The position numbers and the translations under genes are program-made. DNA of 64,000 nt, taken from Antedon mediterranea (taxonomy: Eukaryota > Animalia > Echinodermata). The stretch covers positions 16,537,432 to 16,601,431 of the forward strand of contig NC_092679.1 of assembly GCF_964355755.1 (NCBI RefSeq), given 5' to 3'. The notes below the pieces were generated by a model. That model did not search any database, was not told the origin of the DNA, and saw only the letters and a list, made by a program, of their open reading frames with translations. Every line of letters begins with the position of its first letter. The first letter of the stretch is position 1. Of this stretch, positions 1-64,000 are shown piece after piece.

Positions 1-931
1 CAATCATTTAACATTTTAGATAACGTAAAATAACCTGAAATGCTACATTTGGTTACGTCGTTAGTTTTTGCATGGGTCGGTAAATAGAAAATCTCACGAG
101 ACTGCTCTCTTCTCCCAGACGTTTTGGGGTGTGCGAATGCCCAGTACGAGTTTACAAATTCCCATTTTCAGCCTTTCTACGTATATAGCTTCCGCGTTTA
201 TAGGCGTACTGTTTGTAATGATTCCGTCCTCTGGACTATATAATAGCTGCCTGAAAGGTGGTGCGCGCGAAAATAGAATAGGTAGACTTAATCAATTTGT
301 TCCTGTTTAAGCTCTGCGCATATAGAATCTTTAGGCTCTCAATTCCGAAATACTAAGACATTGGAAATTGAAAATTTGAAAATTGGATCAAATTTTAAAT
401 AAATTGGATCGTCTATCTATTTTGGATATAACGTATTTGCCTAGTATGCATGAGTATACCATCAATTGTATTTTCAATGTTGATTGGATTTATGGAAATG
501 AATGAATCTCAACTGCAATCTGAAAGCCAAAAAAAAAAAATTTAAAAATAGCTACCATCATGTTTCATAGAATGCTAAAACAAGTAACCCAACTCAACTG
601 ACAACTTATGTAGTGTCACATCTAATAAAACGATAAGGCACAACCTTTGGATTTTGTCTTTACTTAGAAGTTACACACAATGTTTATTAAATGAATGATT
701 TATCGACACTGATTTGGTGGATTAGTCGATCATTTTGCCTGTAATAATCAGGCTAAACGCACGTGATGGCAGACACACTCGAATCATCAAATTGCAGAGT
801 AAAAAAATCGATTAATATTGGCAACAGAGTAGTTGACAACTTGATTAAAATCGTACTCTAATATGTCATCATTGAGTTATTGCAACCGCCGCCTTAGCTG
901 AAACATATTCATTTTGGTATATAGGCCTATA

Positions 932-3900
932 ATGCTTTTGGTTACAGCATCGAAATCTTTCCTCGTCAGAGGGCTGTTTGCGGCCCATTCGACCCTCTGT
1001 ATTTGGAGGGTGGTTGACACGACAGGCTACGACGAATTTTGGAGTTTTGCGTTAGTACACTACTTCTTGTTAATATTTGAAGGACTTGTTACGTGTGTTG
1101 CCACAAAGAAGGGCGAGTGGACAGTGTAAGTATTAGTTATTTGTCAGTTCTTTAATTCAGATAAGAAAACAATCACGGTTTAAACTTATATTTAATGAGA
1201 CTATGTAATTTTATATTATTGTGTTTTAGCCTACAGTATTATTATGGATGTAATATTAACATCATAAATTCTTCTATCCGGTTCAGTACATTATAAATCA
1301 TCAGAAAATGATCCAAGCCAACATACAGAATATATTAAGTTTAAGATTGCATTTTACAATGTTTAGACTCCTCCTACCACTATTTCAAATCATTGCAGAC
1401 GCTGATTTCGCTGTTTCCTACCGTATCTTTTTCCTATTATAGCCTACTTTGGTTCCCACTCTAGAACGCAACGCAATGACGTAGTGAACGCGAGTTGACC
1501 ATTAAAGCTTGGTTCCCACTAGAACGTAACGCAAGGACGTAAACGCAACGCAAGCGTTTTAACCAATGACAAGCGAAGTTATAGACAGTTAGTAATCACA
1601 AGCGAATAAGCCATCGCTTGTGATTGGTCAATTCATTTGCATTGTGCTGTCATCCTAAAGCGTGGTTCCCACTAGCGACGCAACACAAGAACGTAACGCA
1701 ACGCAAGCGTTTTAACCAATGACAAGCGAAGTTATAGTTATCAACTCCATCTGTGACTGTAAAGCGTGGTTCTCACTAGCCATCGCTTGTGATTGGTCAA
1801 TTCATTTGCATTGTGCTGTCATCCTAAAGCGTGGTTCCCACTAGAACGTAACGCAAGGACGTAAACGCAACGCAAGCGTTTTAACCAATGACAAGCGAAG
1901 TTATAGACAGTTAGCAATCACAAGCGAATAAGCCATCGCTTGTGATTGGTCAATTCACTTGCGTTGCGTTACGTCCTTGCGTTGCGTCGCTAGTGGGAAC
2001 CACGCTTTACAGTCACAGATGGAGTTGATAATCCATCGCGTCATGATTGGTCAAATTGATTGCGTTGCGCTTACGTCCGTACGTTGCGTCTAATTCTTGG
2101 TTCCCAATAAATAGGAGGCAACGCAAGTATGTAGACGCAACGCAAGTGAGTTGACTAATCACACGCGACTACTGTTCGAATAATCTGCTTGTGATTGGTC
2201 AAATCACTTTGCGTTTCGCTACGTTTTTGCGTTGCGTCCTAGTGGTAACCGATCTTAAAGATGTAATGTCCCTCTGAAAAATTAATTTGTAAAAATGTCT
2301 TTGTTGAATACGCCATTTTAATGTTGCATAATAGTTATTCACTTTGACATAAAATTGGAACGGAAAAAAAATTATTTACCTAAAAAACTGTAATTTAAAG
2401 AAAAAAATAGTCAAATTGGTTGCCAGCAATGGGTTTTTGGTTGAATTTAATCGTTCATCTTTTCATTTTATAAGTGAAAACATTATTCTTCGGGGGTTTA
2501 TTTTCTATGCAATTATTGATTAAAACTACAAAATTACCTATTCAAAGTCAGATTTTATTAATCTTCATTTTTCATGTTTTTGGGGGACAATACATCTTTA
2601 AGTGGGAATCACTCTTAAGCGGGAACCGAGCATTAGTTGTACCTTTTACTTTCAGATTTTCACCATGTGTTCTTATATATCTGTTGACGGTTATACCATG
2701 TATTTGGATCTTGGAATTTTATCTGTACGCTGATCAATTGGAATTTGCAGAGAAGAATGACGTTGAATGTGAAGAAGTGACTGACATGTACAATATAACT
2801 GCTATTGATCTTGAAATTGTAAGAATCCTCAACAATTAAGTTTAACAAACCGTTCGTGTTTATCTTCGATTTATTTTAATTAAAGGCTAAATTTGGCGGA
2901 TTTAAGTAGGCTCACCGAAAACCTAACCTCGAGACGTGTTGCGCAAGAGATGGTTCCAAAGCTTGTTTCCCACTAGGACGCAACAAAGTGATTTGACCAA
3001 TCTCAAGCGATGGATTATTCGAACAGTCACTTGTCATTAGTCAACTCGCCTGCGTCTACGTCTTTGCGTTACGTCCTAGTGGGAATCAAGCTTTACAGAA
3101 TCAACTAGCGTTGGGTTGGGCTCACTTCTTCATCAACATCTAAACAACTTTCAGCTTCTAAAGCTCTGCCTATACTATCAAACTAAAATGTGTGATGTGC
3201 CCAAATATGGTAGTGATATGGCATCATAATGTCCATATCACATTTGGTAAAAAGTTTGATAGTGTAGACAGAGCATTAAACGAATGGCGACGCGTTAATT
3301 ACAAAAAACGATAGGACACGTTACTGTCTGGATAAAGCAAAGTTTCCGATCATTTGCGACAAATTTAATCGTGGAAGGAAGGTCTAATAATACTATTATA
3401 AAATGAATGTTTAGACCTATGATAAAATAAATTCCTCGAAGAGGAACGAACTATAGAACTAAATATTATTGCGATTTTTAATACTTTGTTTCAGATACCC
3501 GTTGTACTTTACTTGGATTACCAACAATGGACTTTAGCGTTGCAGCAGATTTTCGTATTTGTTCTCATCCTCGGCAGATGGCTTTTACCGAAGGGGCACA
3601 TGACCCGTGACCAACTGTCGCAGTTGCTACTGGTGTATATTGGCATGGCAGCTGACATCTTAGAGTTTATCACCGAAGGAGTGAGTATAAACCCCGTCAG
3701 GTGCTCTGCTCTTATGATGTTGTTAATCTTAAGTATCTGGTCATGGAGTCTGTTGCAGTTTACCATCGGTCTAACGTTAACAAAACGTCGCAAGACTCGA
3801 GCGCGCAATGATACGCAGTCATGTCGAATCGGAGATGCGATCTGCATCTGCTGCGAGACGGACGTATGGGCAATTATGATAACAGTGATAATGCAGGATG

Positions 3901-4826
3901 GTCCGTTTCTTGCCATGAGGATTTATATTATCACACAATTTAATTTCGTATCACAAATGATGTTTTTCTTTACCGCCAAAAATGCACTTGTTCTGTTTCT
4001 ACAACTGTATCGTCTGGTTGTACTGTTTTGTGAAAAAGGGAAACCGGAAGAAGAATCGTTCTTGGCAGACGAGAATGAACGATTAGAATACGCGCCCGAT
4101 TGGGATCTGGAATCAAATGCTGTGCTATCACAACTTAGTAAAAGTAACACTATTGTCATTTACAACTTTGGAGATTACGACGAAGACACGTGGACGCACA
4201 CAAGTGAAAGAGAAGTTGTTGAAAATGTTGAGTTGGACTCAAAGGAGGAAACAGACGAGCCATTTCGATCATCGTCTGCAAGAAGTCGCAGTTACAAAAC
4301 AGACGATAAAAATCAACATAACACGCATGCGCACGGAATATTTGGGAAAGCTTACAGATCAAAATACTTCACTCGCGATAACATGTTAAAAGTATTGAGA
4401 TTGAAGCAAAGTAGTAAAAGAGAATTTGATGCAATGCCTTCAACAACCCAAGAAAATAAACGATCGGATCTAAATGACACGTTGCCTTCGAACACATTCT
4501 TCAATCCCACATTTGTGACTACTGAAAGTGAGATTGAAATGGACATTCCTACAGATAGACCAACAGACGTGCAGATGGAATCTGCAAGTTCTTCTGATAC
4601 TAATAAACAAGTAACCCGCAAATCTGGTTTTACAAAAGAACACACTGAAGACGGTAGTGGTGTTGTAGACAATGTTTTAAATAAGGGTATACCGTTAGAA
4701 GAGTCTGCGGGTTATCTTGACATGATCAAACAAGAAAGCAGAGAATCTGGTTTTACAAAAGAAAATGACATTGAAGACGATGATAGGCCTAATGCTATTA
4801 ACAATGGGCCAAAGGAAAGTGGCTAA
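932..4826 (+). CDS. TMEM26: TMEM26-family multi-pass membrane protein, copy A (3 coding exons)
   Basis: Exons 932-1125, 2656-2818 and 3495-4826 have GT/AG boundaries that join in frame (WTV|FSP, LEI|IPV). Motifs RGLFAAHS, FSPCVLIYLLTVIPCIWILE, GRWLLP, TRDQLSQLLLVYIGMAADILEF, QDGPFL and FFTAKN..LQLYRL match TMEM26. Long acidic, low-complexity C-terminal tail. Confidence 0.92.
1447..2255. mobile_element. Nested/rearranged cluster of a PIF/Harbinger-like MITE (TIR AGCGTGGTTCCCACTAG)
   Basis: Repeated TGGTTCCCACTAG...CTAGTGGGAACCA termini with (AACGC)n subterminal motifs. A complete copy at 1828-2006 is flanked by TAA/TTA. Further copies at ~2958-3092 and ~37550-37768. Confidence 0.8.
2259..2597. 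mobile_element. TTAA-target MITE (Kolobok-like AG...CT termini)
   Basis: ttaa|AGATGTAATGTCCC ... GGGACAATACATCT|ttaa. Close relatives at 46963-47313 and 58737-58982, and a truncated inverted copy at ~7267-7545. Confidence 0.8.
2958..3092. mobile_element. Harbinger-like MITE (GGTTCCCACTAG family)
   Basis: aagcttgtttcccactagg ... cctagtgggaatcaagctt inverted termini; same family as 1447-2255. Confidence 0.7.
3162..3275. mobile_element. Harbinger-like MITE (TIR AGCTCTGTCTACACTATCAAACT)
   Basis: Inverted termini with TWA flanks. Same family at ~35056-35351, 46682-46805, 49722-49880, 52275-52405, 52665-52790 and 54240-54330. Confidence 0.8.
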
Positions 4827-5333
4827 TTGCGTCTACGAAATCTCATGTTCTATTGTGATCACACCTACATTGGAGAAACGGGTCGTTGTTTTGGCACAAG
4901 GTTAAAAGAACATAGAAAAGAAACAGAAAAGATAACCCAACAGAGAAAGAACTTCACTCGTCAATCACATAGAGAATCAAAAAATGAACTGAGCAAATCA
5001 GCTATAGCAGATCATGCCGTCAAGTTAAATCACATAATAGACTGGACACAACCTAAAATCATCGACAGGGAACCAGATACAAACAACCGACGCATCAGAG
5101 AAGCCATCTGGATCCGCAGACGAGGAAACCAAATCATCAACAGAGACGAGGGCACCCACCAACTCAGTCACGTGTATGACCCTGTCATTAAACAGAATAG
5201 GCCCTCTAGAGGTCAGTCTGTTTGATGATAGATCGTCATTATTTTTGAAGAAGCTGTCCGATCAGGACAGCGAAACTGTCAAGGTTAGTTTTTACTAATT
5301 ATTGGTTTGAAAAAAAGAATATTTTCAAGATAA
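4818..5333 (+). mobile_element. 5'-truncated Penelope-like retroelement (GIY-YIG endonuclease remnant plus 3' region)
   Basis: Translates as VANCVYEISCS/(1-nt frameshift)CDHTYIGETGRCFGTRLKEH...SAIADHA..NHIIDW...RRIREAIWIR...INRDEG, the GIY-YIG domain of Penelope-like elements. Followed by a hammerhead-like motif. Confidence 0.88.
5243..5284 (+). ncRNA. Minimal hammerhead-ribozyme motif (Penelope-associated type)
   Basis: TTGAAGA-A core (C3U variant), perfect 7-bp stem II GCTGTCC-gatca-GGACAGC, GAAA, minimal stem III ACTGT, cleavage triplet GTC, weak stem I. Lies directly downstream of a PLE GIY-YIG ORF, where such motifs are known to occur. Confidence 0.65.
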
Positions 5334-6131
5334 CAAATGTACGATATTGATGTCCTACCAGAGGATAATGAAAAAAAATAAGTAGGAATCATTCAATCTC
5401 AAAATTGAAACACTTTCGGATGTGACTACCTAAGTTGTTTCATCTAACCATAGGCCTACTGATGAAATTGATAATCTTGACACATTTTAGAAATTTGCTT
5501 TGTTTGCATATTTTTAAGTTATGGATCTGGATCATTATACTCCAATAAAGCAGGAAAACTGCATCAACCTAGAGTTAAACTGCATCACACTAGAGTTAGT
5601 TTAACTTATTAAATTGTCAAGTATAAACATGAGCGAATTCATTCATATCCGTCTTAAAGCTGGCAACCCTGTTCATCTCAACTTTTACTCCCGCCCTCAC
5701 ACCAAACAAAACGCAGGTGAAATCCAGGTGTGTAAGTGTGTGTAAAGCAAGTTTTCTAGTTAATTGGGAGTAGAGTTGATTTTTAATTATATGAAGAAAA
5801 AAAAACAGTAACCTGCCTGTTATATATAATGTTCTGGGAATTCATATTTTCTTTCAGCAATAGCAATTGAATATGCTTTGAGATATGTTCATCGTTAAAA
5901 CTCACATTTCGGTGCATTTCAAATGTATTATTATTTTTTGCCGTGAGAACTTACCCCCCATTAAAATTGTATCCATTTGTTTTTTGCATTTCAGTAATTT
6001 TTTATTTCTTACTTTACTACAATCCAACACAAACTATCTTACATAATGAAACCAAGGTCAGTAAGTAAATACTGTATTTCTGAGTATTGTCTTTATATTA
6101 TACACCGTTTACCAGAGTGCCACTCTCGTAA

Positions 6132-6480
6132 TTTAATAATAATAAATCAGGCTTGATAGAGCGCATTATGCTAATAGCCCCAATGCGATTTACATTAAAA
6201 CAAAAAAAAAACAGTCAAAAGATAGCTTAAATAGATGAGTTTTTAATAATTGTTTGAATGTAACGATGGTGGGTGCTTGTTGAATTGCAGTTGGTAAGTT
6301 GTTCAAAGAGCAACTGAGGCACAGATGAATGACCGACTTCCATAAAACTGTGTAGAAGGGCGGACAGAATGTGAGAGAAGAGACTCAGAAGAAGAAGACC
6401 TCAGAGTTCTTTTAGGAGCATATAATTTGATGAGTTCTTTTATAAATGTTGGTGAAGAGTTGTGCATGGCTTTTATGTAA
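6132..6480 (-). mobile_element. 3' end of an L2/CR1-group LINE
   Basis: Minus-strand translation ...YAPKRTLRSS...YGSRSFICASVAL*NNLP..IQQA.TIVTFKQLLKTHLFKLSF is the typical L2 ORF2 C-terminus. Followed by a TGTAAATCGCATT...ATGCGCTCTATCAA stem-loop tail and (TTA)n. Confidence 0.8.
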
Positions 6481-6797
6481 GCAACATAATTTAGTTTCCT
6501 ATTACATATTATAATGGCAGTTTCCGTACCAGGTGTTGAGCAACGCAAGTCAATAGTATGGTGAACGTATCCTTGGAGATGCCGATCCTCGTAATGAGAA
6601 CAAATTGTTCCGTTATTTCAGCCAGTTTATTTATAGTTTTCATTTCATTTCAAAAGACATTTATTTTCCTCCATAGCAACACAAAATAGTATACAGAAAT
6701 GATAAGTAATGAAGCAAAACAAATATCGATTTTGAATGATGTTGTATATGCCTATATCTTTTCTTATACATTTCTGGGGCGTATTCACTTTAAGAAA

Positions 6798-9700
6798 ATG
6801 GCTTGCTGTAAAGTAATACACTCTTGCATCGTCAGAGTCACGTTTGCGGTTTATTGTATCATCTGCATTGTGTTCCTGATATTCAGGGGAGGTTATCATC
6901 CACTATGGGAATATGTGTTAGTATCGTATATCATATATTTAATATTCGGAGGATGGTTTACGTGTAGGCCTATCACAAACAAGTGCGAATGGTTAATGTA
7001 AGTATCATTTCAAGTAAAAGTACTTTACGGTTCATTCTATTAAGCCAGTCATTTATATTTTTAAAAGCCTAAAAAATCCCGTTCTTTAGTACAATTACAA
7101 ACAACCAAAACAAAAAATATCTAGATTGCGCCAAAGAGTGTCAAAAGAGGCCGACCGCTTCTGTCGCCGATTAGGCGTGCCACTCGCACTCGTGCAAACG
7201 TAGAAATCAATATAAATTTATAAAAAAATGATATGGTTCTACAATGATTTTTTTAAATATCTTTAAAGATGTATTGTACTCCAAAAACATGAAAATGAAG
7301 ATTAATTAAATTAGATTTTGGATAGGTTATTTTGAAGTTACTCACTTTCGTAAAAAAAAAAATTGGTTGCACTTATAAAATGACAAAATAAATTATTAAA
7401 TTCAACCAAAACCCCACTGGCTGGCAGTCAATTTGGTGATTTTTTGCTTTAAACAGTTTTTTTCAGGTAAATAAATTTTGTTTCGATTCAATTTTTGTTC
7501 AAAGTGGATATCACTATTATGTGACATTAAAATTGCATATTCAACAAAAAAAAATGTAAAAAAAAATGTTGATAATGATGATTCCATACAATAACAAGGA
7601 CTAAATATTGCGGATAACTAATACAGATTTTATACAATAAAAATAGGTGATCATTTAGAATATAAAATGATTCACCATGATAAAAAGGTCCATAGCAGAA
7701 ATTGAACTATTAACTATTTGTGTAATTGTTATTACACCAATGGTTCATAGTTCAATTTAACTCCCATTTACAAATTTTGTATTGCAATTAGCATAATCGA
7801 ATTCGGCACTAAGACACACAAATAAAAAAAAAGAGATTTACATTAACAGTAGACGGACGTAACTCTCGGGGTGCCCGTCTAGTTAAATTATTTATTGGTG
7901 AACATTATTTTTCAGCTTTTCACCATGTGTTCTTATACAAATGCTAACATCGGTTATACCATGTATTTGGATCTTGGAACTTAATGTCTATCATATAAAT
8001 CTAGAGAAATTTGAACCGAAGTATGACTCCAGTATAGTGTTAATGGACAACACAACTACAAATTATTTTGTAACTGTAAGAATTCTTTACAATTTCTTTT
8101 AATGATAATAATATTTGTTGGGTCTTTCATTTCATCCGTATTTTTTTACTATTGACTAAAAAGAATTACATTGCTTCTCAAGAGCATTGTTCAATTTAAG
8201 AATTGTCTAAGATCTCTAATTCATTCTAATGAAAGCTAACTCTGCTAACAATTGGAGATGAGGGAATCACTGAAAGCCTCGAAGAGTAAGATCCAAAACA
8301 ACTAGTATATTAGGTGGGGTTGACAAAGCTAAAACAATGTCTAAACGTAATAATGTTAGCAACGTTTGCAACAACGCCGTAGAAAACAAGGCCATATAGA
8401 TGACTGCAGTCGCGTGCTCAAGTTAGTGTTTACCGACCAACTGACCGACCAACCGACCGAAATTGCTGAACATGTTTAAAAATGTTGAAAATGTTGAAAA
8501 ACATTTTTATTTTTTTAATTTACACACGTGCGTAGCTTGTCTCTTTTGACGTGCTCGTATAACGTAATTTTGAGTTGAAAAGTGAATCAAATATGATGAT
8601 ATTATTATAGAAAAGTTGTAAAACAGAAATCGGGCAAAAAGAGTGCATATTAACATTTAACGCGCAGTGCGCGTGCAAAAATCTGCGCACTCATGGCAAT
8701 TTTTGAAACGCTTAAAATTGCCTTAAACGTTGTCTTATTTCATCAAAAAAAAAATAAATAGAAAATTTTAAGCGCGCGTACGCATGCGTTACGCACGTAA
8801 TTGTATTGCCATATGATGATTTATGCCCTGAAATTTATGAGTACCAAATTTTATTTAATTGTGATTCATGCTTGTGAAGATATGATTACAAACATGATTT
8901 CGTTAAATCGTGCGTAGACCGCGTAGGGGCGTGTGGTGCAGTGTGTTGGACGTTGGACTACCGATCGTCAGACCTAGGTTCGAATCCAACTCTCGCCGCA
9001 TTGCTTGTATCCGTAGGCAAGATACTTTACTTACGTTGCCTCTCTCCACCCAGGTGTATAAATGGGTACCCAGTTAGATCTAGACACAACTTTGCGCTGG
9101 TTACCGGCTGCATGGGAGTATGTTTCCATACGTGTTTGATCCCAAAAAATACTGGGGTAATAATGCTTGTAAAGCGCCTTTGAGCATGATTACTCATGAA
9201 AAGGGCGCTATGTAAATGTGGTATTATCAAAGAACTTATAACGCAAGAATCTCCTGTTCGTCCGAAGCGCGTAACAATTTCGAAAGGCATTGTGGGATAG
9301 AATAGAGCTATGAGTGGCGCCATTGTGAGCCATGGAGTAGGGCGCCCGCATCAAATTAGAAAGTCAAAATCATAGAGGGGATCTGCTAATACTCTAGGGG
9401 GTAGAATAATTGACTTCCTAGTTTGGAGGGGGCGCTGCTCCATGCTGTGAAATGGCGTCGCCCAGTTTGACCTTTTAACCCTGTACTTCCGATACTGTGT
9501 TTTGAATGCAAATTGAAGAACAGGAGATTCTTGTGTTATAAGTTCTTTGGTATTATTTAATATTATTAATTTTTGATGGCGCACCGTGAAAACATAACCA
9601 CATCGATTCCTGGCCATAAGGAATACACTGTGAAAAACTGACTTACCTAGGTGAAACTGATATCAAGACAAGGCCATATACAAGTTAGTGTTTACCGACC

Positions 9701-12065
9701 GACCGACCGACATAGTGAGCTGTAGAGTCGCGTTGAACGCGACTAAAAATACTGTAATGATAACGATATCACTGTCCTATAAAGCAAAGTTTCACGTGAC
9801 ATGGAGATTTAACAATATTCTAATAAATGACTTTAAATTTTATAAACTAAATTTATTGCGCTTTACATTTTTTTTCAGACGAGCAGTGATCGTGTCTTTG
9901 ACCCACTTTCAGTAATAGCGCAGCAGATCTTCATATTTGTTCACATCATTGGCAGATTCTTTCTTCTAAGAAGGCGCATTTCTCCTGATAAACTGTCAAA
10001 ACTGTTATTCATGTATATTGGCATGGCAGCTGACATCTTTGTGTTTATCACCGAAGGACTGAATGTAGTCTACATCAAGGATTCTGATGAAAGTACGATG
10101 TATATGATCTTGAGTATCTGGTCATGGAGTATGTTGCAGTTTACCATCGGTCTAACGTTAACAAAACGTCGCAAGACTCGAGCAGTTAGTGGTACTGTTA
10201 CGCACTCATATCGACGTTTCTTTGAAACGGACGTATGGGCAATAATGATAACAGTGATAATGCAGGATGGTCCGTTTCTTGCCATGAGAATTTATATAAT
10301 CACACAGTTTAATTTCATATCACAGATGTGGTTGTTCTTCACAGCCAAAAATGCACTTGTTATACTTCTTCAATTATTTCGCCTGATCGTTCTTTATGGT
10401 GCTATCAAAGAAGAAGACAGAACATCTAGTTTTACTACAGAACACACAGGAGAAGATCGTGATGTTGCTGACAACAATGGGACAAATGAACACGTTCCTT
10501 CTGATGCTATTAAAGAAGAAGACAGAGAATCTAGTTTTACTACAGAACACACAGTAGAAGATCGTGCTGTTGCTGACAACAATTCGACAAAGGAACACGT
10601 TCCTTCTGATGCTATCAAAGAAGAAGACAGAGAATCAAGTTTTACTACAGAACACACAAGAGAAGATCGTGATGTTGCTGACAACAATGGGACAAAGGAA
10701 CACGTTCCTTCTGATGCTATCAAAGAAGAAGACAGAACATCTAGTTTTACTACAGAACACACAGGAGAAGATCGTGATGTTGCTGACAGCAATTCGACAA
10801 AGGAACACGTTCCTTCTGATGCTGTCAAAGAAGAAGACAGAGAATCTAGTTTTACTACAGAACACACAGGAGAAGATCGTGATGTTGTTGATAACAATGG
10901 GACAAAGGAACACGTTCCTTCTGATGCTATCAAAGAAGAAGACAGAGAATCCAGTTTTACTACAGAACACACAGGAGAAGATCGTGATGTTGCTGACAAC
11001 AATGGGACAAAGGAACACGTTCCTTCTGATGCTATCAAAGAAGAAGACAGAGAATCTAGTTTTACTACAGAACACACAGTAGAAGATCGTGATGTTGCTG
11101 ACAACAATGGGACAAAGGAACACGTTCCTTCTGATGCTATTAAAGAAGAAGACAGAGAATCTCGTTTTACTACAGAACACACAGTAGAAGATCGTGATGT
11201 TGCTGACAACAATTCGACAAAGGAACACGTTCCTTCTGATGCTATAAAAAAAAAAGACAGAGAATCTAGTTTTACTACAGAACACACAGTAGAAGATCGT
11301 GATGTTGCTGACAACAATGGGACAAAGGAACACGTTCCTTCTGATGCTATTAAAGAAGAAGACAGAGAATCTAGTTTTACTACAGAACACACAGTAGAAG
11401 ATCGTGATGTTGCTGACAGCAATTCGACAAAGGAACACGTTCCTTCTGATGCTATCAAAGAAGAAGACAGAGAATCTAGTTTTACTACAGAACACACAGG
11501 AGAAGATCGTGATGTTGCTGACAACAATGGGACAAAGGAACACGTTCCTTCTGATGCTATTAAAGAAGAAGACATAGAATCTAATTTTACTACAGAACAA
11601 ACAGGAGAAGATCGTGATGTTGCTGACAACAATTCGACAAAAAAACACGTTCCTTCTAATGCTATCAAAGAAGAAGACAGAGAATCTAGTTTTACTACAG
11701 AACACACAGTAGAAGATCGTGATGTTGCTGACAACAATGGGACAAAGGAACACGTTCCTTCTGATGCTATCAAAGAAGAAGACAGAAAATATAATTTTAC
11801 TACAGAAAACACAGTAGAAGATCGTGATGTTGCTGACAGCAATTCGACAAAGGAACACGTTCCTTCTGATGCTATCAAAGAAGACAGAGAATCTAGTTTT
11901 ACTACAGAACACACAGTAGAAGATCGTGATGTTGCTGACAACAATGGGACAAAGGAACACGTTCCTTCTGATGCTATCAAAGAAGAAGACAGAGAATCTA
12001 GTTTTACTACAGAACACACAGCAAAAGCCGGTGATATTGCTGTCATTGGGATAAAGGAACATTGA
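6798..12065 (+). CDS. TMEM26: TMEM26-family protein, divergent copy B with tandem-repeat tail (3 coding exons)
   Basis: Exons 6798-6997, 7916-8075 and 9879-12065 have the same intron phases as copy A and join in frame. Core MYIGMAADI, ILSIWSWSMLQFTIGLTLTKRRKTRA and ETDVWAIMITVIMQDGPFLAMRIYIITQFNF are nearly identical to copy A. Confidence 0.88.
8925..9227 (+). mobile_element. tRNA-derived SINE with L2-type tail
   Basis: A box TGGTGCAGTG, B box GGTTCGAATCC, body TCCGTAGGCAAGATACTTTAC...CTCTCCACCCAGGTGTATAAATGGGTACC, tail GTAAAGCGCCTTTGAG...GGCGCTATGTAAAT. A 3' fragment of the same family lies at ~21590-21750. Confidence 0.85.
9228..9550. mobile_element. MITE with ~33-bp TIRs inserted in the SINE tail
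   Basis: CAAAGAACTTATAACGCAAGAATCTCCTGTTC ... GAACAGGAGATTCTTGTGTTATAAGTTCTTTG inverted termini. Confidence 0.8.
10401..12060 (+). repeat. Coding 105-bp (35-aa) tandem repeat, ~16 units
   Basis: Unit AIKEEDRESSFTTEHT(G/V)EDRDVAD(N/S)N(G/S)TKEHVPSD. The frame is preserved throughout, with one 3-nt deletion. Confidence 0.97.
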
Positions 12066-12182
12066 AAATATTACTGTTACAATTTTAATAGAACTGGTAT
12101 TAGACTATGAACAAAAGCTAATCTATGTAGAACTAGGAAATCCTTTGTTGTAAATAGTATTTATGTATTCAGTTGAAACTCT

Positions 12183-12660
12183 GTGAGCGGCCACCTCCCT
12201 TAATTAGTACATTTGGTACCTTCCGTAAGGGGCCACCTCCCTTAATTAGTGCATTTGGTACCTTCAGTAAGCGGCCACCTCCCTTATTAGTGCATTTGGT
12301 ACCTTCCGTAAGCGGCCACTCACCTTATTTAGTGCATTTGGTACCTTCCGTAAGCGGCCACCTCCCTTATTAGTGCATTTAATACCTTCCGTAAGCGGCC
12401 ACCTCCCTTATTAGTGCATTTGATACCTTCCGTAAGGGGCCACCTCCCTTAAGTAGTGCATTTGGTACCTTCCGTAAGGGGTCACCTCCCTTAATTAGTG
12501 CATTTGATACCTTTCGTAAGCGGCCACCTCTCTTAATTAGTGCATTTGGTACCTTTCGTAAGCGGCCACCTCCCTTAATTAGTGCATTTGGTACCTTCCG
12601 TAACGGGCCACCTCCCTTAATTAGTGAATTTGGTACCTCCCGTAAGCGGCCGCGGCCACT
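12183..12660 (+). repeat. 41-42-bp minisatellite at a Tc1/pogo-like transposon end
   Basis: About 11 units of GTAAGCGGCCACCTCCCTTAATTAGTGCATTTGGTACCTTCC, starting just after a CAGTTGAAACTC terminus-like motif at 12170. Confidence 0.9.
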
Positions 12661-13560
12661 TTTTTTTTTACAAAAAATTAGATTTTTTGTATGGTAAATT
12701 ACCTCTCGTAAGCGGCCACCCGAAAAATTTGTATTGACTTTTGACAACAAAAATACAGTTTTCATACTTATGTGCTTTATATATTAGTTTTATTTCGAAG
12801 CGGTTTTAAAAACATTTCTGTAAAAAACATTCCTGTGTTTTTAGGTGAGATGAGAAAACTGCACAGATTTTGACCATGTTTTGACCGACCATTTTCATAT
12901 GATAAAAGCTTCTAAAATGTGTCTGAAAATCATCATAAATAATACTAAACCACCTGATCATAAGCAATAAAATACAACCATTTGGAGAACTTAGAGGCCC
13001 GTTGCGTTAAAAACGCCGAAAATACAGTACATAGCCCAACGGCGCAGATCCGTTTTTAATAGTGAGGGGTGGGTAGGGGGGGGGGGTATAAAAATGAAAT
13101 ATTTTTCGAGCGAAGCGAGCAACATTAGGCTGGGGGCCAGGAGGCCGCCAAGGGGTCGAGGGGCGAAACTAAGATTTCATATTTTATTGGACCATGATTA
13201 TTTGAATCTACTTTAATTTACAGGTGCAGCTAAGTTGAGAAAAGCTGTGGCAGATTTAGGATTTTGAATTACATGGGTAGGGCTCATTAAAAGAAGTACT
13301 AACCTAAAATATCTTTTACAATTGTAATTTTAAATATAAAATTTGCATTTTAACAATACAATTATAGAAATCAATGGAATTTAATTGCAGCATTATCATC
13401 AAATTGATTAGTTTTTTGTTTTAAAGATAAAAAATTAAAATTTGTCTCTAGTAAAACATTGTACAGTAAATAAAGTGCAGTAAAATATTAAGTGATTATT
13501 GTAAAATAATAATACTGTAATGCTTACACTAAGCTTAATAAATTCCTTAATATATTTACT

Positions 13561-16500
13561 TCATCTGATCTTCTTTAAATACTTGACTGTGTCTTTTGTG
13601 AACATGTAACTTAAACTAGATGTTATTGTGGTCGCTGCTGTAGTGTACCTATTACAAGGGAAAAAAAATGTGCTTTGGTCTTTTGATTGTGAGGGTTGGG
13701 TTCAAGTCCATATAAAAAATCCTTTTAACTTTTATACTTTCTCATTTGGGTCACACATGTCATGGTCAGAGAACACCTCTATTATTGGGACACTTTCCTA
13801 TGATACAAACAAACTGGAAATATATTTTGTAACATATGATCAACCCTGATTCTGGGGACACCTCTATTCAGTGGATACACTTATTCAGTAAAGCGACTTT
13901 TTGTTGGGTCTCAAAGGTGTCTCCTCAAATTTGGAGATAAAAGAATTATAAGGATTTATAATGTTTTAACACTATGGCCAAAACTAGGTGATAAGTTTAC
14001 TCAGGGGTCATCAGTATTCAGACGATACCCCTACTCAGACACCCGTATAGGAGGAATTTTGTTGGGTTCCAAGTGTCCCCCTTTAATAGGGGTTCCGCTA
14101 CACTTACCTTAACATTTGTAGATAGGAATGGTCAACATAATTGAAAACAGGAGCACCAAGAGTGAATCCAAGAAGAGCTAATGTAACAGCAGTATGAAAC
14201 TAAAGAAAATAATGAAACTTTGTCAAAACATAAGCTCCTAAGTGGAGGTAACAAAACTTCCTGAAATCTGGAAATTGAAAAATTTAGATCTGCCTATGTA
14301 CATTAATCCATGGTGTTTTGTTCGTGTGTTCGTTTTCCCATGACATAGGTGTCGTAGGGGCGTAGCAGAAGCCATATCTCCTCTCTGGGCCGGCGTGGGT
14401 TTTTGCTGGATGGCCGTCGTCGGTTCTCTTGAACCGACGCCCTTGTGGGTGTCCAACCACCTTCCACACCATGCTCCTAAAGGAGTTGATATGGTTACCG
14501 GTTTGGTCGCCAGTTTGTGACAGTGGCTGTGTTTTGTTGGACTAGTACACCGGGGTAACCCCCTAAAGATGTACTAGGTTCTTTAAAGTGCACATGAGCT
14601 ATGTGTACATTGGACTTACAGTTGAGCAAACAAATAATTGAACATCTTAATGAATGTATGAATGACTCACCTTTCCAAGGAATGTTGGTTGCATCTGAAT
14701 GGTGGCATGCCGTACATCAAAGAACCGTTGTAAAGTGAATGGTGGTGGTAGTGATATAAAACGGTAATAAAACCCAGCAAGAACCAAACCAATATCTCTA
14801 CCAATGATCAAGGCTGTCAGAGACACTGTAAAAGAAAATGTTCTTGAATGGAAACTGTACTACAGTGGAAACCCTATGTGTGTGTGTGCTAAAATTATGA
14901 ACTACATTTTGATGTCTATTTAGTATTAATATTATTAATTACCAATAGTAAATAAATCACTGAATAAATCAGATAGGTGGTAATCCCCTTGAAGAGGGGC
15001 AATCTTGTGAACCAGTTCACCAGGGTAACCCCCTACTCGTCTCGAATGATGAACTGGGTTCTTTAAAGTGCACACAGACAAACTTTTATTTTATAATTGT
15101 ATTTTTGGAATTTTTTTCTTTTTAGACACATTTTATGTTTCCTTTTCATTTTTCACTCCTTTTTAAAACATTGGAAATATTGTCGGTCTTTGTATTTGTA
15201 TTAAACTTTTATTGAAAATTGTTTAATGTCTTTTTATGAATGTTTTTAATCTATTGTTCTAAAAAGACAGGACCATATCCTGTCTAAAGATGTTTTTAAA
15301 TAAATACAAAAGTTTATAGTCCTCAATTTTAAAAATATCTTGGATATGCCTCTGAGTAGTGAATTTAATTTTTTTTTTTTTTAAATGGATAAAATACCTG
15401 GTATAAGTCCTTGCATACATAGTGTTATCATTAATATTCCAACCAGAAACTTATCTGCTAACGGATCTAAGATTGATCCAAGGACGGATTGCTGGTTTTT
15501 GAAGTTGCGGGCAATGTAACCATCAAGCTGAAACAAAAATGATAATTTTGTTGGTTATCCTTCTTTACTTTGAGTTTAATATAGACATTGTGGGTGTAGG
15601 GGAAAATTATGCTTGGTGATTTTTCCACCCACACCTCGAACTACAGTAGAAAATAAAGAACAAAAATTAAAGTCAAGATTGCGGCAGTTTTCCTTTTCTA
15701 TATCAGAGCAATAATTGGAACGACTTATCACTTACTTAGAAAGCAGTTGTGGCACCAACGATTAATAAATATAAATCAGAGATTGAGAGCTACTGGACAA
15801 ACCGCCCATTGAAGTTTAACCCATTAGGAGAACGTAGGAAGGAAGGCCCAGCGAGGCATATAGTACAAGCACTTGCTTTAAGTGCAAAAAGAAACTAAGT
15901 AAAACCAACCATATCAGTTATCCCTGTGAAAACGAATAATCCAAAGCTGAGAAGGTAGTATTCATTAAGCACTAGATAGCCAAGAACAGGTGAGAGAATG
16001 ATTCTTGAGGTTGTCAGAAGATTTGGTATAGTCATGATGTTTTCTCTCTAAAATATAAACAATTAAAGTCAATTTTTTGTATGGTAAATTAATCAAACAT
16101 TTAAATCAGGTCAAATTACCTGAATATTTGCATTTAACAAATCATTTATACATTTTTCTATTGTATTCAAATAACAATAATAATATATATATATATTTGC
16201 TTTTCTGGCTGTTTTGATTTAGCTTTTCTCTTTTTTTTTAAATCTCCATTGAGATCCAGCCACTGATACCCACAGCATTTCCTTTGTTTTGTCATTTTCA
16301 CTAATTTGACTTTGGATTTATATAATAATTTTAAAAATATAATATCCGTTTCTAATCTTACCCATTCTTTCACTTTCTTCTCAACCTTCTTGGTCACATT
16401 TCTTGCTTTTGTTTGGATTTCTCTTCTAGAAAAGCTTTGGAAATAAATTGGTGACAGACAGCCAAACTGACGTGTCAATCTTCTGCAATCTTGACTCCAA

Positions 16501-16832
16501 AGTTGGTGAGAAGTCATTGATTTTGTTATTATTGGCAAATGTTTTATTGCATTATTAATATTAGATGAATGTTTGTATATTTCATTATCATAAAATGGGT
16601 TTATATAACAATCCGTTTGTAAAAACAAGTCATCGCCTCCATGTAGCTTCCTAGGCTTGCTTCCAACAGTGTTCAAAGCCAGCTTCTGTGTGTTCTGACC
16701 GTGGGGTGTTTCGGATGAGCAGTCCGTTTGAAAGTTTGCCACAGGCCTAGCCCTACTAGACCAGGAGAACGACGTAGATTCACAGGCTAACAACCTGCTT
16801 TGCAATCTATTCATTAAATAGTAACCTTTCAT
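13561..16832 (-). CDS. CRLS1: Cardiolipin synthase (CDP-alcohol phosphatidyltransferase)
   Basis: Exons (minus) 16832-16362, 16047-15910, 15527-15398, 14825-14671, 14199-14108 and 13648-13561 join in frame. [18 protein letters not shown]|[26 protein letters not shown] (CDP-alcohol phosphotransferase motif), IIGRD, GAPVFNY. Long transit-peptide-like N-terminus. Confidence 0.95.
14296..14625 (-). mobile_element. Deu-domain SINE fragment
   Basis: Reverse complement contains GTCCAATGTACAC...GTGCACTTTAAAGAACCTAG...GGGGGTTACCCCGGTGTACT, shared with the SINE at 32062. A second fragment lies at ~14955-15080. Confidence 0.7.
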
Positions 16833-17240
16833 CTTTTCTACGCCATATATAATTGCATATTGTACTTAATAAATAATACAATTACCTAGGTCTAGTCTCT
16901 AGTCTGGCGAAAAAATGTTTGTACAACATGGGCGCAGACATTTTGATTTGCTAAGGCTTTTCAACATTTGTTTTATAGTATTTCATATTGTTAGACTCTT
17001 TATTTACCAAATAAAAATTTTAAAGTTATTCATAAAACATTAAAGTTAATATAATTATTATAAGTTATACTAAGTTGGAAAACTATAGTATATGTTTAAG
17101 TAAATATATGAATAAAACTAGTTTTTTTGCAAATGTTCGTCTGCTAACTTTGTAGAGAGCGTGTGACGTGTACTTGTCAACCGTCAACAATACCTAAAAT
17201 TAGTTTTTCCTGTGTTTAATTACTTTTACATTCCTTTTAA
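16833..17240. promoter_or_regulatory. Probable bidirectional promoter CRLS1/GNPNAT1
   Basis: Head-to-head start codons ~410 bp apart; a CRE-like TGACGT at ~17165. Confidence 0.6.
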
Positions 17241-19434
17241 ATGGAGGTAGTATTTCAATCATTTTATTCCAAAGATATATTTTATAAAACATTGTATTTT
17301 TACTATATATCTGATCATAGTGACACCGAAAGTGTAGGCCGTTTTGAATTTGTGTAGATTCGCTGCGAGTTTAGCCAGAGTCGGCGTTTTTTCAGAGCTA
17401 GTGAAGTTTTAACTTGGTCGTTTCGTCCCAATTTGTATTCAAACATAAGGCTACTGTATATATAATATAATTTACTTTTATTATCTTTCAGAACGTAACA
17501 GATGACCTCCCAATTTTTGATCCAGATATTCTAAAAAGACTTGATTATGAAACCTTAACAAATCTATCATATTCCACGCCAAGGTCGCCACAAAAGCCAG
17601 GAGAATCTCTGATTATGAGACCACTGTCTGCCACTGATTATCAAAAAGGTTTAGTTTATTTAAATTGTACAATATAACATTTTTTTAAACTGTAAAATAT
17701 AAATAGAATTGACAAACAATGATAAACCTAATAAGTAAGAGTAAATACATGGGGCATTCAGTTCAGTGTTGATTCATTAGTCTGTTTTTAAATATATATT
17801 TTTTTGTTTATATAATTTACATTACATACGGATGTCATATATCATTGATCCACATTAATCCACTGGATTATAGTGCTGAAATCAGCGATGTCCAGTCATC
17901 ATATTGTTGTCAATATTTTATCTGTCAGCCATAATGACATTTTTCCATTTTTTTTCTCAGTATTTTTTTATTTTGTGACAACTTTTAATGTACTCTTATT
18001 TTGTTAAATGTCTTTATTTACAGGATTCCTTGACCTTTTAAGGCAGTTGACATCTGTTGGTGAAGTAACAGAAGAACAATTTATAGGTAGAATAATGTTT
18101 TAAGAGCAGGTTTCTTTATGAACCATGGTAATGCCCCTCCCCCAAATAAACTGCTTTATTGTACTCAAAATACTGTGTGCTTTGAGCACTGACTTCATTA
18201 CTGTATAAGCACATTTCTTAAATGTGGGCTGATTTGTTAATGTTGGTGTTTCAACTTATTTCCTTTGCGAAGAAAAAGAGCATTTTGGCCAGATTAATGT
18301 TGGCTAATATGGTATTGGTATCAGCCACATATTTTGAGCATCAACATTTCTTGTATTTAGGTGATTAAAACTGACATAGAATTTCATAAATTGACATACA
18401 ATTTCCATAATTAAAACATTTTTTATTACAGAGCAATTTGAACATATGAGATCATGTAAGAATACATATTATATAATAGTGATAGAAGATGTATCAACCG
18501 GGAGAATAGTAGCATGCGGAACATTAATAGTGGAAAGAAAATTTATTCATGCCTGTGCTACTGTAAGTATTCAAGCCATATTTTATATGTAATTCTATAT
18601 AGCGCACAACCCAATTATATTATGTTGTGAGGTAATTTCCCGCATGATCACAATCAAAAACGGTACTGGGTTTGGTCTACTAGCAGAGTAAAATAATGTT
18701 TAGCATTCCCTAAAAATGACTTGTATCGGCAATCACCAACAAAACTCATTCGAACTTGGAATAGGTCTTTTAAAATTTCTTCTAAAAGCAGTTATCAATT
18801 TAAGGCATCTACAGTAGTACAGTAGAGCTCACCCTTATTGTTGACACTTTCCAGACAAACAAACAAACAAACAAACAAACAAACAAACAAACAAGGGCAA
18901 TATAAGTTTTAACACAACAGCCAACCCCTATTATGCGGAGAATTTGTTGTATGGGATCAACTGTATTGCTTTTCAAGCACAAAGTAAAATAGTGTCCCAA
19001 TGTGTCATTTCCATGCCATCAATCAAAAACCATTGTCCCTATTCAAGCAGTTACTAAAGAGTTTTTGTCATTTCTCAGAGAGGACTAATTGAAGAGATTG
19101 TGGTTGATTCAAATTATAGAGGTCAGCAACTTGGTAAATTGTAAGTACTGTAAATTATTATATCAACATTGATGTTAAATATTCATTTGATTTATTTAGC
19201 TAGATAAGTCTTTACATTTGTTGTTCTAAAAACGACTGATTATAAACACACTAAAACTAGTTTGTTTTTCATAATTTTTTTAGAATAATGGACACATTAA
19301 CAATAATCAGTAAACACATAGTAGGCTGCTACAAGACGACACTTCAATGCAAAGTTGAAAATGTTCCATTTTATGAAAAGTTTGGCTATAAACAAGATGA
19401 ACAAGTCTTCATGCAATATAGGCACAAGTTGTAG
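17241..19434 (+). CDS. GNPNAT1: Glucosamine-6-phosphate N-acetyltransferase
   Basis: Exons 17241-17246, 17492-17648, 18024-18086, 18432-18562, 19079-19140 and 19284-19434. PIFDP, PGESLIMRPL, GFLDLLRQLT, VERKFIHAC, RGLIEEIVVDSNYRGQQLGK, GCYKTTLQC, NVPFYEKFGY. The 6-nt first exon (ME) is the least certain part. Confidence 0.94.
18855..18893 (+). repeat. (AAAC)n microsatellite
   Basis: About 9-10 perfect AAAC units. Confidence 0.95.
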
Positions 19435-21113
19435 ACTCATTTTAAGGGAAGTAACTATCTGCACAGTCAACCGTGCGTGTAAATTATAAAATTCTATCGG
19501 CATGGTCAAACATGCATCTTGCTCTCTATATTGATAAACTACAGAATAAAGGTGCCTGGTTGAATTTGCTTATAGAAAACATTGCCAAAGATCAATAGAA
19601 AAAATGAATTTACACATAAAGTCAACTGTGCCTATAGAAAATGTTAAAACTATAAGCACAGTTAACTGTACTAATAGCCTTTTCCTATTTAAATACAGCT
19701 TATAACATGAAGATTCATATTGAATGGTCTACACACACTAAAGAGGTTCCAATGTCAGGTTTCAAATAATAATGGGGTATACCTTGATTGGCACTTATTA
19801 GCCAATTCTGTTCAGTTTAATTCCAGACCAACATGGTCGTGACCTTCCATCCTGAAATATGTTAATATTATATTAATGTTAACATTTTGGACATGTGCAA
19901 ATACACATTTGTTGTGAGTTGTAGCACAATATTTTATTATGCAGTCATTTTTAGCAGTTATTTATATTTAATTACATTTAAGTGAGCATCTTTTTTGTGT
20001 CATTTTTTTTGTTATTTTTAGGATATTTCATGTGTAAAGCGCTTAGAAATTCTATTCTATGCTAATATGAGACAATTGTTATTATTGTGGTGATGGGTAT
20101 TTGTTTATCTGACTGTACTGCTCAATCAGAAAAAAAAATATGTTTACAATGAAGATGTGGTCTAGTTATAAACCTATTTTTTTTAGTCATTGGCCATTCT
20201 AAACAATTGTAATGCACTGCTTGGCACCAAAGACCTAAAGGAATAAGAGTGAAATGAAGTATGCACTTGTTTGTTATGATAGCTTCTGTTGCTATTAAAT
20301 TCTGCAAAAGGTATCACAATAATTTAACCTGATTTAATATTAAGTATATGACCATAATAAAATAATAATGTTACATATTTGTATAATTATATTTGAATAT
20401 TTTGAAGATATTTATAAAGACTATATTTCTATAAAGTTGACAGTACAGTAGTTTTATGTAAAGTATTTTAAAGAAAATGAATTGTTCTTAATAAAAGTAT
20501 TTAACTTTAAAAACAAACTCAATATGATTTAAATAAATACATTTTGAAATATTGAGTCATGGCTTGCCTCACTTTTTTCAGTTTGTTTTAAACTATTGTA
20601 TATCAAGTGGACATTCTAGTAACTTACTTAATTTTAAATTTAATCGTAATTTTTAGGTTTATTTTTGAATGTTACCTCACCATTGTATGTATGGACATTA
20701 TTATTGTTTAAATAAAATCAAAGTATATGAATAATAATAAATTTAATAATTATGAAAATGAATAGTGTTACAATATATCTGGTATTGTATGATATTGTGT
20801 GTACAGTTTTGTAATTTGTTAGTGATATGACAAAGTAACATTGATTGCGTAGTACTTCATAAAAACAGCATTTCATGCAAAAAAATAATTTAGTAGCTTA
20901 AAAAACACATGATTCAACTTCAAGAATTTTAATTTTGCTATGTTTTATTTGCAATACATTTTTAAAAAGGTGTAGTTTAATTAACTACTAGTATATATAA
21001 GACTAAGTATTTGATGTCAATTTAATGAAAACACAAAATCAATATCACAGCGTAGTGTCTGTAGTCACATTGGTATCACTTTGTGGTGTTCTGTCTCCAG
21101 CAAATTCGACTAA

Positions 21114-21313
21114 AGGCCAATTTACAGACAAGCAGTTACGGTAAGCGGAAAACAAAAATATAGAACCATGTTATTTCTAATGACTATTTAACACAAAAAC
21201 ATAGATAGGATTGGCAGTTGAGCGGAAACATGCTCAGGATAGATACAGATTCTACATGGGACAAGCACACGGTTTTCTGCTTACCGTTACCGATTTTCTG
21301 TGTAAATTGGCCT
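21114..21313. mobile_element. Harbinger-like MITE (TIR AGGCCAATTTACA)
   Basis: AGGCCAATTTACAGA...CGGTAAGCGGAAAAC and GTTTTCTGCTTACCG...TGTGTAAATTGGCCT inverted ends. Confidence 0.7.
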
Positions 21314-21893
21314 GATTGGTTTGATGTAATATACAAATTTAAGAGTGGTCATTCACTAAAGCAGTTATACTACTGGCCCGAATTCAATTTTACTGGTCAT
21401 TAGTAATCTTAACACATACAGTATATATGTAAAAACATTTAATGGTCAAAATAGGCCAGTTACTTGGACGTTTTACATGCCTGCCATAATTTTTACTGGC
21501 TACTGGTCAATGGACTTGTAGTATTAAATAAGATAAAAGATATTTTTAAAATGTTAACTTTTATTAGTATTTTTTGTATTTATCATGTATAGCCAGATTA
21601 TTCAGTGTATATTTGTGCTGATTACTAGCTGCATTATGGGAGTATATTTCCATACGTGTTTGATCACAAAAAAACGACTGGGGTAATATGTTCAGCGCTT
21701 AGAGGTTTCACAACATTACAGTAGGCGCTATATAAATCCAGGATATTATTATCAATATTGTTATTATAAAAGATGACAAAGTTGGCAGCCGGTCATACCC
21801 CTTAGGAGTACTTTATAGATGCCATGCATTTACTGTATTGCTTGTACAGCCAGTTCAGTTTATAACTCAACCACAAACAAAACAATATTAATT

Positions 21894-23337
21894 TCAATAT
21901 CTAGTGTCATACGTTTCATATGCAAAATCTTCAGTATGTGTAGGGTCGTATTCCGCTGATATCAAATCTATTTCTAAGGCAAATTCTCCGTCTACAGCGT
22001 CAGCCATCGTCAATCCAATACAGTTTATTATTTCTAGATCAATCGCTGACTGCTTATCTTGGATACGACCTTTGTTGGACAGAAAGAATTTTGAAAATGG
22101 TACCTGAAAAAGATTGAATCATTCTATTAATAATTAAAACAGTAAAAACAAAACAATTAAAAAAATGTAATTGTAAACTTTGGTCTTTTTCATTCAAGTG
22201 GTAGGCATAGTATCCTTGCACAGTCATATATCATTTGCTTATGGTTATCCTTGGCAATTTGCCTAAATATATAAAAAATTAAAACTTGGTTTAACTAGTT
22301 TCTAAGTCTTAAGATTGAAAAAAATTCCTTCCTAATATTTAAAATTATTAAGTAAATATGTACATTTAAAGTTATTTTTAATGTTTAACTGTCAGAATAT
22401 CGAACTCTCTGAAAACATGAAACTTTCCCCAAATCAGATTTTTCTTTAATTCTTTTTTTAACCATTAAAAACACATTCCAGAAAACCAGACATATCAGTC
22501 CAAAAGTGTCCAGTATTGTGAGAGTTTACTGTAAATAATTACCGTCACTTCTTGCCAATGAGGGCCTCCTCTCGTGAACAGAAAGTAACTCCAGATGTCG
22601 TCATTTGTTGCAGTGTAATAATTATCAGCGTACAAGTTCACCATGTACGATCTTCCATCACCTCTTACTCGGAACTTCAATACATTAAATTGCGTTAAAT
22701 CTATTTGAACTTTCTTGTCAAATGCACCCTTCAAAATGAAAAAAATTAATTACGATAAATGACTAGATGTCAGCTAAGTACAACTGATTGCTGATACTGT
22801 ACATGAGGTTCCAAAATAAAGGGGAATGGGTGGGGGTTAACATGGTGTAGGTGGGAGTGATACATTGTTATTCCCATTTGAAATCAATTATACTAGAACG
22901 GATAGAAATATATTATTCATCATCATACTTACATATAATTGTTTAGATTTAATCCCACAGTAACCACTTCTTTCCGTTACTCCGTCTTTTGGTAGAGTTG
23001 TTTTTAGTTCGCCATGAAATAGAAGCCGATTATTTCTACTCATGCATAATTTCGCCCAACTTTTTCCCCCAATTGCGTGATCGGTATGAACGACAAATTT
23101 GTTTATAATATCTTTACTTTCGCTACTCATTATCACCTTATGGGTGTCATACATAGTATCTAATTTTGACCCCCTAAGTTTGTCAAAAACTTCGCCACTC
23201 AAGAGCTTCAGGTTCCTCCTCCAATATGCTGTTATGCTTTCATCGCCGCCAGTGAGCGTTTTGAGTTGGCGTGTCACTGTTGAATTTTTAATCATTTCCT
23301 TTCCAAAGAAAATGCAGTTTTTTAAAGTGGCCTGCAT
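21894..23337 (-). CDS. NDUFAF1: Complex I intermediate-associated protein 30 (CIA30)
   Basis: Exons (minus) 23337-22933, 22728-22543 and 22103-21894. DHAIGGKS, ERSGYCGI, FRVRGDGRSYMVN, YFLFTRGGPHWQEV, VPFSKFFLSNKGRIQD, DPTHTEDFAYE. An acceptor at ~23365 implies a non-coding first exon near 23710. Confidence 0.95.
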
Positions 23338-26300
23338 GTTGCTGTCAGAGAAGCATCATAGAAACCTACAAAATATTTTTGTAATGTATTATTATTATAT
23401 TATATAAAAAAATAATAATTGTAATTTTATAATGTCACTAAAAAAAGTTTTGAACGAAATAGAAATCTCTCACATAATAAAAGAGAAAATGGGGGTGGGG
23501 TTATGGATGGGTTTTTTTTAAAAGGGTGGGGGAGGATGCCGTTGGCGTTGGATCTTTTTAGACTTTTTTGGGTCACAATTTTGGGAAATCTCACCCAAAA
23601 GCCAGCAGCAACTTCAAACTGGACATGCTGTAAGATGAGTTTTTTTTTATTTTAGCTACTTGGGAACTTTCATTAACTTAAATTGTAGGCCTAGGCCTAG
23701 TATACTAACCAAGCTCCGTTAGACTAGGTTAACGGGCTTCGTGAGCCGAACTAAACTTTATCCGATTCCCACACACCATCCCCATGGCGCCTACTACCAG
23801 GGCCTAGAGTAAAGTCTGCTCTTTCTACTTGTAGTAGACAGATCGTACGCTACACTTTGATCTCAGACTACTTATTAGCTATAATATTAACTATATTTTC
23901 TCCTTTACCTTGCATAAATATAAATTATCAGGGAATTATAATGCTTTTTAGGACCGGCGAATACACATTTCTCAAAGACCATGCAAAATATACTGTATTA
24001 CTGGTTTCTTTTCAAACTAAAGAGGTCTCACTGCAGATTTGTGAAAGAGTGTGTGTACGTGTCATGATTGATCTTAAGTTCCTTTTAAAGATGAAATAAC
24101 TAAGTTCGCTATTATTATATCTCTATAAGTTTAAATTAAACATTTCGTTTAATTTTGCTTTAATACACAACCATATGAATAGACTTATGTTATCACACCA
24201 TGTTGAAATTAATAAATAGAAACAAACACAAAACATATAATCAATTGATGTCGATTGATGTGTAATGTTTCATAATAGATTAGTTGTCCTACAACATGTT
24301 GTCTGGTCAAACTCTCCACGCACTGTTTATGATAAATCAACATAGTTTTTTCTTGTGATGGGTCTCGGGCATTATCAGGTACCAAGATCAGGGGCGGACG
24401 CAGGGGTATTGTTGCCCCAGTTGCCTTGTAATTTCATACTAATTTTTTTTCTTCTGTCATTTAACCCATTTAATCATAATAATAATAATCATTAACGTCA
24501 GCATATATATAGGCCTATATATTTTTTTTTATTCAGGTTGAAATTATCAGACCGTTAGGTATAGAGTGCTCAATACCTAGGTAGAGCATAAATAAATAAA
24601 ATAACAGCAGAAAACTTGGTTTCATTGTTTTAATCACTACAAATGTGTTTCGTGCGTCCAGCTACATGCTGGTCGTACGAAACAAATTTTAGTGATTAAA
24701 ACATAAGTGACACAGTTGTCTCATAGTGCTTAATAGAAGTGAGATCAAGAAGTCGTATACAATAGCCTATTGTTTTAGATTTAGATAAACTATTTGGATC
24801 TGCAATTTAGTAAGAATTTTTTCCTATGTCAACAAGTAGAGACTAACTCGTTCTTACGGTTCAGTGAGCATAGCTCTGGTTGACATTATAATAATATAAT
24901 TTTCATATATATACATAAATTGCATCTTTTGTTAATATTTGAGTAAGGTTTGCATTTCTTTATAATTTTCCATTTAATTGAGTAATTTGTTTTAGAGTCT
25001 TTAAGTGTCCATATATATTTACTGAGTTCCGTTGCGTTTCTTAGTTCGTTCCGGAATGAAGACGTATGGTTTCTGTATCTGGTTTTAAACTGGTTTTCAA
25101 TTAGTCCGACATATGTTTCTTCTTTTGATGAATCTGCTCTCTTTACTGTAGCTTGGTAAACTACTACTATATTTTTGGTAAACTACTACTATATATATTT
25201 TGTAGATATTTTTCTGAACATTCTCAGAACAACATTTCTGACTGTTTGGATTGCTTGTGTGCGTCATGAGAGAGTACGAAAAGCCGGCCACACACACTGT
25301 GTTTGTGGAAAGCTCCGTCATTGATTTGCCCATAATTTTTGCATTTTGCCGGGATTCCACATCATTTAAGTATGCCGTAACGTACCATATTTATCTTCAT
25401 TTCCCTACGTCGGTATTTTGAGTCCGTACTTTGAAATAATTCAGTGTTCAATTTCTCCTTTCTGCAAATTTCAATCATATTTTCTTTTCTGGAGTGTGAT
25501 TTTTGTGGTTTGTACGTGCGAGAGTACCATTTCTGGTCATATAGGGGTGTCATCAAAATTCGCTTCCCTACAGGCCCCACAATGGAGGAAGACCTGTGGC
25601 GCAATACTTGATATCTACGGCCTTGGACTCTTAGGCAACCCCTTAAAATAGTCCTGGAGTATGATCAAGAAAGCCAGCTTTACTAATAGCCTACTTCTAA
25701 TGTTCTGTTTGTGTTTTAAAACTACAGGCATGATATTCGAATTACAGTATTTTAGCACCTTTCCTTGTTATTTCGTTTTGTGTTTTTCTTGTATTGTAGG
25801 CCTATATGGCAGAAATTCAATAAATCAAATAAATTTCCTCATATTTCAGACAATAATTTAAATAGGCCAAAAATAATTAAAAGAACAATACGTATGAAGC
25901 GTGTTAGAACTTAGCAATACAATAGCTTTATAAAATAAATGATACAATACTTTTAAGACACACAGATTCACGGACACTGTTTCTCTATTCATGTTCGTTG
26001 TTGTTTATTAATTAAAAGTTTCATATTCTAGGCAAAAAATAATTATGACTATTTAAAGTAGGCATTATTGATTTAAACTAGGTTAGGTCCAGGCCTAGAC
26101 TATGCCTACTCACTTTTATTAAAGAAAGCGGGACCAAGTGCGATTTTTATTTTGAATCGGAAGAAGATTCACCGAGAAAAGGGGTCAACCTTCATGAATT
26201 GAGATCCGGCCGGCCGTTTCCTTTCTCCCTGTTGGTGCAATGCTGCCATATTAATTATTATGTATTCCACTGTTATTTAGCAGGTAACATGTTAGGAAAT

Positions 26301-26681
26301 TCTGGTAGCCCTTCCGTAAGCATTTTTTGACAATTTAAACATGAAACAGTGCTTTGGTTATTTTTTTTTTTTTGCAATAGGCCTACTGAAAATGGAATTC
26401 GATAGAATTTCGAATATTGTATCCTGGCAACCATAGAACATTTCGACCGTTAGAACCGCGCGTAGAACAAAAAGATGCATTTCGAACATGTGAACGCACA
26501 CGCGCTCAAAATTATCTATATAAGCAGCGCATCGACGACCAGCTAAAAATCGACAACAACCTGAGATTTCTCTCAACCAGTTGTTTTTAACGTGCTACTG
26601 TATAGTCTACACATAACGTGTTGCTAAGCAAAATTCGAATTCGAAAATTCTAAGATTCTGTTAACTTAACAACCAAGCATC

Positions 26682-29643
26682 ATGGCCAACAAATCGATTG
26701 AGCTTCAAGAAGAAGAAGAAGAAGGAATTATGATGGACCAGTCACAACAAGAAGAAGAAGGGTAAGTCTTTAGGCTAGTTTAGGCCTCGGGCTTTTCTAA
26801 TGTAGCCTGCCCTAACTAAGCCTAGGGCCAGGCCTACTACTAGCCTAGGCCTAGCCCTAGCCTAGGCCTAGCCTAATACTTAATAGGCCTAGGACTTAAA
26901 AAACTTTAAAGAGTTTGTTTTACCAATATTATTAGGGTCTAGGCCTAGGCCTAGGCCTACTCTGGCCTAGCCTAGGCTAGCTAGCTAGGCCTAGTAGGCC
27001 CTAGGCTAGCCTACCTGCCTAGGCTAGGCCCAGATAGTAGGTAGCTAGCTAGCTAGCTAGGCCTAGCCTCTCGTCTAGGCCTAGCTTAGTAGGACTAGGC
27101 TAGGCTAGGACTATACGCTAGCTAGAGGGCCTAGCCTAGGCGCGCCTTAACTTAGGCCTACTAGTAGTAGCTAGCTAGGCCTAGGCCTAGCCCTAGATAG
27201 GCCCTAGCTAGGCCTACTAGGTCTACCTAGGGCCTAGGCCTATATAAGTATAGTATAGGCTAAGTATAAATAAGTATATGCCTACCTGTCCTAACTAGGC
27301 CTATATAGGATATGCCCATGGGCCCTAGCCTACTAGCCTAGGCCTACCTAGATAGGCATCATATAGGCTAGGTAGGTAGGCCTAGTTTAGGGCCTAACTA
27401 AATAGGCCTAGGCCTATAGCTAGGCTAGGCGGCAGGCCTAACCCTAGGCTAGACTCCTAGTTTTCTTTTAGTTAGGGATAGTCTATTATATAGTATAATA
27501 GGAGCTAGGCTAGCTAGGATAGGACCTAGCCATAGTAGGCTATGTCTATACTACTCTAGGCTAGGCCTAGTAGTAGGGCCTAGCGTGATAGTAGGCTAGT
27601 AAAAAGTAAAATATAGATAGGCTAGCCTAGACTACTAGCTAGGGTCTGGCCTACTGACTAGATCATATAGCATAGGTAGAGATGAACCTACTAGTACTAC
27701 CTAGACTACTAGGCCTACTTAGTTACTAGGCCTAGCTATCAACAAGCTAGGAGTTGAGCTAGCTAGCTAGCTAGGGAGTTACTACTAGCATAACCATAGA
27801 ATAGGCCTACTTATTATTAATATATACTAATTAGGCCTAGCTAGTAATAATAGACCCTTGCATGTAGCCCTTTAAAAACTAACCTAACCATTTAGTTAGG
27901 TATGATTTACAGTTCAAGATATGACTGTAAGGGCCTAGTAACCTAGTATTGGGCATCTCTCTGTAGTCTAGTACTACTAGTAGGAAGTAGACAGCTTATG
28001 TAAGTTCTAAGTACCACACACAAGACTAGCTCTAGTAGTAGCAATACTGTAGGTTACTTATACCAAGCTAGCTGGGGGAGCATATTCTTAATCTTATTAT
28101 ACAGATCTTATTAAATTATTATTATTGAGTAAATATATTGTGAATTTTGTTTCTCCAATTAAGTAGATCTCAACCAGATGCACCACAGCAAGCAAGAAGA
28201 AAGTCAGTATTTGGAAGGATTTGGGCAGCAGTGCTTCATCTTTTGTGTATCAGAAGCGACGAATCATCGGATAGCAACTTAAGTTCGTCATCGTTGTCAT
28301 CATCATCATCGCCATCTCTATCAGCGGGCACAGTGTCGGCATCACTGTAAGGGGTACACGTATCAGTACGACAGTCATCATCAAAGTCTCTATCAAAGTC
28401 ATCAAGATCACATTCGTCTCTGTGGCCAATGTCATCCACATCGTCATCTTCAAAATTTGCGCTTTTTCCAGGCCAGATACTTACCACACCAGGTCTATCA
28501 CCAGGGGAGGTGATTCTCCCAAAGCAACGTGTGTATAGCTCGTCGTCGTCATCATCTTCATCGTCTACCGCTCCGGTCCAGCGTATTTTCAGACAACCAA
28601 CATCAGAGTTATCACCCGGTGAGATACTAGAAAGGAGTGTGCCATCATCGTTATCATCGCAATGGCCATTGTCACCTGCCAGTAGCTTCAATGGTTCGTC
28701 CCGTTCTTCGAAAAGTAACACCACCACTTCAACACCTAAACCCGTCCTTAACGATATAGAGGCTACAATAAAACTTGCTGACATTCTGCCGCCTGCTCGG
28801 TTATTAGTTAGTTCAAGTGTTTCCCACCTTAGTAATCCTGTACGTCTTGGACAGGGAAGTTTTGGCCGCGTTGACCTGATGACATCCGATCTTTTTCCAG
28901 GCCACTATCACCTCGTCGCAGTCAAGACGGCTTCTTTGAACAGTTATAGCAATCCTAATCATGCATGGGCCAAGATGCTGGCAGAAGCGCGTGTGATGAA
29001 GTTTTTAGACGATCTGCCTTCTGTTCCTCGCGTCTTTGGCGTCTTCCGCCAAGGTGACATATGCTGTATGGTGCAGGAGTTTATCGGAAATACCTTCAGC
29101 CTTTCCAGTACCACATTCCTGGATGTATTGCGAACCGGACAGCCGTCTTTGAGCGCGCTTGAATGTATCTCTATGACATCAGAGGTTGTCATTGCGCTCA
29201 ACGAAATGCACAAACGCGGGATTCTTCACAACGATGTAGCTGCGAGAAACATTCTGATCCACCACGATGGAACCAGCTACAGAGCGAAGCTTACAGACTT
29301 CGGGATGGCATGCAGAGTAGAATATCCAAGAGGTAACAGAAAGGTAATTTTTTCATCGATGGACGAAGTAATTCAATACATGGATAATCATCCAGAGGTA
29401 GCACCAGAAAAATACATTGACGGTGCTTGCGATTCTGTTAGCGGTGACGTGTATTCCATCGGTTATGGTATACGTATTGTAGGAGTGGCAATTAGACATA
29501 GTGACATGGTTGAATTTGGAAAGGCTTGTGCATGTTTCGACGCAGAAGATCGACCATCTCTGGATTGGGTAATCAACATCTTGGACATCTATAAAGAAAA
29601 GGAGAAGAGCAATCCAAAATGCCAGGGTATCAACGGGCCTTAG
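26682..29643 (+). CDS. Non-RD (HND) protein kinase with Ser-rich N-terminus; two exons, one in-frame TAA (possible pseudogene/null allele or shorter isoform from 28429)
   Basis: Exon 1 26682-26761 (MANKSIELQEEEE..., GG|GTAAGT, phase 2) joins in frame to exon 2 at 28164/28167. TAA at 28348-28350 is in the same frame as the 28429-29643 ORF. Kinase motifs GQGSFGRV, VAVK, alphaC E, HNDVAARNIL, DFG, APE, DVYSIG and RPS are all present. TATA-like TATATAA at ~26517. Confidence 0.8.
26770..28075. repeat. Low-complexity CTAG/TAGGCCTA/AGCT palindrome-rich tract (kinase intron 1)
   Basis: About 1.3 kb built largely of overlapping TAGGCCTA, GCTAGC and CTAG motifs without a fixed period. Confidence 0.9.
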
Positions 29644-30399
29644 TTTTTTTTTAATATAGTTTTTAATTATTAACATATAAACAATATAAACAAATAAAGC
29701 TCAGATATAATAATAAGAATAAATTAATATTAATTATGTTTCAATAATGATTATAATAAAATAATAATAATATAGTAATAATGAAAAAATTGATAATAAA
29801 TAGTATTAAAATGACAATCAAGAACATTAATAATAAAATCCCGCCAATTTATGTGCGTTTCTTTTTTAAGTTCATTCTTAATTAAACATTTTAAATAAAA
29901 TTACAAAATAGATGAAGCTCACAAAACATTATTTTAAGAACGAACATTTTAAGTTGCTATTGGTAAGTATTGTAAAAAAGTAAGTATAAGACTTATAGTT
30001 TCTATTTTTAACATATATATTTAAAAAAGTAATAAAAAACTCTTTTATTTGTTTAAACAAGGTTAGATGTCCTATAATTTTTAATTATAATTCTTTATTA
30101 TAATTTTTATATTTCAATATATTGTAATCAAAAACATACAAAAAGCTCGCGTTTATAAAACATCATTTTTCTTATATTTTTTTTTCTCTATTTTTAGGTT
30201 ACCACGATACAGTCTTGCTAAAAAGTACATGACGTTTATTCACGAAAGTCATCCTTTAACCCAATATACTGTAGGTAAATTATTATTCTATTGTATTTAA
30301 GATTGTAATACATCGATCTATATATTTTATTATATTTATATTATTAAACGTTTTCTCTTACTCAAATAAATACATTTTATTATAGTATAACTTAACTTG

Positions 30400-32020
30400 T
30401 TATTTTTTCTTTTCATGCAAACCTGCCACGACTACAAAATGATGATCAAGAGGTAATTAAAATTGTATTTATTTCTTTAAATATTTTTGTGGAAAATCTG
30501 TGTATCTTTTATAAGCTTACCTAACTAACTGTTTTCTTTTCGTTAATACTTGTCGAGTAAATTACAATCAACAAGACCTCGATACCAGGCTAATGTTGTC
30601 AACATAATATTAAGTAAGAGCAGTCATAATTGTTACCTAAAACTCTATCCACCAAAATATTAAAAAACGTACAATTGATTTGTTTATAACCGTGTAATAG
30701 AGTAATTATTATTTATTTATTTTTTTAAATGTTGTTTTTCATTGATACTTGTCGGGGGAACTACATCAACAATCGACACCAAGCTGATGTTATCAACATT
30801 TTATGTAAGAAGAGTCACAATTGTTAACTACAACTCTATCCACCAAACTGTCATATACAATATTTGTTTATAAGTGTGTAATAATTATTGTTTTTTTGTT
30901 ATAAATACTTTCTGATGGCGACACGACATAATCAAGTCAATATCAACATTTTAGGTATGAACATTTAATCACGTTATACTACTCTAGTCTGGCCAAGGCA
31001 ATCGAAATTGGTCGAGCTATTACAAGTTATACCAACATTAAGTATTGTTTAATTTTATTATGTTTAAAACTTTGATAATTCTTTCATTTTATTAATTGGC
31101 GAGAGCACTATTACTACGACTTATCAAAAAGAAGTCAAAATCGTGATGTTAGCAACATTTTAGGTAACGACATTACATTTTTGTTATGAATTCGAATTTG
31201 AATTAACCTAGTTGAATTAGCCTAAGCGTTTTACATACAAATATCTTTTTTTATATAACTTTGTAATTTAATTTTTTCCTCTCATTTTCGGGAAGTACCA
31301 CAACTTATCACCAAGAAGGTAATATTAAATTTATGTCTCCAACATTTTAGGTACCACTGACAGTTGATGTTTGAAAATTATATTTTAGTTTTTAAAAGTT
31401 AAATTAAACGTTTTACAAATAATATACAAATGCTTTACTTGCTTTGAAATTCTTTTTTCTTTTCATGAATACGCAAACCAACTCATCACCAAGAATTTCA
31501 AGATGATGTTTTAATATTTCAGGTACAACAACCAGTCACAGTTAAATTCGAGTCTAGATTGTGAAATTTTAACCATACAAATATGTATTTAGTTTATACT
31601 TTTATAATTTTTTTTTTCTTTTCATGAACGGGAAGCAACTCATCACCAATAATTTGAAGAGGGTGTTTTAATATTTCAGGTACAACGACCAGTCACAGTT
31701 AAATTCGAGTCTAGATTGTGAAATTTTAACCATACAAATATATGTTTTTTTATACTTTATAATTACGTTTTCTTTTCATGTGCTGGAACCTACCCAAGAA
31801 GTTAATACCAAGATGATGTTCTCAACATTTTAGTTTAGGTAAAAAGAGTCAACCTGATATGACCACAGTTGTTACTTTAAAGTTGAATCTACCTTGCTTT
31901 CAGATATGGCATTTATTTTATCTGTCTTGTCTTTTCATGAATACGTTTTGATGGAACTATCTCACAACTCATCAAGTTACTGTATATATTATCAAAGAGG
32001 ATGTTCTTATTTTGTACATG
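30400..32020 (+). repeat. Diverged tandem array of ~10 exon-intron-like units (150-210 bp)
   Basis: Each unit has a TTTTCTTTTCATG pyrimidine tract, ACTCATCACCAAGAA...GATGATGTT..CAACATTTTAG, then a GT donor-like site (30453, 30614, 30805, 30955, 31164, 31351, 31523, 31680, 31839, 32014) and an AT-rich spacer containing CATACAAATAT. Confidence 0.8.
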
Positions 32021-32061
32021 ACGAACCTTTTTATTCTTTTTTTAAATGACAATTTAAATTT

Positions 32062-32370
32062 GAGCGAGTCATATGGCCGAGCGGTTAAGGCAGGGGCGCC
32101 GTTTACCGTACCTAAAGAGCCAACAACAACATCGGCAAGGGTTCGAGGCCGACTCGCTCCTAGTTCTGGTGGTGGAACAAGTCTTCTCGGATAAGGACTA
32201 TAAACCGTAGGTCCAGTGTACACAGTTATAACCTGTGTGTACTTTAAAGAACCCAGTTCATTATTCGAAAAAGAGTAGGGGGTTACCCCGGTGAACTGGT
32301 TCACACAATAGCCCATGTATCAGGGGGATTACCACCTATCTGATAGGACAGTGATTACATAACACTTGAA
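32062..32370 (+). mobile_element. tRNA-derived Deu-domain SINE (near full length)
   Basis: A box TGGCCGAGCGG and B box GGTTCGAGGCC; the head is closed by GAGCGAGTC/GACTCGCTC. Deu-like core GACTATAAACCGTAGGTCC...TTAAAGAACCCAG...CGAAAAAGAGTAGGGGGTTACCCCGGTG. Confidence 0.85.
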
Positions 32371-33444
32371 TGTGTTTATTTAGGTGATCTATGTAACAGA
32401 ATGAAAGATGATAATTCAGAATCGTGGTATTTTAATGATTGAATCCCCTGGACATTTTGATTTTTCAACTCTCATTCCTTTTAAACAAGTTAAAATTAGA
32501 TCGTGGCGGGGTGAACATCTCTCGACATGCGGCCTCGGTAACAACTGTTATAAATAATGCTATTCATGAATGCAATAATAACGTCATTTAACACTGTATG
32601 GTATTGACAATCTAATAGATCTCAGATTCCTATTAAAATGATATAGTAGTTTGTATTAATATTAGTACAATGTGTTGCATCCGAAACATAACTTACTTAC
32701 TTGTTAATTTAAACAAGAATATAAATCTAACAATATCATTACTACTAAGATCTGCCGTTTACAGTAGTTTAACATTTTAAATAATGACAATAATAAAGTT
32801 TGTTCGGCAGTTAATGTACTGGGGAACCTGGGGAAAAGTAAGTCATGCTTGTTTAAAAAATTCTCTTACTCTATTATTAACTATTTTGCTGCTATTACAA
32901 ATAAATCAATTTAATAAATAAATATTACGGTACAACACATAATTCGTTATAGTATTCAAATTAAACGCATGCTTGTAATTTGTAAAATGCATTAAAACAA
33001 TACATATTTGACACCTACTATCGTGTGTGTTATTATTCATTTGCAGAACTTGTAAGTCGTCTGTTAGTGTTAGTAGAGCGATTCCCAGAATCCTGAACAC
33101 TAGAATCTTCCACCACCATTGTTTGTCGGAAACAACATGATTTTTCATTCGTGCAACACCCGATCAATTCCGAAATTATACCTCCCTGATTACAGTATAT
33201 ACTCGATGAAATGGGATCAACATTTCAATTTGGTGGCAGAAAAACATTTAGTATGAAATTAAGGGTGTTGCCTGGGCAACATCCCTGGGTCCGCCCCTGA
33301 AGATCCATCCAAGATCAAACTTGTTCTGATATATTGTTCGCATGATTGATGCAATTAAAATTAGAACAAATTGAATTAGAGCACATGGCTTATCACAGTG
33401 GCAAACCAAATTATTAAATTATCTGAGTATTTATTTTTTAAATA

Positions 33445-33648
33445 AGTTTGATATTGAAAATATGTGTAGTTGGTCGCTTCCTTGTAGATGCTTAATTGTA
33501 GATTGTATTTTCTTTTGTGCTCTGTTCTGGGTTGACCAACTAGCATATAGGTGTTTGGTATTTCTTTGCCTTTTATATTTGTTTTGTTTTCTTTGTATTG
33601 TATAATATGGCAGAAAATTGAATTAAATAAATAAAATAAATAAATAAA
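33445..33648 (+). mobile_element. Dispersed retroelement 3'-tail repeat ending in (AATAA)n
   Basis: Closely similar ~200-bp copy at ~60826-61042 and a short piece at ~25785-25832. Ends ATGGCAGAAAATTGAAT(AAATA)n. Confidence 0.65.
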
Positions 33649-33845
33649 AGACAAGTAAAATTGATAATCTTAGCAGCATGCACAACGCCACGTAGTTTTA
33701 TTGTGTCTGTAAAAATATAACCTCTTATTCAATTACACATTAAACCGTCTGAAAGCCTATTTTACCAAGTTAGTGCTAATGAAGAATCCTCGGATACGTG
33801 AACTTTTTTGCTTTTGTGATTCAGTATAAATTATCTTATTATGTC

Positions 33846-36800
33846 CTACTCAATTGTTATCAATTGCTTTACATCAGATGTATACCGCTTATTGAGAGAC
33901 GTGTCGTCACCAAGCATAAAGTGCTGACTCATGTCTTTTGAATATTTTGAAGCAGGGGGACGATGCCCCACGCTTTCTGCCAGAGCTCGCGTGTAGTGAG
34001 GAGAGTTACCACAGCACACACCTACATAGCCAATTCCCATTTCTTTGCAGCGTTTTCCAAATTCATAGATGTCAGCTCGTGTACAAAGAGCACAGTCTAA
34101 GTTGTCTGGAAACAAACGTTTTCCTGTAGAATGCAAATAAAAAGAGTTGTTGCTTCCTTTTATACGGGAAATTTGAATACATAGAACAAAAAACGGAATT
34201 AAGGTATATAAACACTCGCAACAAAAAACAAGAATTAAACCTGTTTTTGAATCAGTTAAAAGCTGCATGTTTGGTTTGTCGTCTGTAGTGCGGTAAGGCA
34301 CAGGTACGCAGGCCAGTGGTTTCTGAAAAGTAAAACAATTATACAGCTTTCAGTTTTATAAATGAAAGAAAATAAGAATTACTTATCTGTATATAAAGAC
34401 AATTTAAAAAGGTGTGATCGGGTACTCTGTGAAAACGAAGGTTTTTACAAAAAAAATCCATATTGAACAAATGGATGTGGTGGGTACCCTCATAAAACCC
34501 CTCTCTGTCCACACGTCACTGCTTGACAGTACAGAAAAAAGGGATACAATAGACTGGCATGGGTTAGAGTTAATGATTTTTATTTATTTATTTTTTTATT
34601 CAACTTTATTTATAGAGGGTGACCCTCAGCGTATGCTGGCAATCAAGATAATTGTCTGTGTGTGACAGTGGCTGTGTGTATTAATACTGTTATAGTATTA
34701 CGTATGCCTAAAACCCGATGATTCATTACTCGACACAACAATTAAAGATTGCCTTCTTAGCTCTACTTATATTTACCTTACAATTTTCCTTAACTATATG
34801 CATGATATTCAGTGTCGTCTCTGGTCCACGTGCGCAGTTCAGACCAATCACATCAGCTCCTGCATCTTCCAGCATCTTGATGGCATCACTAAGTTTTACA
34901 TTATCAAGCGTAGCTGGAACGCCTTCGATTGTATTCTGGTAAATTGAAATGGTTACAACAGCTGGGAGACCTGTAGAAGAATAAGGAAATCTAAAAAATA
35001 GCCAATATCGATGTAATTTCCGAGAAAATTGACCGAATTCGCCTATCCCATTTAAAGCTCTGTCTACACATCAAACTTTATGTGACAAAAAAAAAATGTG
35101 ATGTGCCCATATAAAGCTCTGTTACACTATCAAACTAGTTTGATAAAAAAAAGTGTGACGTGCCCAAATATGGTAATGACACCCAAATATGGTTGTGATA
35201 TGACATCATCACGTCATAAAATGTGATAGTGTAGAGAGAACTTTATAGACATGATGATGTCATATCACTGCCATATTTAGGCATATCGCCACCATATTTG
35301 GAAACATCACACCTTTTTTTGTAAAACTAGTTTGATAGTGTAGACAGCGCTTAAGAATGGATATGAGACTCTCCCCTCAGTCCAATCCTATTCACGTTGG
35401 AGAAATTGACTCAAATGTTACCTGAACCATATTCCTTGATGGCTTTCACGGACAATAATGCTTCCCCAATATCACCACAAGTTTCAGATAGGATATAGTC
35501 TGCGCCTTCTTCAACAGCCCATACAATTTGTTCCTGAACATTAAAAGTAACTTAGTAGTACTTCGTGTTATTAAATAACACATTTTGTTGTAGGCTACAC
35601 TAATAATTCACGTGATAGACCTAGATGTAACCAATACGTAAATAATCTCTCTACCCGACGCGCGACGACATCTGTAATTTCAGAGAACAACATTATCGTG
35701 CCCATTAATTTAGTTTTGATTTAAAGCTAAAAGCCAACTCTGACAGCGTCGTTTGAAACATGTTTAAAGTTCCCGCGACGACCTGCTAGCCCGACGCTAT
35801 CTCAAGACGACTTGTTGTCAGCACCGACGAGTCAAGACGTTTCGTCGGGCCTCGTCGTAAGACTCTGTTTGAGCATGGACCTAATGGTCTGAGTTGGCCT
35901 TTAGAAAGTGGAGTAGAAAGAGTCGTGAGTACAAAATTACAACCCAGTGGCACAAGGTCAGGATTGAACCCTGGACCTTAGGATTGGAAGGAACCACCAA
36001 TCTAGAGATCGACTACAAAAAAAAACAGCATTAGGCCTACCCTAAATATTTCCATAATTTTACTTTCACACGTAGGATCGTCTGGTTTATATAATGTTGT
36101 GTTGCAGATATTTCCCGCCATTAGCGTCCCAGTCTCGTCTGCCACCTCTCTCGCCAACTTTAACGCAGTTCGGTTCATTTTTTCAAGATCTTGTTCACGT
36201 CCTATTAACCTCATCTTCTCACGATGGGCATAATACTGAAATAGAGAACAACTTGTATTATCATTTTTCATCTTCAGGAAGAAATGGGTTACCTGCGTTT
36301 TCTAATAGGATAAGATACGTATGATTAGACGTGCGTATTAGGTTACGTAAACGCAATTAAATGGTATTATACGTTTTCGTCGTGTGTAGAGCGTAAAAGT
36401 ATAGGCCTATTGAATTAAAAGAAATTCTGATTTTAATTATTTATTGTTACATGAGATTTATAACGCATTCTGAATTTGATGACAATTTTTGTATAATTCT
36501 GTTAAAACGTTTCGTATCGAGATATAATGGTCTCCATATCACATTTGACTATATTGAATAATGCCCCTGAGCGCAGTCAATATTTGTATTATATAAAATT
36601 GCAAAGATCATACGTACGGTAAACGCTACAACAACATCGCTACCAGCATGTGTGAATTCCCAGTACTGCTGACGAACCAACTCGGGGTACTCTAAAATAA
36701 CTTCTGGGACAAAAGCCCCCGCTTTCAGCAAACCCCTTCTTTCAAACAAAAACAGGTATCCCTCAGCCACCACGACAGTTTCACCATTGTTCAAGCGCTC

Positions 36801-38352
36801 TAACAAACCTGATGAAAAAATGAAGTTTTTTGGTTTTCTTTATTTTATTACTAAAAATAGGCCTATATTCATTTCATAATATTCATAGCTTAACATATAC
36901 AATACATCTCCTTAAATGTTAAGTTCTTAACACATTCACTTAGCGTATTAATTCTTTAACGTATTCATTTTCTTAAACATATTCATTTCTTAACAAATTC
37001 ACTTAGCGTATTCATTTCTGAATAACGTATTCATTTTCTTAAACATATTCATTTCTTAACATAATCATTTTGGCATCCTTTCTTAACACAATTCATATTT
37101 TGGCATAGGCCTATTCATTTATTAACAATCATATTTTAGCATTCATTCATTTAATAAATTTAAGTTGCCATTTTAAAAATTCATCTAATCATATTTTTAG
37201 TTACCGGTACTTTATATCTATTTAAAATACTGGTAGCTCTTGTATTCAGTGAATTAATTGAAAAAATTTAAGGGAGTTGTTTCCCACAATGACGCAGGGG
37301 TGGGGGTGCGGTGGGGGTATACACAAGCCCTAAAGGTTCAAGGGTAAGCATTGGTGGAGTTTGGGAGCTAGAAAAATGTTTGTTTTTGCATTAGATTAGG
37401 AACACATTACTTAAACGAGAAAAGATAAATTAGTACGATAAGATTAGGGCGGAACGTTGTAAAAGATATACGACTGCTGTGCAATTTATTTCATAATATG
37501 GCCTATGTTGGCTATCCAAAGTAGTATTCATCGAGATAATTACAAAATTTTGGTTCCCACTAGCGACGCAACGTAACGCAACCTACGCAACGTAAGAAAA
37601 TGCCCTTCCGATAATTGCGTTGCCCCGCCAGTGTGAAGTCAAACCTTCGATGTTGTTTGCAGCACTATTGCGTCGTCGGTTCCCGGTCCCACTTGTGATT
37701 ACGTAACAATACAGCACGTCGATACGTCGCTGCGTTACGCTGCGTTGCGTTCTAGTGGGAACCACGCTTACCGTCGATGATGTGATATGATGTTACGTGT
37801 GATACAGACCGCTCTTGGCTTGTTTAAATTTAATAATACTTTTTTTTTTTTACAAATACAAATCATGGCTTGAACAAAGTAACCAAATTAGTCATTAGGT
37901 TAAAGTAGGCACTTCACTTTCCTCATATTTATGAACACTAATTACATAATGATTATTTCCGATAACAGTCACACAGAGACCAGGTCACATAGTAGGCCTA
38001 TGCCTAATCGAGAACGTTTAGTTGAACATGGTTGTATGAAATAGGCCACACAATCAATCAAAATAGTAGCCCTATAAAAAATGATACAAAATGCATAATG
38101 CGTATTTCTCAGAGCTCAAGGCACAATTATTATCTCCTTTGATGTGTTTTACTGAACGATATATTTCCATGTGGACGTCAGGTTGAGCTAGCTTCGTACC
38201 TCAACATGTGAACGTGCATAGAATAGAAATGGTTCGAATCATAATGCTTCCAACAAGACCATGCAAATAAGAATAGGCCTTAAAGCTCAGTATTACGACA
38301 ACCCAATTAATCTTCCACACCCCCACGTCCTACCTTTTACTTGTGTAGCCAT
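33846..38352 (-). CDS. BHMT: Betaine/S-methylmethionine--homocysteine S-methyltransferase family protein
   Basis: Exons (minus) 38352-38334, 36808-36618, 36235-36041, 35533-35422, 34970-34777, 34322-34241 and 34123-33846. [42 protein letters not shown], zinc-ligand motifs GLNC and GVCCG. Short C-terminus. Confidence 0.93.
35731..35900. mobile_element. Harbinger-like MITE
   Basis: AAGCCAACTCTGAC ... GTCTGAGTTGGCCT inverted ends with CGACG-rich interior. Confidence 0.6.
36865..37165. repeat. Degenerate AT-rich tandem repeat (ATTCATTTCTTAACAT-like)
   Basis: Recurrent 15-17-bp motif in BHMT intron 1. Confidence 0.75.
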
Positions 38353-40747
38353 CCTCACCCAGGTGCCTGCAGAATAATACAGTATGGTTGACCTTTTCAC
38401 GAAAGACTGGTTTATCATAAAAAGAATGAGATTATATCATGGATGAATAAACACACATAAACGATTGAACTCAACCCTGGTTAAACATTTATGGACAGTG
38501 GAAGCAAATATGACTTACGAATGGAAGGGGCATGGGGGGACGGGAATACCCTGAATTTATGTTCTATGTGCTATGATTTAATACAGGTAATAGGACTACT
38601 TAGTCTTCTAAAATCTTGGATTGTCCAATGTATAAAATTAGTCGAGACGACAGCATTTTATGCCAGGGCCAATTCTAACTCAGCTGATCACACGCTCAAA
38701 GAAGATGCCGCATTTCATTGCTATTTATAGAGTTGCGATTTATTTTTTGTCGGACTTTTTTTTAATCCACTCCCCTACTACTGTAGTACTTGAAGAGTTG
38801 GGAGAATATTGACACGTAGGTGAATTTGTGTTAGTTACAAAATGATTGCACGAAATCATTCGAACTAATGTAATGTTAGTTTAATTTTCTAGCCAAAGGA
38901 AGAACACCCCACCCACACCAAACCATCTCACATTTTCTATGAGAGTATAAGAAAACAAAGACCAGGTTCAGGTTTGATTTCTCGAAAACAGAGAACCACT
39001 AAAACTACTCAAATATTATTACGTAATATAGGGTGTCAGTCTCTGTTCTCGTTTATTTCCTCGAACAAACATGCATATAACACAATATTTTAGAATTTAG
39101 TGGAGTTGTTGCTTGGTGGTTATGATGGCTACCACTCCTGGGTTGAAGTCCCGTCACATGTCAGGATTTCTTCTAAGGACAAAATTACAACTCCACTCCC
39201 AAAGACTTGTAATAAGACATTGTTTATGTAGAGCATCTTGTGTATATGTTTGTCTTGTGAACCTCTGATGATCCCTAATGATCAGCAATTGCTGGATGGA
39301 TCACCCTCATTAAATATGGTAAAAAAACCACCAAAAAAAAACACAATGTGTAGAATTATTTGACTTCCGTGATCTACAATTTACCAAGCATTTTGACACA
39401 ATATGGGGTATTTATTTGATTACATATGTCCCCCTTAAACACCCCCTCCCAAACAATAAACAATACGGAGTTCTAGCATCATGCTAGCTGCATGGAAAGT
39501 AACTTACCATGACCACCTGCAGAGGAGAAGAATGTGATTGGCAACATTGCCCTAAGTTTAGAATGAATATGGTATTCACTTATATTGCTGATTCAATATA
39601 TAATATTATAAAATGAATTTTTCTATTATGTTATCTACAAAACTTTAAAAACTAAAAACAAAATACTCTGAAGCGTAGATGTTGTACTGCATTTATTCAA
39701 TTAATCTTGAGTTGTACGTGTTACATATTTTAGCACTTCCTTGGATTTCTTACATTTCTATAATTTACATAAATGATTAATAAAATAATATATTTCATGA
39801 AATTTGGTCTGAAAACCCAATAACTAACCACCTGCGGGGACCGAGGTTCCTACTTGTGTGAAGTTTAATTACAGGTTTGATAATGTACAGTAATACTAGT
39901 ACTGTACATTATTTATACCATACACAAATATTTATGGAATAATTAAAAATTCTGTTTCTTTACCAGCTTTTAAATGTAAATTAAAAAATAAATATTTATC
40001 ACTGCTGTACCAACAATAATTTTATATAGCATTAATTAAGGTAGCCTTTTATATGTTTTTTTTTAATCTCTCGGGGTCATGGTGAGACAAGTTTTTTACT
40101 TCTGAATCATGACCCCAATGATGGCATTCCTTTCTATTGTTTACCTTTTCTTGTTTTTGTATTGTATTACTGTTTCTTATTGTTTATTATTCTTGTATTA
40201 TTTGTCTTACCATTATTAAATAAATGTTATTATTGAAATATTATTGAAGTACAGTACAAACAACAGGATGTAACAACCTTAAATAACAAAGCACCCAATA
40301 GAATATTTAAAATATTAATTAACAACTTGAGTTAACATAATAAAAAAAAAAAACAGGAAAGTAAAAGGCCTATACATTCTATTTTAAAAAATCCCCAAAT
40401 TAGCATTTTTGTTTGTTTTTAATTCCTTAAATTGGCAAGTTTTAAACATTATATAAGTTTGTTAATATATGTTATATTATATTTTATAGATATATTTAAA
40501 TCAAATTTAAATTGGCAAATTAAAAAAAGAAAAAAAAAACAAAATTAGCATTTATTTTTGTTTTTAATTTTTTGAATTAGCAAATTTTAAAACAAATTAT
40601 ACAAGTTTTTAAATATATGTTATATTATCATATTATTATAAATTATATTTAATTTCATAAATTGGCAAGTTTTAAATCAAATTTAACATAATAAAATCTC
40701 TTATAAATTGACATATTAAATTTCTTATATTTGCATTCTCAAAATAT

Positions 40748-40842
40748 ATAACAGTGGTACAGTATTATGTAACATTTGATAACAGTGGTACAGTATTATG
40801 TAACATTTGATAACAGTGGTACAGTATTATGTAACATTTGAT
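40748..40842 (+). repeat. 31-bp tandem repeat x3
   Basis: ATAACAGTGGTACAGTATTATGTAACATTTG three times, just 3' of the PGAP4 stop. Confidence 0.95.
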
Positions 40843-40900
40843 TTTTTGTGTTTATATCTACGCCCCCTCTAAAAAACTGAAATCACACATATATTATTCA

Positions 40901-42154
40901 TTATGTCATAAAAGAATGTGGATCTTTTGGGGTTTTATGAAGCGATGAGAAAACACCAATATGATCAAAAAGATTCGGCACCACTAAATACTGCTTAAGA
41001 GATACGGTTTTAAAGAACCTACTTATGGCAACATCCAATGGAAAAGTTGTATAGCACTGTATACCATTCAAGTGGTATTCCAAATTCTGTAAAAACTCTG
41101 TTTTATAAAGCACCGCTGGTATGCAGCATTCTGGAGCACCGGTAACTGTGTAGAAATCCGGGAAGACTAACCTAAGCCACAACAAATATGGCCGTCCGAT
41201 AACAAACATTAAAAGTCCGAAATAAAACGAGCACAACGAATACAACAGAATGCGCTGAGGGGTAGTCATAAACTTGACAAATATGTTAAAAATAGCGTAA
41301 AGAACACCGCCACCAAGCAAACCAGTGGCAATAAGCTCTAAAATTAGGTTATTGTCCGTCCCGTAACCTTCCCATTTTTCAGGAAAATAAAATTTCAAGG
41401 ATGCTAAATTATCTAAGTTTTTTTCAAGTCTATCATGAATAAATTTATTCTCTATTCTAGTATTTACTATCCGATCCAAGTGTTTTATAAACTGCGGATA
41501 CGGTAAGGCATCATCCTGAACGAGGATAGAATACGTTGCGTTAAATTTGCGCATTTGATTTATGCAAAAGACGTAATCCTGTTTTTCCTGTTCCCGTGCA
41601 TGAACTGTACGCCGGTTAGTTGATTCTATTGGTTGCTTCTGAACTGACGGAACATATCTTGATAACTTTATAGCTGCTTCATGTTCCTCCGGCTCCGTCT
41701 GCGCATTACAGATAAAAAATAAAATATCTTTTCTATTGTGCTCTACGAGTAGTTGATCAAATTTGGCAACAACACGAGGTAGGTACTGTGGTGAATATGC
41801 CTCAGAATTCTTATCCACTGTATGCCTACTAACAGTGATAACTCCAATGGCATATTTTGGTTTCTTTTTAGTAAAAGCTTCCTCATAGAAATTTCTTTCT
41901 TTTAAGTCCTCCATTTCTGAGAAATACTTATAAGCTGCCTCCCCTTCAAGCCTGTCTTTTTTTATCGCCACGTCAAGAGTATGTGTGCTTTTTCCTCGGA
42001 TGTAGTACCTCGAGAATGGTAGATTCCAGCATGTTATCGGTAATATTAGGCCAAATGTTAAAATGTATAGCACAACAATTATTTGGATTATATAACTGAA
42101 TTTTTTAAACCTCATCTTCCACTTCCAGGTCAACCTACCATGGCAACCTACCAT
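40901..42154 (-). CDS. PGAP4: GPI-GalNAc transferase (TMEM246/PGAP4), single coding exon
   Basis: 417-aa ORF with N-terminal TM, EKQDYVFC, ILVQDDALP, LKFYFPEKWEGY, two internal TMs, ECCIPAVLY and VPNLFDHIGVFSSL. Splice acceptor at ~42182 upstream of the ATG. Confidence 0.88.
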   Translation of the reverse strand: MVGCHGRLTWKWKMRFKKFSYIIQIIVVLYILTFGLILPITCWNLPFSRYYIRGKSTHTLDVAIKKDRLEGEAAYKYFSEMEDLKERNFYEEAFTKKKPKYAIGVITVSRHTVDKNSEAYSPQYLPRVVAKFDQLLVEHNRKDILFFICNAQTEPEEHEAAIKLSRYVPSVQKQPIESTNRRTVHAREQEKQDYVFCINQMRKFNATYSILVQDDALPYPQFIKHLDRIVNTRIENKFIHDRLEKNLDNLASLKFYFPEKWEGYGTDNNLILELIATGLLGGGVLYAIFNIFVKFMTTPQRILLYSLCSFYFGLLMFVIGRPYLLWLRLVFPDFYTVTGAPECCIPAVLYKTEFLQNLEYHLNGIQCYTTFPLDVAISRFFKTVSLKQYLVVPNLFDHIGVFSSLHKTPKDPHSFMT

Positions 42155-42479
42155 CAGTTGTTCATCAAAATCTTATTTTACCTGAAAATAAATATACAAT
42201 TGAATGTAATAATAATAATAATCATTTTTAACTTATAATTTCTAAAAATTCAACACAATATAATATGATGTGCTATTTAAGTTACAAGTTTATTATGAAA
42301 ATATTTACATAATACAAAATATTTATCGACCAAAATATGATTTGTTGTTGTTTAATAACTATATAACATGTCAAAATTATTGATTAAAAATAAATAAGCT
42401 CAATTTTTGCAGTTTAAAGTTTATTAGGTCAATTGTTGTATACTACAGTTAAAATAGACAAACCGGTTTTGCTGTTTAC

Positions 42480-43192
42480 CATGGATATGATTTAGTAAAA
42501 CCATGCGCTTTTCACCCACTACTTCCTGAAAGAACTGGACTTCCTGCAGTGTGTCTGCTGTGGGCCACATACACCATGAAATGAGGCCTAACTAATGTAC
42601 TGTATTATTTATTATAGGCCTACACTGGGCCGGGCCCGTTGCTCCTTCTGTCTAGCTAAATACAGATAGGCTATGTTTGTTTTGCACTATTTAACAAATA
42701 ATACCTATATTTATGAACCAACTTTAGGTATTTTCTTGCTAATCTTCGGCTGATAACAACGAGTAAAATCAAAGAAAATCAAAGCTACTTTTTTGGGAGA
42801 GGATGTGCAATATTTATTTGATATGGTTGAGTAGGTAGGCTCCTAGGACTATTCTATTATGAGTGAAGGGAAATTATATTATGTATTACTATATGAATTA
42901 AATATTTGTAGAGATATACCAAGTAAATTTTCTTTAAAAAATAATTATTATATGTTTAAATATATTTTAAAGGTTATACACTCTTTATATATTAAACTGC
43001 TAAACATATACTATGTTTGTAAAATTGTACCTCCCGGCCCTTGTTTTGGATTTTAAATTGCAGTATGGTGATTGTCTATATACACTCAGGTTTCATGTGA
43101 TTTCGCTACTTATTTATACTAAAAGAATCAGATCAATTCCGTTTAAATAGACTTTTACACACATCAATCAAGAAGACCGATACACGTGAAAA
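42480..43192. promoter_or_regulatory. Probable bidirectional promoter PGAP4/CEBPZ
   Basis: Head-to-head genes ~1 kb apart. ETS-like ACTTCCTG twice (~42521, ~42538) and E-box CACGTG at ~43183. Confidence 0.5.
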
Positions 43193-46100
43193 ATGGGACG
43201 TAAAGTTGGTAAAAGAAAACACAAATTTGAAGTAAAAAATGAGGCAAAAATACCCAAAGATGTAGTACAAGGAAATATTGATGAGAAAGAACAAAATGAC
43301 AAGTTTGATGTGAACCTTGTTCAAGAACTTGGCGGAGACGAAGTAAAGTATTGTTTGACTATTTTATGAAGCAAGGCTAGGCCTGCCATAGCTAGCTGCT
43401 GGAGTGACTATCTGAGCCGTGTGATCTGAGACGAGGAATGTGTGTGAAAATGCAAGTTGTGGAGATGCAGGTCATTTCGTCCCAAATTCAATATTTGTGA
43501 ATATCACAAAAACTGCACGACTGATCATATTGATAATGAAAATGATAACAATTGCCCTGTAATTCGTAAAATTTAATATTAATTTAATAATACCCTTACT
43601 TGCTTTAAATTGAATATGTAAATCTTTTTTTTTTTTCAGGAAGACTATAATTTATTAAAAGATGTTGAAGATGACCCGTTGAAGGAAGAGTTAGAGCTCA
43701 AAGATGATGGAACAGAGATTAGTCAACAAGAAGTTGCTGCATTCCTTAATAGTTTGGGTATAAAAAAGTCAAAAGATATCAAAAGGTTTGTCTATATTAA
43801 TATTAGATATATTATTCATGAATTATACCAAAATGCTGGGGTATTGAATTACTCTTTAAACATCTGAATATTATCAGCTAATTAAAATATTTTTCATTTG
43901 TCATCATTGTTCTCGTTTGTGACTTACACCAAAATTATTAATCATGTTTTTATGCATAAATATTGCACAGCATTTTACAGAATATTAAGAAAAAAAACGA
44001 ATTTACAATTTCTAATTATTATTTACATGTTTCCGATGTTTATGCACTTGTCAATTGCATGACCCACTATACGACCCCCGGGAGAGGTGCGTCATTTGTC
44101 CGATGTACGTCATACTTTTGAATACCATGACGCACCCGTGCGTCAAAAAGGTGACTTACCTTTAGGTGACCATGACGCACCCATTTTGACGCACTGTGAC
44201 CATGTTGTTTATGATATGGTGGGTGGTAAAGTGACGGTCATTGACACACCTTGTTCATTGATGCGACGTACCATCTAGGTTTTTTGACGCACCCCTGCGT
44301 CAGTAATTATTTGTAAATGACGCACCCATGACGCACCTCTCCCGGGGGTCGTATAGTGGGTCATACAATTGAAAAGTGCATTATGTACTCAAAGTATCCC
44401 TATATAACTTTTTATCTTGTATTTTTAATCTGTTATAATACTGCACGTTTTTAAATTGTTGCAATATTGTTGTTTTAATCTACCAAGCAAAGTGAATTTT
44501 CATTTTTATGGACAAATAAAATTTCTTGAATCTTGAATAGACATTCATTTGTTTATAGTATATTTATTATTACATAATAAAAATCAAATAAAAAAAATAT
44601 GACACTGCAAAGATAAATATTAAAAAAAAAATTCTAAAAGAATATAAGTTACACTACACAGTTTTAGTTTCATTAATCAATCAATTTTCCTCTTTATTTT
44701 AATTTATTTGAAAAAAAATAATTTTGTTTTGTCATCATTTATACATAATTATTCATTTTTAATTTTAATCGTTTGAGTAAATATTTTTTTTTTCATTTTA
44801 AGTAAAAAAACAAAAGAACAGAAAGTAACGCCAACAACCAAGAAGAATACACACGAGCAAAAAATAAACAAATTCATAATAAAACCAGATTTATTGAAGA
44901 AACTAACGCAGTCGCCTACTTACAAATCTTATCTATTCAAGCCTGGTAGTAAATGGTATGAAAATAGGGTAAGATCAATGCATTTATCACCTTTAACATG
45001 TGTAGAAGTGCATGTATTTTACTGGCGGAAAAAGTAGGCTATTATCACTTTTTCTGGCAAACTAAACCCATTTCCAGATCCATCCTGCCGGGGGCCTGTG
45101 CCTCAAATACTCGTGTCCGAACCCGCATTGTTGGATCCTGTCCACGGCCCTGGTAAGTTAATATACAATATCTGAATGTTTTTTTGTTATATCCAAAACA
45201 ATCGAGAGTCGTTACGATTGGAATATTGGTAGACTTAAGGGTCTGATGTTAACAGGTCAATTTTCCAATGACACTATTAACTGTCTGGTTTTTGGAATAC
45301 ATATTATAGTGATAACGGTTTTAATTATTTTAACAGTTTAATGAGGATCCATTGAAATTTAAGCAGATCAACGATGAAGCACTGAAAGTTTTCCAGACCC
45401 ATGCTGCTAAATTGTATGCTAATGAAGTGGAACTTTACAAGCAAAGTATGTAAATATTTTCCTATAGGTCCATGATTAAAACAAGCTAAATGCAGGTTTC
45501 AAGAGATGGAGATCAAAAGATTAATATCTGGTGTTGCATGTTAACCCCAATGGAATGTTATTTAATAACAATAATATACGTTATACTTACTTACTGTGAC
45601 CTCTATCCACTCATATATACTGTATACTATCTTTTTTTTTTAACATTTGTTTGAAGAGTGGAAAAATAAACGAAACTTGGGCCAAGACATACTTAAACTT
45701 ATATGACTAGATTCCTCCATTTTTTCCTATCTGCCATTATGACAGCCAGTTATTTTGTCTGCATACAAATCAGTCCCTAGTACATCAATTATAATATCCT
45801 TTATAAAGCGCCTAATTGGAAACCTGTAAAGTGTGTACGTATTATTATCCTACAAAGTTGTGTCTTGACCTTTCCAGGTACTCATTTGTACACCAGGGAA
45901 AATGCAAATAAAGTGTCTTGCATAAAGAACCCACTATCTCACAATCAGTAGACACAATTCTCATAGATGGCACCTTTCAATCTTAATTTAGATTGAGTTA
46001 GAGTAGAAGACTATTATTTGTATTAATTTCATACACATTTAAAAGTGAATTACAAGATGGATAAATTATAATCGTGCTTATAAACTCAGTTTTAGGCTTA

Positions 46101-49100
46101 GAGAGTGGAGTTAAAAGAGTTGTGAGGATTGAACTCTGACACTAGGCCAGTATTGAACCCTCACAATAGGCCAGTATTGAACCCTGACACTAGGCCAAGA
46201 TTGATTGATCCCTGACACTAGGCCAGTATTGAACCCTGACACTAGGCCAGGATTGAACCCTGGACCCGGAGACTGGAAGGCTCTATTATGCAGTGGTTCC
46301 ATTATGACTGAGTGAAATGTAAGAAATTATTTTATTTAATTTTTAGGAAAAGATTCTGGTAACAGCTCTAAGATGCAATGGATGAACACTGTGATATCAG
46401 CTGGTGTACTTGCAGACAAGGTTGCTGCTCTTACTCTACAGATACAGGACTGTGCCCTCCATAACCTGTCAAGCCTAGACTCTTTACTGCAAATGGTGAA
46501 TAAGAAAGGCAGAAGAGAGGCTCTAACTGCACTGGAAAATCTCAAGGAGCTTTGGATGTCAGAGCTCCTTATTGAGGACAAAAAACTGAAGTTATTTTCA
46601 CAGGTTTGTATGCCTAATAAACACATTCTTTATTTCCTTTACTGTACACATGGCTTGGTCACATTTATGCAGCGAAGCTTAAGCTTTGTCTACACTATCA
46701 AACCTTATGTGAAGTATATATATGGACATGATGATTGTCATACCATATTTGACCACATCACACCTTTTTTGTCATAGTAACTAGTTTGATAGTCTAGAAA
46801 GAGCATTAGATTTGGTGTTCCAAATGTTTTATTATGTTTTGAAAATTGTTTCTATTTTTTTTTCTTGTATCTATCAATAGTATTAATAATGAAATATTGT
46901 GTTTTGATTTGAGATTCAATTATTAAATAAAGTTGAATTTATAATATATATTTATTAGTTAAAGATGTAATGTCCCCCTGAAAAATAATTCTTAAAAACA
47001 TTTTTGGTGAATATGCCATTTTAATGTAACATAATGTTTATCCACTTTGACAACAAATTGAATCAAAAAAACATTTATTTACCTGAAAAAACTGTAAATT
47101 AAAGCTAAAAATGGTCAAATTGGCTGCCAGCCAATTGGTTTTTGGTTAAATTTAACCATTTATTTTATCATTTTATAAGTGAAAACATAATTTTTTTTTT
47201 TGTGGTTTTTTCTATGGAAGTGAATTACTTTATTAAAACTACAAAATAACATATTCAAAGTCTTATTTAATTAATTATTTATTAATTTCATGTTTTTGGG
47301 GGACAATACATCTTTAAAATTTAGACATAACTTAAGGTAAAATATACCTACTGCATATGTGTCAAACTTTCTTCACATTAGCCCACATAATCCTTTTAAT
47401 TCTGATTATTTTCATTGGCAGCATCCATTTGATCAGCTGACTGCAATATGTGGTAAAAGCAAAGAAAAACGAGACAAAAGGCTGCTGATGTGGTACTTTG
47501 AGGATGCTGTGAAGAAACGCTACTCAGAGTTTGTGAAGACATTAGAGGTTGGTAGATTTGGAATTAAGAAGAAAAAAAATTGGTTAAAATTATGAAATCA
47601 CTATGCACTACAGAACAACCTAAAGCCTTGTCTAGACTATCAAACTAGTTGACAAAATAATGTGATATAACATCATTGCATGTTTTTATTGTCATTATTC
47701 TTTTTATATGTAGGGTATGCATACAAATCTTGAATTGCTGCAGTCCTAGAAAGCCCATCCTATTTTCTTTTAAATGTTTATATTGATTTTAACTCACTGT
47801 AACGTTTTATTCTCTCCCACCCCCCCTCCTTGATTTTTAACTGTATGTTTTGATGTTTTATTTTTTAAACAGAATCGAATACAATGATTTAGTCCATGTA
47901 GATTGACGCTGGTCTCCCCAAATTTCAGTTTCTTTTTACTTATGTAAATATTAAAAAGCACCAAATAAACAATGATATGATAAATAATTTGTTATTGCAA
48001 TTTTTCCAAAGACCCTTTGTCAAGACACTGTACAAGCAGTAAAGACCAAAGCACTTAGCACAATGAAAGAACTGTTGGTTGGTAATCCAGAGCAAGAACA
48101 GGTAGGTTTCATACCAGTTAATTGATTATGCCTGTCCATGACATTTGATTGGTTAATTTCCTTCAGCATTAGTTCTATTGCACATTAAATATAGTTCTAT
48201 TGAATAGTTTAAAAAAGTTTATAATTTAATTTGCAATGCAAGGTTGTTGACACTTCTAATATATGAAGTGAAACTAACTGTATTTTGACCTTTGACATTT
48301 CTTTGAAAGGTGTTACTTGGAAAACTTGTAAATAAGGTCGGAGATCCAGAATCAAAGGTCGCATCCAAAGCGGTCTACCTGTTGCAGCAAGTTGGTAAGT
48401 GAACATCATTTGTTCATGTGTATGGATTTCTAGGCCTACTACGTTTCTCTATGTGCATGTAAATGAGAGTTATTAGGCACAAATAAGTTGGCCTTTTGAC
48501 TGCGTTTATGCTGCAATGGGATAAAGATAAACATCTATTGAGCCTAGATCGCTTTGAGTTAATGGATGAAGAAGGCTTATTTAAATAATAGACAATGAAA
48601 ATAAACCTTGTCTAACCAAAGCAGTCTAACAACAAGACATTGGGCCCGCCTTGTCAAGATAGGAACTCGTAACAGTTCTTTTATTGTATGTCTGGCTGCG
48701 ACAAATACCAACAGTACTGTACTATGTTCCGCAGTGTCTGTTAAGGGGCAAGGAGGAACTGATTGTGGCGGAGCCACAGATAAATCCTTTGATCTCTAAA
48801 GCTCAGGATCCTTAACCATACATTTTGAAATATTTGTTTTGTTCTATATTCAGTTTCAATACATCCAAGCATGAAAGGAATTGTTATTCAAGAAATTGAA
48901 AGAATGCTGTACAGACCTAACATTAGTGCCAAAGCTCAGTAAGTATCACTGTGAAATGTATGGGCTCATTAGATTTTAGGATTTCTGCAACTAAACTGAA
49001 TGTGGTCAGATATTCCCCAGAGGCCATATTCTCCATTCAAAATTAAGCTCATTTGCATAAACTCACAGGGGTCGTTTACATTATGTTATCGAAAGCTACT

Positions 49101-52100
49101 GTATGTGCTGAGCAGTGAATCTTAAATGCTTTTGGTTGGGTCGCTTTCATAGCTGCTTTTTTTTAGCTAATTCGTCAAAATACACAGCTGACTGTAAGGC
49201 CCTCGCTAATGCGGAATGCTTCACCGTTCTTGATTCTGCAGATTCCGCTTTCAAACATGAGGTCAAGGAAGCCCTCCACATCATGTGAAGTAAACCTTCC
49301 TTGAACAAACATACTTGGATGTCATGCTTGCCATATGATTGTTTTACGCCTACGTTCCTTGTTGTTTTATCATGCTAATTACTTCCTCATTTACATACAA
49401 CCTTTCCTATTGGTATATAAGTACTCTGTTTTCTGTTCTGATGATCAGAATAGTTTCTCGAAATGCCTCACAATCGTTATTTTAACTCGAAAGTTCAGTG
49501 GAATCATTCATGATTTATCTAACAGCTCACTCTATAATAATGCAATTTAATATTTAAATTAAATTTATTTTCCATGTCTGTCTAGGTATTTTGGTATATG
49601 TTTTATGAATCAAGTTATTTTAAGTCATGATGAAGAAGATTTAGCAACTAGGTTAATGGTCATATACTTTTCTTTTTTCAAGGTAAGGTTTGATTTTGAC
49701 AAGAACTATGTTATTCTTTGAAGCTCTGTCTACACTACCCCACTTTATGTGACAAAAAAATGTAATGTGCCCATATATGGACGTGATGATGTCATATCAC
49801 TACCCTATTTGGGCATATCACTACCGTATTTGGGCACATCATATTTGTTGTCAGACTACTTCGACAGTGTAGACAGAGCTTTAGCATTTTTGTGATTGGT
49901 TAAAAGACAACAAATAAATAAATATTTCTTTTACTGTAGCTAGCCAAGTCAAAGAATCGCATAATAAATAATTTTGTGATAAAAAGAATGGCAGACAAAC
50001 TCATTTTGCCTAATGTGAAGTCATATATAAACAGTTTCTTTTATAACCAATGTTTGTAGGCTTGTACAAAAAAGAAGAAAGTCGATCATAAAATGATAAG
50101 TGCTGTACTCACAGGTGTGAACAGAGCATACCATTATGCTAAGAGTAAGTTAGTGTTTCTTCCGAAAAATTGAAACAAAAATGTGCACACAAGCCTGTGG
50201 TTATATTCACCAATCACACTTAAGTGAGATATTTCCCTTAAATATTAAGTATTTCATTTAACTCAATAAATATTTAAGTATTTCCCTTAGGGTAAGTGTG
50301 AATGGTGAATTAGGTAAGTGTACACTAAACCTGAATTTTTAACTAGTTATTCAAGAAGACTGTTTCTTACCACCAGAGGGCCCCTGGATCAGCTTGCCTG
50401 CAGGTTCAGCTGGAAGTGTTACCCTCTCTAAATAAATTTCAAATCAAGAATAAAATGGTCCTTTAAATGATTTTTGGCCTTGACTGCTCGACCACTCAAC
50501 TCAAATTCATCCAGCATAAATGTTACTTTGTTTTTTGAATTTATGTTTTGTTTAGTTGAAGATGACAAGTTGGATGAGCAGACAGACATGCTGTTTAAGA
50601 TGGTGCACACGTCACCTTTCAGCACGTCAGTACAGTGTCTCATGCTGCTGCATCAAGTCATGAGTTCACGGTAAACATTCAGATCTTCAGATTCACTATC
50701 CTTATAATACAGCCATACAACGGTTCTCTTCAGATCACTGAAGTTAAGCAACGTTTGGCCCGGTTGCATTCTGGATGAGATACCCTCTGAGAATAGCTGC
50801 AGGTGCTGTATATACCAGAGGGTGGTGATGTATGATAATATTGGACTAGCATGTGATAGGCATGGGTTAGAGCCTATCTGTACCATACTGATTGCATCCT
50901 TTAGGCAAGATGCTTTACTCTCATTGCCTCCTATTATATGCACATAATAGCTAATATTTCAAGTTTCACCTATAGATTATTATTAATATATTATATTAAT
51001 TTAACGGTGAAGACATTTGTGTTTTTAATTTGATTATCTGCTGTCCCCTTTGATACTGCACAAGCCGGCATATTTAGAAACAATTTCATTAAAGAGTTTT
51101 CATCACAAAATTAACTTGTTATAAGAAGGAAAATAGAGCTAAAATGAATAAATAAATACTATATTGTAAAACCTCAAATCAGCTTCTTTTTCAGGTTTTA
51201 CAATAGTAAAATAAGTACACTGATAACAAAACAACTGTATTCTAAATTACAAGATAAATATTTAAATAATAAATAACATTTTATAAATTGTTTTCAGGCA
51301 ATCAACATCAGATCGTTACTATAGTGCACTTTTCAAAAAGCTTTTAGACCCATCTTTAAAGCAATCTCCAAAACTATCAATGTTTTTAAATTTGTTATAC
51401 CAGTCATTGAAAGGTGATGTTGTTGTCAAGAGAATAAAAGTAAGTGAAACTACATCTAAATGTAGAATCTATATTAAAGGGACACCTTTGGGACACAAAA
51501 AAGGGTTGACTAATAGAGGTTGCCCATAGTGTTGAATCATTATGGGTATGTGTCCCCTTTATTGGCCGTATTGTTAAAACAATCATTAATAGATGTATCC
51601 TGAATAGTGCTGTCCCAAAGGATGGTTCTATTGTACTGTGTATGCTATGTCTCTCTGATGATATTGATATTAATTCCTGCATCAGGGTAGAAGATATTAA
51701 AATTCAGGTGTGAATGGAAGCCTCCCATTGCCTCAACAAATCCCTTTCTTAAACATACAATCTTTTCCAGTGAAATATTCTGTTTTTACACTAGTATCGT
51801 GCATAGTGTTATGGAAACCAGCCGTGGAATACCCATGTATGTTATTAACTTTTTACACCTTTTTTTTTTGCTAGGCATTCATAAAGAGACTCCTTCAGAT
51901 CAGCTGTGAGCAGCAGCCTCCTGCCATCTGTGCAATGCTGTTCCTTATATCAGAAGTCATTCAGTCAAGGCCGCAATTGAAAAGTATAGTAGAAAAAATT
52001 GTGGTAGGTTACTTTTCCAATAGTTAATATACTACACAACCACATAATGTAAGGGTCAGTTTTGTCTTGGGATGTCTGCAGCGATGTTCACAAATTTTAG

Positions 52101-55100
52101 GGATTAAAAACATGTAGCTACAGGATGTACCAATAAATGTTCAGTCATTTCAGCTGTTGGTAAATAATTTTGATTGAGGACATTCGGAGGGGGTAGGTGT
52201 AGTTGGAAGAGGGTGGGGATGGTGTGGGTGGAGATAATTATTACCAGCTTTAGCTGAAATTCCTTTATGTGTTAAGCTCTGTCTACACTCTCAAACTTAA
52301 CAAAATGTGATGTGGTATATATGGACACGATGATGTCATATCACTACCATATTTGGGCACATCACACTTTTTTTGTCAATCAAGTTTGATAGTGTAGATA
52401 GACCTTTAGAAATGTCTTGTTTATATATACTCTGGAACTGTATAACAGACTATCGCTTTTCTTACAGGATTCTGATGATGAAGAAGAACATTTTCATGAT
52501 GTAGATGATGGCAGTACAGATGAAGATAAAGCTAAGGAAGCATTATCAGATAGTGTCGCCATGAATTCATCAAATACTGGAGAAAAACATTCCTGGATTC
52601 ACAAGGATACTAAACCAAAAAACAAAGGTACTGTAAAAAAAATATAAAAAGTTCTCAAATTTTTGCCCATTCATGATGTCATATCACTAACATATTTGAG
52701 CATATCACTACCATATTTGGGCATATCACTACCATATTTGGGCACATCAAACTTTTTTTCTCAAACTAGTTTCATAGTGTAGACAGAGCTTTAGAAACAC
52801 ATGGTGTACTGCAAATTATATTGTATTTATATAAAGAGAAATTAGTCCCTAAGTAGCTGTTTTATTATTTACCATTTATTTATTTTTGCACTTAAAACTG
52901 ATTTATTATTACTGACAGGGTTGAAGACAACTTATGACCCTTTAGCAAGAAATCCATTGTTTACTGGTTCTGAGAATTGTGTATACTGGGAACTGAGAAA
53001 GGTACAGTTATATTTTAAAAACTAATAGCATAATAGCTTTAAGTTTCGTTATACTAAAAAACCCCTATTTAGGGACAATATTTTTGGTCCTGAAGATGTC
53101 TCCTTAGTAGAGGTTCTTATTCAGAGACTGTTCACAGACTGTTTAGTCCCTATTATATGTTTGTCTGTGAATACATATTGGTATTTATTCTGATCAAGAC
53201 AATCCCAACAACAGGACACTGAGCTCGCCTTGCCAAGATAGGAACTTTGATCTTATGCCTGGCTGTGACTAATACCCACAGTACTCTACTATGTACATAT
53301 TCTCCGCGGCGTGTAGTGTATGTTAAGGGGCGTGGAACTGATCACGTCCTAGTCACAGATAAACCCTTTGATCTCCGAAGCTATGCATCCTGTTAGGTTG
53401 CCTTGTTGTGCCTGATTGAACCAAGAACCTTTGATGAAAAAGCAATCATGTAAAACCTCAAACTACTGTGCCACTGTACACTGCTTAATTGTCATTAATA
53501 TACTGAAAGAACCATGTATTTATGTTAATAATATTTTATATATATATATATTAGCTTTCAGAACATTTTCACCCAACGGTATCGTTATTTGCAACGCATT
53601 TGCTAGCTGGTGATCCTATTGTCTATATGGGGAATCCCCTTCAAGATTTTACGCTCATCCGATTCCTGGACAGATTTGTCTACCGTAATCCAAAGACAAA
53701 AGAAACAGGTACGTTGATATTATTTGCATAATTTATTATTTATTATAGGCAGAAGTGTACAAAACAATGGTAATAATATCTTTTGTAGAACCCCTTGCAG
53801 GGGGACACCTTCAGAACCCCCATAATAGAGGTGTCCCCTGTATTGCCATAGTGTTAATATAACATATATTGCCCCATGTTAGTTTCATGGGAAAGTTTCT
53901 ACATAGAGGTGCAAAGAATAAGAAACTCAATTCCAAAACACACACAATGTTCTGTACATAAATTATAGATATAAAAGTGAAAAAAAAGATAATATAATTC
54001 TTTTAAATTTAATTGATTTTAAATTGTTTTTTTTCCCTCAGAAAGAGTATCTGTCATGCAGCCTCGTGTTTATGTAGCCCCTGAAATCAGACGACTTGCT
54101 GTCAATAGTAAAGAGTTTCTAGATAAAGATGAGAACAGTATTCCGATGGATGAGCTTTTTTTCTATAAGTAAGTCATCTATATAAGTCATCAAAACAACT
54201 GATAGCATGGCCTGGTCCAGGATTGCTTCACTTAGCTAAAGCTCTGTCTACACTATCAAACTTTATGTTTTCAAACAGAATGTGATGTGTCCCAAATATG
54301 GACATGGTGATGTCATATCACTACCATATTACTTACATACTATGTACAGTATAATGCTACAATGTCAAATATTTCCTAACTGTTGCATTGTGATCATATT
54401 TCTAATAGGTACTTTGAGCTGAAGAATAAGAAATTTACCAAAAAGAAGGCGAAGGTAGTTGACGACATGGACTCTGACGCCTCAAGTGTCAGTGATGATG
54501 AGTTTGAGAAATGCCTTGGTAAGTGTGATCTTGTGTGTCATCCTTTGAATAGGAGTCTCCTTTGAATAGGAGTGAATAGTAGGTTTCCCCTGAATAGGGA
54601 TCTTCTTTGAGTAGGAGTCTCCTTTGAATAGGAGTGAATAGAGGGTAACCCCTAGATAGGGGTCATCTTTGAATAGGAGTCTCTTTTGAATCGGAGTGAA
54701 TAGAGGATGCCCCCTAAATAGGGGTTATCTTTGAATAGGAGTCTCCCCTGAATAGGGGTCTTCTTTGAATAAGAGTGAATAAAGGGTGTCCCCTGAATAG
54801 AGGTCTCATTTGAATAAGAGTGAATAGAAGGTGTCCCCTGAATAGGGGAGAGAGTGAATTTTTAAAATTTATTTTATTTAAAACATATTTATACAGGATA
54901 AGAACATCAGGTATCAGGTAGCACCTGTTTTAAATATAGTCCTGTTTATAGAAAATAAAAGGTTAAAACATGCATACAAAATTCTTTAAAACTTGTAAAA
55001 ACAGTAAAATAACAAATTGATAATGAATATGGAATAGTGGTCTCCTTTGAATATGAGTGAATAGAGGGTGTCCCCTGAATAAGGGCCTCCTTTGAATAGG

Positions 55101-57061
55101 AGTGAATAGAGGGTGCCCCCTGAATAGGGACTGCCACAGTTCTGAAACTTATATTTTTCCTTGTTCATATCATAAGTAAGTTTCCCTGAATAGAGGTGTC
55201 CCAAAGGATGGGTTCTACTGTAGTTAATTTGTAATTAAATGTTTGCAATTTATATTTTATTTGCTTGTTTATGCAAGAAAATGTTATGAGTTCAAATTAA
55301 AATCTGTTTACCAAGCAAATTAATTGTTTTTACTCTATTGAACTCTAGATGAACTTGAGAGTGGCGAAATGGATTATGACATAGATTTTGCTGGGTAAGT
55401 CAACACAGTATATCCGATTTGTGAGACTATAAATATGTACCCAAGTTATTTAATCCTACTAAATGTTCCTAAATAAAACTTAAGAGAAAAGGCACATAAT
55501 ATCTTTTTTAAGCTTTTTTCAATTATTAAATTAAGCGTTCAATTTTTTGCAGAGATTTTCATAAATCAAAAAGCAGCAAAAAGAAACATCAAACAGATTC
55601 GGACGAATCAGATTTTTCAGAAGATTTAGACAATCCAGATATTGACGATGATTTCAGTGATAATCCAGATATTGATGATGATTTAAGTGATGATTTTGAT
55701 GCAGATGATTTTAAAATTGAGAATGATAATTTTGATGAAGAAGCATTTGATATGTCTGAAGATGGTAAGATCGATATCCTAGGCAATTTGCCTAAATATA
55801 TAAACAAAAAACAAAAAAAAATCTATACAATATAAAATACAATATAGAAAAAATACATAATAATAATAAACAATACATAAATTTAATAAACTAATTTTCT
55901 ATATTTTTTAAATAGATGAAGAATTTGCACTTGATAGTAGAAAGGGAGGGAAAAGTAGCGCAAATAAAGACAAGAAAGGTTTAAAGGACAAGAAAGCGTC
56001 CAGTAAAGCTAAGAAACGAAAAACTGATTCTGAAAGTAATGTGTCGAAAAAATCCAGAACAGGAAATGATGTCACATCGGTTGTTGAAGAGGTTAGTAAC
56101 ATTTGCCATAATATTAATCATTTTAGCACCATGATCTAATGTCGCTGTTTCTCATTACTGTATACTTTGTCCAGTATCATTGCAAATTCTGTAATACAGT
56201 GTCATAATGTGTATCACATTGTGATAGCCTGAAAAGCCTGACCTAACAGTAACCTTATTCCCATCATTTCCATCATAACTAAACACCACCCGCACCACAT
56301 GCCAACCAATGCTATATATAATAGTACCACATGTGTCTAAACCTAACACTATCCTGCTGCGGGTTTTATAATTCTGTATAGCATTGTCAGGCGTGTGATG
56401 TTTAGTAGGATCGTTAGCATTCCAATGTTATTTTTTTTCTTCATTTGTAGGCCAGAAACTTTACTTTTCTTTTGTGACATGTATCTTCTGTTATTTTAGT
56501 TTTCAATGCTTATGGATGAAAATGTTGGATCAAAGAGGAATGCCGTTGGAACACATGCTTTAATCAATCGTGACAAAGCCAGTAAGTAACGCAAATTAAT
56601 TGTCTAAGCAAACCTGAATTGTAAACATTTCCACTGAAATCTATTTTGATTTTCTACATTATTTATTTGCCCTTGGCCTCCAAATAGTATATATATTCTT
56701 ATTTTGCTCTCTTGAAATGCACCTTACAAATACTCATTTAAAACTCACAGGGTACTGCCGCAGATCCTGTCTTTCCCACCCCACCCTCCCTGGGCATATT
56801 TTTTGGAATGTGTGATGGGTGGTCACTTTTATGGCAAACCTTAACAGTTTGGGTAAATCAGAAACTATGTTTTAGGGTTTTTTTTGGTTCTCAAATTAAA
56901 ATCATTTGTTTTCAGGTGCTAAGCAGCTTGATTGGGAAGAGAGGCGTGATAAATGGATGAGAGGAAAAGACGTAAAGTCGATGATGAAACTAAAGAGGGA
57001 GAGATCAAACCTCAGGAAAATAAAAGGACAAAAAAGCAACAAAAAATTCAAGAAAAAATGA
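43193..57061 (+). CDS. CEBPZ: CCAAT/enhancer-binding protein zeta (Mak21/Noc1 ribosome biogenesis factor), 24 coding exons
   Basis: Exons 43193-43342, 43640-43785, 44803-44968, 45337-45445, 46347-46603, 47422-47547, 48012-48101, 48310-48394, 48854-48938, 49586-49682, 50060-50144, 50556-50670, 51298-51439, 51875-52003, 52468-52627, 52919-53001, 53555-53708, 54042-54168, 54409-54518, 55349-55394, 55553-55764, 55916-56091, 56500-56581, 56916-57061. Motifs GVLADKVAAL, PEQEQVLLGKLVNKVGDP, LTGVNRAYPY, AFIKRLLQ, YDPLARNPLF, HFHPTV, DFTLIRFLDRFVYRNPK, KQLDWE. Confidence 0.95.
44043..44380. mobile_element. MITE with ~55-bp TIRs and TTA TSD (PIF/Harbinger-like)
   Basis: tta|TGCACTTGTCAATTGCATGACCCACTATACGACCCCCGGGAGAGGTGCGTCA ... 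TGACGCACCTCTCCCGGGGGTCGTATAGTGGGTCATACAATTGAAAAGTGCA|tta. Internal TGACGCACC repeats. Confidence 0.88.
46128..46280 (-). repeat. 24-bp minisatellite derived from a SINE B-box region
   Basis: About 5-6 units ATTGAACCCTGACACTAGGCCAGT adjoining a SINE-head remnant. A single-unit relative lies at ~35950-35995. Confidence 0.8.
46963..47313. mobile_element. TTAA-target MITE (Kolobok-like)
   Basis: ttaa|AGATGTAATGTCCCC ... GGGGACAATACATCT|ttaa; colinear with 2259-2597. Confidence 0.85.
48590..48820 (-). mobile_element. tRNA-derived SINE (second copy ~53195-53395)
   Basis: Two similar intronic copies. The minus strand starts TGGTTAAGGATCCTGAGCTTTAGAGATCAAAGG (tRNA-like head). Confidence 0.6.
49180..49480 (+). 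mobile_element. Decayed Penelope-like fragment (GIY-YIG C-terminus plus degenerate hammerhead)
   Basis: Translation FTVLDSADSAFKHEVKEALHIM*SKPSLNKH resembles the PLE C-terminus F.ILD.A.....L.IKEALHI...KP.LNKQ. Downstream CTGATGA-T-CAGAA-TAGT-TTCTC-GAAA at ~49438-49463. Confidence 0.7.
50708..50930 (+). mobile_element. 5S rRNA-derived head fused to tRNA-derived SINE segment
   Basis: TACAGCCATAC...CGGTTCTCTTCAGATCACTGAAGTTAAGCAACGTTTGGCCCGGTT...TGGATGAGATACC..TGAGAATA...GGTGCTGTA aligns by eye to 5S rRNA. It is followed by the same tRNA-like/body sequence as 57806-57903. Confidence 0.8.
54540..55222 (-). mobile_element. Tc1/pogo-like MITE with internal GAATAGGAGTGAATAGAGGGTGTCCCCT repeats
   Basis: Terminus GGTTCTACTG|TA at ~55212-55222 and degenerate tandem subterminal repeats. 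Related pieces at ~13770-14102, 51463-51635, 53060-53115 and 53785-53840. Confidence 0.65.
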
Positions 57062-57805
57062 AAGAACAATTTATTATAATTGGAATTATTAAATACAGTA
57101 TGTAACAAAATAGTAACAATTGCTCTATTGTCTTGAACCTTTTACTACTGTATGCATCATTCTTTATATGTATCATTTGTTTGAATATATTAATAAAAGA
57201 TTGAGGAAGAATATTTCTTATATGATTGTTTGCTTGGCTAAGGAGGTGATGCACTTTTCCTAACCAATCCAGGTTCTTACAAAAACTTTTTAAATGTATT
57301 ATTTGAATAGCCATAATAGTTTTATTAGGATCGATCCGTTTTATTAATTTAATAAAAGTTAATAAATGTATTGCAAAAACACCATTGATTACATTATATG
57401 AAAGTTCAAATAAAATAAACATTTTTACATAAAAAAATTGTTGATACATCCATATTTTTGTTTCTTTGTGTAATATTAGTTGTGTTAATTACCACAAACT
57501 ATAAAACGTAAATAAATAAAGATTATAATTTCTTAATAAAGAAACATAATTATTTAATTAATTTAATTTTAGATACAGTATTATAGCCTACTACTACTGT
57601 AGGCCTAGTAATTAATCTGACTAACTTGCTAACTGGGTATATAAGATCCTAGAGTTCTAATTGTTGTAGACACTTGTGTTTATTAAATATAGTCTTTTAA
57701 CTTATATGAATGTCATAGTTTTCTTTTTACTTTGTTGGAATGATTAAATTCGTTGGATTTTCTATTATAATTTGGTTTCAAGTTAAAATGAAATTTAGCA
57801 AACTA

Positions 57806-58131
57806 ATGGTAATATCGGACTAGCATGTGATAGGCATGGGTTCGAGGTTATCTGTACCATACTAATTGCATCCTTAGGCAAGATGCTTTACTCTCATTGC
57901 CTCGTCCTTCGGATGGGATGTAAAGCCGTTGGTCCCGTGTACTTAACAGTGCACGTTAAAGAACTTGGTACACTATTCGAAAAGAGTAGGGGATCGTCTC
58001 CCGGTGTGCTAATCTGGTAGGCGCTGCACTGCTGGCTGCCGTGGGTCCGTGGAGGGCCTAATCCGAATTTCCTCAGTTTCCAGTTAAGCTTGAGGACAAA
58101 TACAGTATGAATACCTTTACCTTTACCTTTA
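57806..58131 (+). mobile_element. tRNA/Deu-domain SINE with (ACCTTT)n tail
   Basis: B box GGTTCGAG, TCCTTAGGCAAGATGCTTTAC, Deu-like GGATGGGATGTAAAGCCGTTGGTCCC...GTTAAAGAACTTGGTACACTATTCGAAAAGAGTAGGGG, tail ACCTTTACCTTTACCTTT. Confidence 0.82.
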
Positions 58132-58736
58132 ATGTACTGTATTTGCGAATATACAATACAACCTCCATTCATTATTTAGTATGTTTTCACAACAATAACA
58201 ATTCAAAGTTTAATTACGGTCCAAATTGTTTGACTTGGCTGGTTGTGGTTGTAGACCCGGAGTTGTGAGTTTGTTTCTCCGCTTGACAAGTTAGAATTTA
58301 TGTAGTTTTAGTAATGATTAATAAAAATTAATTTTTTTATAAAGTGATTGTCCTAGAAATAAAAGGTTTATTTCTTTTTTTCTCCTATTATTAAACAATA
58401 CAACTCAGTTTTTATTATCTATTTTGTTGTTTATTCACTCGTAATTACAAGGTTAATGCATGGAGGTATAATACCTCCATGGTTAATGTAAAGCCTCAGA
58501 CATCACATCCTTAGTTTATTATTTTAAAGGATTTTATTTGGGTTTGATCTATTTCCTGTTTCAATCCAAAATATGATTGTAAACAGTCATAGAATTTTAG
58601 TTCTTTACAGTACAGGTTATTGTTGTTGTTTATTAGTTTTCCACAAATAATGATTTATATAATTTTCTTTAAAAATCATTAAATATTATAAATGTAGATG
58701 GTGGTCACAATACAATAGTCTAGAAGTACACTTTAA

Positions 58737-58982
58737 AGATGTATTGTCCCTTGAAACACAAACAAATTAAGGTGAAAATATTCTAAATTTAAATTGGCCA
58801 TATCAAAGTAATATTAAAGTTATTTTTTGAACAAAAAAATGTCTGTATTTCAGTTAAATGATTTTTTTTCGACAAATTTTTGGTGAAAGTTAAGAACTAT
58901 TTTGATACTTTAAAATTACCAACTTTTTTAAGAAATCTTTTTTTTTTTTTTTGGAAAATTTAGTCAAAGGGACAATACATCT
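58737..58982. mobile_element. TTAA-target MITE (Kolobok-like)
   Basis: ttaa|AGATGTATTGTCCCTT ... AAGGGACAATACATCT|ttaa. Confidence 0.82.
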
Positions 58983-59400
58983 TTAAGCAGAGGCTACTAC
59001 TATTAACAAAATAGAAAAAACATTACAATGAGATTATTGTACAATAAATAAAGGTAGAAATTATTGGTTAATGCTCAATTCAAATCAGGGAATGAGAATA
59101 TTTGGTCTGCAGACCACTTAAATGGGTCCTACCAAGCCCTACTGTACCAAGTCCTAATATACTGTAGTACTGTATTTTACAGTATTCAAGTACAAGTAGT
59201 AGTAGTAAGTATAGGTTGTACTTTGCATTTGTCTGATACAGTAGTTTAATGAATAAATAGCAAAAATGTACAATTAAATTGTTTGTATGAATCCGTTACT
59301 ACTATTATACATACTAATGAAATGAAATATTGCAATTGTGAATCCGGTAGTAATTATGTTGCTTCTCTGTTATAAGATATTTCATACAGTAGAGGAAAAT

Positions 59401-59475
59401 AATAATACATGTTTTTCACTATAGTACTGTATTTAAATAATAATACATGTTTTTCACTATAGTACTGTATTTAAA
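59401..59475 (+). repeat. ~36-bp tandem duplication
   Basis: AATAATACATGTTTTTCACTATAGTACTGTATTTA twice. Confidence 0.9.
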
Positions 59476-62400
59476 TCAAAATTACTGAAAAAATGACATG
59501 TTTTGGGTATCAGTGGCTTTATCTCTATGGAGATACAAAATAAAATAATCAAGGAAGAGAGAAAAAACCAAAAAGTGAACCGAATCATCATTACATGGTT
59601 TCCCGTGTGCTGTGCTAAAGCCAGGACAATATTCAAAGAATTTGATTCTGTGATAAATATATTTAAAATTCATTTTGAATTTGATTAAATGCACAAGAGT
59701 AAAGAAATCTATATTTAGAAGCACAATAGTAAAGTAGATTAGTAATGAGCACTGTATTCTAAGTATTGATTTCAGCCTTATATTAGGAGTTTTCATATCA
59801 TGTAAAATCATCGTGTATTAATGCAATTACATTTGTACGCTTCAAACGATCGTTTTTAGATGACTCTGTTATTGGTGACTCATACAGTAATGCAATCATA
59901 CAGAATTATGTATCGTGTGCTGCTGGATATTAAAGGCTAATTGCTGTTAACTAGTTATTCCAGGTCATGTTTTGTTGTAAAAGGACTCAAAATTATTATT
60001 TTTTATCTAGACTACCAGGGGCGAATCGAGCATTATAGATGTTGGAGGCGGGGGCTAAATATTTCATTAATGGTAAAAACAATTTGTCAGATTGCAGAAA
60101 AATAGTCATTATTTTATTTTAAAAAAAGACATGGCTGTTAAATCTATGTCTTACTACTCTCTTTAGTATAGTTGTACAAAATTTAACTAGAGAGAAATGA
60201 ATAACCAAAATATCAAATAAGCGAATGCAAAAAGTTTAATTTACAGAACTTGGCTGGCCATGCCTAGTCTAAAAACTATTTACTTTTTTTTTTTTCAAAA
60301 TTACAATCCAGAAAACATTAGCTGGATTTGGAAAAGCACCAAAATATGAAGTAGGTTTCAATAATGATGTGTACAGTAATGATATGATACAGTACCTGTC
60401 ATAATGATTGATGATGCATCCTCAATTCAATAACGATATAATTTAATGTTAAGTTTCTAAATGAAATTAAACAGATACTGTACAGTCAAAATATAGTATA
60501 TTGATATTAATTTTAATTATGCACTGAAAAATTTAAAATGCATTTTACCATATTTCATTTTAATTTATTATTTTATTCTGATGGCCATGACCTAAATTTT
60601 GCCAGCAAACGTTTTGCTTCATTCTATTATTTAAATTTGTTTTGTGTGCAAAAAACATTAAAAACAAGTGTGCGGTAGGGTATTTTGTACATTTGCAAGA
60701 ATATAAAAAAAAAGGTAAACATTCAAATCATTCTGAAAAGAGATTACAATTAGAAATTATTGTTTTACACAGAGTCTCATTTAGCTACAGTTATCACTTT
60801 TAATGTATTATCTAGACCCCAACATTTTGATATTGAAAATGTGTGCAGTTGGTCGCTTTCTTGTAGATGCTTATCATATTGTATTGTTTTGTTGGTTTAT
60901 TTCTGTGCTCTGTTCTGGGTTGACCAAATAGTATACCTAGGTGTTTAGCACCTGTTTGGTATTTGGTCCTTGCCTTTTATATTTGTTTTGTCTTCTTTGT
61001 TTTGTATATGGCAGAAAATTGAATAAATAAAATAAAATAAATTATTTAATTGCATCTACAGTAACAGTAATAAAATTCACACAATAACCCATGACACCTA
61101 CCTTCTGTCAAGGGAAGTGTCAATTATTCGATTACCGTAGGTATACTGTACAATTCAAGTACAGTGCTTGTGTCAAGATACAAGTATCATTATTGTGCAA
61201 GACAAGGATGTACTGTAGGCCAGGGATGGCGGTTAGTTAGGATCTATGGGTGGGAAAGAAATAAAACAATACTTAATACAGGTACCCAGAGTTTTCTTGG
61301 TAGTTTTTGCATTAAATTTAAGCTTGGTGGAAGGCTGCTTAGCACAATTACTGTTCTGTATGCTATTAGTTTCTTGGAAAATGTGTTATCTCTAGGGGTA
61401 CAGTGTATAGTTAGATGGGTATTTAATGTGATTTTAGTGTGGGTTCAGTTAGACCAACGCTAATAATGGTTGATGGGGGTCATTAGAGCACCTACTGGTA
61501 AACCATATTAAAGGCCTACAGTACAATACAATGTGATTATTAAATGTCTGTATTTTTACTGTAATTAATGCTGCTGAATTATGTCCTTAACTTTTATATA
61601 CAATTGGGAATAAATGTGTGAGGTAATAAAAAAACTGGTTGGTAATTACTGTACATACTGTAACTTAGTCTAGATTTTACCAAGACAGAGTTTTGACTTA
61701 ATATTAGTTTAAAAATATTTTTGCACATATGGCGTTTCATACGTATACTACTTGAGCTCGTACAGACAAAATCGAAACGCTGACTGGTGGACTAACATAA
61801 AAAAGACAATAAATACAGACTTGGACAAGTATTACTGTAAAAATATCATTAATTATTACATTTAAGTATGTTATTGTTAGGTTATACTGTAGTAAAGATG
61901 GTGACCTTTATATAATTGTAGGAGAGCCAACAAAAATCATGTGCAGACTGATATTATGAGTTTATGGAGTATGATATAATTTGTCAATATTATAATTAGT
62001 GTATAAAAAATATTGCTGATCGTTGTTATGCCAACACTTAACAATTCTCAGAGGATTACGATAAATGTATTAAGTGCATTCAGTTATTTCACATCATATA
62101 ATATTTATTAAATGGGAATATTTATTATGAATATACGAATATGTGCATACAGCTAACTAATTAACATATTGTTTCTGTAGAATTTCCACATTGTCTATTA
62201 TTGTATTGTAAACCTAGAATCATCTAATCTAAAGACCAATACATCCGCCCACGCGAGTTATGTGTGGAAATTGACATTATAATATTTGCTGATATTTAAA
62301 ATTAAAACGTAATTATAATCTGTGTAGCAGTATTGGTGAAAGAATTAGTGCATTACAGTATAACTATATAAAACAACATTATACTATTTTAAACACTTTT

Positions 62401-63576
62401 TTGCTGTCATGTCAATGTTTTATACAAGGGCAATTCTATGGTAACTAATTGACATTCTGACACAAATGTAGAGTAAAGCCTAAATTGTATTTTTTGTTGT
62501 ACCAAAGAATGTAGCCACACTGTACATACTCTAACTCCTCTATCCAATTAAACCATTTAAAGGAGGGTACTGTACTATAGCTCCGGGTATAAAATTTCTC
62601 CTGTTTATTATAAAATATAAATGTTGGCAACAGATTAGAATAATCCCTACATATTTTCCGTAAGCAGTAAAGAGAAGGAACATCATGACATAAAACAATG
62701 GTGCTGCAGGACTTCTTATCTTAAAGCATTACAGTATATTAAAAATTGACTTTACTAAAAATACTTAACTGTTATTTAATTACGGGAAATATCTCACAAG
62801 AATAATTGGTGAATAAGGCCACAGTCCTGTACTTATTGAAACTTCTTTCATTTGTGTAGTAATCTCATTAATCAGAAATACTGTATTCCACCAATTTCAG
62901 TTAATATTGCACTACAATGTTTTGCTAAATCAACACCTCATATTTACACTACATGTCATTTGTTTGTTGTTCCTGCCTATGTATTGTATGTAGTTTATTC
63001 CAAAACTTATGGCTTCCTACCAAGAAAAACACACATCAATTGTATTGAGAAATTGAATACTCTTCTGTACTGTTAGTATTTGAATACCAATACATTTCTA
63101 TGTGAATACACTCTCAGATAACACTTTACATTACTGCACTATTCACAAAATTCTTCAATAGTATTTAATCTATTGTTTAACATCCTTTTTAGAAAATCTG
63201 TTATCATTATGTCTATACAAATATTAAATTCAGACTATTGACAAATTAGTATAATACAGTAGTGTGGGGTTTGTGTAATCTACCATTTTGTATTTTTAAA
63301 GGAAGTAAATTGTTGATAAGTTAGATCTTTTCCATGGTATAAAATAAAAATATTTTTATAAAGTATAGTTAAATTCTGTGTACTGTACGTTATGATTCCT
63401 GTCTTCATAGTTTTTAAGAGGTTTATTTTTATTCGACCACTATATTATTAATAATGATAAAATAATAAGGATACGACATTTATATAGCGCTATTTCGTTA
63501 AGATCAGAGCGCTTTGAATGGATCTAGACTCTGAGCAGGAAATAGGGTAACAACCCATTAATGACAACAAAAATAA

Positions 63577-63899
63577 CAAACAATATTTAACACCTAAGCT
63601 TTTTATTTTAGGTACAGTACTACTCTCGATACATAATAATAAAATCTAGAGGGTATAGTATTTAATAGGGTATAATATTATTATAAAATTGACCTCCTGT
63701 ACTGTATGTACAGTATGGGAAATGTTTTTCAACATTAAACAATATTTAACACCCAAGCTTTTTATTTTAGGTACAGTACTTCTCTTGATACATTTTTCCA
63801 TTTTATAAAAATAAAATCTAGAGGGTATAGTATTTTACAGTGTACAGTTGTTTTTATAAAATTGACCTACTGTACAGTATGGGAAATGTTTTTTAACAA
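63577..63899 (+). repeat. ~160-bp imperfect tandem duplication
   Basis: AAACAATATTTAACACC.AAGCTTTTTATTTTAGGTACAGTACT...AAAATCTAGAGGGTATAGTATTT...TATGGGAAATGTTTTT occurs twice. Confidence 0.9.
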
Positions 63900-64000
63900 T
63901 GAGCTGTTTGGATGGGTCAGGGATGAGTCAATAACATCTACCAGGTGAGCTCAATTCTACTTCATAAATTTATATGAGTCATCCGGCTCTGTTAAATTCA

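Follow-up and report, generated by a model that had tools for sequence, protein, structure and literature searches.

The closest described systems to the locus studied here are Pack-TIRs. In the available portion of their survey, Tan et al. (2021; PMC8277862) report that 4 out of 281 reference-genome Pack-TIRs are multicopy and that the captured pieces have a median length of 224 bp; elements with terminal inverted repeats (TIRs) that contain a whole gene and are still multiplying in animals are therefore rare in this one survey. Two cases from the same available text, Ssk-FB4 of Drosophila and Pack-hAT-N8_XT of Xenopus, are, like the element described here, transposase-free TIR elements that enclose gene sequence and exist in several copies; Ssk-FB4 also encloses nearly a whole gene together with its upstream region, and so provides a whole-gene precedent (PMC8277862). 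The present element differs from the Pack-TIRs surveyed, as that text describes them, in holding a 3-kb kinase gene with a predicted promoter and an intron, within an 8.9-kb unit that is common to two organisms. A multicopy Pack-TIR is further defined by copies that differ in flanks and TSD (target-site duplication) and by a parental gene free of the TIR element; the crinoid paralogs of this kinase are known as proteins only, and no distinct TSDs were seen for other copies.

Kinase families are also known to ride DNA transposons: nematode Mavericks carry KRMA kinases (bioRxiv 10.1101/2022.07.12.499685), and fungal IS3EU elements carry alpha-kinase genes (PMC12730594). As described in the accessible sections of these two sources, those carriers are autonomous or virus-like and their kinases are of other types, whereas the gene here encodes a canonical eukaryotic-fold, tyrosine-kinase-like protein and lies, in an echinoderm, within a TIR element that has no transposase. 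No kinase cargo appears in the part of PMC6431247 that was available, and no report of a kinase-carrying TIR element in crinoids was found in the partially accessible literature searched.

We analyzed a stretch of 64 kb (the window). It contains an old and decayed copy of a TIR element with a 5-bp TSD; this copy encloses an entire kinase gene, with no transposase detected, and is likely one of a low-copy, non-autonomous family mobilized in trans (probably by machinery of the hAT5 type). As a Pack-TIR-like element of an animal, it is of a general kind that is already known; it is likely multicopy, and its large size and its cargo are what is unusual.

Boundaries of the Element

The two termini, beginning at 24389 (forward strand) and 33299 (reverse strand), form inverted repeats of about 64 bp that share 76% identity across 67 alignment columns. 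The left imperfect TIR occupies 24389-24452 (forward strand), with a weak likeness to the right end that runs on to about 24490, and the right imperfect TIR occupies 33238-33299 (reverse strand). As a previous sequence-only reading of this DNA had noted, each terminus abuts the same pentamer, AAGAT, at 24384-24388 on the left and at 33300-33304 on the right. The TSD is 5 bp and not 8 bp long, the match stopping short of 8 bp in the single insertion examined (one of one). Two 5-mers would agree at random with p=0.0018, and the alignment score of the TIRs was reached by only one in 20,000 random 70-nt pairs drawn from the window. Among six listed pairs of ends of the CAG[GT]GG[CT] type, one (24389/33299) has a matching TSD; besides these two, the 64-kb window contains no further ends of this TIR family. 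The span between the termini is 8.9 kb, leaving a core of about 7.3 kb once nested pieces are removed. The same reading had named NDUFAF1 and BHMT as neighbors, and both were recovered: there is a CIA30 Pfam match (NDUFAF1-like gene) at 22891-23355, and a homocysteine S-methyltransferase match (BHMT-like gene), slightly below the Pfam cut-off, at 34729-35070. Gene sequence is thus enclosed by two ends of one TIR family and by a TSD, which is the arrangement of a Pack-TIR.

The CAG-G-rich terminus may resemble hAT ends. Transib/RAG-like elements also have 5-bp TSDs, with CAC termini; this identity was rejected, since the termini here start with CAG. Within hAT, the hAT5 subgroup has a 5-bp TSD and is defined by its transposase (Kojima, 2025; PMC12730594, available in part). 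According to the sections available, hAT5 has the 5-bp TSD and short TIRs in common with the window element, but is a transposase-defined group, and no transposase was detected in the window element; by the length of its TSD, the element would probably be assigned to hAT5. The Repbase rule, as given in the accessible text of PMC4455052, is that the first 11 bases match a classified terminus, and no description of hAT5 ends was found in the available parts of PMC6004678 or PMC12512617.

The Kinase Gene and Other Coding Content

All components of the predicted kinase gene lie on the forward strand. A TATA-like box at 26517-26523 marks the predicted promoter, and is followed by the predicted coding exon 1 (26682-26761, 80 bp, starting with the ATG at 26682 and encoding an acidic N-terminus), a predicted GT-AG intron of 1.4 kb (26762-28166), which is CTAG-rich and of low complexity with a depth of about 4-5x, and exon 2 (28167-29643, 1,477 bp), to which exon 1 is spliced in frame. 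The joined exons make 518 codons, and the frame that starts at the predicted first ATG is interrupted by a premature TAA (28348-28350) at codon 88. The promoter-bearing, spliced kinase gene proposed in the sequence-only reading is therefore upheld in its in-frame model (GT at 26762, AG at 28166), but the TAA had been missed. An internal ATG at 28429 would yield a protein of 404 aa that includes the whole kinase domain.

Exon 2 encodes a conserved, amphipathic, Cys-containing motif (28186-28254), and, after the TAA, a Ser-rich linker followed by the kinase domain (at about 28840-29600). The motif ahead of the TAA shares 57% identity, over 23 aa, with the Anneissia paralog P0007; because this motif is shared with the paralog, the TAA interrupts what was formerly coding sequence. 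The amphipathic Cys motif may be a membrane anchor. Similar basic-amphipathic motifs containing Cys were seen by eye in more distant members of the kinase group. We also considered a short intron that would excise the TAA, and rejected it by eye, because no acceptor in frame had a good pyrimidine tract. In run X8 (which is RNA only by guess), upstream non-coding DNA and the kinase were covered at similar depth.

The window protein contains the Gly loop, the VAxK lysine, the alpha-C Glu, the H-x-D..N catalytic loop, DFG and APE, and the H-x-D, N and D-x-G residues are unchanged in all 19 of the aligned members; by these motifs, the kinase is predicted to be catalytically competent. Its catalytic loop is tyrosine-kinase-like, but has N in the place where R is usual, as in non-RD kinases. 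Non-RD kinases have been linked to immunity. The structure model has a pLDDT of 91, and among solved structures it comes closest to EphA5, Syk, FGFR and Lck, with about 20% identity; the modeled fold is confidently that of a kinase, with tyrosine kinases as the nearest.

The search for a transposase bore out the claim that the element lacks one: none of 71 open reading frames of at least 38 aa inside the element (a set from which the kinase frame itself and those wholly within the low-complexity intron were left out), and none of 12 frames of the two arms read through their stops, matched a transposase family. Scans of ORFs, of read-through Pfam matches and of splice sites likewise revealed no second coding gene in 29700-33240.

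Relatives of the Kinase

A search for proteins of near length returned eight matches, seven of which are the window protein or its relatives at 51-84% identity, including proteins of Antedon mediterranea (three) and Anneissia japonica (two), which makes the host a crinoid and probably Antedon. All relatives with more than 45% identity are from crinoids, where named. When 1.84 billion representatives were searched, close relatives stopped at 45% and were followed by a broad group near 30%, in which 12 of the 20 clusters looked up bear names of crinoids, a sea star or sea urchins. The close Antedon paralogs are located on contigs of 36.2 Mb (two) and 31.7 Mb, compared with 25.0 Mb for that of the window kinase; the Anneissia paralogs are on three different scaffolds, and the paralogs cluster by genus in a tree of 24 rows. 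No close full-length relative turned up in the range of 511-2000 aa, and the N-terminal part is absent from every annotated Antedon paralog found.

Outside these groups, the single protein, when used to scan collections of metagenomes and viruses, had no relatives in the 173 and 8 stretches that came up as candidates, and scanning with the alignment yielded four metagenome and 48 prokaryote loci, all generic kinases at 21-40% identity; the ESM Atlas contained generic kinase clusters only. A viral origin of the kinase is unsupported: the best viral structures are retroviral oncogene kinases and giant-virus kinases, with 12-22% identity.

We also observed that the echinoderm "orphan" kinase expansions (in crinoids, sea stars and sea urchins) consist of proteins that are about 30% identical and have long, variable N-termini, and that one pair within a single 90% cluster sits on different Diadema chromosomes.

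Copy Number of the Ends and of the Interior

Depth was read from the contigs of sequencing runs, of which X2 represents organism A and X5 represents organism B, a relative; in the flanks the X2 contigs are identical to the window, of which X2 may be the source. Unique contigs have a unit depth of about 302 in X2 and about 49 in X5. Over the 35 listed interior sites, drawn from the best 40 of 1,033 matches, the summed contig depth (a quantity that does not equal copy number) has a median of 4.2x in X2 and 7.5x in X5. By region, the X2 and X5 values are 4.0 and 4.7 for the intron, 4.6 and 8.2 for exon 2, 4.7 and 6.6 for the 3′ region and array, and 2.8 and 6.3 for the right arm; three single X5 kinase contigs reach 5.5-7.9x. 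The signal is patchy, with five of the 35 sites in X2, and one of the 35 in X5, at or below 1.5x. The X2 flanks are single contigs with a depth of about 300 (22249-24559 and 33575-34681). These observations suggest several such kinase-bearing copies per genome.

The ends are found at still greater depth: 15-21x (A) and 37-47x (B) for the left TIR family, and about 31x (A) and 46x (B) for the right TIR at 33232. Three further single-copy X2 contigs terminate in the TIR and have unrelated flanks, and loose contig ends gather at 24387-24392 in X2, X5 and X6, right at the outer boundary of the TIR; this marks the ends as those of a dispersed family of transposons. The proposal that a non-autonomous element disperses a lineage-specific kinase is strengthened by the ends, the TSD, the interior depth in two organisms, the additional TIR flanks, and the paralogs on separate chromosomes. 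Against it, the part of the left arm that adjoins the TIR (24436-24507) has only 1.7-2.9x in both organisms, and the first 120 bp of the arm are below the depth of the cassette, so that no sharing of this arm by the other kinase copies is visible. Among the sequencing-run contigs we saw none that joins a second kinase copy to both TIRs, and no second complete element.

The most serious alternative is that the TIR element was inserted first and that the kinase cassette, multicopy by another route (a nested element or gap filling), entered it later, so that the TIRs never moved the kinase. It would explain why the left arm is at about 2x and the cassette at 4-8x, why the multicopy interior seems to start near 25841 (a position at which one X8 contig departs from the window sequence), and why TIR ends outnumber the kinase by a factor of 3-6; it also accords with the statement, in the available text of PMC8277862, that most Pack-TIRs of animals are single-copy products of gap filling. 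However, the right arm is already at cassette depth at 33114, 185 bp from the right end (4.6x in A and 6x in B; further inside, at 32543, the depth in organism A is 1x), and, of 287 inverted pairs, none of the 25 longest stood out as a set of inner ends. The low depth of the left arm may itself stem from a deletion and nested insertions that are private to the window locus. We regard later entry of the cassette as unlikely.

A second alternative, which we hold to be quite improbable, attributes the extra depth to segmental or tandem duplication of a region that includes the element, and not to transposition. Organism B has three versions of 24195-24343 and two contigs that span from flank to TIR, which hints at a local duplication of the left flank there. 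Yet the X2 flanks are single contigs at unit depth, as opposed to about 4x in the interior; the depth of the kinase in B (5.5-7.9x) exceeds that of the B flank; and the paralogs are on different chromosomes. Finally, tens of TIR-family ends per genome and the mere 76% likeness of the two ends could make one think of independent MITE fragments that flank a resident kinase gene, with a 5-bp match due to chance, but this is very improbable given that neither end has a nearer partner, that both face inward, that the TSD agreement has the low random probability given above, and that the interior is multicopy while its neighbors are not.

Age and Decay of the Insertion

In organism B, the left TIR sits at the junction that it has in the window (contigs 24346-24479 and 24346-24441), so the insertion is older than the split of A and B. 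The sequence-only reading had proposed to look for an empty site; when we sought one at the left junction in X2, X5, X6 and X8 (X9 was left out of this comparison, its flank coverage being too thin), none was present among the matches listed, and in B the TIR occupies the junction.

Between organism B and the window, divergence is about 10% for the adjacent intergenic flank and 2.9% for one kinase contig. Nine of the 11 listed differences in the kinase domain are non-synonymous, and at each of these nine sites (9/9) the residue in the other contigs is that of paralog P0002 or P0003. In the tree, the tip branch of the window kinase is 0.13, versus 0.039 for its sister. Because of the TAA, the eroded ends, the derived amino-acid changes and the long tip branch, we interpret the window copy as an old insertion on which selection is relaxed, in a family that appears to stay conserved. 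Being a decayed insertion, this copy says little about function.

Proposed Mechanism and Significance

For the trans-mobilized element that we favor, a transposase encoded elsewhere would recognize the TIRs, move the whole cassette, and leave 5-bp duplications. Insertion between the BHMT-like and NDUFAF1-like genes would have occurred by cut-and-paste before organisms A and B separated, and we infer that each genome has some 10-25 elements with such ends, of which roughly 4-8 bear the kinase. The product typical of the family would be a membrane-tethered, Ser-rich, non-RD, tyrosine-kinase-like enzyme, expressed from the element's own promoter; our leading guess for its target is a component of host signaling or defense. 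The sequence-only reading had suggested a possible effector of immunity, drive or transposon-host conflict, which is a speculative role for this kinase. Under such a birth-and-death process, transposition would renew the passenger kinase gene while old insertions decay and the family stays conserved.

If the other copies prove to be complete, the element would give the lineage-specific kinase expansions of echinoderms a concrete mechanism, and would be a case in which the keeping of a signaling enzyme by a transposase-free element can be tested. A bolder and rather doubtful extension is that the kinase, rather than being a recent capture, is a resident gene of a transposon lineage with 5-bp TSDs, and that the echinoderm "orphan" kinase expansions are transposon-borne effectors that modulate host signaling or silencing.

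Nested Insertions and Repeats

Several repeats are nested in the element. The segment at 24516-25340 (reverse strand, approximate limits) is a fragment of a Penelope-like retroelement with very high depth, whose protein match to a GIY-YIG tail spans 24799-25164. It has 327 homologs, with tblastn identities of 57-73% to the GIY-YIG tail, and the GIY-YIG Pfam domain was found on one of them (P0205); the Penelope label of the homologs is a reading from their layout. The matched piece corresponds to the C-terminal GIY-YIG region of a Penelope-like ORF, and the "decayed ORF" of the sequence-only reading (taken as 24886-25182, reverse strand) is part of this tail and not cargo. The fragment is a truncated passenger insertion and not the machinery that mobilizes the element. 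Next to it, the segment 25342-25835 (forward strand) ends in an A-rich repeat tail that recurs at 33564-33641 and 60968-61036, and is likely a second nested insertion; 25342-25897 is a single-copy contig in run X2.

The supposed micro-exon array turned out to be a degenerate repeat of about nine units of 130-200 bp (30400-31925, forward strand), mostly of multicopy depth. A crude scan found no splice acceptor inside it, which is a weak test, as the acceptor of the kinase itself received a poor score too. Farther to the right is a nested, high-copy, SINE-like repeat (32062-32385, forward strand, approximate limits), which matches 14968-15077, has an X2 depth above 200,000, and presumably contains tRNA-like A/B boxes; neither ARAGORN nor Rfam called a tRNA on it, and the matches that Rfam returned were two weak ones to miRNA models, far below the cut-off. 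The remaining right arm (32400-33237) is predicted to be non-coding, having no Pfam match, and is multicopy at 33114-33119.

Kinase relatives outside the window

P0004, a kinase 55% identical to that of the element, is encoded on an 8,968-bp contig, near the element's own length. P0039 and P0290, both from the sea urchin Diadema setosum, belong to this kinase group as remote relatives; they fall into one common 90% cluster and yet are located on separate contigs (of 49.3 and 39.4 Mb), which hints at a mobility of the kinase group reaching past crinoids.

The left flank and left arm of the element

The DNA immediately left of the element (23896-24380) exists in two to three versions in organism B, the relative seen in sequencing runs X5 and X6, versus one in organism A; one of the organism B versions, in X5/X6 contigs, lacks 24041-24194. 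Within the left arm, a 79-bp hairpin (24626-24703; 84% self-complementary) lies in the 3′ portion of the Penelope-like fragment nested there.

Other genes and repeats in the window

Two TMEM26-like exons form a tandem pair on the forward strand: the first (3426-4826) has a Pfam Tmem26 match, and the second (9846-12065) encodes a C-terminal tail in which a 35-aa (105-bp) unit recurs about 16 times without loss of frame. Immediately 3′ of the first ORF lies a 132-aa frame (4827-5225, forward strand), which we took to resemble the GIY-YIG tail of another retroelement; a Pfam search gave no support for this likeness. The single-exon ORF of 423 aa at 40901-42172 (reverse strand) gave a weak hint of an MGAT4 glycosyltransferase (E=0.065).

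A MITE-like element of 340 bp (44042-44381) has inverted ends of 54 bp that are 96% identical. Another MITE-like family, palindromic and very high-copy, is represented at 35112-35352, with related pieces at 49721-49887, 52272-52797, and 54236-54330; its depth reaches ∼2 million in the X2 contigs of organism A, although summed contig depth does not equal copy number.
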